The notes under the pieces are model-generated. The model worked only from the letters and a program-made list of their open reading frames with translations, was not told the origin of the DNA and ran no database searches. Shown here one piece after another: positions 1 to 64,000 of a DNA stretch of 64,000 nt. Every line of letters begins with the position of its first letter. Position 1 is the stretch's first letter. Made by a program: the position numbers and the translations under genes. Origin of the DNA: a virus; the IMG/VR virus record IMGVR_UViG_3300047548_001818, positions 7,133-71,132 of that record, one strand, 5' to 3'.

Positions 1-1
1 A

Positions 2-169
2 TTTGATGAAGTTTCACAAAAGTTTTTGGGTGAACAAATCATTGAAGGTAGGGAAATTAAACGTGAGGATGTTCCGGTTTTAATTAACCGTCTTAAAAAT
101 ATTAAAGAAGAATTATGTTGTCACTGGATGGAAGATAAACTAATCCATAAGGTGAATTACGATAAATAA
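2..169 (+). CDS. 3' end of an upstream gene (C-terminal fragment, function unknown)
   Basis: Open frame entering from the window edge, translating ...FDEVSQKFLGEQIIEGREIKREDVPVLINRLKNIKEELCCHWMEDKLIHKVNYDK and stopping at 167-169. Confidence 0.3.
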   Translation, partial: FDEVSQKFLGEQIIEGREIKREDVPVLINRLKNIKEELCCHWMEDKLIHKVNYDK

Positions 170-175
170 AATATT

Positions 176-250
176 CCGGCGTTCGTATAATGGATAATAC
201 AAGGGTCTTCTAAGCCTTGAATATGGGTTCGATTCCTGTACGCCGGACCA
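176..250 (+). tRNA. tRNA-Arg (anticodon TCT)
   Basis: Acceptor ccggcgt/acgccgg. D stem gtat/atac. Anticodon loop cttctaa. T arm tgggttcgattcc. Discriminator A and CCA encoded. Confidence 0.8.
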
Positions 251-271
251 AATTATAACAAAAGGAAATAT

Positions 272-721
272 ATGTCTGTAACATTAAAAAATCTTGAGAG
301 TGCATTGGCTGGTGAATCTATGGCACATATCAAGTATCGTTATTTTGCTAAAATTGCCAGAGAAGAAGGATTCGAAGAAGTTGCAAAACACTTTGAACAT
401 ACTGCTGACCAAGAAATTAAACATGCTTGGGGTCACCTTGAGCTTTTGATTGGTAAACCTTCAACTAAAGAATGCCTTGAGAAAGCTATTGCAGGTGAAA
501 CTTATGAATATACAGAAATGTATCCTCAGTTTCTTTCAGCCGCCGTGACTGAAGGTAATCATAATGCAGCACAGATTGCAAAAGAGCAAATTCAGGAAAG
601 CGAAGAACATGCTCTACAATTTATGGAAGTATTGAAACTGGCTGAAAAACGTTTTGCAGCACTTCAAAAAGTTGAGCAACGTCACGCAGAAGCATATAAA
701 AAAGTATTGGAGAATCTATAA
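272..721 (+). CDS. rubrerythrin/erythrin-like ferritin-fold diiron protein
   Basis: 149 aa with paired E-x-x-H diiron-ligand motifs (EIKHAWGH, EEHALQF) and a four-helix ferritin-like pattern. AGGAAA RBS upstream. Confidence 0.55.
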   Translation: MSVTLKNLESALAGESMAHIKYRYFAKIAREEGFEEVAKHFEHTADQEIKHAWGHLELLIGKPSTKECLEKAIAGETYEYTEMYPQFLSAAVTEGNHNAAQIAKEQIQESEEHALQFMEVLKLAEKRFAALQKVEQRHAEAYKKVLENL

Positions 722-852
722 TGTCTGAAAAAGTTTACGTTTGTGTTGTTTGTGGTCATACACTATCCGAGGCTGATTGGTTAAGCTTACCAGACTCTGC
801 AAATTGTCCGGAGTGTGGTGTTTCTAAAAACGACTACGTTTTGATGGAATGA
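721..852 (+). CDS. rubredoxin-like CxxC-x-CxxC zinc/iron-ribbon mini-protein (44 aa)
   Basis: MSEKVYVCVVCGHTLSEADWLSLPDSANCPECGVSKNDYVLME. Start overlaps the rubrerythrin stop (TAATG) and the stop overlaps the next start (ATGA). Below the 60-aa cutoff of the ORF track. Confidence 0.45.
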   Translation: MSEKVYVCVVCGHTLSEADWLSLPDSANCPECGVSKNDYVLME

Positions 853-1367
853 AACAAAAGTTCATTGATGCATATATGAAAACGGCCGAGATATTCGCAG
901 GACTATCTTCGGCTCGTAGGCTTCATGTTGGTGCGATTATCGTAAAAGATGACCGCATCATTTCTATTGGTTACAATGGAATGCCTTCTGGTTGGGATAA
1001 CAATTGTGAAGATAAAGAATACATGAGTGATAATGCCGGCGCCTGGCTGTCACCTGAAGAAATTGAAGAACGTTGGCCATATAGTGAACAACAGTTACCA
1101 AAAACCGAAAATCTTCCATGGCGCCGTTACAAACTAACAACCAAACCAGAGGTGCTTCATGCTGAAACGAACGCAATCAGTAAACTCGCTAGAAGTAATG
1201 AAGCTGGCGATAATTCTACTATGTTTTGCACTCATGCTCCATGTCTTAATTGTGCAAAGCTAATTTATCAGTCTGGTATCAATTCTGTTTATTATCGTAA
1301 TAGCTATCGAAGTGAAGATGGCATACAATTTTTGGAAAAAGCAGGTGTGACGGTAAAGAAGATTTAA
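849..1367 (+). CDS. cd: dCMP (deoxycytidylate) deaminase
   Basis: Cytidine/dCMP deaminase zinc motifs HAETNAI and CTHAPCLNCAKLI. T4 cd-like size (172 aa). Confidence 0.8.
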   Translation: MKQKFIDAYMKTAEIFAGLSSARRLHVGAIIVKDDRIISIGYNGMPSGWDNNCEDKEYMSDNAGAWLSPEEIEERWPYSEQQLPKTENLPWRRYKLTTKPEVLHAETNAISKLARSNEAGDNSTMFCTHAPCLNCAKLIYQSGINSVYYRNSYRSEDGIQFLEKAGVTVKKI

Positions 1368-1431
1368 TTTCATAAGGTGAAACACCACGGAGTCTAAATA
1401 CAGTATAATAGGTGATTAACTGGAGACTCGT

Positions 1432-1938
1432 ATGAAATTGAGAATAGTTAATTGTCCTGATAAAGATTTCAAACCCTTCGTCGAGAGGGCTGTTCATTTT
1501 TACGGACAAAGCCTGATGAGTAAACGCCTGCTCGACAATATAAACCTCAAGGTCAAATTCAATCCAAAATTGAATGTTTGTGGCTTTGCTTCCGTTGAAG
1601 ATTATAACAACTCCGGAAAACCAAGAGAATTTTTAATTGAGATTCATTCTTGGATTGGTGCAAAAGAAATTTTCAAAACACTTGCACATGAAATGGTGCA
1701 TGTCAAACAGTTTGCATATATGGAGACCAACGATTCTTTGACACGTTGGAAAGGTGCTGTGGTAGATCCTGACAACTTGGATTACTACAAACACCCTTGG
1801 GAAATTGAAGCGTATGGAATGGACACCGGTCTGTTTACAAACTTTGCCATAAAAGAAAAGCTGTGGGAAATTTTTGAAGGCATTCAAGATCCAACAACAC
1901 CAATAGAAAAGAAAAAATTGGGTTGGAAACAAAAATAA
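1432..1938 (+). CDS. putative Zn-metallopeptidase-like protein (HExxH)
   Basis: LAHEMVHVKQ HExxH motif. No other recognisable domain. Confidence 0.3.
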   Translation: MKLRIVNCPDKDFKPFVERAVHFYGQSLMSKRLLDNINLKVKFNPKLNVCGFASVEDYNNSGKPREFLIEIHSWIGAKEIFKTLAHEMVHVKQFAYMETNDSLTRWKGAVVDPDNLDYYKHPWEIEAYGMDTGLFTNFAIKEKLWEIFEGIQDPTTPIEKKKLGWKQK

Positions 1939-1960
1939 TTTTAAAAATTTGAAAAACCAC

Positions 1961-1989
1961 TTGACAAGTTGCCTATATACTGTTAGAAT
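1961..1989 (+). promoter_or_regulatory. sigma70-like early promoter (TTGACA-17-TAGAAT)
   Basis: ttgaca agttgcctatatactgt tagaat, read directly from the sequence. Confidence 0.55.
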
Positions 1990-1995
1990 TTAATT

Positions 1996-2183
1996 TTTAT
2001 TGGAGAAATTCTTTGTTACTCATATCGAAACCCGTTCTGTTAACATGCGAGTATCGCACACCATTTATTGGTAGCGATAATCAGTCATGGGCGAACGGAA
2101 AAGGGGTATGTGGAACCTAAGAACATCTAAAAAGTAAATCAAAAGTTTCACAAACCCCAGACCTAAAAAATCTGGGGTTTTTT
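1996..2183 (+). ncRNA. candidate small non-coding RNA (promoter-to-terminator unit with no credible ORF)
   Basis: Lies between the 1961-1989 promoter and the 2153-2183 intrinsic terminator. Longest in-frame ORF is under 15 codons. The only track ORF here is on the opposite strand. Confidence 0.35.
2153..2183 (+). terminator. rho-independent terminator
   Basis: aaccccaga-cctaaaaaa-tctgggg followed by tttttt. Confidence 0.7.
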
Positions 2184-2206
2184 GTTGTAATCTTACAACA
2201 GATGTG

Positions 2207-2234
2207 TTGACAAAACAGAAAAATCTGATACAAT
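2207..2234 (+). promoter_or_regulatory. sigma70-like promoter (TTGACA-16-TACAAT) heading a tRNA segment
   Basis: ttgaca aaacagaaaaatctga tacaat. Confidence 0.55.
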
Positions 2235-2263
2235 ACACATCTTCGCTTGAGAAATCAGGCACA

Positions 2264-2291
2264 GTTCTTTAAAAAGTTAAGTGTAATTTGA
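2264..2291 (+). repeat. conserved tRNA leader repeat, copy A
   Basis: The 28-29 nt leader gttctttaaaaagttaagtgtaatttga is identical at 3210-3237. Both copies abut a tRNA 5' end and sit downstream of a TTGAGAAATCA motif. Confidence 0.6.
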
Positions 2292-2365
2292 TCCCGGATG
2301 GTGTAGTGGCAGCACAGGAGACTTTGACTCTCTTAGTATAAGTTCGATTCTTATTCCGGGTGCCA
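2292..2365 (+). tRNA. tRNA-Gln (anticodon TTG)
   Basis: Anticodon loop ctttgac flanked by ggaga/tctct. T arm ataag-ttcgatt-cttat. CCA encoded. Position 1-72 is a U-U mismatch. Confidence 0.7.
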
Positions 2366-2559
2366 TAAGTATAACAATTGAGTGTAGATGTTGAGAAAGC
2401 AAGAGCCTCGAAATTCTTGTGAGTTGGGACTAATTATCCTAGTAGCAAACAAGTAACAACTATCACTACGTACCTCTAACCCTGCCGGCTTTATATCAAG
2501 GGTAAAATGCTGTCGAATGAGGGAGGCGACAGACTTAGTTGTTATTCTTATGGCTTATT

Positions 2560-2649
2560 GGAAGCGTGGCAGAGTCCGGTTTATTGCAACAGTCTTGAAA
2601 ACTGTCGGCTCGAAAGGGTCCGTGAGTTCGAATCTCACCGCTTCCACCA
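2560..2649 (+). tRNA. tRNA-Ser (anticodon TGA), class II
   Basis: Acceptor ggaagcg/cgcttcc. Anticodon arm acagt-cttgaaa-actgt. Long variable arm. T arm gtgagttcgaatctcac. CCA encoded. Confidence 0.8.
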
Positions 2650-2654
2650 AACAC

Positions 2655-2746
2655 GGTGAAGTGCCCGAGAGGCCTAAGGGAGCGGTTTGCTAAACCGTCG
2701 ATTCATGAAAATGGGTCCGTGGGTTCGAATCCCACCTTCACCACCA
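2655..2746 (+). tRNA. tRNA-Ser (anticodon GCT), class II
   Basis: Acceptor ggtgaag/cttcacc. Anticodon arm gcggt-ttgctaa-accgt. Long variable arm. T arm gtgggttcgaatcccac. CCA encoded. Confidence 0.8.
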
Positions 2747-2767
2747 ATTGTAAATGAAAGGTAATAA

Positions 2768-2950
2768 ATGAAAACGAACAGTTCTTTCAAAATGTCTAAA
2801 TCGACAAAACGTTTGCTTGCAATGCTTCCTTATGCAGATCAAGAACAACGTATTGCATTTAAACATGCTATGATTGGTGCACAACATTCTCCAAATGTTG
2901 CACCGAAAACAAGCAAAGATAAAATGCTAAAAGAAACAGAAGCAGATTAA
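2768..2950 (+). CDS. small hypothetical protein (60 aa) inside the tRNA array
   Basis: ORF with AAAGG spacer-ATG. Basic. No known motif. Confidence 0.3.
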   Translation: MKTNSSFKMSKSTKRLLAMLPYADQEQRIAFKHAMIGAQHSPNVAPKTSKDKMLKETEAD

Positions 2951-2952
2951 AA

Positions 2953-3042
2953 CCCGCCGTAGCTCAGGGAGAGCAGGGGGTCTTATAAACCCTTAATCTA
3001 GATAAGGTCCAGGATGTGGTTCGACTCCACACGGCGGGACCA
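2953..3042 (+). tRNA. class II (long variable arm) tRNA with a UAU anticodon loop, identity uncertain
   Basis: Acceptor cccgccg/cggcggg perfect. D stem gctc/gagc. Anticodon arm ggggt-cttataa-accct. About 21-nt variable region. T arm tgtggttcgactccaca. A and CCA encoded. Confidence 0.5.
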
Positions 3043-3048
3043 AATAAT

Positions 3049-3126
3049 GTGGGTGTGGCGGAGTGGTCCAACGCAACTGTCTGCAAAACAGTAAAATCGT
3101 CAGTTCAAATCTGACCACCCACTCCA
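3049..3126 (+). tRNA. tRNA-Cys (anticodon GCA)
   Basis: Acceptor gtgggtg/cacccac. Anticodon arm actgt-ctgcaaa-acagt. T arm gtcagttcaaatctgac. U73 and CCA. Confidence 0.8.
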
Positions 3127-3152
3127 AATGTTGTTTTTCTACAACACACTGG

Positions 3153-3180
3153 TTGACAAAAAAGCCAGTTCATGTAGAAT
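3153..3180 (+). promoter_or_regulatory. sigma70-like promoter (TTGACA-16-TAGAAT) heading the next tRNA segment
   Basis: ttgaca aaaaagccagttcatg tagaat. Confidence 0.55.
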
Positions 3181-3209
3181 ACGTTTCATCGATTGAGAAA
3201 TCAATCATT

Positions 3210-3237
3210 GTTCTTTAAAAAGTTAAGTGTAATTTGA
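3210..3237 (+). repeat. conserved tRNA leader repeat, copy B
   Basis: Identical to 2264-2291. Preceded by gattgagaaatca. Confidence 0.6.
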
Positions 3238-3238
3238 T

Positions 3239-3314
3239 GCACCTATCGTCTAACGGTTAGGACGCTGCCCTTTCAAGGCGGAAACGAGGAGTTCGATTCT
3301 CCCTAGGTGTGCCA
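3239..3314 (+). tRNA. tRNA-Glu (anticodon TTC)
   Basis: D arm gtctaacggttaggac closely resembles E. coli tRNA-Glu. Anticodon arm ctgcc-ctttcaa-ggcgg. CCA encoded. Confidence 0.8.
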
Positions 3315-3451
3315 TTTCTTTTGTTGATTGTAAGCCACGGCAGAAACGTTCAATGCTGAGTAACTATGTACATAATTGCGGTAATTCTAGACAAACCCGC
3401 ATGAGCATAGCAAATAGTGCAGTCAACAAAACAAATGGTAAAAAATCAAAT

Positions 3452-3526
3452 GCGGGTGTAACTCAGAGGCAGAGTAACTGGCTTTTAACCAGTAAGTCGA
3501 GATTTCGAAATTCTCCACCCGTACCA
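3452..3526 (+). tRNA. tRNA-Lys (anticodon TTT)
   Basis: Acceptor gcgggtg/cacccgt. Anticodon arm actgg-cttttaa-ccagt. T loop ttcgaaa. CCA encoded. Confidence 0.8.
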
Positions 3527-3532
3527 AATTTT

Positions 3533-3625
3533 GGAGGTCTTGATGCTATGGCGTGTGCATCCCCGGACTGTAAATCCGGTCCCTCGTGGTAAACAATCTT
3601 GGTTCGACTCCAAGGACCTCCACCA
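3533..3625 (+). tRNA. tRNA-Tyr (anticodon GTA), class II
   Basis: Acceptor ggaggtc/gacctcc. D stem gatg/catc. Anticodon arm ccgga-ctgtaaa-tccgg. Long variable arm. T arm cttggttcgactccaag. CCA encoded. Confidence 0.75.
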
Positions 3626-3956
3626 CAAATACTAAGACAACACTTAGTAAGATGAGTAGATGAAAACCGACCCAGGGTGAGATCCTGGGCTTCAGCGGCG
3701 GGACTCTGATCCAAGACCTGACGAACGATAAGCAAAGTCGGTCCAGTAGGGGTAAGAAAAGTGTTGTCAGCGGAAAAAGCTGCCGAAGGACAGAAGTTAC
3801 AAACATACACATTTGATATCTATAGAATCGAGTGGCAATTTGTTTCTAACGCCGTGTATTCCTTCAAGAATTTTGGTCTCAAAGTGTTCATGGACGCACA
3901 TCAGCCTGTCACGCTGAAAGAAGGGGATCGTTACCCCTTGGGACCGCCAAGTTTAT

Positions 3957-4031
3957 TCCGGTGTAGCACAGAGGTAGTGCAGGTGACTGTTAATCACTTG
4001 GTCGTTGGTTCGATCCCAGCCACCGGAGCCA
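3957..4031 (+). tRNA. tRNA-Asn (anticodon GTT)
   Basis: Acceptor tccggtg/caccgga. D arm tagcacagaggtagtgca. Anticodon loop ctgttaa. T arm ttggttcgatcccag. CCA encoded. Confidence 0.85.
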
Positions 4032-4100
4032 CTTTTAGAATGCGTTCAGCAATTAAAAACTTTACTTGGAATAAAGCAAAAAAGCATTCTGTTTTATAAT

Positions 4101-4178
4101 GCCCCGGTGACGGAATTAGGTATACGTGTTGGTCTTAGAAACCAAATTTTAGGAGTTCGAGTCTCCTCTGGGGCACCA
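4101..4178 (+). tRNA. tRNA with anticodon TAG (Leu-type anticodon, A73) but a short class-I variable loop
   Basis: Acceptor gccccgg/ctggggc. Perfect anticodon arm ttggt-cttagaa-accaa. T arm ggagttcgagtctcc. Variable region only about 5-6 nt. CCA encoded. Confidence 0.55.
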
Positions 4179-4328
4179 CTTGACTCGCTTTGATTGATGG
4201 CGTATAATAAGATAAATAATCAATCATTTTTATGAAGCACATTGTTAGTTAAAGGGGTTGGCGTCCTGAAGCAGAAGCGGCCAGCAGCCAATTGGGTTGA
4301 TCTTCTGTCAGTGTGTTTCATAAAGATT

Positions 4329-4403
4329 GGGGGATTAGTGCTAATGGGAACACACTTGTTTTGCAAGCAAGAATTAGGAGTTCGATTCTCCTATCCTCCA
4401 CCA
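4329..4403 (+). tRNA. tRNA-Ala (anticodon TGC)
   Basis: Acceptor gggggat/atcctcc gives the G3-U70 Ala identity pair. Anticodon arm cttgt-tttgcaa-gcaag. T arm aggagttcgattctcct. CCA encoded. Confidence 0.8.
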
Positions 4404-4413
4404 AAAGATTTTT

Positions 4414-4489
4414 GCCCCTGAAGCATTGCTGGCGATGCAACTGATTTGTAACCAGAAGATAGGCGGTTCGATTCCGTCCGGGGGCACCA
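4414..4489 (+). tRNA. tRNA-Thr-like (anticodon TGT) with a weak anticodon stem
   Basis: Acceptor gcccctg/cgggggc. D stem gcat/atgc. Canonical loop tttgtaa but only 3 of 5 anticodon-stem pairs. T arm ggcggttcgattccgtc. CCA encoded. Confidence 0.5.
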
Positions 4490-4569
4490 AGTTTTATGCG
4501 GTCGTTTTAAACAACAATAGGGTCCACCTGTTGTCTACGTGGGAATCGTAGTGACCGCTCCAGTTTTAT

Positions 4570-4646
<77 letters not shown>

Positions 4647-4654
4647 GTTTTTAT

Positions 4655-4730
4655 TGCGGCGTAGGGAAATGGTATCCCACTGGCCTCATAAGCCAGAGGT
4701 AGTTGGTTCGATTCCAACCGTTCGCAACCA
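4655..4730 (+). tRNA. tRNA with CAT anticodon (Met/Ile2-type) and an imperfect acceptor stem
   Basis: Clean D arm ggga-aatggta-tccc. Anticodon arm ctggc-ctcataa-gccag. T arm gttggttcgattccaac. Acceptor pairs only 4-5 bp. Confidence 0.5.
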
Positions 4731-4734
4731 ATAA

Positions 4735-4809
4735 GGTTGTATGACGTAGACGGATGCGTACCGCCCTCATAAGGCTAGGAGGTTGGATCGTTACCAACTA
4801 CAACCACCA
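4735..4809 (+). tRNA. second CAT-anticodon tRNA-like gene with a non-canonical T loop
   Basis: Perfect 7-bp acceptor ggttgta/tacaacc. D stem acgt/gcgt. Loop ctcataa on a 3-bp anticodon stem. T stem gttgg/ccaac encloses atcgtta instead of TTCGAAT. CCA encoded. Confidence 0.45.
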
Positions 4810-4815
4810 AAATAT

Positions 4816-4892
4816 CCGTCCTTAGCTCAATGGATCAGAGCATTTGGCTACGAACCAAAAGGTTGGGGATTCGAATTCCTCAGGGCGGTCCA
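4816..4892 (+). tRNA. tRNA-Arg (anticodon ACG)
   Basis: Acceptor ccgtcct/agggcgg. D arm tagctcaatggatcagagca. Anticodon arm tttgg-ctacgaa-ccaaa. CCA encoded. Confidence 0.85.
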
Positions 4893-4897
4893 TATAT

Positions 4898-4971
4898 ACC
4901 CGGTTAGCTCAAAAGTAGAGCATACGACTGATAATCGTAAGACAGAGGAGCGTTACCTCTACTGGGTACCA
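4898..4971 (+). tRNA. tRNA-Ile (anticodon GAT) with a non-canonical T loop
   Basis: Acceptor acccggt/actgggt. D stem gctc/gagc. Anticodon arm tacga-ctgataa-tcgta. T stem agagg/cctct with loop agcgtta. CCA encoded. Confidence 0.7.
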
Positions 4972-5017
4972 ATTTTAGAATCGTTTCAGCAAACCAATAC
5001 TTGTCTTTGGATGACAA

Positions 5018-5063
5018 TTTGCCTTCTAAGCAAACTAAGTAGGTTCGATTCCTATAGTAAGCG
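5018..5063 (+). pseudogene. tRNA-like fragment (TCT anticodon arm plus canonical T arm, no resolvable acceptor or D arm)
   Basis: tttgc-cttctaa-gcaaa anticodon arm followed by gtagg-ttcgatt-cctat T arm. No complementary 5' acceptor strand found upstream. Confidence 0.3.
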
Positions 5064-5078
5064 ATTCTGTTGTACGTT

Positions 5079-5154
5079 ATCTCGGTAGCTCAACTGGCAG
5101 AGCAGCGGTCTCCAAAACCGAAGGTTGAGGGTTCGATTCCTTCCCGGGGTGCCA
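5079..5154 (+). tRNA. tRNA-Trp (anticodon CCA)
   Basis: Acceptor atctcgg/ccggggt. D arm tagctcaactggcagagca. Anticodon loop ctccaaa. T arm gagggttcgattccttc. CCA encoded. Confidence 0.8.
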
Positions 5155-5176
5155 ATTTTTTAAAAGGAGAAATAAC

Positions 5177-5383
5177 ATGAGTGATGGAGGAAAAGGTTCA
5201 AAGCCACGCCCATTCAGTGTTTCGAATGAAGAATATGCAAAACGTTGGGATGCTATTTTCGGAAAAGATTTAGAAAAGGATCTTCGTGAAAAAGCATTGC
5301 AACAAATGGTCGATGAGAATCAGAGGCTAGGGCTTTATGATGATCTAGACCAACAACTGAAGAGTAGTGGTAACTATAAATAA
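5177..5383 (+). CDS. small hypothetical protein (68 aa)
   Basis: ORF preceded by AAGGAG. No motif recognised. Confidence 0.4.
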   Translation: MSDGGKGSKPRPFSVSNEEYAKRWDAIFGKDLEKDLREKALQQMVDENQRLGLYDDLDQQLKSSGNYK

Positions 5384-5399
5384 CAGAAAGTGAGTTAAT

Positions 5400-5870
5400 A
5401 TGTTCAACAAAAAAATTAACTTGGAAGAAGTTAAAGCCTATGTAGAAAGTTGCGGTCCAGAAACCAAAATTTATCTGGGCTGCGATTCAGAAAAAGTTAA
5501 AGTGAACGGCGTATGGTATGCTGACTATATCATTGCTATTGTTGTTCATATTGACGGTAAGCATGGTTGTAAAATTTTTGGTGAAATTCAGCGTGAGCGA
5601 GATTTCGACCAACAGAAAAATAAACCTCGGATGCGGTTAATGACCGAGGTTTATAAAGTTGCTGAAATGTATGTTGCACTTGCTGCAACTATACCGAACG
5701 ATATTGAAGTACATCTTGACATTAACCCAGATATGATGCATAATTCAAGTATCGTTGTGAATGAAGCAATCGGTTATATCAAAGGTATGTGCAATGTTGT
5801 ACCAATGGTAAAACCAAAAGCTTTTGCAGCCTCTTATGCGGCTGATAGATTGAAAAGTCTTGCAGCTTAA
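5400..5870 (+). CDS. RNase H-like fold protein (YkuK/DUF458-like), embedded in the tRNA array
   Basis: Pattern IYLGCDS...YIIAIVVH...GCKIFGEI...DINPD recalls the DUF458 RNase-H-like family. Assigned from memory of that family, not by a search. Confidence 0.3.
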   Translation: MFNKKINLEEVKAYVESCGPETKIYLGCDSEKVKVNGVWYADYIIAIVVHIDGKHGCKIFGEIQRERDFDQQKNKPRMRLMTEVYKVAEMYVALAATIPNDIEVHLDINPDMMHNSSIVVNEAIGYIKGMCNVVPMVKPKAFAASYAADRLKSLAA

Positions 5871-6081
5871 ACAGACCCCGGTTTACACTTTTACGTTATA
5901 TAAAGTGGGTTATTGCTAAACCATACTGGCACGGTGAGACTATTCATAACCGCAAGTCCGGCGATATCGGAGCCTTGAGATACATAGTCGGGTAGAAGTG
6001 TAACTAACCTATACGTAAATAACAACGGACAGGGTAAAGACTCCTGATTGGGGCGAAAATGGGAACGTGGCCAATCACTTT

Positions 6082-6154
6082 GCGGGTATTCTCCTGGGAG
6101 AGGACTTAGCCTTCCAAGCTAAAGAAGCCGGTTCGAATCCGACTACCCGCTCCA
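6082..6154 (+). tRNA. tRNA-Gly (anticodon TCC)
   Basis: Acceptor gcgggta/tacccgc. Perfect anticodon arm ttagc-cttccaa-gctaa. T arm gccggttcgaatccgac. U73 and CCA. Confidence 0.8.
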
Positions 6155-6253
6155 TATAAAAACACATTACACGCCATGTAACTAGCGGTGGTAGCCTAGT
6201 GAAGGGTGCTTCTCCTACCGAGAAGTTTATAGTGTGTTTCTATATGGTTTAAT

Positions 6254-6327
6254 GCGGGTATGATGTAAAGGTAGCCTGTGACCTTGCCAAGGTTAGTGTG
6301 AGAGTTCGATTCTCTCTACCCGCTCCA
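6254..6327 (+). tRNA. tRNA-Gly (anticodon GCC)
   Basis: Same acceptor as the TCC Gly. Anticodon arm tgacc-ttgccaa-ggtta. T arm gagagttcgattctctc. CCA encoded. Confidence 0.7.
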
Positions 6328-6335
6328 AATTTTAT

Positions 6336-6411
6336 GGAGTTATTAGTGTAGTGGTCTGCACACCATGTTGTGACCGTGGTAGTATGAGTTCAATCCTCAT
6401 ATAACTCCCCA
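6336..6411 (+). tRNA. tRNA-His (anticodon GTG) with encoded G-1
   Basis: Extra 5' G pairs with C73. Acceptor gagttat/ataactc. D stem gtgt/gcac. Anticodon arm ccatg-ttgtgac-cgtgg. T arm atgagttcaatcctcat. CCA encoded. Confidence 0.85.
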
Positions 6412-6426
6412 ACGCAGAAAGAAAAT

Positions 6427-6666
6427 ATGAAATTTGTTCCTTTGAATAACAATGTTATTGTGAAACGTAAAGATCCTATTAAAACAACGTCCTCTGGTAT
6501 TGTTCTACAGACTTCTCTAGAACCTGACCGTGGCATCGTTGTTGCAACTTCCACAAACGATGTGGAAATTGGAAATGAATTGTTACTAAATTGGAACAAA
6601 GCATATAAGATTGACAATGAACACTACAAGATTCATGTCAGTGAAATCATTGCCATCTTCGAATAA
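6427..6666 (+). CDS. GroES-like co-chaperonin (Hsp10 family)
   Basis: MKFVPLNNNVIVKRKDPIKTTSSGIVL closely parallels the bacterial GroES N-terminus (MNIRPLHDRVIVKRKE..AGGIVL). 79 aa. Confidence 0.6.
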   Translation: MKFVPLNNNVIVKRKDPIKTTSSGIVLQTSLEPDRGIVVATSTNDVEIGNELLLNWNKAYKIDNEHYKIHVSEIIAIFE

Positions 6667-6672
6667 TTTTTT

Positions 6673-6748
6673 GCCTCGTTAACTCAGCGGTATGAGTAGC
6701 TCCCTTACAAGGAGAAGGTCGGCGGTTCGATCCCGTCACGAGGTACCA
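6673..6748 (+). tRNA. tRNA-Val (anticodon TAC)
   Basis: Acceptor gcctcgt/acgaggt. D stem actc/gagt. Anticodon loop cttacaa. T arm ggcggttcgatcccgtc. CCA encoded. Confidence 0.85.
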
Positions 6749-6752
6749 ATTT

Positions 6753-6826
6753 GCTCTCATAGGTAAATGGCATACCGCATCCTTGGTAAGGATGTATTCC
6801 AAGTTCGATTCTTGGTGGGAGCACCA
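6753..6826 (+). tRNA. tRNA-Thr (anticodon GGT)
   Basis: Acceptor gctctca/tgggagc. Anticodon arm catcc-ttggtaa-ggatg. T arm ccaagttcgattcttgg. CCA encoded. Confidence 0.85.
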
Positions 6827-6833
6827 AATTAAT

Positions 6834-6909
6834 GCAACTCTAGCTGATGTGGTCATAGCGGCGGTCTGAAGAACCGTTGAAAGAGGTTCGATTCCTCTGG
6901 GTTGCACCA
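6834..6909 (+). tRNA. tRNA-Phe (anticodon GAA)
   Basis: Acceptor gcaactc/gggttgc. Anticodon arm gcggt-ctgaaga-accgt. T arm agaggttcgattcctct. CCA encoded. Confidence 0.85.
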
Positions 6910-6915
6910 AAAAGC

Positions 6916-6943
6916 TTGACAAAAAACAGGAATACGCTATAAT
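6916..6943 (+). promoter_or_regulatory. near-consensus sigma70 promoter (TTGACA-16-TATAAT) inside the tRNA array
   Basis: ttgaca aaaaacaggaatacgc tataat. Confidence 0.65.
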
Positions 6944-6953
6944 ACATGTATTC

Positions 6954-7036
6954 GCGGCTGTGGTGGAACGGTAGACACAGGAGACTTAAAATCTCCCGCC
7001 TTGAGCGTGTGGGTTCGAATCCCACCAGCCGCACCA
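6954..7036 (+). tRNA. tRNA-Leu (anticodon TAA), class II
   Basis: Acceptor gcggctg/cagccgc. Anticodon arm ggaga-cttaaaa-tctcc. Long variable arm gccttgagcgtgt. T arm gtgggttcgaatcccac. A73 and CCA. Confidence 0.85.
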
Positions 7037-7042
7037 AATATT

Positions 7043-7119
7043 GCCCTTGTAACCCAATAGGTAGAGGTGGCAGACTCAAAATCTGTTTAGTGTCGGTTCG
7101 AATCTGACCAAGGGTACCA
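7043..7119 (+). tRNA. tRNA with anticodon CAA (Leu-type, A73) but a class-I short variable loop
   Basis: Acceptor gcccttg/caagggt. Anticodon arm gcaga-ctcaaaa-tctgt. 5-nt variable region. T arm gtcggttcgaatctgac. CCA encoded. Confidence 0.6.
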
Positions 7120-7187
7120 TTAAATTTACGCAGTAGTGGCTATGCGTGTAACAAAACGAAACCTCAGGTACATGAGAGTTGTGCCCA

Positions 7188-7277
7188 GGAAGATGCAGTA
7201 AGATGGGTCTTACGCCCGCCTGGAAAGCGGGAGGTTGGTGTTAGCTGGCCGGGGTTCGATTCCTCCTTCTTCCACCA
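7188..7277 (+). tRNA. tRNA-Ser (anticodon GGA), class II
   Basis: Acceptor ggaagat/ttcttcc. D stem gtaa/ttac. Anticodon arm cccgc-ctggaaa-gcggg. Long variable arm. T arm cggggttcgattcctcc. CCA encoded. Confidence 0.8.
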
Positions 7278-7292
7278 ATGTGATAAAAATAC

Positions 7293-7321
7293 AACAAGAT
7301 GGTTGACAAATTACACTTAAC
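7293..7321 (+). promoter_or_regulatory. sigma70-like promoter (TTGACA-17-TAGAAT) followed by an attgagattgagaaa leader
   Basis: ttgaca aattacacttaacttgt tagaat. The downstream 280 nt have no ORF with an RBS before the CDS at 7611. Confidence 0.55.
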
Positions 7322-7610
7322 TTGTTAGAATCTCTATATTGAGATTGAGAAAGTTTTTAGGCAAGGTGCAGCAATAATCCAAACATGAAACAGTTGGTGT
7401 ACTATGGTAGTTGTCTGGAGTACGGAGTCTTGACCGAGTACATTGAAGGACGCTACTGAAGTAGTCCCAGCAAGGAGAGTTTCGATTTCTCTCTGTAATC
7501 AAAAAGTAGAAAACTTGCCTGTTGTTTTTAGGTTAGGTTCAGCAACCCAATAGCATACAACTTGTAATTGTAAACGCAAAAACTAACCTGTTATTTGAAA
7601 GGAGAATGTT

Positions 7611-9032
7611 ATGAACACTTTTGTAGATGCAGTTATTAATCAAGAAGCCCGTACTGCCAATGGCATGAAGGCTCGCAAATCGACCGCAAATGCGGTCGTA
7701 GACTTGTTCTACAATGCAGGTGCAAGCCGTGGTAAAAATATTGTACCAGCTTTTGCTGCTGCTATGGCTGAAAACCGTGAATTGGCTCTCCGTGTGGCTG
7801 CATGGCTTCGTGATGCACGAGGCGGTGCTGGTGAGCGTCAATTGTTTCGTGACATTCTCCTTCATCTGGAAAAAACCGACACTGAAGCCGCTACGGCTCT
7901 GTTGGCCAAAGTTCCAGAACTTGGTCGTTGGGATGATCTTCTGGTCTTTAAAACTAAAGATATGAAGACCGTTGCATACTCCATGTTGGGTGATGCACTG
8001 CGAGCCAAAAATGGTTTGGCTGCAAAATGGACTCCTCGCCAAGGACCTATTGCGGCAGAAATTCGTGAATTCTTCGGAATGTCACCTAAATTCTACCGTA
8101 AATCTTTGGTCGAAATGACCAAAGTGGTTGAAACACAAATGTGTGCCAAAGATTGGGACAACATTAATTTCAGTCATGTACCTTCTGTGGCAACTGCCCG
8201 TTACAAAAAGGCCTTTAACCGTAATACTCCAAAGTATGCGGAATATGTGCAAGCACTTGTAAAAGGTGACAATCCAGAAGTGAAAGTAAACGCATCTGTG
8301 GCATATCCATATGATGTGTTGAAAGGTCGCATTAACAACTACGGTGTAAAATTTGACAAGACCGAATTGGACTTGATTCAAAAGCAATGGGAAGCCTTGC
8401 CAAACTATGTTGGTGATGCTAACATTCTACCTCTAGTTGACGTTTCTGGTTCTATGACCTGTCCCGCAGGTAAGAACACCAAGCTATCTTGCTTGGAAGT
8501 TGCGGTGTCTCTTGGTTTGTATCTTGCAGACAAGAACAAAGGAAAATTCAAGGATACTTTCTTGACTTTCTCTAGCAAGCCAGAACTGTTGCACCTGGTT
8601 GGCAACATTAACCAAAAGATTGACCAAATGGTTAAATCTAAATGGGAAATGGGTACCAATCTAAATGCAGCATTCAAGAAAATTCTTGATACTGCGGTGA
8701 AAGGTAATGTGCCTCAAGAAGAAATGCCAGCAATGGTATTGATTCTGTCTGATATGCAATTCAACGCTTGTGTTGTGCATGATGACAGTGCAATCCAAAT
8801 GATTGCACGTAAGTACCAAGAAGCAGGATACAAAATGCCAAAAGTAGTATTCTGGAACTTGAATGCTGCATATGGTAACGCACCTGTGAAGTTTGACAAG
8901 TCTGGTACTGCTCTGGTTTCTGGGTTCTCTCCAGCAGTAGTGAAGCCATTGCTGAGTGGAGACCTAGATAGCTTCACACCAGAGTCCGTGATGTTGAAGA
9001 CCATCATGGATGACCGTTATAAAGTGCTTTAA
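7611..9032 (+). CDS. vWA (MIDAS) domain protein with a helical N-terminal domain (DUF2828/TROVE-like)
   Basis: C-terminal half carries the D-x-S-G-S MIDAS motif (LPLVDVSGSMTCP) of von Willebrand A domains. AAAGGAGA RBS upstream. Terminator downstream. Confidence 0.5.
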   Translation: MNTFVDAVINQEARTANGMKARKSTANAVVDLFYNAGASRGKNIVPAFAAAMAENRELALRVAAWLRDARGGAGERQLFRDILLHLEKTDTEAATALLAKVPELGRWDDLLVFKTKDMKTVAYSMLGDALRAKNGLAAKWTPRQGPIAAEIREFFGMSPKFYRKSLVEMTKVVETQMCAKDWDNINFSHVPSVATARYKKAFNRNTPKYAEYVQALVKGDNPEVKVNASVAYPYDVLKGRINNYGVKFDKTELDLIQKQWEALPNYVGDANILPLVDVSGSMTCPAGKNTKLSCLEVAVSLGLYLADKNKGKFKDTFLTFSSKPELLHLVGNINQKIDQMVKSKWEMGTNLNAAFKKILDTAVKGNVPQEEMPAMVLILSDMQFNACVVHDDSAIQMIARKYQEAGYKMPKVVFWNLNAAYGNAPVKFDKSGTALVSGFSPAVVKPLLSGDLDSFTPESVMLKTIMDDRYKVL

Positions 9033-9037
9033 CGGTT

Positions 9038-9064
9038 ATGGAGACTCAATGGGTCTCCATTTTG
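9038..9064 (+). terminator. rho-independent terminator
   Basis: atggagac-tcaatg-ggtctccat followed by tttg. Confidence 0.55.
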
Positions 9065-9149
9065 AAACATATGGCACGACTAGAAGTGGATCCATCGTGG
9101 CTAGGCAGCCTTACTATGCATACCGTGTGTTTCAAAATGGAGATATAAA

Positions 9150-9524
9150 ATGAAAATTACTGAAGATCAGTTTCGATTTGAGTGGTTTTCCGGTACAGGA
9201 AAAGGTGGGCAACATCGGAACAAACATCAAAATTGTTGTCGTTGTATACATGAACCAACCGGAATAACTGCAAATGGAACATCTAGCAGAAGCCGTGATG
9301 ACAATAAAAGAAATGCTTTAATCGTCTGTAAAGCTAGAGTTGAAAGATATTTCCATAAAGACACCGAAAGATTTCTTGCAGGCAAAGAACGAATTAGAAC
9401 CTACCATGAACCAGACAATAGAGTTGTCGATCATGCTAGTGGTTTCTCTGACACATATCAGAATGTGGTAATCAAAGGCTTCATCGATGAAATGATTGAA
9501 GCCCGTGCAAAAGTTAAAAGGTAA
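9150..9524 (+). CDS. release-factor GGQ-domain protein (ArfB/peptidyl-tRNA hydrolase-like)
   Basis: FSGTGKGGQHRNKHQN contains the universally conserved GGQ motif of class I release factors and ArfB in the usual G-x-G-G-Q-H-x-N context. 124 aa. Basic C-terminal tail. Confidence 0.6.
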   Translation: MKITEDQFRFEWFSGTGKGGQHRNKHQNCCRCIHEPTGITANGTSSRSRDDNKRNALIVCKARVERYFHKDTERFLAGKERIRTYHEPDNRVVDHASGFSDTYQNVVIKGFIDEMIEARAKVKR

Positions 9525-9600
9525 GCGCCTGTGGCCAAGCGGTTAAGGCAGTGAACTCATAATTCATTGATCGGGGGTTCGAATCCCTCCGGGCGCACCA
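9525..9600 (+). tRNA. tRNA-Met (anticodon CAT)
   Basis: Starts one nt after the stop of the GGQ gene. Acceptor gcgcctg/cgggcgc. D arm gcc-aagcggttaa-ggc. Anticodon arm gtgaa-ctcataa-ttcat. T arm gggggttcgaatccctc. A73 and CCA. Confidence 0.8.
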
Positions 9601-9601
9601 C

Positions 9602-10069
9602 TCATTTTACGTAAGTTAAAAAACCCCAAATTAATATTGCGGATAAAGAAAGGCCTATCAGTACAGCAGCAATAATTTCAAGTGTCTCCTGTAGTTCTTT
9701 CCTTTTTCTTATTTTTAATTCCTTTTCTCTTCTCACTCTATGAGCCTCTTCGATTTCTAATGATCGTGAGCGTTCTTTAATTTTATTCCAAACATCAATT
9801 TTACCGGCTTGCATAAAGAGAAGTTGTAATTGCTTTTCAAATTCTTCGGCTTGATGTATAGCCATTTCTATTTCAATAGCGATAGACATGGAAGATTTTT
9901 TTTCATCCGCTTTTGATTCAGAAACGGCTTTCGTGGCCACAGATTTTGCATCAAAGTACTTACTTAATACTGGTCCAAGAGATGTAACATCATCGACAGT
10001 TTTTGATACTTTTTTGATTAACGCGACAGCACTCTGAATGCCGGCTAATGCTGTTACTGGATCTATCAT
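9602..10069 (-). CDS. tail-anchored coiled-coil membrane protein (155 aa)
   Basis: Predicted coiled coil with a C-terminal TM helix (IIAAVLIGLSLSAILIWGFLTYV). Start is immediately after the stop of the upstream gene (TAAATG), suggesting translational coupling. Confidence 0.5.
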   Translation of the reverse strand: MIDPVTALAGIQSAVALIKKVSKTVDDVTSLGPVLSKYFDAKSVATKAVSESKADEKKSSMSIAIEIEMAIHQAEEFEKQLQLLFMQAGKIDVWNKIKERSRSLEIEEAHRVRREKELKIRKRKELQETLEIIAAVLIGLSLSAILIWGFLTYVK

Positions 10070-10687
10070 TTACTTTGACAATGGATTATCCATCGCCTTC
10101 TGTATTTTATTATCTACATCTTTCATTAGAGAATCAACATCTTTTTTAACTTCTCTTTTCATCGTATCAACTTCACGGCTTATCTCTCTTCTAGCATCAA
10201 TAAGTTCTTTTCTGATACCATTCACTTCTGCTCTTGCTTTCTCCAAATCTTCACGAATATCTTTTCTAGCTTGACGCATTTCATTTTCTGTTTCACGTTG
10301 AGCTTGTTTAACTGAACGTTCAATTTGTTCTGTTACTGATTCGTTTCTTCGAATATCACTCTTCAAATCGTTTTTGATATCTCTGGTATAGTCTGAAGTT
10401 TTTTGGCTGTTTTCTTCAATCACAGCTAATCTTTTATCAAACTCCGATAAATCGGGTGCAACATATTCAGCAATCTTCTTCTTCATTCCAATATAGTCTT
10501 TGTATACTTCAAACGCACCATAAAGACCACCTAGTATAGAAGAAACAATCGTAAAAGCTACCATTAATTTAGCAGGTGTGAACTCATACCCACCAATGCT
10601 GATTATAGTATCTTTACTTGCATATTTTTTGACGGCGGCTTCCGCTTCGTCAATTTTTTTGTTTACGTCTTTAATTTGTTCTGTCAT
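10070..10687 (-). CDS. N-terminally anchored long coiled-coil membrane protein (205 aa)
   Basis: One TM helix (LMVAFTIVSSILGGLYGAF) followed by about 130 aa of heptad-rich charged sequence. AGGAA RBS. Confidence 0.5.
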   Translation of the reverse strand: MTEQIKDVNKKIDEAEAAVKKYASKDTIISIGGYEFTPAKLMVAFTIVSSILGGLYGAFEVYKDYIGMKKKIAEYVAPDLSEFDKRLAVIEENSQKTSDYTRDIKNDLKSDIRRNESVTEQIERSVKQAQRETENEMRQARKDIREDLEKARAEVNGIRKELIDARREISREVDTMKREVKKDVDSLMKDVDNKIQKAMDNPLSK

Positions 10688-10688
10688 T

Positions 10689-12608
10689 TTAGTTCCTGTA
10701 TTGTTGGTTGACCATTTGTTGATGTAATCTATCAGATGATAGTTGTCTTAATGCTCTAACATTATCTACAGTCACTTGATTTCTATAAATCTCCTCAGAT
10801 TTGTATAACTGACCATCCTTGAGTGCTAAACTGATATAAGCGTTAAATCCTGCTGGATTAACAGCAATAGATGATATGTCAACTCCCCTAGATAATTCAT
10901 TTGGTGTCACATTAGTTTTGACTGAAGAATCTCTTGATGAATTATTCGTTTGCAATTGAGGTATTTGTGTAGCATTGATTGTGTTCATCAGAGGACTCAC
11001 GCCCGTTAATTTTAACCCCTCAGTTTTAGGTAAATCTTCTTGTAATTTACTCACATCAAATTTGGTTTCGACATATGTTGTCTGCTGATTTGTGCTAAAT
11101 GTTGTAGCTTGTTCCGTGTAAGATGGTAAAGACAAAGTGTAAATATTTTCTTGTCTTGTTGATGTTGGTTGTGTAGACACTATTACAAGTTGTTTTGTTG
11201 GTTGCAATCCAAATTCTTGCATCTTATTTGCAGAATTTAAACCTAGATTAGTTGTTGATGCGTTGTTACTTTGAGATGGATTTGTGGCAAACATTGAAGC
11301 AGCTTGTGAAGCAGATTGACTTTGGTTAATTGTTGCCGCACTGATAGAAATACTATCTTTTTGTGTCTTGTCACTTATTGCTTGTGCTTGTTCGACCGCT
11401 TGTTGTACAGTGCTTGTTTCTAGATTACCAATGCGTGTCTGTTCATTTCTTACAATTGACAATATTTGACTCACTGAAGGTCCAGAAGTTTTTGCAGCAC
11501 TTCCAGATACGGTAACTTCACCAACTCTAGGTTGTGGGTTTGTAGCACTAGGTATTGGTGTTGAGCTAGAAGTAGAATTTGTTATAGTTACTGGTGCTGA
11601 AGCACTGGTGGTAGAAGTTGTTTGTGTTGGTTGTGTCTGTGTAACTTCTGTAGGAGTAGATGTAGAAGTGGGTGCTACTGTCGTTGTTGTCGGAGCTGCA
11701 AGAGGTTCTGAGGTTGTAAAAGTGTTGACAGTAGTAACTGTTTCTGTGGGAGTTGGAATTTTAGGCGTAGGTGGTGGAGTAGGTGAACTATTTACACCCA
11801 ATTCACATCTCTTGTACACGCCACCAAGTGGATCTTTACCCCAAGCTCCATTACTACAACTATAGGTACCTGCTTGCAACTCTTTATAATCCCACGTATC
11901 GTTGGCACCATATCGAATGACAGCAGCTTTTGATAATGTGAATTCGCCGTTTTCGTCAGCCACTTTATCCCAAGAAGAGAATGTTGGTAAAGGTGGTGGA
12001 GCTACTGTGTATTGTAATCTTACATCTATATTCCTGATTTGTGGTCCGTAGTATCCTGCCCAAAAACGATCATCTTTACCTGTAAAACTTACATTTAGAT
12101 TGCCTAAATTTGAAGGTGCATATTGTGTGCCAAAATTTTGGGTGCCAGACATTGTTGTCCAACCACTTGTAGTTTGTGGCATATTGTAATTATAGCTTTG
12201 AACAGTTGCACCTAAATTGTTCGTTACACTTATATTTCCAGTCAGTGTACCTCTACTGTAATCTTGATTGAAATATTGCCAAGAATATTTAAAACCAGAT
12301 ACCTGTATGCCTGTTCCCGCATTAGCGAGTGCAAAATTTATAGCAGTGTTGTAAGCCACCGTTTGTTGCGTATAACCAAACACAAAAGTTCCAGTGCTTG
12401 AATTATATGCTGGCATATTGCCACCAGACAAGCCTCCTCCACCAGTATTTAAATTTATAAATCCATTCCAATTGAATGGTGCGCCTGGCGGAGGAGGATT
12501 CAGTGTTGTATATACTATATTGTCAGTAAGTTCTTGACTTTTACTTGAAGAGGTTGTAAACAACCAAGCCAAGCAAACTACCAAGCCCAATATTTTTGTA
12601 AATTTCAT
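10689..12608 (-). CDS. secreted 639-aa protein with a Thr/Pro-rich mucin-like linker
   Basis: N-terminal signal peptide MKFTKILGLVVCLAWLFTTSSS. Gly/Asn/Thr-rich N-domain. About 90-aa T/P/S linker (TPPPTPKIPTPTETVTTV...). Gln/Ser/Thr-rich C-terminal half. Confidence 0.55.
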   Translation of the reverse strand: MKFTKILGLVVCLAWLFTTSSSKSQELTDNIVYTTLNPPPPGAPFNWNGFINLNTGGGGLSGGNMPAYNSSTGTFVFGYTQQTVAYNTAINFALANAGTGIQVSGFKYSWQYFNQDYSRGTLTGNISVTNNLGATVQSYNYNMPQTTSGWTTMSGTQNFGTQYAPSNLGNLNVSFTGKDDRFWAGYYGPQIRNIDVRLQYTVAPPPLPTFSSWDKVADENGEFTLSKAAVIRYGANDTWDYKELQAGTYSCSNGAWGKDPLGGVYKRCELGVNSSPTPPPTPKIPTPTETVTTVNTFTTSEPLAAPTTTTVAPTSTSTPTEVTQTQPTQTTSTTSASAPVTITNSTSSSTPIPSATNPQPRVGEVTVSGSAAKTSGPSVSQILSIVRNEQTRIGNLETSTVQQAVEQAQAISDKTQKDSISISAATINQSQSASQAASMFATNPSQSNNASTTNLGLNSANKMQEFGLQPTKQLVIVSTQPTSTRQENIYTLSLPSYTEQATTFSTNQQTTYVETKFDVSKLQEDLPKTEGLKLTGVSPLMNTINATQIPQLQTNNSSRDSSVKTNVTPNELSRGVDISSIAVNPAGFNAYISLALKDGQLYKSEEIYRNQVTVDNVRALRQLSSDRLHQQMVNQQYRN

Positions 12609-13677
12609 TTTTTACTTCCGGTGCGTGTTTAGGAATTTTGTCTGGATTTTGTTCCCAGAACATTTTCGCTTGTTCTCCTATCTTACCCTCATAAGGGCAA
12701 GGAGTACCAGCGGCCATCATAGCATCAAACACGCGACGATCTTGGCACATGGTTGCAACAGCGGCAACCTTCATACCCATATCGTACAGAGTTTTACTAA
12801 GCTTTAAACGTTCACAGTTTAAATCTCTCACTGTTCCACCAGAACTAACACCAAAAATTTGTGTTTGTACAGCACCACTAGATCCTGTTGTACATAAGTC
12901 ATTGTTTCCACCACTCATCATTGTTGGAGCAATTGCAGTAGGAGGTGGCTGAATAACCTTCTGAGTGATTTCCGAAGTATTCAAATTGTTGTTGGTCATT
13001 GAACCACTTTGAATATTCTGATTCACATTGTTATTTGTTGAAGAACTTGTACTTGTATTATTATTGTTGTTTACATTACTGCTTGTACTTGAACTCACAT
13101 TATTATTATTAAATGTCTGAGTACCAGAATTAATATTTGTATTCACGTTGTTATTGGTGCTGGTACTGGTATTATTTGTATTCAGTGTTTGTGTACCAGA
13201 ATTTACATTATAATTTGTATTACTGTTTGTACTTGTGCTTGTACTATTATTGTTGAATGTTTGAGTGCCCGAATTAATTTGATTCACGGTACTTGTGCTT
13301 GTGTTGACATTATTATTATTAAATGTCTGAGTACCAGAATTCACATTGTTATTGTTATATGTCATGGTACCTGAATTGACATTATTATTATTAAATGTCT
13401 GAGTACCAGAATTCACATTATTGTTATTGTTTGTATAAGTTACGGAACCACTCATAACATTATTGTTGTTATTTGTTATAGTTCCATTTGTTGTAACCGT
13501 ACTTGTACTAGTGCTAGTACTGTTAGTTGTGCTGGAGTTTGTAGTGTTTACTGTGCTGGTGCTAGTGGAATTATTATTAGTATCCACCAAAGTTGTCGAG
13601 TCATAGGTTGTTTGAGCAACACTAATTGATGTAATCATAGCAAAAAGCACCAAAAGCGGTGTCTTTTTGAATGACAT
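12541..13677 (-). CDS. secreted Asn/Ser/Thr-repeat protein with a Cys-containing C-terminal domain
   Basis: Start moved to MSFKKTPLLVLFAMITSISVA (signal peptide, AAGAGG RBS) rather than the longer track ORF. About 200 aa of degenerate NNNNVNSGTQTF repeats. Globular C-domain has 5 Cys. Confidence 0.5.
   Translation of the reverse strand: MSFKKTPLLVLFAMITSISVAQTTYDSTTLVDTNNNSTSTSTVNTTNSSTTNSTSTSTSTVTTNGTITNNNNNVMSGSVTYTNNNNNVNSGTQTFNNNNVNSGTMTYNNNNVNSGTQTFNNNNVNTSTSTVNQINSGTQTFNNNSTSTSTNSNTNYNVNSGTQTLNTNNTSTSTNNNVNTNINSGTQTFNNNNVSSSTSSNVNNNNNTSTSSSTNNNVNQNIQSGSMTNNNLNTSEITQKVIQPPPTAIAPTMMSGGNNDLCTTGSSGAVQTQIFGVSSGGTVRDLNCERLKLSKTLYDMGMKVAAVATMCQDRRVFDAMMAAGTPCPYEGKIGEQAKMFWEQNPDKIPKHAPEVKNEIYKNIGLGSLLGLVVYNLFK
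12990..13560 (-). repeat. degenerate DNA-level tandem repeats encoding the N/S/T repeat region
   Basis: Motif aatgtctgagtaccagaattcacattgtt recurs at about 60-75-bp spacing (for example 13111, 13321, 13381). Confidence 0.5.
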
Positions 13678-13704
13678 TTTTACCTCTTTCTTGCTATTTT
13701 TAGG

Positions 13705-13732
13705 TTGATATTTTCTTGGTTTATGATATAAT
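13705..13732 (+). promoter_or_regulatory. sigma70-like promoter (TTGATA-16-TATAAT) in the divergent intergenic region
   Basis: ttgata ttttcttggtttatga tataat. Lies between the minus-strand operon start (13677) and the plus-strand replication genes. Confidence 0.55.
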
Positions 13733-13765
13733 GGAGTCTTATTATTTATGTCCTGGAGAAATAAA

Positions 13766-14077
13766 ATGGCAAATATTAGAGGAATTAAATTGGTAACGGG
13801 TGAGGAAGTTATTTCCGAGGTAATCATCCAGCCAGATGGTAGATTCTTACTCAAGAATCCTGTGCAGCTAAGGATGGTTCCACCACAGATTGCAGGTAGC
13901 CAGCCATCTATGGGCTTTGTTCCTTTCCCAGCCTTCGGCAGTCAAGGTGAAAATATATTTGTAGAACCACTACATATAGTGTACAATTACACTCCTGACG
14001 AACAAATCGTTTCAAATTACAACCAAATGTTCGGTGCAGGCATCATCACCCCATCTAAACAAATTATAACTGGATAA
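13766..14077 (+). CDS. hypothetical protein (104 aa) upstream of DNA polymerase
   Basis: GGAG RBS 6 nt before ATG at 13766. The track ORF begins at 13748 without an RBS. Confidence 0.45.
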   Translation: MANIRGIKLVTGEEVISEVIIQPDGRFLLKNPVQLRMVPPQIAGSQPSMGFVPFPAFGSQGENIFVEPLHIVYNYTPDEQIVSNYNQMFGAGIITPSKQIITG

Positions 14078-16608
14078 TGAATTTTTACACAAACGTACAA
14101 TGTATTGGCAACAACATCTTTTACCGTGGTGTTCTCGACGGTAAAAGAATCAAAACTAAGATACCTTATCAGCCAACACTTTATGAAAAATCGAGAAGTG
14201 TGAAAAACTTCACATCACTTGAGGGCGACTATCTTATGCCCATCAAGTTTGGTTCAATTCGTGAAGCAAAAGAATACCTGAGACAGTTTGAAAATGTCTC
14301 GGGTAAAACCATTTATGGTCAAAACAGATTCGAATATGCATTTATCGGTGAACAACATAAAGGTATGGTTGAATGGGATTTCGATCAAGTAATGATTGGC
14401 GTACTTGATATTGAGGTCGGCTCAGAAAATGGTTTCCCTGATCCTTATGAAGCAAATGAACCAATTACAGCCATTGCATTGAAATATGTTGGCGGTCACA
14501 TGTTTGTTTGGGGTTGCGGAGACTATAACACAAAAGGTGATGAAAGATATCTGAAGTGTAAAGATGAATATCAACTGTTGAAGCTTTTCTTGAAATTCTG
14601 GCAAGAAAAATGTCCAGATGCACTGACTGGTTGGAACACGAAGTTCTTCGACGTGCCTTATTTGGTGAACCGCATTCGTAAAATTCTCGGTGAAGATGAA
14701 GCTAAAAAGCTTTCTCCTTGGAATATGATATCTCAAAGAGAAGCCTTTGTTATGAACCGAAAACTTGTGGTTTACGACTTGGTTGGTATCGGTGATTTTG
14801 ACTACATGGAACTATACAAGTGGTATGCTCCTGGTGGTAAATCACAAGAATCGTATCGACTAGACAACATCGCAAATGTTGAAATTGGTGAAAAGAAACT
14901 CGACTATTCTGAATATGATTCTCTACATCAACTTTACAAACTAGACTATCAAAAGTTTATTGAATATAACATCAAAGACGTTGAACTGATTCTTCGACTT
15001 GATGATAAACTGAAGTTGCTGGAACTTGGTTTGACTCTTGCTTATGATACCAAAACAAATTACGATGATGTATTTGCACAAACACGCATGTGGGATGCAC
15101 TGACATACAATCATTTGATGGAGCGTAAAATTGTTGTTCCACCAAGAATCATTAAAGAGAAAGATGCCGCTTTCGAAGGTGCTTACGTTAAAGAACCTCA
15201 AGTTGGTCAACACGAATGGGTTGCAAGTTTTGACTTGAATTCTCTGTATCCTCACTTGATGATGCAATACAATATTTCACCAGAAACGTTGATTGAACCT
15301 GAAGATTATAATGAAGCAATGAGAGAAGTTCTTTCACAAGGTGTTTCTGTTGAAAAACTCTTGAACTGTCAAGTTGACACCTCAAGTTTGGTCAATGTAA
15401 CTCTCACACCGAACGGTCAATTTTTCCGCACAGATATTCAAGGCTTTCTTCCGAAGATGATGGAAGAAATGTATGAAGATCGTAAGAAATTTAAAAAGTT
15501 GATGATTCAGGCTAAGAAAGAATACGAGGTAGAAAAAGATGCATCGAAAAAATACGAAATTGAAAAGCGTATTGCCAGATACAACAATCTGCAACTCGCA
15601 AAAAAGGTCTCTCTCAATTCTGCTTATGGCGCTTTGGGTTCTCAGTATTTTAGATTTTACGACCTACGGATGGCTTTGGGTGTCACTACTGCTGGCCAGT
15701 TATCTATTCGTTGGATTGAAAATGCTCTCAACAAATACATGAACGGTCTTTTGAAGACTGAAACTGATTATGTGATTGCATCGGATACTGATTCGATTTA
15801 CTTGCGCCTTGGTGAATTGGTTAAAAAAGTGTATGGTACAAAAGATGGTATCTCTTTACCGAAAGAGAAAATTATCGACTTCATGGACAAAGTTTGTGAA
15901 GATAAAATTCAACCATTCATTGATAAGTCTTATAAAGAGTTGGCTGATTATGTACATGCATTTGCACAAAAGATGCAAATGAAACGTGAAGCTTTGGCCG
16001 ACAAAGGTATTTGGACTGCCAAAAAGCGTTACATCATGCATGTGTATGACAATGAGGGTGTTCGTTACTCTGAACCTGAAATGAAAGTCATGGGTTTGGA
16101 AATGATTAAGTCATCCACTCCTGCACCCGTGCGCGAGAAGATGAAAGATGCACTTCAAATTATGATGAAAGGTACAGAAAGTGATATTCACAATTTCATA
16201 TCTTCATTCAAGGATGAATTTAAAAATCTTGCTGTCGAAGATATTTCTTTCCCGAGAGGTATCAACGGATTGAAAGAGTATGGTGATCGAACCACAATTT
16301 ACAAAAAAGGTACACCAATTCATGTGAAAGGTGCATTACTATATAATTATTATCTACTTGAAAAAGATTTGTCAAAAAAATATCCACTGATCCAAGAAGG
16401 TGAGAAAATCAAATTTACCTATTTGAAGAAACCCAACCCCTTCAAAGATACCGTAATCTCATTTCCTGGTAGACTTCCTCCGGAATTTGACATTCAAGAA
16501 TTTATCGATTATGATATGCAATTCGAAAAAACTTTCCTTGATCCGATTAAGGTTATTTTGGATTGTATGAATTGGACAACAGAGAGAAAAAATACTCTCT
16601 TCGATTGA
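14077..16608 (+). CDS. 43: T4-type family B DNA polymerase (gp43 homologue)
   Basis: Direct colinear matches to T4 gp43. [23 protein letters not shown] vs T4 [40 protein letters not shown] and the YVIASDTDS polymerase motif C. 843 aa. Confidence 0.95.
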   Translation: [843 protein letters not shown]

Positions 16609-16619
16609 AAAGGAATAAT

Positions 16620-17672
16620 ATGAGCATACTTGAGAAAATCAAAAAAAATAGCAGCATCAAAGATTCAGCCATTCTGGCTAAATCTAAATTTTTCACTGAT
16701 AAAGATATGATTCCCACTGCCGTGCCGGCGGTAAACATTGCTTTGTCTGGACGCCTAGATGGGGGTCTAACTCCAGGTCTAACAATGTGGGCGGGACCTT
16801 CAAAGCATTTCAAAACCGCATTTTCGCTTTTGATGGCTAAATCCTATCTAGACAAATATCCAGAATCCGCACTTTTGTTTTATGATTCTGAGTTTGGTAC
16901 ACCACAAGCGTATTTCGATACGTTTGGCATTGATGCAAATCGTGTGTTACATACTCCTATCATGGATATTGAACAACTAAAATTTGACATTATGAATCAA
17001 TTAACAAATCTAGAACGGGGTGATCGTCTAATCATTGTTATTGATTCTATTGGTAACTTGGCTTCGAAAAAGGAAGTTGAAGATGCTTTGGATCAAAAAT
17101 CTGTGGCAGATATGAGTCGAGCAAAACAAGTCAAGAGTTTGTTCCGAATGGTTACACCACACTTGACAATGAAAGACATTCCAATGGTTGTTGTCAATCA
17201 TACGTATAAAGAAATTGGAATGTTCCCGAAAGATATCGTCGGTGGTGGAACCGGTTCTTATTATTCCGCCGATAACATTTTTATTCTTGGTCGTCAGCAA
17301 GAAAAAGATGGTACAGAAATTACTGGCTACAATTTTATAATCAATGTAGAAAAGTCACGCTATGTCAAAGAAAAATCTAAAATACCTGTTAATGTATCTT
17401 TTGGTGGTGGCATTAACAAGTGGTCTGGTCTACTTGATATTGCACTTGAATCTGGGCATGTTATTAAACCTAGCAATGGTTGGTATTCAAAAGTAAACAT
17501 GGAAACAGGTGAAGTTGAAGATAAAAAATATAGAGAAAAAGATACAAATACTTCCGAATTTTGGTTGCCTATCTTGAAGCAAAAATCCTTCAGAGATTTT
17601 GTTGAAACGAAATATCGTGTTACCAATTCCGAAATTATTCAAGAACAGGATGAAGAAGATGAAACCGTTTAA
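16620..17672 (+). CDS. uvsX: UvsX recombinase (RecA-like)
   Basis: Near colinear with T4 UvsX. AKSKFFTDKDMIPTAVPAVNIALSGRLDGGLTPGLTMWAGPSKHFKT vs T4 TASKFFNEKDVVRTKIPMMNIALSGEITGGMQSGLLILAGPSKSFKS. Start set at MSILEKIKK, not the longer track ORF. Confidence 0.9.
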   Translation: MSILEKIKKNSSIKDSAILAKSKFFTDKDMIPTAVPAVNIALSGRLDGGLTPGLTMWAGPSKHFKTAFSLLMAKSYLDKYPESALLFYDSEFGTPQAYFDTFGIDANRVLHTPIMDIEQLKFDIMNQLTNLERGDRLIIVIDSIGNLASKKEVEDALDQKSVADMSRAKQVKSLFRMVTPHLTMKDIPMVVVNHTYKEIGMFPKDIVGGGTGSYYSADNIFILGRQQEKDGTEITGYNFIINVEKSRYVKEKSKIPVNVSFGGGINKWSGLLDIALESGHVIKPSNGWYSKVNMETGEVEDKKYREKDTNTSEFWLPILKQKSFRDFVETKYRVTNSEIIQEQDEEDETV

Positions 17673-17991
17673 GGAAGGTGTTGACTTTGTTTACGAAATT
17701 CCAAAGACAGAAGATACAACAGTTGGAATTAAAATTATCAGAGGAGAATATTCTGATACCATTTACCAATATGGTAAAGTGAAATTTGAAGAAGAGTCTG
17801 ATGGTGCCATTTATCTGAGATTCGTTTATAATGTCTTAGAATCTCCTTTAGATAAGGAGGAACTAGAAAAGAGTTCGCAGTTCAAAGACTATATCGGCGA
17901 TATTCTAGTTAATATTATCTCAGCAAATTTGGACAAAGGATTGATTGATGAGGCTGGAACAGACTATTCTGAAGAACCTGATTCACAATGA
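17650..17991 (+). CDS. hypothetical acidic protein between uvsX and the helicase gene
   Basis: ORF with internal start candidates at 17650 and 17659. Overlaps the gp41 start by about 47 nt. No motif recognised. Confidence 0.35.
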   Translation: MKKMKPFKEGVDFVYEIPKTEDTTVGIKIIRGEYSDTIYQYGKVKFEEESDGAIYLRFVYNVLESPLDKEELEKSSQFKDYIGDILVNIISANLDKGLIDEAGTDYSEEPDSQ

Positions 17992-19348
17992 GGAATTTTT
18001 GAGGAAAGTTTTACCTTTCCTCAAAGAGGATTATTTCAATGATCGAACAGAAAAAGTTATTTTTAAAGAAATAACTGAGTTCACAAATCAATATAATAAT
18101 TCACCAACAACGGAAGCTTTGGGTTTATCTCTGAAAGATAAGCGCAATCTAACAAGCGATGAGGTTGAAAAATGTGATGCCGTTCTAAAAGATTTGGCAA
18201 TTGCACCGGTCGAAAAAACACAAATTCAATGGTTGATTGATAAGACGGAAAAATTTTGCCAAGAAAAGGCAATTTACAATGCAGTTCTGGGTTCAATTTC
18301 TATTCTAGACGGTAAAGATAAAAGTCAAGACAAAGGTTCTATTCCTAAAATTTTGTCAGATGCACTTGCTGTCAGTTTCGATTCGTCGGTCGGTCATGAT
18401 TATTTGGAAGATTATGATGAGCGTTATGATTTTTATCATCGAAAAGAGGAAAGAATTCCTTTTGATTTGGAATACTTCAATAAGATAACCAAGGGTGGAT
18501 TGCCTGCGAAGACTTTGAATATTGCTCTTGCTGGTACTGGTGTTGGTAAATCTCTTTTCATGTGTCATGTTGCCGCAGGTTGTATGACACAAGGTAAAAA
18601 TGTATTGTATATTACACTTGAAATGGCTGAAGAGAAAATTGCCGAGAGGATTGATGCGAACCTACTGAATGTTTCCGTCGATGATCTTATGCAATTGACT
18701 AAAGATATGTATGATAAAAAAGTCAAGCGTGTCAAAGAAATGACGACAGGTAAACTTATTATCAAAGAGTATCCAACAGCCTCGGCTTCGTCCATACATT
18801 TTAGGACACTTTTAAATGAACTCAACCTCAAAAGGAACTTTGTTCCGGACATTATTTTCATTGACTATCTTAATATTTGTTGTAGTGCAAGAATCAAAGC
18901 CGGAGCAAACGTTAATTCTTACACCTACGTTAAAGCCATCGCCGAAGAATTGCGAGGTCTTGCGGTTGAATTCGGAGTACCAATTGTTTCTGCGACACAA
19001 ACAACAAGAAGTGGTTATACTTCTTCAGACCCAGGATTGGAAGACACAAGTGAATCTTTTGGTTTGCCAGCAACCGCAGATTTGATGTTTGCACTCATTT
19101 CTTCCGAAGAAATGGAAGCACTCAATCAAATTATGGTCAAGCAGTTGAAGAATCGTTATTCTGATCCAACACAATACAAAAGATTCGTCTTGGGTATTGA
19201 CAGGTCGAAAATGAGACTATATGATGTTGAACAGGATGCACAATATGGTATTGCGGATTCTGGTAAACAAGTGCAGGACAAACCTTTAAACACATTTGGA
19301 ATGAGGGAAATGAAGCCGAAAAATAAATTTGCAGGAATTAAAGTATAA
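17945..19348 (+). CDS. 41: DnaB-like replicative helicase (T4 gp41 homologue)
   Basis: N-terminus and Walker region align with T4 gp41. NKITKGGLPAKTLNIALAGTGVGKSL vs T4 NKITKGGAETGTLNVLMAGVNVGKSL. YITLEMAEEKIAERIDANLL vs YISMEMAEEVCAKRIDANML. Confidence 0.9.
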   Translation: MMRLEQTILKNLIHNEEFLRKVLPFLKEDYFNDRTEKVIFKEITEFTNQYNNSPTTEALGLSLKDKRNLTSDEVEKCDAVLKDLAIAPVEKTQIQWLIDKTEKFCQEKAIYNAVLGSISILDGKDKSQDKGSIPKILSDALAVSFDSSVGHDYLEDYDERYDFYHRKEERIPFDLEYFNKITKGGLPAKTLNIALAGTGVGKSLFMCHVAAGCMTQGKNVLYITLEMAEEKIAERIDANLLNVSVDDLMQLTKDMYDKKVKRVKEMTTGKLIIKEYPTASASSIHFRTLLNELNLKRNFVPDIIFIDYLNICCSARIKAGANVNSYTYVKAIAEELRGLAVEFGVPIVSATQTTRSGYTSSDPGLEDTSESFGLPATADLMFALISSEEMEALNQIMVKQLKNRYSDPTQYKRFVLGIDRSKMRLYDVEQDAQYGIADSGKQVQDKPLNTFGMREMKPKNKFAGIKV

Positions 19349-19369
19349 ATACTTTAATTTAGGGGTATT

Positions 19370-20119
19370 ATGGCTGCACAACAAGGTTTTCAATATGAAG
19401 TGAACGCCGCCAATGTTTTGAAACCTTTAGGATTGGTACCAAAAACATTTGTGCCAGCCGGTGCGGGCCACGATCAACCCGATTTAATGCTGGAATATAA
19501 AAAAATTAAGGCAGGTTGTGAATTAAAAATTACAGCAGCATCAGCCGGTTCTTTGGTTTTAAAATATGATTCGAAGGACAAAAAGAACCCCTGGAAATTT
19601 GGTGACATAAAGAAAGATGATGATGAAAAAATATTCATAAAGGAATTGGCAGAAGAAGTTGGCCTTTTTGATATTATCAAAAAGGAATGGAAAGAAATAC
19701 CCTTTAAAAGAGATAAAGACCTTTTATGGGAATCGACAGCAGGAAAACTAACTAATCAACAAAGATACGAAAGAGATAGGGACACATTTCCTGATATACG
19801 CGGTGAAATAAAAGCAGAAAAAATTGAACAATATTACAACAAAAAAGACACATATTATGTAAATGTGGGTACACACGGCTTTTACATGATGGGAAAAAAG
19901 AATCCATTAAAATTGAAGAATGTACCTACATTCGCATCAGCAGCAAAAGCCACATATCGAGCGAGAGTTCAATATAAAGGAGGAGGTAATTATCAATTTA
20001 CTTTTGAGATGCAATTTTCTATTCCTGCTGCCAAAAAATCAAAATTTAATATTGCACCAGTTGACGGTAAAACCGTCAACATAAAAAAAGATCAATTAAA
20101 TTTAACCTGTTTCATTTAA
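19370..20119 (+). CDS. hypothetical protein (249 aa)
   Basis: ORF with an AGGGG RBS. Lys-rich. No recognisable motif. Not ThyA/gp42-like. Confidence 0.45.
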   Translation: MAAQQGFQYEVNAANVLKPLGLVPKTFVPAGAGHDQPDLMLEYKKIKAGCELKITAASAGSLVLKYDSKDKKNPWKFGDIKKDDDEKIFIKELAEEVGLFDIIKKEWKEIPFKRDKDLLWESTAGKLTNQQRYERDRDTFPDIRGEIKAEKIEQYYNKKDTYYVNVGTHGFYMMGKKNPLKLKNVPTFASAAKATYRARVQYKGGGNYQFTFEMQFSIPAAKKSKFNIAPVDGKTVNIKKDQLNLTCFI

Positions 20120-20120
20120 T

Positions 20121-20402
20121 ATGCCATTAGACCTAAACATAGAAAAAATTCTCAAAGAATTTGATGAAGACGACGACTTCGGTTTTTCTGCCGTTTCTGA
20201 AGTTGAGTACAATAAAGTTATTAATGAATCTGCCGAAACGGCAGAAGCATACAAAGCTAAATTGGCTGAAGTTGAAAAACTTATCATACCCTTCTTAACC
20301 AAACTTTTGAAGACAGCCGACAAAGAATATATATACTGGCCAAATAGAAAACCAGCAATCGAAAAACAAATTGAAAAGATATTGAAACTGACTCGGAGTT
20401 AA
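20121..20402 (+). CDS. small acidic hypothetical protein (93 aa)
   Basis: ORF tightly packed between neighbours. Confidence 0.4.
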   Translation: MPLDLNIEKILKEFDEDDDFGFSAVSEVEYNKVINESAETAEAYKAKLAEVEKLIIPFLTKLLKTADKEYIYWPNRKPAIEKQIEKILKLTRS

Positions 20403-20403
20403 T

Positions 20404-21135
20404 ATGAATCCTTTGGTGACGGTCATAACGCCAACTACGGCAAGTGACCAATTGCATGATGTATTGAAATCAATAGATAAACAAACATATCAAAACATTC
20501 AACACTTGGTTGTTGTAGATGGTTTTGACAAGTATGGCGTAAAAGCCACACAAATAATGGAAGGCGCAAAACGATCCACTGCTTTTGCACTTCCTCACAA
20601 TACCGGTTATGACCAATACAACGGTCATAGAATATATGGTGCAATGTCATATATTGCAGAAGGTGAGTTCCTCTGCTTTCTGGATCAAGACAACTGGTAC
20701 GAAGATACACACATAGAGTCTCTGGTTGAAGTAATTCGCCAAGGAAATCAATGGGCATATTCTCTAAGAAAAATTGTTTCACAAGAAGGAACATTCATTT
20801 GTAATGATGATTGTGAATCTCTTGGTAAATGGAAATCTATTCTAAATGACAATTTTGTGGACGTTAATTGTTTCATGATTCCTAAAATGGCAGCAATTGC
20901 ATTTTCACCATACTGGTATCGTAGAGCTAGACACCCACAAGAACAACCAGAAGTTGATAGAATTTTATCGGCATTTATGATGCAAAATTTTAAAAAATTT
21001 GACACAAATGGTCAATATAGTGTAAACTATCGTGTAGCAAGTAGAGCAGATTCTGTACAAGATGTATTCTTCATTAAAGGTAATGAAGTGATGAAACAAA
21101 ATATGAATGGAGAATTTCCGTGGCGAAAGACTTAA
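20404..21135 (+). CDS. family 2 (GT-A fold) glycosyltransferase
   Basis: N-terminal VTVITPTTASDQL...SIDKQTY..VVVDG and the DxD-type LDQDN motif are typical of GT2 enzymes. Confidence 0.6.
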   Translation: MNPLVTVITPTTASDQLHDVLKSIDKQTYQNIQHLVVVDGFDKYGVKATQIMEGAKRSTAFALPHNTGYDQYNGHRIYGAMSYIAEGEFLCFLDQDNWYEDTHIESLVEVIRQGNQWAYSLRKIVSQEGTFICNDDCESLGKWKSILNDNFVDVNCFMIPKMAAIAFSPYWYRRARHPQEQPEVDRILSAFMMQNFKKFDTNGQYSVNYRVASRADSVQDVFFIKGNEVMKQNMNGEFPWRKT

Positions 21136-21998
21136 TTATAGGTGCATATACAAATTATGAATTCAATTTATTGAAACCTTGGATTTATTCCATCAAACAA
21201 ACCGACTTCGATGGTGATATTGTTTTAATTGCCATTGATCCAGACGAAAACACCGTAAAACAAATAGAAGATGCTGGTGTAATAGTAGTTAAGGCTAGAA
21301 ACGAACAAAAAATGAGAATTCATATGTTGCGTTTCTTGTACATATACAATTATCTAAAACACACAGATTATCGTTTCGTTATCACGACAGATGTTCGTGA
21401 TGTTATCTTTCAGAACAATCCGACAAAATATCTTTACACAACATTTGGTAGCAAATCAAAAGGTATCATTGCACAATCTGAGGCAATTAAAATTAAAGAT
21501 GAAGCCTGGAATCGTGATAATATCATTAAAAATTTTGGAGAATATTTTTACAATGATGTAAAGGACAATGAAGTATATAATGTTGGTCTGCTTGCTGGAA
21601 CTGCCGAATATGTTAAAGATTTATGTTTTGCTTTGTTTCAAATGTCAAGCAATCGTCCAGATTGGGTCGCCGACCAGGCAGCATACAATATGTTATTGAG
21701 TTATAAACCCTGGTCCGATATTGCAATAAAACTAAAGCTTGAAGATGGTTGGGCTTTGAATGCACACGTAACAAACAAGCCAGATCAAATGCAAGAATTT
21801 GGTCCTTATTTGTTGGAAGAAAGACCGTATATGAAAGATGGTGTGGTTTTTAATGCACAAGGAAAACCATTTACGATTGTACACCAGTATGATAGGGTTC
21901 CAGAGTGGACTATTTATTATATGGAAAAATTTCAATTTTCTATCAAATCGGACACCAATACCGGCAGTTCACCTAAATACTTCATCTACAATACATAA
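21120..21998 (+). CDS. putative nucleotide-sugar-dependent glycosyltransferase (292 aa)
   Basis: Placement in the glycan cluster. No firm motif match. Assignment is tentative. Confidence 0.3.
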   Translation: MAKDLIIGAYTNYEFNLLKPWIYSIKQTDFDGDIVLIAIDPDENTVKQIEDAGVIVVKARNEQKMRIHMLRFLYIYNYLKHTDYRFVITTDVRDVIFQNNPTKYLYTTFGSKSKGIIAQSEAIKIKDEAWNRDNIIKNFGEYFYNDVKDNEVYNVGLLAGTAEYVKDLCFALFQMSSNRPDWVADQAAYNMLLSYKPWSDIAIKLKLEDGWALNAHVTNKPDQMQEFGPYLLEERPYMKDGVVFNAQGKPFTIVHQYDRVPEWTIYYMEKFQFSIKSDTNTGSSPKYFIYNT

Positions 21999-22016
21999 TT
22001 TTATAAATATGAGGCT

Positions 22017-22853
22017 TTGAATATGAGCAAAATTTCTATCGTAACCGCTTTCTATGACATTGGCCGAAGTGATTGGTCGATGGATGTACACAAAAATGGT
22101 GGTCCACTTCCACACTATTTACAAAGATCGACAGAAAAATATATCGAGCATTTCAAACGAATGTGCGAGATTGATACTGAAATCATTGTTTACACATCCT
22201 CTGATCTAGCATCAAAACTCGGTGAGATTTCACCGAATGTTAAAGTTGTCGAATATGACTACTTTAATATACATAAAGAACTCCGTGACAAGATTGAAGA
22301 AATACAAACATCACCTGAGTTCATAAAAAGAATAAATCCATATCAAGTAAGAAATCCCGAATACTGGTCAAAAGACTATGTTGGTGTAACATCACTAAAG
22401 GCTTTCTATGTGAGTGATGCTTTTGAGCGTGGGTTAATCACCAATGAATGGGCTGCCTGGGTTGACTTTGGTTATTGTCGTGATGCAGAACATATTCCAA
22501 AAACCAAAAAATGGGAATATGATTTCACACCAGGTAAAATGCACTTCTTTAACTATCGTGATCCGGACATTAATAAGAAACTTGAACAAATCCAGCTTGC
22601 GGTATTAAACAATATCGTCTATATCATCGGCGGTGTTTTTGTTGGTGAAAAAACACAATGGAAGATGCTTGAAGATAGTATGAGCAAATCAATGGAATTT
22701 TTAATGTACAACAAGCTCGTTGATGATGACCAAGGTCTTCTATTGAGTTCATATTTTATGAATCCAGAAATGTATGAATTGCATAAAATGCCATTAGTTG
22801 CTCCAATTGAAGATGTTAGATCCATAATTAAGAAGTTTAATAATCATGAATAA
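22017..22853 (+). CDS. HtrL/YibB-like putative polysaccharide-biosynthesis glycosyltransferase
   Basis: N-terminal SIVTAFYDIGRSDW is the hallmark of the HtrL/YibB family as I recall it. Confidence 0.4.
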   Translation: MNMSKISIVTAFYDIGRSDWSMDVHKNGGPLPHYLQRSTEKYIEHFKRMCEIDTEIIVYTSSDLASKLGEISPNVKVVEYDYFNIHKELRDKIEEIQTSPEFIKRINPYQVRNPEYWSKDYVGVTSLKAFYVSDAFERGLITNEWAAWVDFGYCRDAEHIPKTKKWEYDFTPGKMHFFNYRDPDINKKLEQIQLAVLNNIVYIIGGVFVGEKTQWKMLEDSMSKSMEFLMYNKLVDDDQGLLLSSYFMNPEMYELHKMPLVAPIEDVRSIIKKFNNHE

Positions 22854-24231
22854 ATTAGTAATTTTTGACCTTGATGGTGTATTAATTGATTCTAGAGAAA
22901 TACACTATGATGCATTAAATGATGCTCTGAGAAAAGTGGGTGAACAATATGTCATTTCTAGAGAAGAACATTTAAGCTTATACGATGGTTTAAATACGAC
23001 TAGAAAACTTAAGATGTTGACCGAAAAAAAAGGTTTACCTGTTTCTGAATATGATAAGATTTGGTCTGACAAGCAAGAAGCAACATTCACTATTGTTAGA
23101 GGTTTCAATAAAGAATATTGGTTACAAACCATGTTCAGAAAAATAAAAGCAAGAGGATATAAAATTGCTGTTGCTTCGAATTCAATTCGTGAGACAGTAA
23201 AATTGTCTCTTATAAGTATTGGGCTAATTGAAGAAGTTGATTATTTTGTTAGCAATGAGGATGTAAGTAGAGCAAAGCCATATCCCGAAATGTATTGGAA
23301 ATGCATGACAGCTTTGAATGCTTTACCCAAAAATACTATCATTGTCGAAGATAGTCACATCGGCCGACAAGGTGCTTTAGATTCTGGCGCACATTTATTA
23401 CCAGTTGAAAACGCACAAGAAGTTAACAGTGAAAATATGATGCAAAGGATTTATGACCTTATGAATACAATTGAAGGAACAAGTAAAAAATCTCTACCTT
23501 GGAGAGATAACAAACTAAACGTTTTGATTCCAATGGCTGGCGCAGGCTCACGTTTTTCTACTGCCGGTTATACTTTTCCAAAACCACTTATTGAAGTTCG
23601 CGGTAAACCAATGATTCAAGTTGTTGTCGAAAACTTGAATATTGAAGCTAACTACATTTTCTTAGTACAAAAAGAACACTATGAAAAATATAACTTGAAG
23701 TATCTTCTGAATCTAATTGCTCCAAATTGTAAGATTGTGCAAGTAGATGGTCTAACAGAAGGTGCAGCTTGTACGACTTTATTGGCAAAAGAATATATTG
23801 ATAATGATGCGCCTCTAGTCATGGCAAATTCGGATCAATACGTTGATTGGAATTCTAATGAATGCATGTACGCTTTCTCAGCAGATTCTATTGATGGTGG
23901 CATTCTAACATTTGAAGCAACGCATCCGAAATGGTCTTATGCAAAACTTGATGAGAATGGATTTGTTTCTGAAGTTGCAGAGAAGAAAGTTATTTCCAAT
24001 AATGCAACAGTTGGCATTTATTACTGGCGTCACGGTTCAGACTATGTTAAATATGCTGAACAGATGATTAAAAAAGATATTCGCGTTAACAATGAATTTT
24101 ATGTTTGTCCCGTTTTCAATGAAGCGATTGGTGACGGTAAAAAAATTCGTGTTAAAAATGTTGAAGCTATGTGGGGTATTGGAACCCCAGAAGATTTAAA
24201 TTATTTTTTGAGCAATCACAAGGAAGATTAA
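22846..24231 (+). CDS. bifunctional HAD-superfamily phosphatase/phosphomutase plus sugar-1-phosphate nucleotidyltransferase
   Basis: N-terminus LVIFDLDGVLIDS is HAD motif I. C-terminal half VLIPMAGAGSRFSTAGYTFPKPLIEVRGKPMI matches the G-x-G-x-R...K-P-x-I signature of RmlA/GlmU-type NTP transferases. Confidence 0.65.
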   Translation: MNKLVIFDLDGVLIDSREIHYDALNDALRKVGEQYVISREEHLSLYDGLNTTRKLKMLTEKKGLPVSEYDKIWSDKQEATFTIVRGFNKEYWLQTMFRKIKARGYKIAVASNSIRETVKLSLISIGLIEEVDYFVSNEDVSRAKPYPEMYWKCMTALNALPKNTIIVEDSHIGRQGALDSGAHLLPVENAQEVNSENMMQRIYDLMNTIEGTSKKSLPWRDNKLNVLIPMAGAGSRFSTAGYTFPKPLIEVRGKPMIQVVVENLNIEANYIFLVQKEHYEKYNLKYLLNLIAPNCKIVQVDGLTEGAACTTLLAKEYIDNDAPLVMANSDQYVDWNSNECMYAFSADSIDGGILTFEATHPKWSYAKLDENGFVSEVAEKKVISNNATVGIYYWRHGSDYVKYAEQMIKKDIRVNNEFYVCPVFNEAIGDGKKIRVKNVEAMWGIGTPEDLNYFLSNHKED

Positions 24232-24232
24232 A

Positions 24233-24847
24233 ATGAAATATTTTTTTGATGTTGGAGCACACTGGGGACAAGACTCTCTACATATTGCAAAAGATGACCC
24301 AGATACTACAGTTATTGCTTTTGAGCCAACGCCGGAGTTAGCTTCTAGATTGAGGTGGATTGCCAAAGAAGGGAAATTTGAAAGCCGCTATAAAGTATAT
24401 CAGCAAGCAATTTCAGATTTTGATGGTGAATCAGATTTTCATCTTGTTGTCGGTGATACCGGTTCGGCCTCTCTTAACGAATTCAATGACAATCTACATC
24501 AAACTTGGCCAGGTAGAACAGACTTTGTTGTTAGAGGCTCAATCAAAGTAAATGTATACAGACTCGAAACGTGGCTGCCTTTGTTTGCACCGGAAGTAAC
24601 AGAAATTGAACATTTACATATTGATGCTCAAGGCTCCGATTTAGCAGTTTTAAGAGGTCTAGGTTCCAAACTCTCGATGGTGAAATCTGGTGTCGTTGAA
24701 GTGCCACAAGCTGCTGCTTTACGACTGTATAAGGGTCAACACACGAAAGAAGAAACTCTCCAATTTTTGGAAGAGAATGGTTTCGAAGTTACAAATGTGA
24801 CTTCACAGGTTAATGAGGATAATATTTTCTTTCAGAGAAAAAAATGA
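24233..24847 (+). CDS. FkbM-family SAM-dependent methyltransferase
   Basis: FDVGAHWGQDSL...VIAFEP resembles the FkbM family glycine-rich SAM-binding start. Confidence 0.5.
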   Translation: MKYFFDVGAHWGQDSLHIAKDDPDTTVIAFEPTPELASRLRWIAKEGKFESRYKVYQQAISDFDGESDFHLVVGDTGSASLNEFNDNLHQTWPGRTDFVVRGSIKVNVYRLETWLPLFAPEVTEIEHLHIDAQGSDLAVLRGLGSKLSMVKSGVVEVPQAAALRLYKGQHTKEETLQFLEENGFEVTNVTSQVNEDNIFFQRKK

Positions 24848-25557
24848 AAGTTGCATTGTTATTAACAGGTCATATGCGGTGTTGGAATCAAGTATTTCCA
24901 AATACCAAAAACCATATCATGGACAAATATAATCCAGATGTTTTCATCGAGACATGGGATTCTGAAGCATACTGGGATCCACATTCTTCAAAGGGTATAA
25001 CCGAAGGTGGTCCCAATTTGAATGTTGATGCGATTCAACGTACTTACAAACCAGTATACATGAATGTGGAAAAATACGAAGAATTTGAAGAAAATTTTTC
25101 TCAACGAGCTAAGGAATTTACTAATTTCTATCATGTACCGAAAAACCAAATTTCCATGTGGTTTAAAGTAGGTCGTGGTATGCTCGCTGTTGAAGAGCAT
25201 ATGATGTTGACAGGCAAAACATATGATGTTATAATTCGTATGCGTCCAGATTTGTACTTCAATGAACCTTTACCAGATTTTGATCCGAACAAATTTTATA
25301 CCTTGGGATTTAGAAATCATATGGGTCAAGGAACCTCCGATATGATTCAAGTTGGAAACTTCTTTACCATGAGCTTATTCTGTAAAGTTCTTTATCATTT
25401 ACCACATCTTTATAAGGAAACCGGTCTTTTGTGTCCGCATGTTATTTCAGAACACTTCATTAAAAGATTGGGATTACCCTGGCAAGAATTTATGGTTAAC
25501 AAAACAATAATGCACACACCTCTAGGCGAATATAAACACAAGAGTCTGTACCAATGA
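24844..25557 (+). CDS. putative sugar-modifying enzyme, paralogue A
   Basis: N-terminus MKVALLLTGHMR...DVFIETW parallels that of 26005-26712 (MRLALCLSGQPR...DVFFHTW). Confidence 0.4.
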   Translation: MKVALLLTGHMRCWNQVFPNTKNHIMDKYNPDVFIETWDSEAYWDPHSSKGITEGGPNLNVDAIQRTYKPVYMNVEKYEEFEENFSQRAKEFTNFYHVPKNQISMWFKVGRGMLAVEEHMMLTGKTYDVIIRMRPDLYFNEPLPDFDPNKFYTLGFRNHMGQGTSDMIQVGNFFTMSLFCKVLYHLPHLYKETGLLCPHVISEHFIKRLGLPWQEFMVNKTIMHTPLGEYKHKSLYQ

Positions 25558-26048
25558 TACTAATTGCACACAGAGGTCTTTTCAGTGGGCCTGATATCGA
25601 AAAAGAGAATACACCAAAACAAATCGAACTTGCATTGGAAAAAAATTACGATTGTGAAGTTGATGTTTGGTACGTTAAAAATGAATGGTGGCTAGGTCAT
25701 GACAAACCACAATATAAAGTTGATTGGAACTTTATTGGAAAGGAAGGTTTGTGGCTGCACTGTAAGAATCTAGATGCTTTATATGAACTGACTTACAGCC
25801 CATTCAAGTACACTTATTTCTGGCATCAGGAAGACGATTTTACTTTAACTTCGAATCATTACATCTGGACTTATCCTGGAAAATCTCTAACCAGAAATTC
25901 AATTTCTGTGCAACCAGAAAGAACGGAAGAAATGTGGACATGGACCAAAAGTTGTTCACTAGGTATAGCTGGTGTTTGTACAAAATATGTTGAAAGATTT
26001 GTGAATGAGATTAGCACTTTGTCTATCGGGACAACCGAGAAGCTATAA
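25554..26048 (+). CDS. glycerophosphodiester phosphodiesterase (GDPD)-like protein
   Basis: LIAHRG...EKENT and the CEVDVW acidic motif match the GDPD H-R-x...E-N-T / E-x-D signature. Shorter (164 aa) than typical GDPDs. Confidence 0.5.
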   Translation: MILIAHRGLFSGPDIEKENTPKQIELALEKNYDCEVDVWYVKNEWWLGHDKPQYKVDWNFIGKEGLWLHCKNLDALYELTYSPFKYTYFWHQEDDFTLTSNHYIWTYPGKSLTRNSISVQPERTEEMWTWTKSCSLGIAGVCTKYVERFVNEISTLSIGTTEKL

Positions 26049-26712
26049 AAAAGCTTTTGAATTTATAAGTAGAAATTTACTTGAAAAATATACTGTTGAC
26101 GTTTTCTTTCATACGTGGGTGAACGTACCGGAGAATAGTTATATTTTTGACGAACTGCAACAACTTTATAGACCTGTTATTGCTTCTTATGACTATTCTT
26201 TACCGTCAAATGTAAATTCACACATGTTGGTTCCAAATGGCTCACATCCAGCCAATTTTTGCACATCAATGTTTTACTCTATTAATGTTGCAAATGAATA
26301 TAGGGTCAAGCATGAAGTTTTTGGTGCATTTCGTTATGATTTTGTTATACGAAGTAGATTTGATTTTGCGCTAAACAAAGTGATTGATTTTGGTTCTCTG
26401 GAAACAAATAAACTCTATGTTCCAAAAGATGTTGAAGGACCGGCACTTTTAAATGACCAGTTTGCCATAGCTGATTCTGATACGATGAATGTCTATGCGT
26501 CAACGTTCTTATATCTGCAAAAATTGTATAATTCTGGAGTTCCACTTTGTGGGCATGAAATGTTGCAGGAACAACTGACAAGAAATTCTACGCCAGTTGA
26601 ACGTATCGACCTTGACCATCCTTTCGTTGATGGTGATTTTAATAGAGGAAGACACTCTCTGATACGTGAAGATATGTCAAAATGGGTCGATATTAAAATT
26701 TGGGGCTACTAA
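26005..26712 (+). CDS. putative sugar-modifying enzyme, paralogue B
   Basis: Paralogue of 24844-25557. Start overlaps the GDPD gene by 44 nt. Confidence 0.4.
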   Translation: MRLALCLSGQPRSYKKAFEFISRNLLEKYTVDVFFHTWVNVPENSYIFDELQQLYRPVIASYDYSLPSNVNSHMLVPNGSHPANFCTSMFYSINVANEYRVKHEVFGAFRYDFVIRSRFDFALNKVIDFGSLETNKLYVPKDVEGPALLNDQFAIADSDTMNVYASTFLYLQKLYNSGVPLCGHEMLQEQLTRNSTPVERIDLDHPFVDGDFNRGRHSLIREDMSKWVDIKIWGY

Positions 26713-26748
26713 ATAATCCATAGTCACAGTGTACTATCAGAGGATTTA

Positions 26749-27942
26749 ATGAAACAATTTTTGCAGTATTTGCAGGAAGAACTGGACCCGGAAGAGGGTG
26801 CCAGTAGGCAAATAAAACACCTAACACATATCGAAGATCGTATTTTGCAAACCGGAGACAAAGGTGCAAAACACGCAATTTCGTCATTGGAAACTGCGGC
26901 TGAACACATCAGTCAAGGTAAAAAGTCATCGCAACTGACAACAAAATATGACGGTTCACCAGCAATCGTTTACGGTCATCACCCAGAAAACGGTAAGTTT
27001 TTTGTTGCTTCCAAGTCAGCTTTCAACAAAACACCAAAAATCAACTATACGCCTGCCGATATAGAAAAAAACCATGGCCATGCTCCTGGCTTGGTTGAGA
27101 AGTTGAAAGCAGCACTGAAACATTTACCGAAAGTTGCACCAGAAAAAGGTGTTTACCAGGGTGATATGATGTTCTCGGATGTAGACAAGAAACACTCAAA
27201 AGATGCCGTTTCTTTCAGACCAAATCCCTCTGGTATAACTTACACTGCACACGGTCAACATGCAACAAAAGCTAAAAAGGCCAAAATTGGTGTAGTAACT
27301 CATTTATCATATGAAGGCAAAAATTCTGCTAGTTTAAATGCATCGCACGAAGTTGACCATGAAAATTTCGGGCAACATTCTGATGTATTCTCGGTTGACC
27401 CAAGAATGGACACTTCTAAAGTACATTTCGGTCCAAAAGACAGAGCAGAATTCAAAAAACACATTGCCGCAGCTAGATCAGTTCACGATACGCACGGTGA
27501 CGACATGTATGCAGGAACAAAAGCACATCAAGGTATAGGTGGTCATTTAGAGACTTACATCAATCACACTGTTAGGAGTGATGAAGAACCTAATCATGAA
27601 AATTTTAAAAAGTGGTTGGAAAATAAGAAAAATAAAGAAATTGAAAAATTGAAGGTTGAAAAAAATAAAAAGTCCAAACAGCAAGAGTTATCAGCGGAAT
27701 TAGATAAGATTGAAAGAAATAAAAAGCACTATAATAATGTTTTCAAAATGCATGGTCATTTACAAAAAGCAAAAAATGTGCTGATTAATGTTCTAAATCA
27801 ACATCAAGAATTTCAACATGAACACGCTGGTGAACCAGCAAATCCTGAAGGATACGTTTTCCATCACGGAAAAGAATCGGATAAATTTGTAAACAGAAGC
27901 GAATTCTCAAAAAGAAATTTTGCCGGAATAAGAAACATATGA
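26749..27942 (+). CDS. RNA ligase 1 (RnlA)-like nucleotidyltransferase with a Lys-rich insertion
   Basis: Motif I LTTKYDGSPAIVYG...FFVASKSAF aligns with T4 Rnl1 LTKEDGSLVSTYLDG..ILFKSKGS. Downstream EGYVFHHGKESDKFVNRSEF aligns with T4 [20 protein letters not shown] (motifs IV/V). Confidence 0.5.
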   Translation: MKQFLQYLQEELDPEEGASRQIKHLTHIEDRILQTGDKGAKHAISSLETAAEHISQGKKSSQLTTKYDGSPAIVYGHHPENGKFFVASKSAFNKTPKINYTPADIEKNHGHAPGLVEKLKAALKHLPKVAPEKGVYQGDMMFSDVDKKHSKDAVSFRPNPSGITYTAHGQHATKAKKAKIGVVTHLSYEGKNSASLNASHEVDHENFGQHSDVFSVDPRMDTSKVHFGPKDRAEFKKHIAAARSVHDTHGDDMYAGTKAHQGIGGHLETYINHTVRSDEEPNHENFKKWLENKKNKEIEKLKVEKNKKSKQQELSAELDKIERNKKHYNNVFKMHGHLQKAKNVLINVLNQHQEFQHEHAGEPANPEGYVFHHGKESDKFVNRSEFSKRNFAGIRNI

Positions 27943-29840
27943 AAAAATTTCTAGAAAAAGTGGAAGACGATTTGCAAACCAAAAGCCCAGTCGTAATGGC
28001 TTTTGGTAGAATGAATCCGCCCACAGTTGGGCATGAGAAACTTGTAAACAGAGTTAAAGAAATAGCTAAAGACTATAATGCTCCACACCATGTTATAATT
28101 TCACATTCTGTTGATGCAAACAAAAATCCACTTGATGCTAAAGCAAAACTGAAACACGCCCAGAGATTTTTTCCTGGCACAAATTTATCAACTTCCAGTA
28201 AAGAACTTCCAACTTTCTTGCAACACGCTGCAAAGTTAAATGCAGCAGGACATGACCATTTAATTATGGTTGCAGGCTCGGATAGAATTCCAGAATATGA
28301 AAAGAAGTTGCATGATTATAATGGACCAAAAGATAAAAATCCAAAAGCACTTTTCAATTTCAAAAAAATTGAGTTGAAATCTGCGGGGCATCGTGATCCT
28401 GACTCTGAAGGTGTTGAAGGTATGTCTGCCTCAAAAATGAGGGAACATGCAAAAAATAATGATTTTCATAGCTTCAAGATGGGTGTACCTGAGCATGTGC
28501 CCGAGAAACACGCCAGAGAACTTTTCAGAGATGTTAGAAAAGGTATGGGTATACATGAAGATTCTAGTCATGGTTTGTTCAAAGCACTCTTCATTTGTGG
28601 TGGTCCCGGTTCCGGTAAAGATATCATCATACGTGAAGCAATTGCTGAAAGAAACGCGGTCGAACTGAATTCAACTCTTGCAATTAATATTCTCAACGAC
28701 AAACATAAGTTACATGAACAGTCTAAAGATTTCAGAAGAGAAGCTATTCGCAAAAGAATGCCGTTGATTGTAAATGGCACAACGAATGAACAATTCAATA
28801 TTATTGAAATTAAAAATGAGTTGGAAGAACTCGGTTACGAAACAATGATGATTTTCGTAAACACGACAAACGAAGCTTCGAAAAAAAGAAACAATGGACA
28901 TGAAAGAGTTATGTCCGAATCTGTTCGTCAAGAAAGATGGGATAAGACTCAACTTGTAGCTGAAAAAATGAATCAAATTTTTACAAAATATCTGGAATTT
29001 GATAACTCTTTGGACTTGAATGAAGCTACAATTTTCGAAATGTCGGAGAAAGAAGAAGATATAGCAATCATTTATGAAATGTCCAACTGGTTTTTCGACA
29101 CTCAAGTAAACAACGAAATTGCAGAAACTTGGTTAGAAAAAAATAGAAAAAAGGATATAAACCAAGTATTCGAATCCTTTATTAAAAATCCTTTGAAAGG
29201 TAGAAAAAATGTTTCAGAAATTAAAGCAAATCGCAAGACTATTTTTGCCGAAAGTGGATGCAAATGCAAAACATCCTTTGGATATTCAGAAGTATCAGGT
29301 AGAGGAAAACAAAAGCTCACAGACAACATCTGCCCAAGTTGCGAGCTTACTAGAAAAGCCGGTAGAGAAGACGATGTTAGAGACGGAGACACCAAATCAA
29401 ACATTAGTTACACATTCAGAACCTACCACGAAGGAACAACCCCAACCATCCAAGTCAACCCAGAGCCCAAAGAAACGCGCTTCCAGCAAGACAACGACAA
29501 GCAAAAAAACAGGAAACAAAAAGCCGCACCAAGCCAAAGCGGCAAAGTAATGAACACTGCTGGTGTTAGCCCAGAATATGATACACGCGCTCAAGGTTCT
29601 GTTTACCCAATGTCTGGTCTTGGAAATGTTACATATAGAGAACAGAAAGAGAATAAATATACCAGTACCGCAGAGGTAACACGCAAATCGTTTGTAAAAT
29701 TCAGAAAAGAATCTATTGATTCTCCAAGTGTCGAAATGGGAGTTACTGGCGGAGAATATGGTCCTTCAAACAAAGAACCGTTGGAAACTCCAGGCGATAA
29801 AGTATTGAATCAAAATTCAAATAAAAAGAAGAAAAAATGA
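27939..29840 (+). CDS. fused HxGH-type nucleotidyltransferase (NMNAT/cytidylyltransferase-like) plus P-loop kinase, with a long disordered C-terminus
   Basis: VVMAFGRMNPPTVGHEKL (T/HxGH motif) and GMSASKMRE (ISSTxxR-like motif) define a nucleotidyltransferase alpha/beta fold. LFICGGPGSGKDIII is a Walker A kinase motif. A NadR-like arrangement. Confidence 0.5.
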   Translation: MKKFLEKVEDDLQTKSPVVMAFGRMNPPTVGHEKLVNRVKEIAKDYNAPHHVIISHSVDANKNPLDAKAKLKHAQRFFPGTNLSTSSKELPTFLQHAAKLNAAGHDHLIMVAGSDRIPEYEKKLHDYNGPKDKNPKALFNFKKIELKSAGHRDPDSEGVEGMSASKMREHAKNNDFHSFKMGVPEHVPEKHARELFRDVRKGMGIHEDSSHGLFKALFICGGPGSGKDIIIREAIAERNAVELNSTLAINILNDKHKLHEQSKDFRREAIRKRMPLIVNGTTNEQFNIIEIKNELEELGYETMMIFVNTTNEASKKRNNGHERVMSESVRQERWDKTQLVAEKMNQIFTKYLEFDNSLDLNEATIFEMSEKEEDIAIIYEMSNWFFDTQVNNEIAETWLEKNRKKDINQVFESFIKNPLKGRKNVSEIKANRKTIFAESGCKCKTSFGYSEVSGRGKQKLTDNICPSCELTRKAGREDDVRDGDTKSNISYTFRTYHEGTTPTIQVNPEPKETRFQQDNDKQKNRKQKAAPSQSGKVMNTAGVSPEYDTRAQGSVYPMSGLGNVTYREQKENKYTSTAEVTRKSFVKFRKESIDSPSVEMGVTGGEYGPSNKEPLETPGDKVLNQNSNKKKKK

Positions 29841-30310
29841 AAACGTTTCTACAATATTCAAAAGAGCGAGACAAGGAAGAGCTTGAAAGACAAATGCGCC
29901 ATCATTTCGAAATGGCTCAAAGAAGTCTTGACACGGCTCAAGAATTGCAAAGTAAAGGTGACATGGATGGTTTTCACACATTTATGGCAAAGCACCACCA
30001 TTTTCAAACTCAAGGTGAGTATTTAAAAACTCACTTGAATGAGGCTTCTCCAGCGTGGCAAAGAAAAGCTGGTAAAAGCCCAACTGGCGGTCTGAATCGC
30101 AAAGGTATTGCTTCTTATCGTCGTGAAAATCCTGGTTCAAAACTGTCAATGGCAGTGACAACACCTCCTTCAAAGTTGAAGCCAGGAAGCAAAGCTGCAA
30201 AAAGAAGAAAATCCTTCTGTGCAAGAATGGGTGGTATGCCTGGTCCAATGAAGGATGAAAAGGGTCGCCCAACTAGAAAAGCTTTATCGTTACGTAAATG
30301 GAACTGCTAA
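29837..30310 (+). CDS. basic hypothetical protein (157 aa)
   Basis: Lys/Arg/His-rich ORF, translationally coupled to the upstream gene. Confidence 0.45.
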   Translation: MKTFLQYSKERDKEELERQMRHHFEMAQRSLDTAQELQSKGDMDGFHTFMAKHHHFQTQGEYLKTHLNEASPAWQRKAGKSPTGGLNRKGIASYRRENPGSKLSMAVTTPPSKLKPGSKAAKRRKSFCARMGGMPGPMKDEKGRPTRKALSLRKWNC

Positions 30311-30325
30311 TAAACGGAGAAAAAA

Positions 30326-31117
30326 ATGTTCAATAATATTTTCAAGAAAAATGATCCTGTTGCTGATATGATCGCTCAAATTGCTGAAGCCGATTACAAA
30401 GCAAAAATGGAAGAGCTTAAAGGTCAACAGCATAAGATTGACAAAAACAAGAACAACAAGATTGATGCACACGACTTTGCAATTCTTCGTGGCGAAAAGA
30501 AAGCCATGAAAAAAGAAGAAGTTGATAGTGTTGAAGAAGCTAACAATCCATTTGATGTTAAGAACTACAAGAGTCAATTGAAATCAAAACCAGGTGAAAA
30601 AGCTGGCTTTGACTCCAAGAAAACATCTACTGGTACTGTTTATTCAAGAAAGCCAGTCAAAGATGAGCCAATGAAAAAGGAAGAAATTGACCCGAACAAG
30701 ACAACAGTTGACACGTTAAATGGTCGTGAAAAAGATTCTAAGAATCCTTTTCTTTCGAAGAAAGTGTTCATGGATGTACCAGATAATGTAAAAGAAGAAA
30801 CTGAACAAATTGATGAGTTGAAAAAAACGACTGTCAAATCTTATCTAAAGAAAAAAGTTGATACTCTCCCAGGAAAAGATCCAAAGAAAGACCAGGAAAG
30901 CATGATGAGAGCGCATCATCGTGTTACTGGTGTTAAACCAACTTCTGAAGAAGTTGAAAAAATCGACGAGCGTGAACTTACTAAAGGTGAAACCGCAGAA
31001 AAAGAACGTATCGTTAAAGGAATGAAAAAGAGTTTTGCTGGTTTCAAACAGCGTTACGGTGATAAAGCAAAATCAGTTATGTATGCTACCGCTACAAAGG
31101 CAGCTAAAAAGGATTGA
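30326..31117 (+). CDS. highly charged Lys/Glu-rich protein with an EVEQIDEL motif
   Basis: Low-complexity K/E/D composition. Shares the EETEQIDELKK motif with the next gene. Confidence 0.5.
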   Translation: MFNNIFKKNDPVADMIAQIAEADYKAKMEELKGQQHKIDKNKNNKIDAHDFAILRGEKKAMKKEEVDSVEEANNPFDVKNYKSQLKSKPGEKAGFDSKKTSTGTVYSRKPVKDEPMKKEEIDPNKTTVDTLNGREKDSKNPFLSKKVFMDVPDNVKEETEQIDELKKTTVKSYLKKKVDTLPGKDPKKDQESMMRAHHRVTGVKPTSEEVEKIDERELTKGETAEKERIVKGMKKSFAGFKQRYGDKAKSVMYATATKAAKKD

Positions 31118-32976
31118 TAATGAGTAAAGCAGGCAATCTCATTAAAAACATGGTGAAAGCGAAAAAAGAATCTGTCATGGGTAAATTGGCCAACGGTGAC
31201 GATCCGATGGAACCATGGTCGAAAAGATTCGATGCTCCAATCAAAGAAGAAGAATTGAACGAAGATACCTGGTTATATCGTTACATACGTTCTCTTGGTT
31301 GGGACCCGGAACACATGACATTTGCAGAACGTTCAAAATACGCTCGTTCGAATGCATTTAAACACTGGAAACAGTCACACATGAATCGTAGACCGGGTGA
31401 AACTGCCACAATGGAGAAACCAGTTCAGGAAGAAATTCTCGACGAAGCTGGAACTGGCTTGCTCATGTCATATATTAAATCCAAGGGTCTTGATCCAAGA
31501 ACAATGGACGGAAATCAAAAAGCCGCATATTCTAAATCCAGTGAATTTAGAATGTTTAAAATGCGTCATATGAAAGAAGTTTCGGGGATGGGTGAACGTG
31601 GTGATGATTGGAATGAAGAAAAGAAACCTGTGAAAGAGGCTGTCGATAAAGCAGACACTGTTACAGTAGACATTCCATTGATGATTCGTCTTCTTGAATA
31701 TGCTCGTGAAGATGCCAAAACCGATATGGATCTACACAAAGTTGTGGAAAATTTAATCAATATGCGTTCAGAAGGAACACTTTCAATGGATCATTACGAT
31801 TCTATCGTAAATGTTAAGTCCATGAAAGAAGAGGTTGAACAAATTGATGAACTTGATAAAGCGACACTGACCAGCTATGCAACGAAAGCGAGAGCAGATG
31901 CTGAAAAGCTAACTAAGCAAGGTGATGCTGCATCAAAAAGAAGTTCCACGAAATCTTTACAGACTGCTTATGACAAATATAAAAAAGCAGCAAAACGCAC
32001 GATGGGTGCCGGTAGTGCAGAGTCGAAAGCTCGTCTAAAAGAAGACGAGCAATTAGACGAACTAAAAAAGATTCCTGATAATATGGATGCTGACGACCAT
32101 ATTACCCGTGAAGATTTGCGTCAGTGGTTTAGTAAAACACACCCAGAGGGTGATTGGAAAAGAATCAATTCAAAAGGTGAAGTTGCAGGTCCTTGTGCCA
32201 GAGAGCCTGGTGAACCAAAACCTAAGTGCATGTCAAAAGAGAAACGCGCACAATTGAGCAAGAGTGAACGTGCGGCCGCAGTTGCAGCAAAACGTAAACA
32301 TGATCCTGTTGCTGATAGACCAGGTAAAGGCGGTAAGCCTATTAACGTTTCAAATTACGGTAAAGGTAAACTGAGTGAAGAAGGTGTCGATGAAGCATGT
32401 TGGGATACACACAAACAAGAGGGAATGAAAAAGAAGGGCGATAGAATGGTCCCAAATTGTGTTCCTAAAAATGAATCTGTCGAACAAATTGATGAAAAAA
32501 ACAAACCAACAAATCCAGGTTTGTGGTCTAGAGCAAAAGCAATGGCTCGTTCCAAGTTTGATGTTTACCCATCAGCTTATGCAAATGGTTGGGCAGCAAA
32601 ATGGTACAAATCCAAAGGCGGCGGATGGAAGTCGGTGAAAGAAGATATTGTTCAAGAAGGTATTTACGGTATCGAGGATTCACCTTTGTCTGCGACAAAT
32701 TCTGTTAAAGCTATGGAATCTTCTAACAGAAAAAAAGAAATGTCGAAATCTGCTAGAATGATTAAATCAATCTACAAAAAGAAAAATGTCAAAGAGACAA
32801 TGTACGATTGGGAAAAGACTGAAAAGGGTGGTAAAGTTGTTGATGAGCCAACCGCAAAAGTTATTATGAAAGGTGGTACAACTATGACTGGAAAACCACG
32901 AGACACTATCGAAATAGAGCCTGTCTTAAAAACAAAACTTAACAGTCCGGCTGGTATGAAATCTAGCTTGCAATAA
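31114..32976 (+). CDS. 620-aa Lys/Glu-rich protein with internal EVEQIDEL / EDEQLDEL / ESVEQIDE repeats
   Basis: Three to four copies of the acidic octad. A conserved-looking block YPSAYANGWAAKWYKSKGGGWKS near the C-terminus. Confidence 0.5.
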   Translation: MIMSKAGNLIKNMVKAKKESVMGKLANGDDPMEPWSKRFDAPIKEEELNEDTWLYRYIRSLGWDPEHMTFAERSKYARSNAFKHWKQSHMNRRPGETATMEKPVQEEILDEAGTGLLMSYIKSKGLDPRTMDGNQKAAYSKSSEFRMFKMRHMKEVSGMGERGDDWNEEKKPVKEAVDKADTVTVDIPLMIRLLEYAREDAKTDMDLHKVVENLINMRSEGTLSMDHYDSIVNVKSMKEEVEQIDELDKATLTSYATKARADAEKLTKQGDAASKRSSTKSLQTAYDKYKKAAKRTMGAGSAESKARLKEDEQLDELKKIPDNMDADDHITREDLRQWFSKTHPEGDWKRINSKGEVAGPCAREPGEPKPKCMSKEKRAQLSKSERAAAVAAKRKHDPVADRPGKGGKPINVSNYGKGKLSEEGVDEACWDTHKQEGMKKKGDRMVPNCVPKNESVEQIDEKNKPTNPGLWSRAKAMARSKFDVYPSAYANGWAAKWYKSKGGGWKSVKEDIVQEGIYGIEDSPLSATNSVKAMESSNRKKEMSKSARMIKSIYKKKNVKETMYDWEKTEKGGKVVDEPTAKVIMKGGTTMTGKPRDTIEIEPVLKTKLNSPAGMKSSLQ

Positions 32977-33008
32977 ATAACAGTATATTCTTTTAAGGAG
33001 AAACAGTA

Positions 33009-33563
33009 ATGTCAACAGCTTTTTGGACAATGACGGACGCTAACACTGGTGTTCCGCTTTTCGCACCAACAGCACTAAAACTTGCACCAACCCGTGCAAA
33101 CGCAAATGTAATCTATGCTAACTCAAATACCGCACAAGCTTTTAGTGCAGCCGTTGGTGTTTGGGGTGTAGATACACAGGAAGCAACAAACACCCAAGTT
33201 ACGCCAGCCGCAACAAAAATGGCTCACGCTGGTTGGGTTCAAAGAACCGCAGGTATGGGTGGTATTGTTACAATTTCTGCTAACACCAATGCTTATAGCC
33301 CAGACGGTAATATTTTTGTTACTTTCGCAAATGGTGGTACAGGTGCAACACCTGCAAACGCTACAGTTGTTACCAATGGTGCAAAACTAATCACAGGTAT
33401 CACTTTGAATGAACCAGGTTTGTATCTAACAACACCAACCGCCACAGTTGTAAATAGTAACGTTGCTATCACAATCACTATGGGTGGTCGTGCTGGTAGA
33501 ACACAATACGAAACTCTTGTTGCAACTGGTAGCATCACCGGCAACGGCGCAGTTATTATCTAA
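33009..33563 (+). CDS. Ala/Thr/Gly-rich probable structural (virion surface) protein
   Basis: Beta-rich low-charge composition. Strong GC hairpin immediately downstream. Confidence 0.4.
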   Translation: MSTAFWTMTDANTGVPLFAPTALKLAPTRANANVIYANSNTAQAFSAAVGVWGVDTQEATNTQVTPAATKMAHAGWVQRTAGMGGIVTISANTNAYSPDGNIFVTFANGGTGATPANATVVTNGAKLITGITLNEPGLYLTTPTATVVNSNVAITITMGGRAGRTQYETLVATGSITGNGAVII

Positions 33564-33568
33564 TAAAA

Positions 33569-33590
33569 GGGCGGATTTTCCGCCCTATCA
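33569..33590 (+). terminator. GC-rich hairpin (probable terminator, weak U-tract)
   Basis: gggcgga-ttt-tccgccc followed by tatcattatg. Confidence 0.4.
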
Positions 33591-33592
33591 TT

Positions 33593-33979
33593 ATGTTTGA
33601 TGATTTGACTGAAGACAATTTTATTATGTATGCTATGAAGGCATACTATTCGCCACACTGTATAATGAGTGAATTTGAGAGCGACCTAAAAAGAACAAAA
33701 TATCTAAAAAGACTTTTCAGGCGCTACAAAATAACGAAAGCATTAAAAGAAAGATTAATCTTAAACCACATAATACTTCTTTATAATGTTTTTGGAGTCG
33801 AGGCGGCAACAAGAATATTGTTCTTCAGAATTGATGAAAAAGATTATGATGTTCTTAAAACTTTTTTGATTTATCTAAATTATATGCCAGATAAAATAAA
33901 AGGTATAGGTGGAAAAGATATTTTATCTTCTGATATACTAATTGATATGCATGTTGCAGATATACTAAGAAAAATATGA
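33593..33979 (+). CDS. hypothetical protein (128 aa)
   Basis: ORF in the operon preceding the lysis genes. Confidence 0.4.
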   Translation: MFDDLTEDNFIMYAMKAYYSPHCIMSEFESDLKRTKYLKRLFRRYKITKALKERLILNHIILLYNVFGVEAATRILFFRIDEKDYDVLKTFLIYLNYMPDKIKGIGGKDILSSDILIDMHVADILRKI

Positions 33980-34161
33980 AATCATTCAAACAATTTATTT
34001 TAGAAGATGGTATGGTGGGTTCTTCCGGACCAACAAATGTTGTAAGCACTGGTGCGATTGCTGGAACGGGGGAAAAAGGTGGTGAACCAGGTGTGCGTTT
34101 AAAACGTAAGCGTGCTGTTATAGTTCAACCAATGCAAAAACGAAAACCACCAAAGATGTAA
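33976..34161 (+). CDS. small hypothetical protein (61 aa)
   Basis: Overlapping-stop ORF. Basic C-terminus. Confidence 0.35.
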   Translation: MKSFKQFILEDGMVGSSGPTNVVSTGAIAGTGEKGGEPGVRLKRKRAVIVQPMQKRKPPKM

Positions 34162-34162
34162 A

Positions 34163-34585
34163 ATGTGGATATTACAGTGGTTACCTGACTGGTTTTTTTA
34201 TGCTCTATTTTTCGTGGGCTTGTTGGGAATCGCTACTACATTTTTATTGAGATTCATACCTTTCTTTTATTTGTATAAGAATACAATTCAAGCTTTTTCT
34301 TTGTTATTGATTGTTATTGGTGTTTATATGTCAGGAGCAATCAGAGAAAAAGCTGCTTGGGAAATGAGAGTGAAAGAAATGGAGATAAAGCTTGCTGAAG
34401 CTCAAGCAGAATCTTCGAAAGTTAATACTGAGATAATTGAAAAAACTATAACAAAAACACAAATCGTTAAAGAGAGAGGTAACGATATTGTTAAATATAT
34501 TGATCGTGAAGTGGTGAAATATGATAATGAATGTAAGATACCAAAAGAGTTCATTGAAGCACATAACAAAGCGACAACACGATGA
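34163..34585 (+). CDS. i-spanin (Rz-like inner-membrane spanin)
   Basis: N-terminal TM helix followed by a periplasmic coiled-coil domain. Sits directly upstream of a lipoprotein gene and the endolysin. Confidence 0.55.
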   Translation: MWILQWLPDWFFYALFFVGLLGIATTFLLRFIPFFYLYKNTIQAFSLLLIVIGVYMSGAIREKAAWEMRVKEMEIKLAEAQAESSKVNTEIIEKTITKTQIVKERGNDIVKYIDREVVKYDNECKIPKEFIEAHNKATTR

Positions 34586-34848
34586 AATATTTGTTGATTA
34601 TTCTTACATTATTAACGGTGGGTTGTTCTACCACCGTGCCGGTCAAAGCAAAATTTCCTGACCCTCCAGGAAAATTGATGACCGAAAGATGCCCACAATT
34701 AAAAACGTTGGCTGATGATTCGAAGTTAAGTGATGTTTCTAAAACAATCACGATGAATTACACCGAATATTATATCTGTGCTGTCAAAGTGGATTCCTGG
34801 ATCGAATGGTATGACAGTCAGAAAAAAATATTCGAAAGTGTAAAATAA
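34582..34848 (+). CDS. o-spanin (Rz1-like outer-membrane lipoprotein)
   Basis: Signal peptide ending in the lipobox LLTVGC. Pro-rich mature region. 88 aa. Confidence 0.55.
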   Translation: MKYLLIILTLLTVGCSTTVPVKAKFPDPPGKLMTERCPQLKTLADDSKLSDVSKTITMNYTEYYICAVKVDSWIEWYDSQKKIFESVK

Positions 34849-35471
34849 TGGAATTAACAAAAGAACAACTAAAACAATTACTTCCAAAGAATCCATATAT
34901 TGATTACTGGCACAATGCATTGTCGCAACTATTGCCAGATTATGAAATCAATACACCACAGAGAATAGCTGCATTTGTTGCACAATGTTCACATGAGTCT
35001 GGTGGATTCATGGTACTTAAAGAGAACTTGAACTATCGCTGGCAATCTTTGAGAAAGTTATTTCCAAAATACTTCCCAACAGATGAATTGGCACAAAAAT
35101 ATGCATCAATGCCAAACAAACAGGAAGCAATAGCCAATAGAATTTATGCAAATAGAATGGGAAATGGTCCAGAAGAATCTGGCGATGGTTACAGATATTG
35201 TGGTCGCGGTCTTATTCAACTAACAGGTCGTCAAAACTATACCTGGTTTGCAGCATCACTTGAAATTACACCTGAAGAAGCAACCGAATATCTTGGAACA
35301 TTTGAAGGTGCAGCACAATCTGCATGTTGGTTTTGGGAAACAAATAAATTAAATCAATGGGCAGATAAAGGTGATATTGTTACACTAACGAAAAGAATCA
35401 ATGGTGGAACAATAGGTCTAGAAGATCGTATTAAACATTACGAACATGCTCTACACGTTTTAGGTGTATAA
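34848..35471 (+). CDS. endolysin, glycoside hydrolase family 19 (chitinase-like)
   Basis: GH19 signature CSHESGGF...KEN (catalytic Glu pair) and YCGRGLIQLTGRQNY. Confidence 0.8.
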   Translation: MELTKEQLKQLLPKNPYIDYWHNALSQLLPDYEINTPQRIAAFVAQCSHESGGFMVLKENLNYRWQSLRKLFPKYFPTDELAQKYASMPNKQEAIANRIYANRMGNGPEESGDGYRYCGRGLIQLTGRQNYTWFAASLEITPEEATEYLGTFEGAAQSACWFWETNKLNQWADKGDIVTLTKRINGGTIGLEDRIKHYEHALHVLGV

Positions 35472-35757
35472 AATGAATGATAAAAAATTATTCATAGCAC
35501 TACTAGTACTCATTTCTTTACCAATTGCATTGGCTTTCTTTGGTAAAGATCGCTTTAGATATCCATGTCAAGATCCTGAAAATTGGGATAAAGATTTCTG
35601 TAAAATGCCTTTGTGCGATGTAACACGTACATGCCCGGAACATATTTTCAAAGGTCAACGTGATCCAAGATTGGGTCCACCAGAAACAAGAAATCAACCA
35701 ATCGGTCAAGCTCAGTCTTGTCAAGCACAACCACAAGGAGGTAGCTGTGGAAAATAA
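35464..35757 (+). CDS. small secreted Cys-rich protein
   Basis: Signal-anchor LFIALLVLISLPIALAF. Six Cys in 60 aa. Confidence 0.4.
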   Translation: MYKMNDKKLFIALLVLISLPIALAFFGKDRFRYPCQDPENWDKDFCKMPLCDVTRTCPEHIFKGQRDPRLGPPETRNQPIGQAQSCQAQPQGGSCGK

Positions 35758-35764
35758 TTTTATG

Positions 35765-36187
35765 TATACAGAAGAACAATTGATGGCGCGATTGAAATTT
35801 TTCATTGGCGTCTGCTTGGCACTGACATTAACAGGTATCGTTTTTGTTGTACTTTATTCAATTATATTTGTTACGCAGCCTCTGAATGCAATAAGCCCAA
35901 TCGATCAGAAATTTTTTGAGTTGATTGTTCCTATTGCAACATTTTTAACAGGCACACTTTCCGGCATCATGTTAGCGGGAAATGATAAAGATTTGAGAGC
36001 AAAAGCTTTAGAGTCGGCGACAAAACCTCCGCCACCGCCTGCGCCAGTCCCAGTGCAACCAGTAAACACAATGAAGCGTGAGCCAGTTTTCACTGAAACG
36101 TTTGCACCAACAAATACTCAACCACAAATTGTTACCGGTTTCGGTGGAAAACCTGCGCCGGCTCCAGCATTCCAACCGGAAATTTAA
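35765..36187 (+). CDS. two-TM membrane protein with a Pro-rich tail (holin/antiholin candidate)
   Basis: GGAGG RBS before ATG at 35765. Two predicted TM helices. Next to the endolysin. Confidence 0.35.
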   Translation, partial: YTEEQLMARLKFFIGVCLALTLTGIVFVVLYSIIFVTQPLNAISPIDQKFFELIVPIATFLTGTLSGIMLAGNDKDLRAKALESATKPPPPPAPVPVQPVNTMKREPVFTETFAPTNTQPQIVTGFGGKPAPAPAFQPEI

Positions 36188-36188
36188 T

Positions 36189-36428
36189 ATGTTAAAAACA
36201 CTTTTATTGGATAGTCATGATGGATCGCTGAGTAGTAAAAGAGTCATAACTTTTTTCGCTTTCATTCTCTGCGGTATTGCATTCATTTCAAACTTGTTTT
36301 GGGGTTATAAGATTGATTCCGTTTTATTTGAAGGCATGATGTATATTGCAATGGTAGGTCTTGGAGTGACCGCTTCAGAAAAATTCGCACCAAAATCCAA
36401 AACAATAAATACAGACACGGAGAAATAA
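36189..36428 (+). CDS. small two-TM membrane protein (class II holin candidate)
   Basis: 79 aa. Two hydrophobic helices. Charged C-terminus. Confidence 0.35.
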   Translation: MLKTLLLDSHDGSLSSKRVITFFAFILCGIAFISNLFWGYKIDSVLFEGMMYIAMVGLGVTASEKFAPKSKTINTDTEK

Positions 36429-36429
36429 A

Positions 36430-36630
36430 ATGAAAAAATTAATTACACTCTTTCTATTAGTATCTTCTTCACTAGTTTTTTCAGCCGAGACAAAAAAAGT
36501 ATGCGTCGATGCTATAACTAATGATGGAAAACCAATCATCGATAAAAAAACAGGCAAACCAAAACAGGAATGCAAAGAAATGAAAGTTCACAAGAAATTG
36601 GAAGGAACAAAAGTTCCCGATAAAAAATGA
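36430..36630 (+). CDS. small secreted Lys-rich protein
   Basis: Signal peptide LITLFLLVSSSLVFSA. Confidence 0.4.
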   Translation: MKKLITLFLLVSSSLVFSAETKKVCVDAITNDGKPIIDKKTGKPKQECKEMKVHKKLEGTKVPDKK

Positions 36631-37067
36631 GCGCAGATAACACCGAGTACACTCAACTTAAAGTTGATGTTGGTGTGCTTAAAACTCAAATATCGATGAT
36701 AACCCAACTTTGTAATAAAATGGATACAGTTATCGAAAAACTGGCGGATAATCATGACCGTATGGTCAATCAAATTTACAATGATATGGATAAAACAGAA
36801 GACGACACGAATGCGAACATAAAAGAACTGCATTCCAGAATCACAACAGTAGATAGAAATTTGTGTGATAAGCTTGAGCTAACCGAACGTAGAATTATGG
36901 ATGAGATTAAAAGCTTAAGACAACAAATCACAGAGCACAACAAAAAAGAAGATACCGAAATAAAAAAAATCCTAGAGTGGAAATGGATGGCTGCCGGTGG
37001 TATAGTAGTCATCATATGGTTGATTTCTAACATAAAATTTGATATGATACTGAAGCTGTTCGGTTAA
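36627..37067 (+). CDS. coiled-coil protein with a C-terminal TM anchor
   Basis: Heptad-rich 146-aa ORF ending in a hydrophobic helix. Confidence 0.4.
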   Translation: MSADNTEYTQLKVDVGVLKTQISMITQLCNKMDTVIEKLADNHDRMVNQIYNDMDKTEDDTNANIKELHSRITTVDRNLCDKLELTERRIMDEIKSLRQQITEHNKKEDTEIKKILEWKWMAAGGIVVIIWLISNIKFDMILKLFG

Positions 37068-37087
37068 TTTTCCCCTCTTCTTTTGTT

Positions 37088-38110
37088 ATGTCCATTTTTA
37101 TTGATCGTAAATACCTAAACCTCCTTTCGCCAAAATTAAACAGGTTCTCTCAGAAAAAAGAGGACCTGTACAATTTCAGGTGCCCTTTCTGCGGCGACTC
37201 CCAAAAAAATAAATTCAAAGCACGCGGTTACATTTACCGCAAAAAGAATGACTATTACTACAAGTGTCAAAATTGTGGTGTTGGTCATACAATGTATAAT
37301 TTTATCAATTTTTTGGACCCCAATCTTGTTAAAGAGTACGCATTAGAGCGTTACAGGAACGGTGAAACCGGAAACCAAAATTATCCAAAAAAGGAAATAC
37401 AAGAACCAAAATTTGAAAAACCGGTTTTCAAGAAAAAACAAAAAATTAATTTACCAAAAATTAGTGATTTGCCACAAGACCACTATGCACACAATTATTG
37501 CATAGGACGAAAAATTCCATCGGATACATATGGTAATCTATATTATGCAAATGATTTCAAAGCCTTCATCGATGAAATTTTACCAGATCATGAAAAAGAC
37601 TTGAAATTAGATGATCCTCGTCTTATTATTCCCTTCTATGATGAAGATGGAACGTTACTTGCTGTACAAGGGCGTTCGTTGCGAGATTCCAAAATCAGAT
37701 ATATAACAATCAAACTTACCGAAGAGAGTATAAAAATATTTGGTTTGGATAGAGTGAACAAAGAAGAAAAGGTGTATGTTACAGAAGGACCAATTGATTC
37801 CTTTTTTCTACCAAACTCGGTAGCAACTGCGGATGCCAACTTATCTAATGCGGTAAATTTTGTACCAAAAGATAAATTGGTTTTAGTTTTCGACAATGAA
37901 CCCAGAAATAAAGATATTTGCCGTCTAATGGACAAAGCAATTGAGGAACATTTTCAAATTTGCATTTGGCCAGAGATGATTCAGGAAAAAGACATAAATG
38001 ATATGATTCTTTCAGGATTTACTTCTGAAGAAATTTGTGATATAATAGATAAAAACACTTTCGTTAATTTAAGAGCAAAAATGGAATTTATAGGATGGAA
38101 AAAAGTATGA
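37088..38110 (+). CDS. 61: DNA primase (T4 gp61 / T7 primase-type zinc-ribbon plus TOPRIM)
   Basis: N-terminal CPFCGDSQKNKFKARGYIY...CQNCG zinc ribbon. Acidic TOPRIM-like segment (YVTEGPIDSFFLPNSVA). Located in the replication gene set. Confidence 0.65.
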   Translation: MSIFIDRKYLNLLSPKLNRFSQKKEDLYNFRCPFCGDSQKNKFKARGYIYRKKNDYYYKCQNCGVGHTMYNFINFLDPNLVKEYALERYRNGETGNQNYPKKEIQEPKFEKPVFKKKQKINLPKISDLPQDHYAHNYCIGRKIPSDTYGNLYYANDFKAFIDEILPDHEKDLKLDDPRLIIPFYDEDGTLLAVQGRSLRDSKIRYITIKLTEESIKIFGLDRVNKEEKVYVTEGPIDSFFLPNSVATADANLSNAVNFVPKDKLVLVFDNEPRNKDICRLMDKAIEEHFQICIWPEMIQEKDINDMILSGFTSEEICDIIDKNTFVNLRAKMEFIGWKKV

Positions 38111-38769
38111 ATGTAAAATTAATTAATTATTCAAGAAGCGATGACAACAAAAATTTGTTGGAACAAATTGCCTATGTTGCGCGTGTATCGAATCCAGCTA
38201 ATCAAGATAATGATGCTACAGCCGAAAAGCTTGTTCGTTATTTGATTAAGAATAACCACTGGTCTCCTTTGGAGATGGTGAGTGTTTGTTTGGAAATCAA
38301 TACAACTAGAGATATTGCACGACAAATTTTGAGACACCGCTCTTTCAGTTTCCAAGAATTCAGTCAACGTTATGCCGTAGCAGACTTGGGTTGGACTTTT
38401 AAAGAAGCAAGATTGCAAGATCAGAAAAATCGTCAAAATAGTACCTCTCTTGATGTGATTAACAACGACGAAGATCGCAAGTTAGCCTATCAATGGGAAA
38501 TGATGCAAAAAAATCTGGTCGATAGAGTAATTGAAACATATGATTGGGCAATTGATAAAGGTATTGCCAAAGAGCAAGCACGGGCTGTTTTACCTGAAGG
38601 TATTACAAGGTCGAGAATGTATATGAATGGAACTCTACGTTCGTGGGTACACTATATACAACTCCGTTCCGCCAACGGAACACAAAAAGAACACCAAGAA
38701 ATTGCAATTGCATGTGCAGAAGCAATCAAACCTATTTTTCCTATGATTGAGGAGTTTGTAAGTGTATAA
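38095..38769 (+). CDS. thyX: flavin-dependent thymidylate synthase ThyX
   Basis: ThyX signature RHRSFSFQEFSQRY (RHR-x7-S-x-R-Y). Confidence 0.85.
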   Translation: MEKSMNVKLINYSRSDDNKNLLEQIAYVARVSNPANQDNDATAEKLVRYLIKNNHWSPLEMVSVCLEINTTRDIARQILRHRSFSFQEFSQRYAVADLGWTFKEARLQDQKNRQNSTSLDVINNDEDRKLAYQWEMMQKNLVDRVIETYDWAIDKGIAKEQARAVLPEGITRSRMYMNGTLRSWVHYIQLRSANGTQKEHQEIAIACAEAIKPIFPMIEEFVSV

Positions 38770-39112
38770 TGATGTAAAAACTTTTATTGAGGCTTGTGAA
38801 CAAGAGCGCAACGAAAAAAATGTTGTTCTATATAAGTCTCTAATCAGAGAAGAATTTGATGAATTCATTAAAGCGTTTATTCAAAACGATGAAGAAGGAC
38901 AACTTGATGGTTGTATGGATTTGATTTGGGTAATATTGGGTTATTGTTATATGAAAGATTATGATGTGCAAGGTGCATGGGATGAAGTTGCACGTTCCAA
39001 TCTTTCGAAAATTGATTCGGTGACCGGTAAAGTTATTAAAAATAGCAACGGAAAAGTTATGAAGCCTGAAGGTTGGACACCACCTAATCTAAAACCATTT
39101 ACAAAAAAATAA
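38762..39112 (+). CDS. MazG-like all-alpha NTP pyrophosphohydrolase
   Basis: EExxE/D acidic helix pattern EEFDEFIKAF...DGCMDLIWVILG typical of small MazG/HisE-like domains. Confidence 0.4.
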   Translation: MYNDVKTFIEACEQERNEKNVVLYKSLIREEFDEFIKAFIQNDEEGQLDGCMDLIWVILGYCYMKDYDVQGAWDEVARSNLSKIDSVTGKVIKNSNGKVMKPEGWTPPNLKPFTKK

Positions 39113-39123
39113 TAAGGAAGAAT

Positions 39124-40914
39124 ATGGAATACATGGGTATTAAAATAGACTTAGAACGAGATAACTTGTTTGATGAACTTGGTATCAGACGTTTGAAAGA
39201 GTCTTACATGAGGGAGGAAGAAAAATCACCTCAAGAAAGATTTGCATTCGTTTCTGCAAAGTTTGGTTCGAATCCCGAACATGCACAAAGACTGTATGAT
39301 TATTCGTCTAAACATTGGCTATCATATTCAACTCCTATTTTATCTTTCGGACGTTCGAAAAAAGGTATGCCCATTTCCTGTTTTTTAAATTACATTGAAG
39401 ATACTGCGGAGGGTCTAGTTGATAATCTTTCTGAAACTAATTGGCTTTCTATGCTTGGTGGTGGCGTTGGTATCGGTTTCGGTATTCGTTCGTCGGATGA
39501 TAAGAGCACAGGCGTCATGCCACACCTCAAAATTTACGATGCATCGTCTTTGGCCTATCGTCAAGGCCGTACTCGCCGTGGAAGTTACGCTGCTTACCTT
39601 GATATTAGTCATCCTGATGTTGTCGCATTCTTAGAAATGCGTAAGCCAACCGGCGATCCAAACGTTCGTTGTTTGAATTTGCATCACGGTATCAATATCA
39701 CCGACGACTTCATGCAAATCATTGAAAAATGCATGATTGATCCTAATGCCTCTGATGATTGGCAATTAAAAGATCCACACACAGGTGAGATTCGTGAAGT
39801 TGTTTCCGCTAAACATTTGTGGCAACAAATTCTTGAACTTCGTATGCATACAGGTGAACCATACATTCACTTTATTGATACAAGCAATCGTCACCTTCCG
39901 GATTTCCTGAAAAACAAAGGATTGAAAATACACCAGTCAAATCTATGTTCTGAAATTATTCTGCCAACGAATGAAGAAAGAACTGCTGTATGTTGCCTAT
40001 CTTCTTTAAACTTGGAGTACTATGATGCTTGGAAAAATGACAAACTTTTTCTACGGGACGTGGCTGAGATGCTTGATAACGTTCTACAGTATTTCATTGA
40101 CAATGCTCCTGACAGCATATCACGCGCAAGATATTCTGCTTCTATGGAACGCTCTATTGGTGTTGGTGCCCTCGGTTTTCATGCATTACTTCAAAAGAAC
40201 GGAGTTGCATTCGAAGGTGTCATGGCAAAAGTACTAAACAATAAAATTTTCAAATACATTAAGGAAAGTTTAGATGAAGCGAACCTTCAACTTGGTAAAG
40301 AACGTGGTGAAGCACCCGATGCTGTGGGCACTGGTAAGCGTTTTAGTCATGTTATGGCTATTGCTCCAAATGCTTCTTCGTCTATCATCATGGGAAATAC
40401 TAGCCCTAGTATTGAGCCTTATCGTGCTAATGCGTACCGTCAGGACACTTTATCGGGATCATTTCTAAACAAGAATAGATATTTGGATGAAATCATCAAA
40501 AAAGAATCCGAAAAACACAAAGAAGGATGGTATGAAGATACGTGGTCATCTATCATTGCAAATGATGGTTCATGCCAGCACTTGGAATTTTTAGACGATA
40601 ATCAGAAAGCAACATTTAAAACATCTATGGAGATTGACCAGCGTTGGGTTATTGAACACGCTGCTGATCGCCAACAATATATCGATCAAGCACAATCTCT
40701 GAATGTTTTCTTTAGACCTGATTCTCATATCAAATATATACATGCTATACACTTTATGGCATGGAAAAAGGGACTAAAAACACTTTACTATTGCCGTTCG
40801 GAGAAACTAGCGAAAGCAGATAAAGTTTCGAAGAAAATTGAAAGAAAAGTTATTGAAGAAATAGATATGTCACAAATTGCCCAAGGTAACGATTGTATTG
40901 CTTGCGAAGGATAA
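39124..40914 (+). CDS. nrdA: ribonucleotide reductase large subunit (NrdA-like, no ATP-cone)
   Basis: Active-site block SNLCSEIILPTNEER...CCLSSLNL parallels T4 NrdA SNLCCEIAIPTN...CTLSAF. C-terminal redox pair CIACEG. Confidence 0.9.
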   Translation: MEYMGIKIDLERDNLFDELGIRRLKESYMREEEKSPQERFAFVSAKFGSNPEHAQRLYDYSSKHWLSYSTPILSFGRSKKGMPISCFLNYIEDTAEGLVDNLSETNWLSMLGGGVGIGFGIRSSDDKSTGVMPHLKIYDASSLAYRQGRTRRGSYAAYLDISHPDVVAFLEMRKPTGDPNVRCLNLHHGINITDDFMQIIEKCMIDPNASDDWQLKDPHTGEIREVVSAKHLWQQILELRMHTGEPYIHFIDTSNRHLPDFLKNKGLKIHQSNLCSEIILPTNEERTAVCCLSSLNLEYYDAWKNDKLFLRDVAEMLDNVLQYFIDNAPDSISRARYSASMERSIGVGALGFHALLQKNGVAFEGVMAKVLNNKIFKYIKESLDEANLQLGKERGEAPDAVGTGKRFSHVMAIAPNASSSIIMGNTSPSIEPYRANAYRQDTLSGSFLNKNRYLDEIIKKESEKHKEGWYEDTWSSIIANDGSCQHLEFLDDNQKATFKTSMEIDQRWVIEHAADRQQYIDQAQSLNVFFRPDSHIKYIHAIHFMAWKKGLKTLYYCRSEKLAKADKVSKKIERKVIEEIDMSQIAQGNDCIACEG

Positions 40915-40917
40915 AAA

Positions 40918-41163
40918 ATGAAAAAAGTTCTTAGATTTACTGCATCATGGTGTGGACCATGTAAAGCCTTAAGTAGTGTTCTAAATGAGGTTGAAACGGA
41001 TCTTCCGTTTGAAGTTATTGATATTGATGTTCACCCAGAACTTGCAATTGAATTTGGTGTTCGTTCTGTGCCAACTCTTGTAATGATGGATGAAACTATT
41101 GAAATGAAAAGAACCACTGGAATGAAAACCAAAGAACAACTAACGGAGTGGTTGAATGCTTAA
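40918..41163 (+). CDS. thioredoxin/glutaredoxin-like reductant for RNR
   Basis: WCGPC active-site motif. 81 aa. Sits between nrdA and nrdB. Confidence 0.7.
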   Translation: MKKVLRFTASWCGPCKALSSVLNEVETDLPFEVIDIDVHPELAIEFGVRSVPTLVMMDETIEMKRTTGMKTKEQLTEWLNA

Positions 41164-42139
41164 GAAAACACAATTCAAATTAACGGATGAAAGAAACAGT
41201 TTCAAACCTTTCAATTATCCGTGGGCTTATGATGCGTGGTTGAAACATGAGCAAAGTCATTGGCTTCATACGGAAGTTCCTATGGCAGAAGATGTTAAAG
41301 ATTGGAAAAAACACCTAACAAATGAAGAGAAACAATTTCTCACACATATTTTCCGCTTTTTTACACAGGGAGATATCGACGTTGCTGGTGGTTACGTTCG
41401 TAATTACTTGCCTTATTTTCCTCAACCTGAAGTACGCATGATGTTGGCAGGATTTGCCGCAAGAGAGGCACTTCATGTTGCAGCATACAGTCATTTGATT
41501 GAAACTCTTGGATTACCAGAAACAACATATAATCAGTTTCTTGATTATCAAGAAATGAGAGATAAACATGATTATGTCATGGACATATCTTCTAAAAATG
41601 GAACAGCCGAATCTACTGCAACACACATTGCAGTTTTCTCAGCATTTACAGAAGGTATGCAGTTGTTCAGTTCTTTCATAATGTTGTTGAATTTCCCTCG
41701 CCACGGAAAAATGAAAGGTATGGGTCAGATTGTTACATGGTCGATTGTTGATGAAACGATGCATGCCGAATCAATGATTAAATTGTTCAGAACATACATT
41801 GAAGAAAATAAAGAAATTTGGAACGATGAACTTAAATCAAAAATTTATACAATTGCTGAACGAATGGTGCAACTTGAAGACAAGTTTATTGACCTCGCTT
41901 TCTCTATGGGAGCAATGCACGGTTTGTCTAGCGATGATGTTAAGCATTACATCCGTTATATTGCTGATCGTCGTCTTATTTCTTTGGGTCTGAAGGGTAT
42001 TTACAAAGTTAAGAAAAATCCATTGCCTTGGGTCGAAGAGATGATTAACGCACCAACACACACAAATTTCTTTGAAAATCGTGCAACAGATTATGCAAAA
42101 GGTGCAACAAAAGGTTCATGGGAGGAAGTTTGGGCATGA
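41156..42139 (+). CDS. nrdB: ribonucleotide reductase small subunit (NrdB)
   Basis: Diiron ligand helices (EALHVAAYSHLIETLG, FSAFTEGMQLFSSF, ETMHAES) of class I R2. Confidence 0.9.
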   Translation: MLKKTQFKLTDERNSFKPFNYPWAYDAWLKHEQSHWLHTEVPMAEDVKDWKKHLTNEEKQFLTHIFRFFTQGDIDVAGGYVRNYLPYFPQPEVRMMLAGFAAREALHVAAYSHLIETLGLPETTYNQFLDYQEMRDKHDYVMDISSKNGTAESTATHIAVFSAFTEGMQLFSSFIMLLNFPRHGKMKGMGQIVTWSIVDETMHAESMIKLFRTYIEENKEIWNDELKSKIYTIAERMVQLEDKFIDLAFSMGAMHGLSSDDVKHYIRYIADRRLISLGLKGIYKVKKNPLPWVEEMINAPTHTNFFENRATDYAKGATKGSWEEVWA

Positions 42140-42360
42140 AAACACTTAGAGAGATGATAGAGAGAAAATATCCAGACGGAACAAAAATTTCATCTAAATT
42201 GCCACCGAAATATGGTCCAGCAAAAGGATCGGAGAACTGTGCAAATTGTGGATATTTCGTTTCAGCAACAAAACATTGTAAAAAATGGGATGCCAAAGTT
42301 AGACCAACTTATTGGTGTGCAAAATGGGAACCCAAGGGACATGAAGGGAAACATAAATGA
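42136..42360 (+). CDS. small Cys-rich zinc-ribbon protein
   Basis: CANCG...CKKW...WC pattern. ATG overlaps the nrdB stop (ATGA). Confidence 0.4.
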   Translation: MKTLREMIERKYPDGTKISSKLPPKYGPAKGSENCANCGYFVSATKHCKKWDAKVRPTYWCAKWEPKGHEGKHK

Positions 42361-42542
42361 CAAATAGAATAATTACAGGAGAATGTGATAATTGCGAATC
42401 ATCTTTTGAAGTTGCTTATTCAGAAGAAATGGTTTCAGAAGATATGCCAAATTTCTGCCCATTCTGCGGTGAGGTCATCGAAAATATTGAAGAAGAATAT
42501 ATAGATGATGATGACTTCGATGAGAATGAGGAATGGAAATAA
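42357..42542 (+). CDS. small acidic zinc-ribbon protein
   Basis: CDNCESSF...CPFCGEV with an acidic tail. Confidence 0.4.
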   Translation: MTNRIITGECDNCESSFEVAYSEEMVSEDMPNFCPFCGEVIENIEEEYIDDDDFDENEEWK

Positions 42543-42964
42543 ATTGGAAATATAACGGAAAAGATTTTACCGAAGAAGATATAGCCGACAACTACGGTTT
42601 CGTGTACCTTATTACAAATTTGGTTACAGGTAAAAAATACATAGGAAAAAAACTATTTTATTCTACCAAAACAAAAGTAATAAAAGGTAAAAAGAAAAGG
42701 TATAAAACATTTTCGGATTGGCAAACTTACTACGGATCCAACACCGAGTTGCAAAATGATGTTACAATATTGACTGAAGCCCTCTTCAGCCGGGAAATAT
42801 TACATCTATGCAAAACAAAGGGTGAATGTAGTTATTTGGAAGCCAAAGAGCAATTCGATAGGGCAGTTTTGGAATCCAACGAATACTACAACTCATGGAT
42901 AATGGTTAAAGTTAGAAAATCACATATAAAGGCCTTCAATGAACGAATTCTTACGAAAATTTGA
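42533..42964 (+). CDS. GIY-YIG nuclease-domain protein (free-standing homing-endonuclease-like)
   Basis: N-terminal GFVYLITNLVTGKKYIGK matches the GIY-x10-YIG motif. Located immediately after the nrd genes. Confidence 0.55.
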   Translation: MEINWKYNGKDFTEEDIADNYGFVYLITNLVTGKKYIGKKLFYSTKTKVIKGKKKRYKTFSDWQTYYGSNTELQNDVTILTEALFSREILHLCKTKGECSYLEAKEQFDRAVLESNEYYNSWIMVKVRKSHIKAFNERILTKI

Positions 42965-43319
42965 AAATAGAGACTTCGATGGTTTAAATTTTTATAGAAA
43001 TGAAAATGGTGATCTTGCCGTTGATGGTTTCGAATTTAAAAATTTCGGAGAAAAACTTCCAGGTTCTGAAATCGGTGATTTATATGATATAATCATTTTC
43101 CCTGAAGAACCACCGAAAGCCCCTGAAAGGTTTAAAGCAATCTTAACTTCTCCAATACATTATGTTTCGAGGATGATAGATGATGGTTTCTTAGGTGTTG
43201 TTGCAAAAGCGACAACAACCTCAGAAAAATTTATGAGTGACATTTTTGATGAAATGCACAATATGGTGCTAGACTATATTGATGAATATGAGGAGAAAAA
43301 TAATGATCGAAAAATATGA
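42939..43319 (+). CDS. hypothetical protein (126 aa)
   Basis: ORF only. Confidence 0.4.
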   Translation: MNEFLRKFENRDFDGLNFYRNENGDLAVDGFEFKNFGEKLPGSEIGDLYDIIIFPEEPPKAPERFKAILTSPIHYVSRMIDDGFLGVVAKATTTSEKFMSDIFDEMHNMVLDYIDEYEEKNNDRKI

Positions 43320-43569
43320 ATTGAAAGAAATGCTGCAAAACTCGGTATCTACCGTTGTATTTACTAAAGTTGATGGAACAGAACGTGAAATGAATTGTAC
43401 ACTTTTGTCCGAATACTTACCTGAGCCTGTTGCGGATAAACAACAACTCCTAACAGAAAATTTGACAAGACGAGAAAATCCTAATACAATATCTGTATGG
43501 GACTTGGATAATAACGGCTGGCGTTCTTTCCGAGTTGATTCGGTCAAATCTATTACTAGAAAGTCATGA
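43303..43569 (+). CDS. small hypothetical protein (88 aa)
   Basis: AGGAGA RBS before ATG at 43303. The track ORF starts earlier without an RBS. Confidence 0.4.
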   Translation: MIEKYELKEMLQNSVSTVVFTKVDGTEREMNCTLLSEYLPEPVADKQQLLTENLTRRENPNTISVWDLDNNGWRSFRVDSVKSITRKS

Positions 43570-44645
43570 GACATTCTTCTTTAAAAGAATATGAAAAATC
43601 TCTTTCAGGTGGTGAACCCACCTGGAAAAACGGAAACGAATCCATAACCAGAGCACTAAACTGGTACAACTATCATTCCGACACCAAAGAGAGTAAAAAA
43701 TTCACAATCTCTTATCTGAAAGAAATAAAAGCAGATAAGAAGGATATTGAAATTCTCGAAAAGGTATCGGATGAATATTTCAAAAATCTGGGATTCGTTT
43801 GCCGAATGAAACTTCGTGGTGCACCTTTCTCCAAAAAAGAAGAGATGTGGATCCAAGATTCTATTGAAAATCTAAAAAAGAAAAATACACAATCTTCGGT
43901 TACTGTCGAATCGACACCAACAGTATCCATACAAGAACGTGTTGCAGAAAAAACAAAATATTTTATTGCTGAAATTGAAGGTGCAATAGATGACTGTCTT
44001 TTTGTTAAAGATTTCACTCTGTTTGATCCTTACGAACAAATGCAAGCTTTGGGTATGAAGGCTGCACATTCAAATGCTTTGGTAAAATTTTTCGATAAAC
44101 GTCGAGAAGAAATTTCCCTTGCTCTTAAGGATAAAGAATTGGCCGAGGGCTATTCAAACTTCAAAAAAACAGAACTAAAAGAGTATTTGAAACTGCTGGA
44201 AAAAATTATTGCTGATGCAAAAAAACTTGCACACAATGCAAAGCTTTCTAGGGCTCCAAGGAAGAAAAAAGCTAAACCTGTTGATAAGGTTGTTGCCAAA
44301 ATGCAGTATAAGAAAGAAGACAATGGGTATAAGATTGTTTCTATTAATCCTGTTGACCTTGTGGGTTGTACTCAACTTTGGGTATTTAATACCAAAACAA
44401 GGAAACTCGGAGTCTATAATTCCGTCGATGCGGATGGTTTGAATGTGAAAGGTACAACAATAGTTAATTTTAATGAAGAAACTTCAATACAGAAAACCTT
44501 GAGGAAACCAGAAGTTACTTTACCTGAGGTAATTAAATCCGGTAAAGTTGCAATTAGAAAGTTGCTTCCTAACATCAATGCAGTTGAGCAAAAGTTGACA
44601 GGAAGAATAAATGCTGATACAATTCTTCTCAGAGCTATTAAATAA
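43566..44645 (+). CDS. hypothetical protein (359 aa), Lys-rich
   Basis: ORF in the replication/repair neighbourhood. No motif recognised. Confidence 0.45.
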   Translation: MRHSSLKEYEKSLSGGEPTWKNGNESITRALNWYNYHSDTKESKKFTISYLKEIKADKKDIEILEKVSDEYFKNLGFVCRMKLRGAPFSKKEEMWIQDSIENLKKKNTQSSVTVESTPTVSIQERVAEKTKYFIAEIEGAIDDCLFVKDFTLFDPYEQMQALGMKAAHSNALVKFFDKRREEISLALKDKELAEGYSNFKKTELKEYLKLLEKIIADAKKLAHNAKLSRAPRKKKAKPVDKVVAKMQYKKEDNGYKIVSINPVDLVGCTQLWVFNTKTRKLGVYNSVDADGLNVKGTTIVNFNEETSIQKTLRKPEVTLPEVIKSGKVAIRKLLPNINAVEQKLTGRINADTILLRAIK

Positions 44646-44653
44646 AGGTTTTT

Positions 44654-45502
44654 ATGATTCTCATTGATTTGAACCAAGTTTTGCTGTCCGGTTTGATGGC
44701 ACAAATTGGTGGTCAAAAAAATATCAAGCTTGAAGAAGGCTTGGTGCGTCACATGGTTTTGAACATTCTCCGTTCACACGTAAAACAATTTCGCAACGAA
44801 TATGGTGAAGTTGTTCTCTGCTGCGACAATAAAAAATATTGGCGTAAAGAGTTTTTCCCGTTCTATAAAGCTGGTCGTAAGAAAACCCGTGAAAAATCGG
44901 AACTTGATTGGCATTTGATTTTCGATATCCTCGGTAATCTTAAAAATGAACTTAGGGAAAATTTCCCGTACAAAGTTATTGATGTTGAAGGTGCTGAGGC
45001 TGATGATATCATTGGCACACTGACTCCTCTTTTTTCGAATAGCGAAAAGATCCTGATTCTGTCCAGTGATGGCGACTTTCTGCAATTGCAACAATATAAG
45101 AACGTCAAACAATATAATCCAACACAGAAAAAATTTATTAAATCGGTTGATCCTCTTTTGGAACTAAAAGAGAAGATTATCACTGGCGATAAAGGTGACG
45201 GTATTCCGAACGTACTTTCTCCTTCAGATTGTTTCGTGCGTGAAATGCGCCAGAAACCTATCACCAAGAATAAAATGCAGCAAATGCTTTCAGAAAGCTT
45301 TTCTGACTGGCAAGATGAAGAAGCCAAAGTTGGTTTTTCTAGGAATCAAGTTTTGATTGATTTGCGTAATATTCCTGAAGAAATTAAAAAATCGATTATT
45401 GATACATATAATAATACAAAGCCGTGCCCACGTTCCAAGCTTATTAATTATTTTATGGATAAAAAGCTTAAGAACCTTATGGACGTTATAGAGGAATTTT
45501 AA
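44654..45502 (+). CDS. rnh: RNase H / 5'-3' flap exonuclease (T4 rnh homologue)
   Basis: Colinear with T4 RNase H. KILILSSDGDFLQLQQYKNVKQYNP vs T4 KILIISSDGDFTQLHKYPNVKQWSP. EGAEADDIIG vs DKYEADDHIA. ITGDKGDGIPNV vs ILKGDKKDNVASV. Confidence 0.85.
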   Translation: MILIDLNQVLLSGLMAQIGGQKNIKLEEGLVRHMVLNILRSHVKQFRNEYGEVVLCCDNKKYWRKEFFPFYKAGRKKTREKSELDWHLIFDILGNLKNELRENFPYKVIDVEGAEADDIIGTLTPLFSNSEKILILSSDGDFLQLQQYKNVKQYNPTQKKFIKSVDPLLELKEKIITGDKGDGIPNVLSPSDCFVREMRQKPITKNKMQQMLSESFSDWQDEEAKVGFSRNQVLIDLRNIPEEIKKSIIDTYNNTKPCPRSKLINYFMDKKLKNLMDVIEEF

Positions 45503-45927
45503 TGAGAAAAAACATTTATGAAATTTTTGACGAATTTGCTGCGGTAAGTTCCAAAAAAGAAAAGATTGAAGTATTAGCTAAAAACTGGAATCCAACACTT
45601 AGATTGGTGTTGCAGCTTGCTTATGATCCTAATATTAATTGGATCGTTAAGGAGAAACCGGCCAACTATAAAAAGCCTGATACTGCACCGGGTATTTCTT
45701 TTAGCACATTGAATACGGAATTACGCAGATTGTATCTTTTTCAATCTGGAAATCCAAGTGCCGAAAAACTCACACCAAAAAGGCGCGAGGAACTTTTGTT
45801 GATTTTGCTAGAATCTCTTGAGCCAAGAGAAGCAGACGTAATAATTGGTATTTTCAAAAAAGATTTGGGTGTCAAAGGATTGACATATAAGTTTATCCGA
45901 GACAACATTCCTGGAGTTCTACAATAA
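45502..45927 (+). CDS. hypothetical protein at the dsbA-syntenic position downstream of rnh
   Basis: ORF only. T4 has dsbA next to rnh but no sequence match was established here. Confidence 0.35.
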   Translation: MRKNIYEIFDEFAAVSSKKEKIEVLAKNWNPTLRLVLQLAYDPNINWIVKEKPANYKKPDTAPGISFSTLNTELRRLYLFQSGNPSAEKLTPKRREELLLILLESLEPREADVIIGIFKKDLGVKGLTYKFIRDNIPGVLQ

Positions 45928-45964
45928 GTAGAATAATTTTTAACTAAGACTAATGGAGTTTTAA

Positions 45965-46150
45965 GTGGGTAAAACTTTTAATAAATCTCGTCAAGGCCGT
46001 GATTACTACGAAGACGAATTTATTTACGAAAAAATTGATAATAAGAAGCGTAAAAAACAAAACGCTGAATTGAGGAAAATGAGAATGCGTCAGTTTGACG
46101 ATGATAATTATGGATACGAAAGTAATTCCAAAACATATCGTTATCGTTGA
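45965..46150 (+). CDS. small basic hypothetical protein
   Basis: GTG/ATG region ORF rich in R/K/Y. Confidence 0.3.
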   Translation: MGKTFNKSRQGRDYYEDEFIYEKIDNKKRKKQNAELRKMRMRQFDDDNYGYESNSKTYRYR

Positions 46151-46225
46151 GTTGTAATCCTACAACACAAAGCTTGATTTTAACCTAACAGCATTGTATA
46201 ATGTAAGCTTGTTAGGAGATTTGTT

Positions 46226-46555
46226 ATGATGATCTATGCTAGGATTAAAAAGTCCAAACCGAAACTTCGCCCCAAAAAAGAACGTGAAGAATATGAGGCT
46301 TGGCTTCAAAAACACAAAGTCGGTGTTAAGGTGAAATCGTCTTATCAACCACTGTCTTATAGTCTATCTACGCCAGCAGGTAGAGAAACGAATCGTATTC
46401 CTTCGTTGAATACGGGAAATTCTCCTGCTCTTGCTAAGGACAAAAAAACGTACACTGGCACAAAAATGCTTGGTATCGGAACTCTGCATAAATCAAATGC
46501 AGTTCCGGTCTTTTCCGAAGAAGAAGCACAAGATATGGCCAAAATGAGGCGATAA
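46226..46555 (+). CDS. basic hypothetical protein (109 aa)
   Basis: AGGAG RBS. Lys/Arg-rich. Confidence 0.4.
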   Translation: MMIYARIKKSKPKLRPKKEREEYEAWLQKHKVGVKVKSSYQPLSYSLSTPAGRETNRIPSLNTGNSPALAKDKKTYTGTKMLGIGTLHKSNAVPVFSEEEAQDMAKMRR

Positions 46556-46683
46556 AATGGATAAGATACAAATTAAAATCAAGACACCTAAACCTTTTTG
46601 TCGAACACCGATCAAGCCGGTGCAAGCACACAAAAATAGTGTAAAATATTCTCGTCAACCCAAACACCGTAATAAGGAAAATT

Positions 46684-46833
46684 ATGCTCACTGAAAGTGA
46701 AATCAAAGAAATTGAAGACCGTCTGTATAGTATGTCTTGGGAAGAGTTGCAGGAAACACTGATGCATGTTGAAATGCTCGCTGCAATGAAGGCTAATAAG
46801 ATTGTTTTCTCTGAATTTGATAAGGTGCAGTAA
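46684..46833 (+). CDS. small hypothetical protein (49 aa)
   Basis: AAGGAAA RBS then MLTESEIKEIEDRLYSMSWEEL... Below the ORF-track cutoff. Confidence 0.3.
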   Translation: MLTESEIKEIEDRLYSMSWEELQETLMHVEMLAAMKANKIVFSEFDKVQ

Positions 46834-47216
46834 TGATTGACGACAGAAGTGATAAATTTTGGCACTCTTTTCATCTTTTTGAAGAAATTCTTGATGATAC
46901 ACAAATTGATTGTTTAGTTTATGAACTTATTAAGTTCAGACCCAACTTGGCCAACGATCTTTATTTTGAATTAGATAAAAATTTAGTAAAAAAGACGCCT
47001 TGGCACGAAGAATTGACTAAAGTTGTGCATGAATGGGTCAATCCAACACAAAAAACTTACGGTCCAATTACAATTGAAGATGCCAATGACGGGTCTGGCG
47101 ACGGAATTCTCACTTTTCCGCCGGAATTTCTTGAGGAAACAGGCTGGAAAGAAGGAGACACGATTTCCATGGAAGTTTCCGACGACGGAAAACTAATTTT
47201 GCGAAAAAAAGACTAA
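46833..47216 (+). CDS. hypothetical protein (127 aa)
   Basis: ORF only. Confidence 0.4.
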   Translation: MIDDRSDKFWHSFHLFEEILDDTQIDCLVYELIKFRPNLANDLYFELDKNLVKKTPWHEELTKVVHEWVNPTQKTYGPITIEDANDGSGDGILTFPPEFLEETGWKEGDTISMEVSDDGKLILRKKD

Positions 47217-47230
47217 TTTTTTCAAAAAAC

Positions 47231-47258
47231 TTGACTTTTTTTGTGATTTTGCTAAAAT
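47231..47258 (+). promoter_or_regulatory. sigma70-like promoter (TTGACT-16-TAAAAT)
   Basis: ttgact ttttttgtgattttgc taaaat followed by an AGGAGA RBS for the vWA gene. Confidence 0.5.
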
Positions 47259-47286
47259 ACATACACAAAATCACTTAGGAGAAATC

Positions 47287-49509
47287 ATGCTTATCGAAGC
47301 CAAATCGAATCTTGCTCGTCTGATGGCTACGGAAAATCTGGTTGTCGAAGAACGAAACGTACAAACAGCTTATTTTGATCCGAAAAATCGAATTTTGACG
47401 GTCCCAATTCTTAACGGCGACCTTTCTTCTGAACTTTATGACCTCCTTCTTGGTCATGAAGTTGGTCATGCTTTGGAAACTCCACCTGAAGGTTGGCATG
47501 ATTCTCTAGTCAAGCACAAAGTAAATAAAAGCATTCTGAATGTGTGTGAGGATGCACGTATTGAGAAAAAAATTAAACGCCGTTTTCCTGGTTTGAAACC
47601 GTCTTTTGCCAAGGGTTACCGAGAACTCTTGGAGATGGACTTCTTTGGCATTAAAGGTGTTGATGTAAATACACTCAATTTTATTGACCGAGTGAATCTG
47701 CACACAAAAGGCGGCGCATATCATGTTATTTCATTTTCCGACGAAGAAAAAGAATTGCTGCGGGAAATTGAAAACACCGAATCCTTCGAAGAGGTTGTTG
47801 AAGTTGCATTGAAAGTGCAACAATATATGAAAGACCTGAAAGATATGGAACAAAAAGAAAAACAAGATAGCAAAAAAGGTCAAAAATCCGATTCAGCCGA
47901 AGAAGGTGAAGAGGAAGAATCTGAATCCTCAGATAAATCTTCCACCGGAAGTGGAGAAGATGACTCAGAAAATAAGATTAAACCGGATGAACTGGACGAT
48001 GACTCATTGGAAATGAAAGAAGTCAACAAAGATGGATCTTCCGAGATTGATGAAAAGGGTAAAGGAAACAAAACCAAGAAATCGATGGAAGGTGGTGATG
48101 GTCCAGAATCCGACATTTCTTCGGTGACCGATCAAAAGTTCCGCGAAAAAGAAAAATCCCTTTACAACAACACAAATAAATCCGATATCATCTATTCTAA
48201 CATTCCCGAGTATGATTCGGAAAAATGCATCTTTTCATATAAAGAGATTTTGCAAATTGTCGAGGAAGAAAACAAAAACTTTGTGGACAACTATACCAGG
48301 GAAAAATGTTATCGTCCCGAAGAAATGATGCAAAGTTTTGTGAAGTATAAAAACCAATCGAATAAAGTGGTTTCGTACCTCGTCAAAGAATTTGAAATGC
48401 GTAAAAACGCAGAAAAACAAAACCGTGCTAGGACTTCCAAGACCGGTGAATTGAACATGGATAAAATCTATGAATACAAATTAACCGATGACATTTTCAA
48501 ACGTATGACTAATGTGCCCAATGGTAAATCTCATGGGCTTGTCATGTTCGTTGACTGGTCCGGTTCTATGGACGAACACCTTGGTCCGACCGTTAAACAG
48601 CTTTTTAACTTGGTCATGTTTTGCAAGAAGGTTAACATTCCGTATGAGGTATATGCTTTCACCTCAAATGGTATGGAAAATGTTCCACAAAGCAAACGAG
48701 TGCGTCAAAAACAAAAAGTTGGTGACCTTCAAGTGAATTTTCAATTCAATTTGCTGAATATTCTTTCCAGTAAAATGACGAATAAGGAATTCATGAAAAT
48801 GGCTTCCATTCTATATTACATTGGTTGTGAAAAGCCGAGGTATGGTGGAATCATGATTGTTCCCGAAATTCTTCGTTTGAGTGGTACTCCTCTGAATTCT
48901 GCAATTGTTGCAGCATTTGATATTGTTCCGAAGTTCAAAAAGAATAACAGACTTCAAATTGTGAATACTCTGTTTCTAACCGACGGTGAAAGCTCCATGC
49001 TTGAGGGTCGAATTAGTTTCCAAGAACGTGAAAGCAAACGTTTTGTTGTGTTGAATGAGAATGTTCCGACGACCAGACGCCGTTGTTTCTACCGTGATCC
49101 GGTAACAAAAGCAACCGTAGAGGTTACATATCGTAATTATTCTATTTCTGGTGCAGAAACGGAAACTTTGCTGAAACTGCTGAAACAGCGTGTAGACTCC
49201 AATCTAATTGGTTTCTATGTGGCCCGTCGAAGAGACATTAACAATGCAATTAGTATGTTTTGTTCCGATGAAAAAGAAGCTAATAAGCTTAAGCTTGAAT
49301 TTCAGAAAAATGACAATACTGTCATCACAACATATGGATATGATGAATATTATATGTTGCGTTCTGAGAGTCTGAACACCGAAGATGATGAAGATTTTGA
49401 GGTGAACAGTACAACGACACGGGGGCTTGTTAGTGCTTTTTCTAAATACACGGGTGGTAAAACATCGTCCCGTGTCATTTTGAACCGGTTCATCAAACTT
49501 ATTGCATAA
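47287..49509 (+). CDS. CobT-like vWA-domain protein with an HExxH motif and an acidic low-complexity insert
   Basis: MIDAS motif VMFVDWSGSMDEH. N-terminal LLGHEVGHAL. About 90-aa D/E/S-rich region (47860-48130). Resembles phage CobT/vWA proteins that usually pair with a CobS AAA+ ATPase, which is not in this window. Confidence 0.5.
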   Translation: MLIEAKSNLARLMATENLVVEERNVQTAYFDPKNRILTVPILNGDLSSELYDLLLGHEVGHALETPPEGWHDSLVKHKVNKSILNVCEDARIEKKIKRRFPGLKPSFAKGYRELLEMDFFGIKGVDVNTLNFIDRVNLHTKGGAYHVISFSDEEKELLREIENTESFEEVVEVALKVQQYMKDLKDMEQKEKQDSKKGQKSDSAEEGEEEESESSDKSSTGSGEDDSENKIKPDELDDDSLEMKEVNKDGSSEIDEKGKGNKTKKSMEGGDGPESDISSVTDQKFREKEKSLYNNTNKSDIIYSNIPEYDSEKCIFSYKEILQIVEEENKNFVDNYTREKCYRPEEMMQSFVKYKNQSNKVVSYLVKEFEMRKNAEKQNRARTSKTGELNMDKIYEYKLTDDIFKRMTNVPNGKSHGLVMFVDWSGSMDEHLGPTVKQLFNLVMFCKKVNIPYEVYAFTSNGMENVPQSKRVRQKQKVGDLQVNFQFNLLNILSSKMTNKEFMKMASILYYIGCEKPRYGGIMIVPEILRLSGTPLNSAIVAAFDIVPKFKKNNRLQIVNTLFLTDGESSMLEGRISFQERESKRFVVLNENVPTTRRRCFYRDPVTKATVEVTYRNYSISGAETETLLKLLKQRVDSNLIGFYVARRRDINNAISMFCSDEKEANKLKLEFQKNDNTVITTYGYDEYYMLRSESLNTEDDEDFEVNSTTTRGLVSAFSKYTGGKTSSRVILNRFIKLIA

Positions 49510-49515
49510 TATGGA

Positions 49516-49911
49516 ATGACGACAAAGAAAAAGCAGTTTAAGGCTCACCTTATCAAGTATCGAACAAAAGATAATTCAAAGTTCCTGTGGTTCTGGGTCA
49601 ACCCAGAATCCGGGTCCACTTTGTCTCCGTTTTTTCAAACACAGGAATTAGCCGAGGCTTGGTTCGATGAGATTCTTATGGTGCATAACGAAACATACAA
49701 TTTAATTGATAGGGTCAAGAACGGTAAGTTTTATATGATTCGTGCAAGGGTCGATGTGGAAGAAATGTTAACAACACCTAAAACGTTTGAGTGCCCGTTT
49801 ACAATTCATCTAGAAGATGATATAATTGATGTAGAAGTTCTCGGAGTCTCTTTAGAGGACGCCAAATCGAGAGTCGAAGAATATTTTGATATTATAGAAT
49901 GGATTGAATAA
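49516..49911 (+). CDS. hypothetical protein (131 aa)
   Basis: ORF only. Confidence 0.4.
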   Translation: MTTKKKQFKAHLIKYRTKDNSKFLWFWVNPESGSTLSPFFQTQELAEAWFDEILMVHNETYNLIDRVKNGKFYMIRARVDVEEMLTTPKTFECPFTIHLEDDIIDVEVLGVSLEDAKSRVEEYFDIIEWIE

Positions 49912-50207
49912 TGTTTGATGATATTGAATTTGAAATTAAGGAATACCCCATACAGGGTAAGATGGTCATTGGAACATATACATTATCCATGGCTGAGGCA
50001 ATAAAACTTAACAACCAAATGACGGGCATGGTTGTCAAAGAAAACCTAACCCAAAAGATGGTTAATTTTATTTTGGAAAACAAGCTGGCCGAATTCACGA
50101 TGCAAGAAAGCCCCGTGGATATAACCAAAACATATCGAATCCGTTGTTTCCTCACACCAGACGATCAGGTGCGAGTGATACGTAAACTACATGATGTAAA
50201 TGTATGA
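49911..50207 (+). CDS. hypothetical protein (98 aa)
   Basis: ORF with overlapping stop/start. Confidence 0.4.
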   Translation: MFDDIEFEIKEYPIQGKMVIGTYTLSMAEAIKLNNQMTGMVVKENLTQKMVNFILENKLAEFTMQESPVDITKTYRIRCFLTPDDQVRVIRKLHDVNV

Positions 50208-50333
50208 CTGAGGAAGAATCCAGTGAGGTCCTAGCGCGCCTCCTGCAAAAGTATGGTGAAGACTTACCGGACCCAGAACACTATCCACAGATTTTTAGTT
50301 ATTTGGTAAAACTATACCTCCGTGAATTGAGAC

Positions 50334-50915
50334 TTGAAAATGCAAACCCAATTTGACCCCTCCGCCGTATCATTTACAGTTGCTGGTAAAGCAATCAAAC
50401 ACCTAGCAAAACTACACCTAAACGAAAAGCTCAAGAACGTTCCATACAAACTCCGAGAATTCACAATAGCCAATTGTGTTCTTTCCGGTGGTTGTTTTGC
50501 GTCCCTTTTCCACAACGAAAAGGTCAACGACTTTGACCTCTACCTCAAAAACATTTCCATGATAGTGGAATTAAACAACCTCCTTAAAGAATACAAAGGT
50601 TTGAATAAAGAATTGGTAGAAGAAGCTTATGCTGATGTTTTCGTAGACGGTAAACTCACAACCATAAAAGCAGTCACCTTAGACAATAGACTACAGTATA
50701 TCACTATGGTGGACTTCCAAACCGCAAAGCAAAACATGGATTATGTCCATTGTACGGTGAGCTATGATCCGTCTAAGGATACTCTATGGCTCTCAGAACT
50801 CCAATTTGATTGCATTCAAAACAAAAAATTGGTTGCTAATAACCTAACATCAATCACTGCTAAAAGGGGAGAAAAATTCCGTAGTAGGGGTTGGGTTTCA
50901 TCATTTAGACCATGA
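50334..50915 (+). CDS. hypothetical protein (193 aa)
   Basis: ORF only. Confidence 0.4.
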   Translation: MKMQTQFDPSAVSFTVAGKAIKHLAKLHLNEKLKNVPYKLREFTIANCVLSGGCFASLFHNEKVNDFDLYLKNISMIVELNNLLKEYKGLNKELVEEAYADVFVDGKLTTIKAVTLDNRLQYITMVDFQTAKQNMDYVHCTVSYDPSKDTLWLSELQFDCIQNKKLVANNLTSITAKRGEKFRSRGWVSSFRP

Positions 50916-51334
50916 AAACGATTATTGCGGGTTCCAGAGACTTCAATGATTTCGATTACATGAAAGCATACCTTGCTACGATACCACCATGGATAGAAAT
51001 CACTGAGGTCGTTTCCGGATGCGCCCAAGGTGCAGATACGCTAGGAGAGAAATGGGCAGAACTCAAAAGAATTCCAGTAAAACGCTTTCCAGCAGAATGG
51101 GAAAGACTAGGTAAGAGAGCAGGTCCAATAAGAAACGCAGAGATGGGAATCTATGCAGAAGGGCTCATTGCTTTTTGGGACGGTAAATCCAGAGGTACAC
51201 AACACATGATACTGTTCATGCAGCAGAATAATAAGTGGACCTATGTGGTACGTACAGATATACCCTGGTGTGGTAAGTATGAAAACCGAAGCCCCGTGTT
51301 AAACAATGTAGAGTATACACAAGAGAGATTATGA
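50912..51334 (+). CDS. SLOG/DUF2493-like Rossmann-fold protein (DprA/LOG-related nucleotide-binding fold)
   Basis: IIAGSRDF...VVSGCAQGADTLGEKWA...GPIRNAEM...FWDGKSRGTQHMI follows the G-x-R / G-A-D / G-T pattern of SLOG-family proteins, from memory. Confidence 0.4.
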   Translation: MKTIIAGSRDFNDFDYMKAYLATIPPWIEITEVVSGCAQGADTLGEKWAELKRIPVKRFPAEWERLGKRAGPIRNAEMGIYAEGLIAFWDGKSRGTQHMILFMQQNNKWTYVVRTDIPWCGKYENRSPVLNNVEYTQERL

Positions 51335-51519
51335 ACTACGTAGAATCATTCTTAACCATATCAATATACCAACTGAACCTATTCTCATTTATGTTAGGTA
51401 TGGTATATACCCTATGTAATGTGCGCTGGGGTAACCAGTCAAAACTCTGGATGCATGTAGTGATTTACACTATGTTCGTAGCATTGTATTATTTTGCGAA
51501 GAGTAATGGTTACGTATAA
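51331..51519 (+). CDS. small membrane protein (62 aa)
   Basis: Two hydrophobic segments. Confidence 0.35.
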   Translation: MNYVESFLTISIYQLNLFSFMLGMVYTLCNVRWGNQSKLWMHVVIYTMFVALYYFAKSNGYV

Positions 51520-51693
51520 ATTTCGAAACTCCTCTGGAACCTCCTGGAAAAAATTTTGAGGATGTGCTAGATAGAAAACTCGAAAATGTGCTGGGGCCTC
51601 CAGAAAATAAATTTTAGAAAAAAAGAGTTTGGGCCATAGGCGAAAATTACTTACATAGCGTTATTTTTAGCACACTGCTGCCATATTTTTAGA

Positions 51694-51720
51694 GCCAAAA
51701 AAGGGCGCCGAAGCGCCCCT
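51694..51720 (-). terminator. rho-independent terminator closing the minus-strand mini-gene cassette array
   Basis: On the minus strand: ggggcgc-ttcg-gcgccc followed by ttttttgg. Confidence 0.7.
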
Positions 51721-51740
51721 AAATCACTGCCAGCCCCAAC

Positions 51741-51839
51741 TTAAACCACTGCCCTCCACACCATCAGGTCCAGAGCAAGCACAACAGCCGCAGCCATACC
51801 AACCACCACGAAACCGATCATTTCTGCTTTAGTATACAT
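51741..51839 (-). CDS. 32-aa hydrophobic peptide
   Basis: MYTKAEMIGFVVVGMAAAVVLALDLMVWRAVV with an AAGGAG RBS. High GC. Confidence 0.4.
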   Translation of the reverse strand: MYTKAEMIGFVVVGMAAAVVLALDLMVWRAVV

Positions 51840-51850
51840 TTGTTTACTCC

Positions 51851-52072
51851 TTAGGCGATTTCTTTACGAATTTGGGACTCTTGCAATTCAGCCTGACGCT
51901 TGGCTGCGGTGCTGAGGTCTTCAGCGAGGAAAACGAGGTCATCAAAGGCCTCGCGGGCAATCTGGCGGTCGTGGGCGTGTTCAGACTTTTCCAGATCACG
52001 GGTGGCATGGAACTTGACCAGAGCCTCGGCGTAACGGATAGCGGCTTGCTCAACGGTGTGGTTCAGAATCAT
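51851..52072 (-). CDS. hypothetical protein (73 aa), island gene
   Basis: AAGGAG RBS. Preceded (upstream on the minus strand) by degenerate module copy R1. Confidence 0.5.
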   Translation of the reverse strand: MILNHTVEQAAIRYAEALVKFHATRDLEKSEHAHDRQIAREAFDDLVFLAEDLSTAAKRQAELQESQIRKEIA

Positions 52073-52095
52073 TTGGTGCTCCTTTGTTTCAGTGG

Positions 52096-52127
52096 TTGGA
52101 TTATGGCGGATCTGGTAGGAATGGCAA
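52096..52127 (-). repeat. promoter-module repeat R1 (degenerate)
   Basis: ggattatggcggatctggtaggaatggcaact, a diverged copy of the ggattatgacagaatccgtggatttggcaacca core. Confidence 0.45.
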
Positions 52128-52163
52128 CTGTATACTTTAGTATTCCACCGGAGTGGTCAACCA

Positions 52164-52343
52164 TTACTTTTCAATACGGACGCACATGGGTTTTTTAGTG
52201 GTCATTGCCGGGCGGGCATCATCCACGGCCTTGTAGAGGGCTACGGCAGCCACCTCACACTTTTCCTTGGAGGAAAACTCCGGTCCCACGCTCCAAGTGC
52301 TGGCGTGACCAAGAACAACCAAAACCCAAACAATCGTGTTCAT
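52164..52343 (-). CDS. 59-aa secreted/signal-peptide mini-protein
   Basis: MNTIVWVLVVLGHASTW... with an AAGGAAACGAA RBS. One codon under the ORF-track cutoff. Confidence 0.45.
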   Translation of the reverse strand: MNTIVWVLVVLGHASTWSVGPEFSSKEKCEVAAVALYKAVDDARPAMTTKKPMCVRIEK

Positions 52344-52378
52344 TTCGTTTCCTTATCTACTATGGAATGGATTATGAC

Positions 52379-52443
52379 AGGATCCGTGGATTTGGCAACC
52401 ACTCCGGTATTGTTGACCGGAGTGGTGGATTACTTGCCATCCT
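52379..52443 (-). promoter_or_regulatory. PeSL-like cassette R2: stem-loop plus sigma70-like promoter (minus-strand TTGCCA-17-CATAAT)
   Basis: Plus strand reads ggattatgacaggatccgtggatttggcaacca then cactccggt-attgttg-accggagtg hairpin. Read on the minus strand this is hairpin, TTGCCA, 17 nt, CATAAT, ccattccatagtag, RBS. Confidence 0.6.
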
Positions 52444-52636
52444 CCCATGTGCCTGTAGTATAATCCACGGCTTCCGCCACCACCTCACCATCCGGACCAA
52501 ACTTGGTGTAAGAATAAAAGTTTACACCAACCACCTGAGTGTAATAACCTTTGGTTTCTTCCACCACTGACATTTCCACATCATATTCCCGGAGAAGGGC
52601 ATGGAGCTTTTGTTTGAATTCTTCGGTTCTGGTCAT
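52430..52636 (-). CDS. hypothetical protein (68 aa), island gene
   Basis: AAGGAGCACACGATG. Immediately downstream of module R3. Confidence 0.5.
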   Translation of the reverse strand: MTRTEEFKQKLHALLREYDVEMSVVEETKGYYTQVVGVNFYSYTKFGPDGEVVAEAVDYTTGTWEDGK

Positions 52637-52660
52637 CGTGTGCTCCTTCGAATCAATGGT

Positions 52661-52693
52661 TGGATTATGACAGAATCCGTGGATTTGGCAACC
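52661..52693 (-). promoter_or_regulatory. PeSL-like promoter module R3
   Basis: ggattatgacagaatccgtggatttggcaacca (core consensus copy). Confidence 0.6.
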
Positions 52694-52699
52694 AGTGGG

Positions 52700-53059
52700 T
52701 TACAGAAGAACCTCTAGGTCCGAGTGGTCCAGGCGGTCCTCAGCCTCAAAGGTCTCCGGTTCAAACTCCATGAGCTTGGGAGCCTTGGGTTCAGCCTTAG
52801 GCTTCGCCGCCTTCACCACCTTGGCTGGCTTGACCTCCTTACGGAGCACCACGGTATGCGGCACCGGTTCTTGAACCACCTTCACACTCTCCAGCACCTG
52901 GCCAGGCTGGCCATACTTTTTATGGAAGAATGCATCCACCTTCTGCCAGGTCTTACGGAAGGCCTCAGCCTTACCACCATACCAGCCTTCGAAACCATTC
53001 CGATCCTTGCGGAAAACAATGGTAAAATCGGGATAACGGACTTGGGCTTTACGTGCCAT
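52700..53059 (-). CDS. 119-aa protein with a Lys/Ala/Pro-rich histone-H1-like segment (possible DNA binder)
   Basis: KVVKAAKPKAEPKAPK tail after a globular N-domain. AAGGAACAAAAATG RBS. Confidence 0.5.
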   Translation of the reverse strand: MARKAQVRYPDFTIVFRKDRNGFEGWYGGKAEAFRKTWQKVDAFFHKKYGQPGQVLESVKVVQEPVPHTVVLRKEVKPAKVVKAAKPKAEPKAPKLMEFEPETFEAEDRLDHSDLEVLL

Positions 53060-53088
53060 TTTTGTTCCTTTAGTGTATAATTAAGAGT

Positions 53089-53175
53089 TTAACGGAGAGC
53101 CATGGCTAGAGCCAAACCCATGGCAATGCCGGACAGGTAGGTTGTAATGAAAATGAGATTTTGAATTTTTTCCAT
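53089..53175 (-). CDS. 28-aa hydrophobic peptide
   Basis: MEKIQNLIFITTYLSGIAMGLALAMALR directly downstream of module R4. Confidence 0.35.
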   Translation of the reverse strand: MEKIQNLIFITTYLSGIAMGLALAMALR

Positions 53176-53204
53176 TTGGTTTCCTTTCTGATTTACTATG
53201 GAAT

Positions 53205-53275
53205 GGATTCTACAGGTTCTGGAAGGTTTGGCAACCACGGTTGGAATAGTTGACCAATCCGGTGGATTATGCGGC
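53205..53275 (-). promoter_or_regulatory. PeSL-like cassette R4 (variant core plus imperfect hairpin)
   Basis: ggattctacaggttctggaaggtttggcaacca followed by ccacggttgg-aatagttgacc-aatccggtgg. Confidence 0.5.
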
Positions 53276-53977
53276 CACTGCCAAGCGGATGACCTTCGCC
53301 ATTTTCCGACCGTGGGCGGGGTAGCCGACCACTGCCACGGACTTATCGTAGCAGGCGCGGCAGCCGTTACACTTTCCACCATGATTGTAAGCACCGCAAA
53401 CCGTAACGCCAGCGGGGACCGTATCGGCATCCGGCAGGATGGTGGAGCCATGCACACCAGCGGTGAAGGTACCATCCACGGCATCGGAAGAAAACCGAAC
53501 CATTACATTGTCCAGCCTTTGCATGGCGGCGATGATGGGCTGGAATTTAGGGAATTTTGCCATGCGGGTCGGCAACCAATGCTTAACGTGAGGAGTGCCA
53601 GCCATAACCTGGTAGATTTTCTCAGCCAGCCCCAGGCTGTACATATCGCCGGAATCAAACCAGCGGAAATACTTGGCTTTTTTGAGGGCTTGGATCATAT
53701 CAGCCACCCAGCCATCCCGCTGCCAGTCTTCCTTATTGAAGGCGCGGGGAGCCTTGACCGTGGAGAATGCATACATTCCCGTGGTGGCGTAGCATCCAGA
53801 GCAGGCGGAGACCAGTTTACCATCGGAACCAACCGAACCAGGGCATGTCTCCAAGGCTTCCAGGGACCAGGATTGGATGCCGTCAAGCTTAGAGGTTTTG
53901 GAGAGCTTTACCATTTGGTGTCCTTGTTGCGTTACGATGGAATGGATTATGACAGAACCGGAGGTTTTGGCAACCAT
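53267..53977 (-). CDS. Cys-rich 236-aa phage protein (possibly gp88-like family), high GC
   Basis: CPGS...CSGCYATTGMYAF...CGAYNHGGKCNGCRACY suggests Zn-binding clusters. Family recollection only. Confidence 0.45.
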   Translation of the reverse strand: MVAKTSGSVIIHSIVTQQGHQMVKLSKTSKLDGIQSWSLEALETCPGSVGSDGKLVSACSGCYATTGMYAFSTVKAPRAFNKEDWQRDGWVADMIQALKKAKYFRWFDSGDMYSLGLAEKIYQVMAGTPHVKHWLPTRMAKFPKFQPIIAAMQRLDNVMVRFSSDAVDGTFTAGVHGSTILPDADTVPAGVTVCGAYNHGGKCNGCRACYDKSVAVVGYPAHGRKMAKVIRLAVAA

Positions 53978-54004
53978 CCTAGGATAGTTGACCGGAAAAG
54001 GAGG
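53944..54004 (-). promoter_or_regulatory. PeSL-like cassette R5
   Basis: ggattatgacagaaccggaggttttggcaacca then tcctaggatagttgaccggaaaaggagg. Confidence 0.55.
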
Positions 54005-54229
54005 TTATTCCTCCTCAGCCTCTTCCTCTTCCTCAAAGTGTTCCAGAAGTTGGTCCCAATCCACGGCGGAGAGGTTGACCATGTCCTTCAGGGGACCATC
54101 CGGCATATCGTCATATTGTTCCTCCAGCATGTAGCGGATGGACTCTACATCCTCACGGGATTCCGGATTGCACCAGACATTGACCAACCAGGTTTCGCGG
54201 TTGGTCCAGCCATTGTAACCTTGAGACAT
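54005..54229 (-). CDS. acidic 74-aa protein with a poly-Glu C-terminus
   Basis: ...HFEEEEEAEEE. AAGGAAACGAAAATG RBS. Downstream of R6. Confidence 0.5.
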   Translation of the reverse strand: MSQGYNGWTNRETWLVNVWCNPESREDVESIRYMLEEQYDDMPDGPLKDMVNLSAVDWDQLLEHFEEEEEAEEE

Positions 54230-54254
54230 TTTCGTTTCCTTTCAAACTATGGAA

Positions 54255-54286
54255 TGGATTATGACAGAATCCGTGGAGATGGCAAC
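54255..54286 (-). promoter_or_regulatory. PeSL-like promoter module R6
   Basis: ggattatgacagaatccgtggagatggcaaca. Confidence 0.55.
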
Positions 54287-54288
54287 AA

Positions 54289-54471
54289 TTATTTGGTTCT
54301 GATTTTAAGATAGAACCGTCCATTGTGGACGTATCCGCGGAGGAGACCAGGCAGCCCGTATTCCTTAGCCATGGCTCGCATGGCTTGGTAGTGGTTGGTT
54401 TTGTGTTTTTTCATCATGGAATGAAGTGTAGCAGAGCCAGAGGATTTGGCAACCATCTGGAAATGACCCAC
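54289..54471 (-). CDS. basic 60-aa protein, first gene of the minus-strand cassette array
   Basis: Follows partial module copy R7 (54436-54455, gccagaggatttggcaacca). Confidence 0.45.
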   Translation of the reverse strand: MGHFQMVAKSSGSATLHSMMKKHKTNHYQAMRAMAKEYGLPGLLRGYVHNGRFYLKIRTK

Positions 54472-54679
54472 CGGATCGGTCGGGTACTGGTTGCCGGGGG
54501 TTCGGATTGTGGTATAATAGACTCATTCGAAAGCGGGACTGGGGTGGACACGGAGGCTGCGCGTCATTCCGCACTGTAATACTTCCGTACTACCGCCGGC
54601 GGAAGACGTTTGGACCATTATAACATGCGGAGCAAAGCTTTGGCAACCAGTCTCAAAAATACTTGACCGGAACACTGTA

Positions 54680-54713
54680 ATACTTTTTGAATACTTGCCA
54701 TTCTCGCTGATTG
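54680..54713 (+). promoter_or_regulatory. plus-strand copy of the same promoter type (TTGCCA-16-CATAAT) at the divergence point
   Basis: ttgcca ttctcgctgattgtgt cataat. Also an extended -10 TGgTATAAT at about 54511-54520. Confidence 0.5.
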
Positions 54714-54755
54714 TGTCATAATAGCATTATTGAAACAACGAATGAAAGTAAAAGC

Positions 54756-54998
54756 ATGAAAGTAGTACAATCGTATTCATCTAAAGAATGTAACGAATTT
54801 GATATTGTCGTCAATGATGTTAAAATTGCATATTATATTGAACATTTCAAAGATGAAAATTGTAATGTTCTAGAAAAAACATTATATGAAATTTATTATG
54901 ATTATAATGAAGAAGATGACGATTATACATCATCTTTTGCAACTGATGATTATAATGAATTGCAAGACGTTATAGATTCAATTTACGAAAATCTGTAA
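54756..54998 (+). CDS. small acidic hypothetical protein
   Basis: Start moved to MKVVQSY, downstream of the promoter -10. The track ORF begins inside the -10. Confidence 0.4.
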   Translation: MKVVQSYSSKECNEFDIVVNDVKIAYYIEHFKDENCNVLEKTLYEIYYDYNEEDDDYTSSFATDDYNELQDVIDSIYENL

Positions 54999-55032
54999 TA
55001 CTTTAGTAATCCAGCACTGTGCTGGGTTAATA

Positions 55033-55064
55033 CTTGTCGGTGGCGGTCGGTGTGTTATAATGGC
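55033..55064 (+). promoter_or_regulatory. hairpin plus sigma70-like promoter (TTGTCG-16-TATAAT, TG-extended -10)
   Basis: cccagcac-agtgctggg hairpin at 55011-55027, then ttgtcg gtggcggtcggtgtgt tataat. Confidence 0.5.
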
Positions 55065-55250
55065 ATTTTCAACAATGAAAGGCACTGTATGAAAACACTG
55101 TATGAAATTACAGTAAAACTAACGGTCTACGCTGAGAATGAGCAAGCCGCTTATGATATTATTGAGAATGATATAGATTCTCTGGTGTCAGAGTCGGAAC
55201 AATTGCAGAATTATGCAATTGATAATGTTGTCACGGTTGAAACGGAGTAA
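55050..55250 (+). CDS. small hypothetical protein (66 aa)
   Basis: ORF only. Confidence 0.35.
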   Translation: MCYNGIFNNERHCMKTLYEITVKLTVYAENEQAAYDIIENDIDSLVSESEQLQNYAIDNVVTVETE

Positions 55251-55254
55251 AAGT

Positions 55255-55431
55255 ATGTTCAAAATTGAATATGATATTGAGAATGAAGTTTATAACGTCA
55301 CGGAATCTGGCGTTATCGTAGAGTCCTTTGCAACCCTCTGGGATGCTATGGATTATCGCGCCTCTATGATCTGGGAGCGGGATATGGCTTTCAACGATTA
55401 TGGATGTGAGTTCGATATTGAGGAATACTGA
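55255..55431 (+). CDS. small hypothetical protein (58 aa)
   Basis: GGAG RBS then MFKIEYDIENEVYNV. Confidence 0.4.
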   Translation: MFKIEYDIENEVYNVTESGVIVESFATLWDAMDYRASMIWERDMAFNDYGCEFDIEEY

Positions 55432-55652
55432 GTCTCGGTGGCGTTTTTTTCGAAATAATATGCTGAATTTTCTGGAAATTCGCTGAGAATATGTCACTAA
55501 GTCCAGCACATTCCAGCACATTCTCTATATTAATCGCACAAAAACCATACACCGCGACAGGCTTAGCGATATCTGCGAGGCGTGCGATAATCGCGCATTT
55601 TTCCCATACTAAATACAATCTTTTTTGGAATTTACTCTCTCGGTGGTGTTTT

Positions 55653-55856
55653 ATGAACGAACGAATTAAAAAACTGGCTGAACAATCTGGATTCATTGGG
55701 CAAAGTATGAATCCTATTATTGGTACTAGCCAAGAAACGGCATTGAAAAATTTCGCTGAATTACTTATTCGGGAATGTATATGTCAATGTGATGACCTCA
55801 ATAGTATGAAATACATTGCCGATCATTTTGGTATTCAAATTGAAGGTTTGGAATAA
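55653..55856 (+). CDS. MNERIKKLAE-family small protein, paralogue 1
   Basis: MNERIKKLAEQSGF...FAELLIRECI...HFGIQIEG. Homologous to 56894-57130 and 60721-61023. Confidence 0.5.
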   Translation: MNERIKKLAEQSGFIGQSMNPIIGTSQETALKNFAELLIRECICQCDDLNSMKYIADHFGIQIEGLE

Positions 55857-55902
55857 GTCGGTCGGTGGTGTTTTTTTACTAAGTTTCTAACGGAGTTTTC
55901 TC

Positions 55903-56202
55903 ATGGCTAAATTGCTGATTTCCACCCAGGTTTATGAAAACTATGGCGATGCGATTAAACCCTATTTCAAACCCAAGGGTGGTTCGGATTATGTGGTGAA
56001 AAACTTTAATCATAAGAGTTTCCTTGATACCACGGAGATTGTAATGGCTCTCCGTTCTCAGGTTGAATGTGATAATGATTATTACCATGAGTATATCGTG
56101 GATTGGATTATCGAGGAAGATGATTATCTCACACCCTTTGAACGGGATCAGTTGGAATTTGAAGGTGTGATTCGGTTTTCTCCCAAGGAACTTTTCATTT
56201 AA
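55903..56202 (+). CDS. hypothetical protein (99 aa)
   Basis: ORF with a GGAG-type RBS. Confidence 0.4.
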   Translation: MAKLLISTQVYENYGDAIKPYFKPKGGSDYVVKNFNHKSFLDTTEIVMALRSQVECDNDYYHEYIVDWIIEEDDYLTPFERDQLEFEGVIRFSPKELFI

Positions 56203-56203
56203 T

Positions 56204-56422
56204 ATGGAGGCTATTATGGACTACGGAATGTTCACTGATGCTGGCAATGCAATGATCCACGGTATCGTTGTCACCTCTAAAATGGCAGGTCTTGATTGGG
56301 ACCAAGTGCTTGAAATTCTGCATGACATTAGCACCCTTGATGGTGTTGAAGAAGCCACCGATACTGCGGTACGGGAATGTGTGTACGATGCACTTGGTTT
56401 TAAATCTGGCTTTTATTGCTGA
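56204..56422 (+). CDS. small hypothetical protein (72 aa)
   Basis: ORF only. Confidence 0.35.
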   Translation: MEAIMDYGMFTDAGNAMIHGIVVTSKMAGLDWDQVLEILHDISTLDGVEEATDTAVRECVYDALGFKSGFYC

Positions 56423-56446
56423 ATTCAAATTAAAGGAGTCTTTAAT

Positions 56447-56719
56447 ATGTCAACCCTCACCCAATACACCCTGGAAATCTATAAATCCGATAAACGCACC
56501 AAAGAAGGGCGCCGGCTGTATGCTGTCCAGGACTTTGCACATTGCACCCAAGATTATATTAATATTGTGGCTGAAAGTAAACGCAAACTTGGTTTTATCG
56601 TTGAAATCCACGAAACCTATGTGATTCGTAAAAATGCATTGGATGGGCGTGAGTTTGAGGAACGGTATGATACACCATATTATGCATCCCCCCGTTCTGA
56701 AACATATTGGAGCACTTAA
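56447..56719 (+). CDS. hypothetical protein (90 aa)
   Basis: AAGGAG RBS. Confidence 0.4.
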   Translation: MSTLTQYTLEIYKSDKRTKEGRRLYAVQDFAHCTQDYINIVAESKRKLGFIVEIHETYVIRKNALDGREFEERYDTPYYASPRSETYWST

Positions 56720-56720
56720 A

Positions 56721-56897
56721 ATGAATTTTCTAATTATAGCAGAAAAATATGCGGAAGCCCATGATGATGAAATGTGGTTCAAAAACCTATACACTGGCTT
56801 CCGTGAGTATAACGATGTAAACGATTCGGTTTGGAAAACCCTGTCTTATCTTTATGGTAACCGAGTTGCCAATATGTTGTCGGAGTTTAAATTATGA
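56721..56897 (+). CDS. small hypothetical protein (58 aa)
   Basis: Start at MNFLIIAEKY immediately after the upstream stop. Confidence 0.35.
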   Translation: MNFLIIAEKYAEAHDDEMWFKNLYTGFREYNDVNDSVWKTLSYLYGNRVANMLSEFKL

Positions 56898-57130
56898 ACG
56901 AACGAATTAAAGAACTTGCTTTAAAGGCTGGACTAGGTGACCACTTATGGTTGGACATTTCCGATTCAGAAGATGTTAAAGTAACAGAAAAGTTCGCCGA
57001 GTTATTGATTCGGGAATGTGTCACATCCATTGAAAAGACTATTGACACTAACTGCGATACCGACAGTGAAAAGATAGGGTGTGAATTTGCTATTACAGAT
57101 TTGTTGAAACATTTTGGAATTGAAGAATGA
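56894..57130 (+). CDS. MNERIKKLAE-family small protein, paralogue 2
   Basis: MNERIKELALKAGL...FAELLIRECV...HFGIEE. Confidence 0.5.
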   Translation: MNERIKELALKAGLGDHLWLDISDSEDVKVTEKFAELLIRECVTSIEKTIDTNCDTDSEKIGCEFAITDLLKHFGIEE

Positions 57131-57408
57131 AAACACGTAATTTCCATGTATATTCTGATCCTGGGCACGGCTGGTGCAAGGTTCATAAGAAACTGTTGGT
57201 TAAACTTGGTATCGAAAATAAAATTACCACTTATAGCTATATGCGTGGTGATTATGCTTATCTAGAGGAAGATTGTGATCTTTCTACTCTGATAAATGCA
57301 CTGAAAGCAAATGGTTGTATGAATATTTCTTTTAAAGAATTTAACACTAACCGCACCAGTAAAATTCGTGGTTATTCTCATTATTCGGTTAAAGTGAATA
57401 ACCACTAA
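57127..57408 (+). CDS. hypothetical protein (93 aa)
   Basis: ORF only. Confidence 0.4.
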   Translation: MKTRNFHVYSDPGHGWCKVHKKLLVKLGIENKITTYSYMRGDYAYLEEDCDLSTLINALKANGCMNISFKEFNTNRTSKIRGYSHYSVKVNNH

Positions 57409-57563
57409 CCCTATTGCCATCCTCACCGGTTCTGGTATAATCCACGTCACACCAACCAAGGAAACGACATGAATTCGATAAAATACCGTATCTATTATTT
57501 CAAGAGAATGGTACATTCTTTTAAAGCCGGATTCATTTTCCTTTGGTATGTTATTCGGGGTAA

Positions 57564-57770
57564 TTGATTATGTTCTATAAATCCAATCTGGTCTATGTGG
57601 CTGAAGATTTTCGGCTGCCCATTGGTCCATTTATCGACTATTGCCAACATAATTTCTCGGAATATGTCTGGGAAGTATTTGATGGCGTAGTTTATTGCCA
57701 TTCCAATGATGCTGGCTTTTTAGCCGGCGAATATCGTGAGTTTCTTGAAAAGGTGAGCCGTTATGTATGA
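57564..57770 (+). CDS. small hypothetical protein (68 aa)
   Basis: ORF only. Confidence 0.35.
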   Translation: MIMFYKSNLVYVAEDFRLPIGPFIDYCQHNFSEYVWEVFDGVVYCHSNDAGFLAGEYREFLEKVSRYV

Positions 57771-57969
57771 AGAATATCAAATTCATGTGCATCACAATGA
57801 TGCTTACTCTTACAAAGTAATTGTAAGTGAATCTATTTTTGAAGTTTCTTATTTTGAATACCATAATGAATCAAAAGAACCGCGACAAACCCTGAGTTTC
57901 GGTTCTATTCAGGAAATGGAGGCTGTGGCTAATGCTATGCTGAAAACCATTAAAATGCTCAAAGGTTGA
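57763..57969 (+). CDS. small hypothetical protein (68 aa)
   Basis: ORF only. Confidence 0.35.
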   Translation: MYEEYQIHVHHNDAYSYKVIVSESIFEVSYFEYHNESKEPRQTLSFGSIQEMEAVANAMLKTIKMLKG

Positions 57970-57972
57970 AGA

Positions 57973-58209
57973 ATGATTCATTTTGACTTTATTGTTTCTG
58001 ATGCTGAAGCTGAAGATATATTCAACATTCTCAATAACCAAATTCACCGTAATCGTGAAGAAATGTGTGGTATTTCTGGCGGTTTGCTTGAAATTGCAGA
58101 ACAAATGCAAAAAGAATATGATGAAGATAATCTGTCGGCTATGCAACGAATTGCATTCCGTGTTTTTATGCGTGAAATGGGTAAACTGTTTGCGCCTGCT
58201 GTGAGTTAA
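57973..58209 (+). CDS. small hypothetical protein (78 aa)
   Basis: ORF only. Confidence 0.35.
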   Translation: MIHFDFIVSDAEAEDIFNILNNQIHRNREEMCGISGGLLEIAEQMQKEYDEDNLSAMQRIAFRVFMREMGKLFAPAVS

Positions 58210-58213
58210 TGAT

Positions 58214-58459
58214 ATGATAAAAAATCGTTATGGCGATGAATATGAGTTTGTTCACCTTGGTGAAAATATGTACACCATTAAAGGTGAACTAAACCATTGG
58301 CGCATGGGTGCTAAAGAAGGATGCACCGATTGGACCGACCTAGATTTTGTGGATCCAAGTGGTGGTCCATTTATTCGTGTTGGTCATTATGAGATTGAAG
58401 GGCGTAAGGTGAAAAGTATCACCTCCTTTGGTTCTTCTTTTGTTTTTGAGGTGGAATAA
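58214..58459 (+). CDS. small hypothetical protein (81 aa)
   Basis: ORF only. Confidence 0.35.
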   Translation: MIKNRYGDEYEFVHLGENMYTIKGELNHWRMGAKEGCTDWTDLDFVDPSGGPFIRVGHYEIEGRKVKSITSFGSSFVFEVE

Positions 58460-58642
58460 TGTTGCGAATGGTTTATATTTGGTTGGTTCTTTCAACTCTT
58501 ATTTTCGGAGGAATCTATACTTGGCGAGAATTGAGTAACCGTGAAAAGTGGCAGTTGACAAAGATTGCCGCTTATGCTACAATCTGCTCTCTGTTGTCGG
58601 TTTTGATTCTTTCTTTTATTGTTGTTCTTTTCTGAGGATTAT

Positions 58643-59437
58643 ATGAAACGTTTTGCTCTCTCTGCTCTTGTTGCTGCTTCGGTTCTTGCCACGGGTTGCA
58701 CCCGAATTGAGACTGGTGAGGTTGGTGTCCGCGTTGGTTTTGACAAGCAGGTCAAACCTGGTGAACTCCTGCCTGGCTCTTTTAACCAGGTTCTGGTTGG
58801 TGACGTTCTGACGTTCCCCGTCAAGGACGTTAACGTGGTGCTGGAGAATATGACGCCAGTGGCTAAGGACAATTCCACGATGGCTGACCTTGATGCCGTG
58901 GTTGTTTATAATATTAACCAAAATCAAGTTGCGGAACTTTATAGTTCCAAGAATAAGAGTTTTCATGCTGAAAGCAAAGGTGATGTTTATCTGATGTACA
59001 ATTACATTGTGCAAAATGCACGTAATGCAATTTACAAGGCTGCACGTAAATACGAAGCCCTTGATATGGCAGATAATCGTACTGAAATGGAAAACTTCAT
59101 TAAAGATGAAATTATCCGTAATCTTGCCGAGGAGAAGCTTGACGGTAGTTTGAATATTACTCAAGTTATGATTCGTAATGTAGTTCCCGCACCAAGTGTT
59201 GTAGCATCGGCCAATGAATTGGTGCGTTCTAAGAATGAACTGAAACAAAAAGAAGTTGAAGTTAAAACGGCTGAAGCTGAATCTCGGCGTATGGCTGCAC
59301 TAGCCAATAACTCTGCTAGTTCTATTGCATTTATGAATGCACAGGCTGCACTGAATATCTCCGAAGGTATTAAGAATGGTAAGGTACAAACGATTGTCGT
59401 TCCAAGTAATATGACCAGTCTGATGCTGCCGAAGTAA
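58643..59437 (+). CDS. SPFH/band-7 (stomatin/prohibitin-like) lipoprotein
   Basis: Signal peptide with lipobox LATGC. IETGEVGVRVGFDKQV...VVYNI SPFH-domain start. C-terminal coiled coil. Start moved to MKRFALS. Confidence 0.55.
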   Translation: MKRFALSALVAASVLATGCTRIETGEVGVRVGFDKQVKPGELLPGSFNQVLVGDVLTFPVKDVNVVLENMTPVAKDNSTMADLDAVVVYNINQNQVAELYSSKNKSFHAESKGDVYLMYNYIVQNARNAIYKAARKYEALDMADNRTEMENFIKDEIIRNLAEEKLDGSLNITQVMIRNVVPAPSVVASANELVRSKNELKQKEVEVKTAEAESRRMAALANNSASSIAFMNAQAALNISEGIKNGKVQTIVVPSNMTSLMLPK

Positions 59438-59442
59438 TTATA

Positions 59443-59464
59443 GGGACCGAAAGGTCCCTTTTTT
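59443..59464 (+). terminator. rho-independent terminator
   Basis: gggaccg-aaa-ggtccc followed by tttttt. Confidence 0.75.
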
Positions 59465-59802
59465 GGAGTTTAATAATGAATAAAGAACATTATTTTGTAT
59501 ATCTCGACAATCTCCGAGAATCTGGTGAAACCAATATGTTTGGTGCTGCACCATATCTTGCTGATGTTTTTGAATTAACAAAGCAAGAGGCTCATGATAT
59601 TCTATTGCAATGGATGCAAACATTTGATGAGCGACACAAGACAAAACATTAATGAAAACACTGAGACATTGTTGGTGGGCTATTCGTTACGGTGAATGGC
59701 ATTGTGGTTGGGAAATGTATAAAGATAAACCCAAGTTCGGCTTCTATCATTTTTATTATGATGGTAATTGTGCAGGGTTTCATTTATATAAGTTTTGGTT
59801 AA

Positions 59803-60300
59803 GTGTACGATACTGATTGGAATAATATGACAGATAAACCTAAATGCTATCAACTCATTGGTATACCTGGCTCAGGTAAATCTACATGGGCAGAAAAAAT
59901 GGGGCAAGTTATGCATTATACCTCAATAGTTTCAACCGATATGTGGGTTGAAATGGAGGCTGAGCGTGTTGGTAAAACATACACTGAAGTTTTCCAAGAT
60001 TATATGCCCAAGGCTGTAGAATTGATGGCTAATCAGGTTGGCCTGTTGCGTGATATTAAGAGTAATATTATCTGGGATCAAACCTCCACGACCATTGCAA
60101 GTCGCAAAAAGAAATTCAATATGTTGCCCAATTATGAGCATATTGCTGTAGTGTTTAAAACACCATCTGAAGATGAATTGAAGAAACGATTGGCTTCACG
60201 ACCAGGTAAAGAAATACCATGGGAAGTGGTGCAGAGTATGATTAACCGGTTTGAAGAACCAACTATTGAAGAGGGCTTCAAAGAGATTTGGAGAGTTTAA
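59803..60300 (+). CDS. P-loop kinase resembling the kinase domain of T4 polynucleotide kinase (no phosphatase domain)
   Basis: LIGIPGSGKSTWAEKM vs T4 Pnk ILTIGCPGSGKSTWAREF. 165 aa. Confidence 0.5.
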   Translation: MYDTDWNNMTDKPKCYQLIGIPGSGKSTWAEKMGQVMHYTSIVSTDMWVEMEAERVGKTYTEVFQDYMPKAVELMANQVGLLRDIKSNIIWDQTSTTIASRKKKFNMLPNYEHIAVVFKTPSEDELKKRLASRPGKEIPWEVVQSMINRFEEPTIEEGFKEIWRV

Positions 60301-60761
60301 GAATGAGAGATTATGAAAAATACCAGGCTTTTGAAAAAGAAATGCACGAAAAGTATCCGAAAATCTTTTCGCAACCTTATGGTGGGTTTGCCATTGGTGA
60401 AGGCTGGTATCAAATTATCCGATCCTTGTGTGAGAATATCCAATCGAGAATTGATTCGGTTGAATGTTATAGAAACCAATTGATTCTGCGGAATCCACAT
60501 AATAACCCACTGCCCGAACCTATCGAACAGGTTGTGGTTGAACAAATTAAAGAAAAATTTGGTGGGCTACGGTTTTACTACCAAGGTGGTGATGAGAAAA
60601 TCTCTGGCATGGTACATATGGCGGAATCGTGGGCGGAACATACTTGCGAAACTTGTGGTAGTGTAGGCTCAAACCGTAGCATTGGGGGTTGGTTGACAAC
60701 TCTATGCGATACCCATTATAATGAACGACTTGAACAATTTAAGGAACGCAATCGTGCATGA
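60288..60761 (+). CDS. hypothetical protein (157 aa)
   Basis: ORF only. Cys/His scattered. Confidence 0.4.
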   Translation: MESLRMRDYEKYQAFEKEMHEKYPKIFSQPYGGFAIGEGWYQIIRSLCENIQSRIDSVECYRNQLILRNPHNNPLPEPIEQVVVEQIKEKFGGLRFYYQGGDEKISGMVHMAESWAEHTCETCGSVGSNRSIGGWLTTLCDTHYNERLEQFKERNRA

Positions 60762-61023
60762 GAAAACCAAGAAACTAGCCGAAGAGTCTGGCTTTATATT
60801 TTGGGCAGATGAAGATTGGAAACCAGAAGGTGAAGTAATCGACTGGTCTTCCAATTATGATAATGAATTGGAAAATCTAGTTGAATTGGTTGTGCAAGAA
60901 TGCATATCACAAATTGCATTAGTTGGTATTTCCAATTTTGAAAATGATGACCATGGTGATATTTCTTGGACCGTATCAAAGTGTATTGAAATGATTCAGA
61001 AAAAATTTGGAGTAAAAGAATGA
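60721..61023 (+). CDS. MNERIKKLAE-family small protein, paralogue 3 (true start probably GTG near 60751)
   Basis: ...HEKTKKLAEESGF...LVELVVQECI...KKFGVKE. Homology begins at a GTG that overlaps the upstream stop. Confidence 0.45.
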   Translation: MNDLNNLRNAIVHEKTKKLAEESGFIFWADEDWKPEGEVIDWSSNYDNELENLVELVVQECISQIALVGISNFENDDHGDISWTVSKCIEMIQKKFGVKE

Positions 61024-61406
61024 CAGCTTGGAAAGTAACCCCACAAATTAAGAAATCCATCATCGAATATAATCATATGTCGAAAGATGGTAACACATTC
61101 ATTATTGAAACTGGTTGGCGAGGCGGTGAGTTTATTGTTTACACTGAAGATGATAATCCACCTGATTTGAAACCTGGCGTTGATATTATGAATTGTGGTT
61201 ATGAATCAGAAATGGTCGAAACATTTGATGGCTGTTGGGAAGAGCACCATTATGATGATTGTGATGATGAGGCACAAGAATTTATTGAAAACTTTCTAGA
61301 AGAAGGTAATTCTTATTTTGATCTAGAAGAACACGGTTGGGTTTTCACCGATTGTGAATTTATTATCGACTGTGAAATGAATATTGAAAAGATGGAAAAT
61401 GAATGA
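61020..61406 (+). CDS. acidic hypothetical protein (128 aa)
   Basis: ORF only. Confidence 0.4.
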   Translation: MTAWKVTPQIKKSIIEYNHMSKDGNTFIIETGWRGGEFIVYTEDDNPPDLKPGVDIMNCGYESEMVETFDGCWEEHHYDDCDDEAQEFIENFLEEGNSYFDLEEHGWVFTDCEFIIDCEMNIEKMENE

Positions 61407-61596
61407 TAATGATGAATTGATTTACCGCGCATGGCGTGACTCCGAATCGTATCAAATACCAGTGACCGAAGAAGGTCAAAAGTTGGCAGATATTCGTTAC
61501 CGTGCATTTAAGAAAGGTTGGGCATATGCACAATTCTATGCAAAACATGGTGACATTTATATGAAAGATTATCTGGAATATGGTGAGGAAGAATAA
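61384..61596 (+). CDS. small hypothetical protein (70 aa)
   Basis: ORF only. Confidence 0.35.
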   Translation: MKRWKMNDNDELIYRAWRDSESYQIPVTEEGQKLADIRYRAFKKGWAYAQFYAKHGDIYMKDYLEYGEEE

Positions 61597-61901
61597 TGGA
61601 AGTTTTAATCATAGCCATCTATAATCTATTTCTAGTTGGCGGTACCGCATATCTAGTGGCATTATATGACTGGAGCCCATGGTGGTTTATTCTCACATTT
61701 CTGCTATTAGCAAACACGAGGTCAAATAATGAACGATGAAAAAAGTATTTTTCTTATTATGATTGCTCTACTAATGGCATTTATGTTGTTTTATTTCTTT
61801 GGAGTATATCGAGAAAATAAAAGAATCTATGATAATTGTTTGCTGAATAATGGTGAATTAGTTCATAATGAGGCAAAGAAAATTTGTTATGAGGTCATAA
61901 A

Positions 61902-62105
61902 ATGAGTGAAGAAGAATATGATGTTGTTACTGATGTGCTGACAAAACACAGAGATAAACTACAAGAAATGACCAATGCAAATCTAAAGTCTGAATATATC
62001 GGTTGGAATATTATGGACGATATTCGTGAGAAACAAATCTATCAAATCAACCAATGCCTCACAATGTGGAAAGAATGGAACAGAATTAATTTGGATGACG
62101 AATAG
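61902..62105 (+). CDS. small hypothetical protein (67 aa)
   Basis: ORF only. Confidence 0.35.
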   Translation: MSEEEYDVVTDVLTKHRDKLQEMTNANLKSEYIGWNIMDDIREKQIYQINQCLTMWKEWNRINLDDE

Positions 62106-62107
62106 AA

Positions 62108-62317
62108 ATGAACGTATCAACAACTCAACTATATGAAGAAAATCTGAAGCTCAAAGAAGAACTAAAACAATATCAAAAAGATATTCAGGTTTTTATTCCC
62201 AAAGAACAATTTGATGCAGTATTGGTAAAAACTAATATCGAACTAATTCAACGTGTCAATCGTTTAATTGAACTGCTAGAATCTAAAGAAGATAGCATAA
62301 CACAAATTAAATTATGA
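62108..62317 (+). CDS. small coiled-coil hypothetical protein (69 aa)
   Basis: ORF only. Confidence 0.35.
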   Translation: MNVSTTQLYEENLKLKEELKQYQKDIQVFIPKEQFDAVLVKTNIELIQRVNRLIELLESKEDSITQIKL

Positions 62318-62544
62318 GATATTTCAGTTACAATGAATATGATCCTGAAAGCCCGAAGGCTGATGAAACCGGAGGATATGTTGTAACTTTATCCGAGGAA
62401 GATATTCGCAAGGAATACTGGCCATATTGGTACGGTAAAATGTGTGAGAAGTTTGACAAAAAAACCGTGGATCAAAATTATTCTTTTGAGGATTGTCTAG
62501 ATGATTGGTGTGTAGTTCATTGGGCATGGGAAGTAAAAAGTTAG
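62314..62544 (+). CDS. small hypothetical protein (76 aa)
   Basis: ORF only. Confidence 0.35.
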   Translation: MRYFSYNEYDPESPKADETGGYVVTLSEEDIRKEYWPYWYGKMCEKFDKKTVDQNYSFEDCLDDWCVVHWAWEVKS

Positions 62545-62615
62545 AACTTTCTACTGACTTGCCATTTTCTCCAGAAGTGGTAGAATACGTACATCAAATT
62601 TTGAAAGGAAGAAAA

Positions 62616-62852
62616 ATGCCTTATGTGACCGTCGATGTGGATGTTGATTATTATGAAGTTCTGGATCAAATGAATGACGATGATCTTATTGATGAATTGA
62701 AACGTCGAGGTGTGGATTATAACACCAAGTATGTTGGCGGTGATGCAATGCGTGAATTGCTGGAAACTATTTGGCTCAATCGCCGTAACGGTAAACCGTT
62801 TGATGCTGAACTTGATAAACTCATTTATGGTGTTCTTGGTAAGGTGATTTAA
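62616..62852 (+). CDS. small hypothetical protein (78 aa)
   Basis: AGGAAG RBS then MPYVTVDVDVDYYEV. The track ORF starts earlier, overlapping the upstream gene. Confidence 0.35.
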   Translation: MPYVTVDVDVDYYEVLDQMNDDDLIDELKRRGVDYNTKYVGGDAMRELLETIWLNRRNGKPFDAELDKLIYGVLGKVI

Positions 62853-62853
62853 A

Positions 62854-63081
62854 ATGAAACGATTCGGTCAAAATCAAAAGTTTCGCATTGTAATTAACGA
62901 GGTGCATTTCTATACTAACGCCAAAACTATTCGTGATGGTGTTGGTGATAATATGTTTGTGAATATGTCAATTCAAAAAGCACTCGAAGCACTTGAAGCA
63001 TATCGTGCCGCAAACAAAATTAAAACTGTTGGTCTTGCCGGTTTCTGGGAAGGTCGTAATGTTCAAATTGATATTATTTAA
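62854..63081 (+). CDS. small hypothetical protein (75 aa)
   Basis: ORF only. Confidence 0.35.
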   Translation: MKRFGQNQKFRIVINEVHFYTNAKTIRDGVGDNMFVNMSIQKALEALEAYRAANKIKTVGLAGFWEGRNVQIDII

Positions 63082-63090
63082 GGAATTAAA

Positions 63091-63489
63091 ATGGGAACTC
63101 GCTCACTCACTCTGGTTTATGATGAAGCCCGGCAGCCTATTATCAATATGTACGCGCAATGGGACGGTTATCCGTCTGGGCATGGTTTAGAATTGGCAGA
63201 ATTTTTGAATTCTATCGAAGCCGTTACAAACGGTATTCTTGTCGGTGAAAAACGCAAAACTGCAAATGGTATGGGCTGTCTTGCGGCTCAAATGGTTGCA
63301 CATTTCAAAACCGATGTTGGTTCTTTTTATTTGTATCCTGTTACTGCAAAAGATTGTGGGCAAGAATATGAATATCACATTTATCATGACCGTGTAACCA
63401 TTCGTTTTGGTAATGGAGAACAATTTTTCACAGGCCCTTGGTCAGAGTTTCTAAATTTCTGTAAAAATCCTGTAGTAACTGAAGAATGA
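63091..63489 (+). CDS. hypothetical protein (132 aa)
   Basis: AGGAAT RBS region. ORF only. Confidence 0.4.
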   Translation: MGTRSLTLVYDEARQPIINMYAQWDGYPSGHGLELAEFLNSIEAVTNGILVGEKRKTANGMGCLAAQMVAHFKTDVGSFYLYPVTAKDCGQEYEYHIYHDRVTIRFGNGEQFFTGPWSEFLNFCKNPVVTEE

Positions 63490-63797
63490 AAATTGTAATT
63501 AATGTTTGTTATGGTGGCTTCGGGCTTTCGAGAGAAGCCGTAGACCGCTATTGTGCCGAAAAAAGAATAGAACCTGGCGAATGGAATAAGACTTGGCATT
63601 TTTATTCCAATTTCCATTGCCGAGATATTCCTCGTGATGATGAATTGCTGGTTCGCCTTGTTGAGGAACTTGGTGACAAAGCCAATGGGCAATGCGCTGA
63701 ATTGAAAATCGTAGAAATTCTTGAAGGTGTAGATTGGTACATCCAAGAATATGATGGCTTAGAATGGGTTGCGGAACACCACCGCACTTGGAGTTAA
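63486..63797 (+). CDS. hypothetical protein (103 aa)
   Basis: ORF only. Confidence 0.4.
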   Translation: MKIVINVCYGGFGLSREAVDRYCAEKRIEPGEWNKTWHFYSNFHCRDIPRDDELLVRLVEELGDKANGQCAELKIVEILEGVDWYIQEYDGLEWVAEHHRTWS

Positions 63798-63798
63798 G

Positions 63799-63996
63799 AT
63801 GATAATTGTTAAGGTTAATCTAAACAAGTATCTTTATACTTTACTTGGCCGCCAAGAGTTAATAGATTCTTGGTGGCATTCTCCCAATAAAGCATTTGAA
63901 AATAAAACTCCTGATGAAGTATATCAATCAGGCGAAGAAGGTCGGGAAAAAGTTGCAAAATATATCCTAGGATTTATTGGCGCCGGCTATAGTTGA
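63799..63996 (+). CDS. small hypothetical protein (65 aa)
   Basis: GGAG RBS then MIIVKVNLNK. Confidence 0.35.
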   Translation: MIIVKVNLNKYLYTLLGRQELIDSWWHSPNKAFENKTPDEVYQSGEEGREKVAKYILGFIGAGYS

Positions 63997-64000
63997 CCGG

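Follow-up and report, generated by a model that had tools for sequence, protein, structure and literature searches.

The window analysed here, a 64,000-nt stretch of DNA, comes from an uncultured freshwater phage which is a distant T4-type myovirus. This assignment is based on its gp43-type DNA polymerase, which shares ~50% identity with those of cyanomyoviruses and Pelagibacter phage Mosig; a DnaB-like helicase and the large subunit of ribonucleotide reductase are also encoded. The window contains 28 tRNA genes, in front of which lie near-consensus sigma70 promoters of the plain TTGACA/TAnAAT type.

Genes and composition of the GC-rich island

An earlier note on this DNA had described a high-GC island of nine small minus-strand genes ending at a strong terminator, and both the composition and the gene count were borne out. 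The high-GC segment spans 51,601–54,700 in 400-nt windows; in 500-nt windows GC was 0.47–0.52 over 51,501–54,500 and 0.35–0.42 in the flanks on both sides. Overall the island (51,700–54,700) has ~50% GC vs ~37% in its surroundings, with a sharp step at both edges. GC3 was 0.48–0.65 in the nine island ORFs, compared to 0.14–0.44 for most other ORFs and ~0.3 for the backbone. All nine ORFs are closed by one intrinsic terminator at 51,701–51,720 (-), AGGGGCGC-TTCG-GCGCCCTT then TTTTGG (8-bp stem, 6 GC pairs, T run). A 371-aa plus-strand ORF at 53,198–54,313 was rejected as an antisense artefact (dN ~ dS, third-position identity 0.78).

Codon usage, which the note had proposed to check together with GC, also differs between island and backbone. 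The codons ATA and TTA are never used in the island, and CCA, TCA, AGA and CTA each make up ≤ 6% of their own codon families, whereas the backbone favours all six. Island relative synonymous codon usage (RSCU) correlated with that of the GC-rich T7-like phage L029, in which a GP88 homologue is the first early gene, at r = 0.76–0.82, vs r = -0.03 to 0.08 with the phage's own backbone.

Such a sharp compositional step at both edges could arise if a GC-rich contig had been mis-joined into an AT-rich phage contig, an assembly chimera being one of the outcomes which the note had itself named as fatal to its reading. We consider this extremely improbable. The same left junction (the terminator plus a conserved stretch at 51,518–51,689) and the same right junction (the control region described below) are present in independent assemblies from JGI, ENA, NCBI, Logan and IMG/VR, and promoters of the island type also serve low-GC genes (from 54,695 and 57,410). 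As this layout is found again in many metagenome assemblies made independently of one another, the island is not a chimera.

In the direction of transcription, the first gene of the array (54,289–54,417, -) encodes a 42-aa basic protein which is conserved in the relatives L114 and L036/L037; it is predicted to be leaderless, as its ATG at 54,417 lies exactly 7 nt after a -10 hexamer. It is followed by a 74-aa acidic protein (54,005–54,229, -) whose N-terminus matches DUF7249 over residues 1–23 only (29.7 bits, cut-off 27) and which has homologues of 86–90% identity in L027 and L034. The next gene (53,267–53,914, -) encodes a GP88-family protein (PF17338, E = 1.6e-26, 94 bits; 4,650 homologues), the only island protein with a clear family match and the only cassette common to all relatives. 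The note had described it as a Cys-rich protein of 236 aa; there are indeed two invariant Cys clusters, but the 236-aa ORF includes the gene's own promoter and the gene after the ribosome-binding site encodes 215 aa.

Downstream lie a 28-aa hydrophobic ORF (53,089–53,175, -), without a homologue among the relative loci compared, and, following it, a 119-aa protein (52,700–53,059, -) with 134 homologues. The N-terminal domain of the latter is conserved, and its K/A/P-rich stretch is in the middle rather than at the tail, where it had been noted. The genes for a 68-aa protein (52,430–52,636, -) and a 59-aa protein whose N-terminus is hydrophobic and which has two Cys (52,164–52,343, -) are both ORFans among the relative loci compared. 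A 73-aa gene (51,851–52,072, -; GC3 0.61) has a homologue in L027 at 52–54% amino-acid identity, and the array ends with a 32-aa hydrophobic ORF (51,741–51,839, -) whose Shine-Dalgarno sequence (SD) lies 11 nt past the stop of the 73-aa gene and which has a 31-aa counterpart in L034/L035 (61% identity).

Promoter modules and the divergent control region

A module with the core TGGTTGCCA-N16-(C/T)A(T/G/C)A(A/C)T-CCATTCCAT precedes 7 of the 9 genes. It had been said that almost every gene has its own copy; this holds for these seven, but the 119-aa and 32-aa genes have no module of their own and are coupled to the gene upstream. The hexamer spacing, previously given as 17, was counted as 16. Each copy matches the sigma70 hexamers at 9–11 of 12 positions, with a TG before the -10 in most; the -35 is invariably TTGCCA, with a non-consensus C, and the spacer and initial transcribed sequence are partly conserved. 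A motif search, as the note had suggested, placed the modules almost exclusively in the island: the 30-mer core occurs three times at ≤ 3 mismatches (0 in shuffles), GGTTGCCA occurs six times, all within the island (1.7 expected), and a PWM built from the copies found the seven island copies and one at 57,410 (+), with none in shuffles.

All seven island copies are on the minus strand: P1 (54,412–54,456, PWM score 37), P2 (54,245–54,289, score 61), P3 (53,933–53,995 including an upstream box CCGGTCAACTAT, score 65), P4 (53,194–53,238, score 50, -10 TAGAAT), P5 (52,651–52,695, score 52), P6 (52,358–52,402, score 64) and P7 (52,087–52,131, score 44, TTGCCA-16-CATAAT-CCAACCA). The view that degenerate copies reflect ongoing turnover is partly right, but the TACACT -10 of P1, which is preceded by TG, is itself conserved in L114 and L034.

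An SD and ATG lie 25–35 nt downstream of modules. In 10 of 43 distinct modules the distance from the -10 to an ATG is exactly 7 nt (~0.7 expected by chance), including in L027 the ATG of GP88's conserved N-terminus; leaderless mRNAs are therefore implied, which supports reading the modules as promoters. The T4 late motif TATAAATA does not occur in the island. From the consensus we infer that the modules are sigma70-like promoters, probably used early and by host sigma70.

It is possible, though rather unlikely, that the modules are instead activator-dependent (middle-type) promoters or operators, with a phage or host factor acting on a GGTCAAC box and/or on TGGTTGCCA. The invariant C of the -35 and the partial conservation of spacer and initial transcribed sequence would fit such a factor, as would the presence, in roughly half of the 43 modules, of GGTCAA at a fixed 14–15 nt 5' of the -35, the enrichment of the 8-mer CCGGTCAA/TTGACCGG (5 vs 1.1 expected in the window, 6 vs 0.5 in L027) and the abundance of further conserved boxes in the control region. 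However, modules without the box keep the rest of the module, and the extended (TGn), near-consensus -10 usually lowers the need for an activator. The plain promoters of the tRNA cluster also indicate that host sigma70 recognition is available to this phage.

The array begins at a control region from which genes are read in both directions. An eighth minus-strand promoter, P0 (at 54,646, within 54,617–54,670), is the outermost of the leftward promoters; it has the sequence TTGCCA-18-TATAAT and an upstream CCGGTCAA box. Facing it is a rightward promoter (TTGCCG-16-TATAAT) with a conserved ~35-nt leader, ATTCGAAAGCGGGACTGGGGTGGACACGGAGGCTG (together 54,491–54,559, +). The leader follows a promoter in the window, L002 (twice), L017, L019, L021, L027 (twice), L034 and L038; an Rfam search gave no match to it, and no consensus fold was found. 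The plus-strand copy pointing the other way which the note had reported is also present, as a promoter of the same type at 54,695–54,722 (+; TTGCCA-16-CATAAT) that precedes the first of the low-GC early genes (54,756–54,998). The sole full module copy outside the island (57,410–57,454, +; PWM score 39.6) likewise precedes a low-GC gene, at a local GC of 0.37.

The note had further claimed a hairpin next to several copies. Only one strong hairpin was found in the island, CCACTCCGGT-N7-ACCGGAGTGG at 52,399–52,425 (-), which lies just upstream of P6, abuts its -35 and has no T run after it (-19.6 kcal/mol, z = -5.9). The P3 box CCGGTCAACTAT can pair with ATGGTTGCC, overlapping the -35 (-15.5 kcal/mol, z = -3.5). 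Spacer inverted repeats are small, and folding scores better than z = -2 were obtained for only 16 of the 43 upstream regions (mean z -1.8). Support here for the stem-loop half of the PeSL (promoter-early stem-loop) definition is weak.

Exchange of cassettes among relatives

We compared cassette content with relatives, as had been proposed, and found replacements, insertions and permutations which break at module edges. In the closest relative, L114 (GP88 96% amino-acid identity, flanks 86–94% nucleotide identity), the 74-aa DUF7249 gene is replaced by an unrelated 83-aa ORF, with homology breaking at 54,249, the end of the module core of P2 (left breakpoint), and at 53,993, the start of the next module, P3 (right breakpoint). 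L114 also carries two extra cassettes between duplicate modules after GP88, with P4 as the insertion breakpoint, and different cassettes downstream of the 119-aa gene. The order of GP88 and the DUF7249 gene is swapped in L034/L035, and in L027 GP88 and the K/A/P-rich gene are on the opposite arm.

As read from these comparisons, the combination of replacement and insertion at module edges, permutation and change of arm is the signature of PeSL cassettes. Together with the gp43 polymerase and the module promoters, it supports the suggestion that these are gene-shuffling cassettes of a T4-type hyperplastic region. The module arrays are confined to this lineage and almost always lie within segments of ~50% GC. 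It should be noted that the set of relatives is biased by ascertainment, since most were found via module or island-protein searches. A backbone gene led to only one long relative, L002, in which the leader, a weak module and a GC-rich segment are all present. Frequent intragenomic conversion is not evident, since modules are barely more alike within genomes (0.60) than between them (0.57; 227 of 5,000 permutations).

An array of short cassettes with a conserved repeat between them could also suggest a system of site-specific cassettes, integron-like or otherwise, or else a satellite or mobile element that has integrated. We regard this as very improbable: no integrase or recombinase was found by Pfam among the called genes ≤ 10 kb either side, the position is fixed across the lineage, and the repeats have the look of promoters, with start codons spaced at a fixed distance from them, rather than of imperfect palindromes of the attC kind.

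Origin and upkeep of the GC content

The note had taken the composition as a signature of foreign origin. Recent horizontal import, of the block or of single cassettes from a GC-rich phage or host and still unameliorated, has some points in its favour. GP88 homologues with 70–74% amino-acid identity occur in phages of other types with 52–56% GC, and are the first early gene in one T7-like, one 60-kb and one ~39-kb phage; the island's codon usage resembles that of T7-like L029 (r = 0.8), and the lower GC3 of some lineages (0.49 in L040, 0.54 in L018) could be partial amelioration. Recent import is nevertheless unlikely. Every relative examined, L002 included, has a GC-rich island in the same position, and orthologous cassettes have between-lineage dS of ~1–1.7 (near saturation) while GC3 is still 0.49–0.71. 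The T4-type GP88 copies group together, separately from the non-T4 copies, and the GC-rich phages with GP88 homologues lack the promoter modules. Polarised synonymous changes in GP88 are balanced (65 GC to AT, 58 AT to GC), with an implied equilibrium GC3 of 0.59, compared to 0.37 for a backbone peptidase-like gene in the same lineages; these are parsimony estimates at high divergence, each drawn from a single gene (GP88, with 215 codons, and the one control). It is plausible that the island arose long ago in GC-rich phages or still exchanges genes with them.

We therefore favour, with a probability of roughly 0.7, a reading in which a divergent early control region has the island as its leftward arm, with the cassettes forming a PeSL-type array whose composition is at its own equilibrium. 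Each cassette consists of an 85–95 bp module and a small gene, with GP88 as the conserved core cassette. The module comprises, in order, a box CCGGTCAAC 14–15 nt from the -35, the -35 itself (TGGTTGCCA), a partly conserved 16-nt spacer, the extended -10 TGnCATAAT, and CCATTCC, which runs to the predicted transcription start. Beyond this start is a conserved 5'UTR that contains AAGGA or, alternatively, a leaderless ATG. A host sigma70-type RNA polymerase would initiate 7 nt past each -10 and, as a single clear terminator closes the array at its far end, transcripts would be nested and add up along the array. The modules would have sufficient length to give the phage's own recombination machinery portable homology, through which cassettes would be deleted, inserted, replaced and permuted among co-infecting relatives; the shuffling itself is shown by the genome comparison.

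The cassettes use a codon dialect independent of the A-ending codons which the 28 phage tRNAs serve. This dialect matches that of the GC-rich T7-like phage L029, which has no tRNA genes. Under the cassette-array reading, GC3 would be held at ~0.6. The candidate causes are, in order of preference, selection for translation by host tRNAs during the first minutes of infection, ongoing exchange with a pool of GC-rich 'first-early' genes, and GC-biased gene conversion at a recombination hot spot. The first of these fails to generalise: GC3 is low in the rightward early genes, although their promoters are of the same type. It may also be set against the host-tRNA explanation that the phage's tRNA genes themselves lie behind near-consensus sigma70 promoters.

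The cassette island, its genes and its promoter modules

The window encodes a gp43-type DNA polymerase (14,077-16,608) with about 50% identity to the cyanomyovirus and Pelagibacter phage Mosig enzymes, together with other replication genes, including a DnaB-like helicase and the large subunit of ribonucleotide reductase. A near DNA search against cultured phages gave no match to the window, and in a distant DNA search the sole match was GP88, a gene of the island, in two uncultured "Manatee Spring" records. Judging from these core genes and the lack of a near cultured match, this is a distant, uncultured T4-type myovirus. An exact match of the GP88 protein assigns the window to a 179-kb JGI metagenome contig (3300043399 Ga0451681_0000013). 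Freshwater samples were the source of most related contigs, and GP88 loci in genome collections were found in MAGs of many phyla, mostly freshwater; these MAGs were rejected as a means of naming the host, as the contigs are probably mis-binned phage.

The island (51,700-54,700, minus strand) had been noted as richer in GC than its surroundings, and computation agreed: GC was 0.47-0.52 over 51,501-54,500 (500-nt windows) versus 0.35-0.42 on either side, and third-position GC (GC3) was 0.48-0.65 in the nine island ORFs versus approximately 0.3 elsewhere. The nine minus-strand mini-genes described in the earlier note are all real open frames, but their sizes range from 28 to 215 aa and not up to 236 aa; the "236-aa" ORF includes its own promoter, and the actual gene is the 215-aa GP88 (53,267-53,914). 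A 371-aa plus-strand ORF was rejected as a gene, being an antisense shadow of GP88 (dN ~ dS, third-position identity 0.78).

The 215-aa protein matched the GP88 Pfam family (PF17338) at 94 bits against a cut-off of 24.4 (E = 1.6e-26), and its C-terminus matched DUF7227 (36 bits vs 27). Its best cultured matches were in Acinetobacter phages (49% identity), its AlphaFold model had a pLDDT of 76.5 and a PDB sequence search found no match. Literature searches for GP88, PF17338 or DUF7227 returned only unrelated progranulin papers and no function for the family. GP88 has over 4,600 homologues and, judging from this locus, would be a widespread first-early gene present in at least four phage architectures, which makes it a sensible target for functional work. 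The 74-aa acidic protein (54,005-54,229) matched DUF7249 (PF23907) at 29.7 bits vs 27, with only residues 1-23 aligned, to positions 1-23 of the 93-position profile. For the 119-aa protein (52,700-53,059) there were 134 homologues, mostly in relatives of the window phage; tblastn searches of cultured phages with the 74-aa and 119-aa proteins yielded no useful matches. Two ORFs, of 28 and 32 aa, are single hydrophobic helices, and the N-terminus of the 59-aa ORF is signal-like. The island genes may have anti-defence roles. An Rfam scan of 51,000-55,200 at E up to 1 returned no matches.

Among the flanking genes scanned against Pfam (50,340-50,915, 50,912-51,334 and 46,833-47,216), a YAcAr/SLOG-family protein was confirmed (E = 1.9e-12), and precomputed tables add Gad2-like (PF26128) and MazE-like proteins. 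The Gad2 label of the neighbouring gene was set aside, as it came from the precomputed table only and our own Pfam scan at E up to 0.01 gave no Gad2 match. In the relative L036, genes for Tad3, Gad2 and a SegE-type GIY-YIG protein lie near the island.

The repeated module reads, on the coding strand, TGGTTGCCA, 16 nt and (C/T)A(T/G/C)A(A/C)T, usually after TG, then CCATTCCAT, and is followed by a short 5'UTR with AAGGA and an ATG. The repeat is far above chance, with seven island copies (P1-P7) found by its position weight matrix and none in shuffled sequences. As a promoter, TTGCCA-16-(C/T)A(T/G/C)A(A/C)T gives hexamers with 9-11 of 12 matches, with the TG in most copies, and AAGGA or AGGA lies 5-9 nt before the ATG in P2-P7. 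A module had been claimed upstream of nearly every gene, at a spacing of 17; seven of the nine genes do have their own copy, the other two (119 aa and 32 aa) each being coupled to its upstream neighbour, but the spacing is 16. An eighth leftward promoter, at 54,646 (P0), has a spacing of 18 nt.

Among the 43 distinct modules of the window and its relatives, 10 have an ATG exactly 7 nt after the -10, where approximately 0.7 would be expected by chance. Transcription from sigma70 promoters normally starts at this distance. The 42-aa gene that opens the window array is leaderless in this way, and in the relative L027 the leaderless ATG is the start of the conserved GP88 N-terminus, with no space for a ribosome-binding site. 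The exact spacing supports reading the modules as promoters. The T4-type late motif is absent from the island. The phage's 28 tRNA genes (176-9,600) lie behind near-consensus TTGACA/TAnAAT promoters, which implies that host polymerase reads sigma70-type signals; several of these promoters have 16/17-nt spacing, and a shared TTGAGAAATCA...GTTCTTTAAAAAGTTA sequence lies downstream of some of them. An upstream 8-mer (CCGGTCAA/TTGACCGG) is enriched, and roughly half of the modules have it at a constant distance of 14-15 nt from the -35; that it is an activator site is a live alternative. A further TTGACCGG box was found at the very end of the window (63,993-64,000, plus strand), in the low-GC rightward early region.

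All copies have the same non-consensus C in TTGCCA, and their spacers are partly conserved (57-60% identity between copies), which shows that the modules are related by descent and not convergence. Concerted evolution of the modules within a genome was marginal at best (0.60 vs 0.57) and was dropped. TTGCCA-16-type promoters also occur in the low-GC rightward early region (62,559-62,586 and 57,410-57,454, both plus strand), so the promoter family extends beyond GC-rich DNA, to which the full module is almost restricted.

Several copies had been described as carrying an adjacent hairpin. The sole strong hairpin among the island copies is at 52,399-52,425 (z = -5.9). A weaker pairing, of GGTCAACTATCC in the upstream box with GGATGGTTGCC, recurs in some copies and overlaps the -35 there (z = -1.7 to -3.5), and 16 of the 43 upstream regions had z < -2. 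There were no T runs after the module hairpins. Covariation in the GGTCAAC/GTTGCC pairing is not claimed, since by-eye counts from the module listing were mixed. Spacer inverted repeats were slightly enriched, and the mini-palindromes were rejected as the stem-loop on account of their tiny size and slight enrichment.

The array closes, as the earlier note had it, at one clear intrinsic terminator (51,701-51,720); the only other minus-strand terminator-like site, at 54,317-54,331, is weak. Between the closing terminator and the end of a convergent 62-aa gene lies a non-coding stretch (51,518-51,689) which is 72-78% identical in L027, L034 and L114 and holds repeated TTTTC(T/C)GGAGG...TTTCGA units.

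Cassette exchange between relatives and comparison with known systems

More than a dozen related contigs were retrieved from IMG/VR, JGI, ENA, NCBI and Logan assemblies by scanning for the module and by searches with the island proteins, so that most were found via the island itself. One long relative, L002, came from a search with a backbone protein, and it has the conserved leader, a weak module and a GC-rich segment. Each relative has a backbone of 34-41% GC and a segment of approximately 50% GC at the same place, adjoining the divergent early region, and nearly all matches to the position weight matrix in the relatives lie within these segments. In a 19-mer scan of metagenome contigs, approximately 15 of 35 matches were true module arrays and the others arose by chance. 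The recurrence of the same layout in independent assemblies rules out the assembly chimera which had been named as a possible refutation, and makes the island a trait of the lineage.

The expectation that cassettes shuffle genes was borne out by comparison with these relatives. The closest, L114, has a GP88 with 96% amino-acid identity and flanks with 86-94% nucleotide identity, and carries an unrelated 83-aa ORF in place of the DUF7249 cassette of the window: homology ends at 54,249, the end of ...CATAATCCATTCCAT, and restarts at 53,993, the start of the upstream box of the next module. A further breakpoint is at 53,198, two extra cassettes lie between duplicate modules after GP88, and the cassettes downstream of the 119-aa gene differ again. 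In L034 and L035 the order is GP88-DUF7249, as opposed to DUF7249-GP88 in the window, and the breaks in L034 (query positions 1215, 1505 and 2328) are module edges. L027 carries GP88 on the opposite arm, together with a K/A/P-rich protein that is longer than that of the window. GP88 was found in all relatives and the DUF7249 and 119-aa domains in several, while the 28-, 59- and 68-aa ORFs had no homologue in any fetched relative. From sequence comparison, this shuffling pattern is the one that defines promoter-early stem-loop (PeSL) cassettes (PMC2839356, PMC4122927).

PeSL cassettes have been described in the T4-type phages RB49/phi1, T4/PST and KVP40/nt-1 (Arbiol et al. 2010, PMC2839356; Comeau et al. 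2014, PMC4122927). In these systems a stable stem-loop inside or beside the promoter is described as serving as a terminator or attenuator, and recombination between modules as yielding cassette mini-circles. The architecture proposed in the earlier note held up in the following respects: a conserved, apparently sigma70-like promoter in an intergenic module of approximately 100 bp; a Shine-Dalgarno sequence and ATG at the 3' end of the module (P2-P7), with a leaderless variant at 10 of the 43; a setting among small ORFans, here nine ORFs of 28-215 aa of which three lack a homologue in the fetched relatives, within a hyperplastic region of a T4-type phage; and indels, replacements and displacements between relatives which break at modules (L114, L034). 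As in a subclass of PeSLs, a predicted stem-loop overlaps or adjoins the -35 in some island copies. Unlike PeSLs, the island modules have no AT-rich upstream region, and their upstream 25-30 nt carry a fixed GC-rich box (CCGGTCAAC...GGATGG); the stem-loop is inconsistent among them, the -35 is TTGCCA with 16-nt spacing and roughly one copy in four is leaderless. The island cassettes also form a separate block of 50% vs 37% GC with its own codon-usage equilibrium across the lineage; the term "GC content" does not appear in the main text of PMC2839356. In this new lineage the locus is a genuine PeSL-type cassette array with clear limits, and it is unusual in three ways: its GC-rich codon dialect is maintained, some of its module copies are leaderless, and a fixed upstream box replaces the AT-rich tract. 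PeSLs have so far been described from pairs of cultured T4-type phages of enteric bacteria and vibrios, with PeSL-like sequences in some Aeromonas phages, and this locus extends them, with unusually clean breakpoints, to an abundant, uncultured freshwater lineage.

Like the morons of lambdoid phages, the island consists of accessory genes with their own promoters and a composition unlike that of their neighbours. Morons, reportedly described by Juhala, Hendrix et al. in 2000, are inserted singly; each brings its own terminator and lacks conserved homology at its flanks, and expression is usually from the prophage. PeSLs are contrasted with morons in PMC2839356, and the island too differs from them, as an array with homologous modules in a lytic T4-type phage; we found no single gene with its own promoter and terminator, the whole array ending at one clear terminator. 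The tandem arrangement of small exchangeable cassettes parted by a repeat is shared with integron arrays. Unlike integrons, the island has no integrase, attC-like sites or single Pc promoter, each cassette having its own promoter, and exchange probably runs on homology; neither the called genes within 10 kb nor the scanned ORFs held an integrase domain, and the repeats are promoter-like and not attC-like.

Codon usage and the origin of the high GC content

ATA and TTA are unused in the island, and CCA, TCA, AGA and CTA each make up at most 6% of their codon family. The avoided codons are those preferred by the backbone and read by the phage's U34 tRNAs; the island favours CTG/CTC, GCC, ACC, TCC, CGC and AAG. 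The 28 tRNA genes cover all 20 amino acids, with mostly U34 or G34 anticodons, and by simple wobble rules the set leaves nine codons unreadable (CCC, CCT, CGG, CTC, CTT, GCC, GCT, GTC and GTT), several of which are preferred codons of the island.

Relative synonymous codon usage (RSCU) of the island was uncorrelated with its own backbone (r = -0.03 to 0.08) and correlated with that of L029 (r = 0.76-0.82), also with GP88 left out. L029 is a T7-like phage of 56% GC, without tRNA genes, in which a GP88 homologue (490-1,134, 74% identity) is the first gene, upstream of a T7-type RNA polymerase. A GP88 homologue also heads the early operon of a 60-kb phage (L031, 10,001-10,648) and is first in the early region of a phage of approximately 39 kb, where it adjoins ArdC-N and a DNA methylase (L039, 5,001-5,651). 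These homologues are 70-74% identical and come from three unrelated types of GC-rich phage, the T7-like one being a podovirus. This early position of GP88 in GC-rich phages and the codon match to L029 make a GC-rich source, or a shared pool, plausible for the island genes.

The composition had also been taken as a signature of foreign origin. A recent import is disfavoured by the grouping of the T4-type GP88 copies apart from other copies, by dS between lineages of 1.0-1.7 for island genes (backbone genes being saturated) and by the balance of substitutions. GC3 was 0.49-0.71 in every lineage. When synonymous third-position changes were polarised on five terminal branches, GP88 had 65 GC->AT and 58 AT->GC changes, with per-site rates of 0.164 and 0.235 and an implied equilibrium GC3 of 0.59; for the neighbouring 740-aa peptidase-like gene, in the same genomes by the same procedure, the implied equilibrium was 0.37. 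The island is therefore at its own compositional equilibrium. A cassette pool which is compositionally separate from its genome, and still so at synonymous saturation, has not been reported for PeSLs, and the island offers a testable counter-example to the heuristic that odd GC means recent transfer.

Candidate causes would be selection for host-like codons in first-minute genes, continued exchange with GC-rich phages and GC-biased conversion in a recombination hot spot. We put at roughly three in ten the reading in which the island is a deliberately kept, host-like codon dialect of first-minute genes, fed from a pool via the modules, or alternatively a hot spot of GC-biased conversion. Under the dialect reading, an AT-rich, tRNA-rich genome would hold a second codon dialect for its first-minute genes, GP88 above all, which also comes first among the early genes of unrelated T7-like and siphovirus-like phages; host-like composition would allow expression by unmodified host machinery before the phage tRNAs and takeover functions act, or might instead provide escape from the silencing of AT-rich DNA; and through its PeSL-type modules the lineage would be able to tap and reshuffle a first-minute gene pool shared across phage families. 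Selection for host-like codons could account for the high GC3, but the rightward early genes are AT-rich despite the same promoter type, and the near-consensus sigma70 promoters of the tRNA genes imply that these too are transcribed early. GC-biased gene conversion, if it were the cause, would make this the first clear case in a phage recombination hot spot. Codon preferences that differ between gene sets of one phage genome, tied to expression timing and phage tRNAs, are described in, for example, PMC5683454 and PMC12482277. The window phage resembles these in having such sets, and differs in that the divergence is extreme (RSCU r ~0), limited to a single 3-kb block and tied to a specific promoter module, and in that other putative early genes do not share the codon usage of the island.

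The divergent control region

The divergent control region (54,420-54,760) is the best conserved part of the locus, with 84% nucleotide identity to L034 and 86% to L114, exceeding most of the coding sequence. A conserved leader of approximately 35 nt, ATTCGAAAGC(A/G)(G/A)GACTGGGGTGGACG..G.GGCTG, directly follows a rightward sigma70-like promoter (TTGCCG-16-TATAAT) in all relatives: at 54,491-54,559 on the plus strand of the window, at ~17,945 and ~18,518 in L002, at ~9,346 and ~7,369 (minus strand) in L027, at ~4,832 (minus strand) in L034, at ~9,647 in L019, and in L017, L021 and L038. In L027, two leader copies bracket the GC-rich cassettes on one arm. The leader had no Rfam match, and a structured RNA is not claimed, the consensus fold having six weak pairs and no compensatory changes. 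It could hold a mini-ORF of 6-11 codons, (M/V)-D-x-x-A-x-(R).

The leftward promoter P0 (54,646) and the leader promoter (54,491, rightward) are face-to-face, so their transcripts would overlap by approximately 90 nt; the interval between the two promoters holds the 10-bp palindrome CCGCCGGCGG (54,593-54,602). TTCGAA-type boxes were not enriched and were rejected as a shared operator. With its face-to-face promoters, conserved leader and repeated boxes, the region is a candidate early switch. The 11-mer CTGTAATACTT has exactly three copies in the 64 kb (54,574, 54,675 and 54,993, plus strand), all within 430 bp of the control region, and may be an operator; L034 and L035 have two copies at the same 101-nt spacing.
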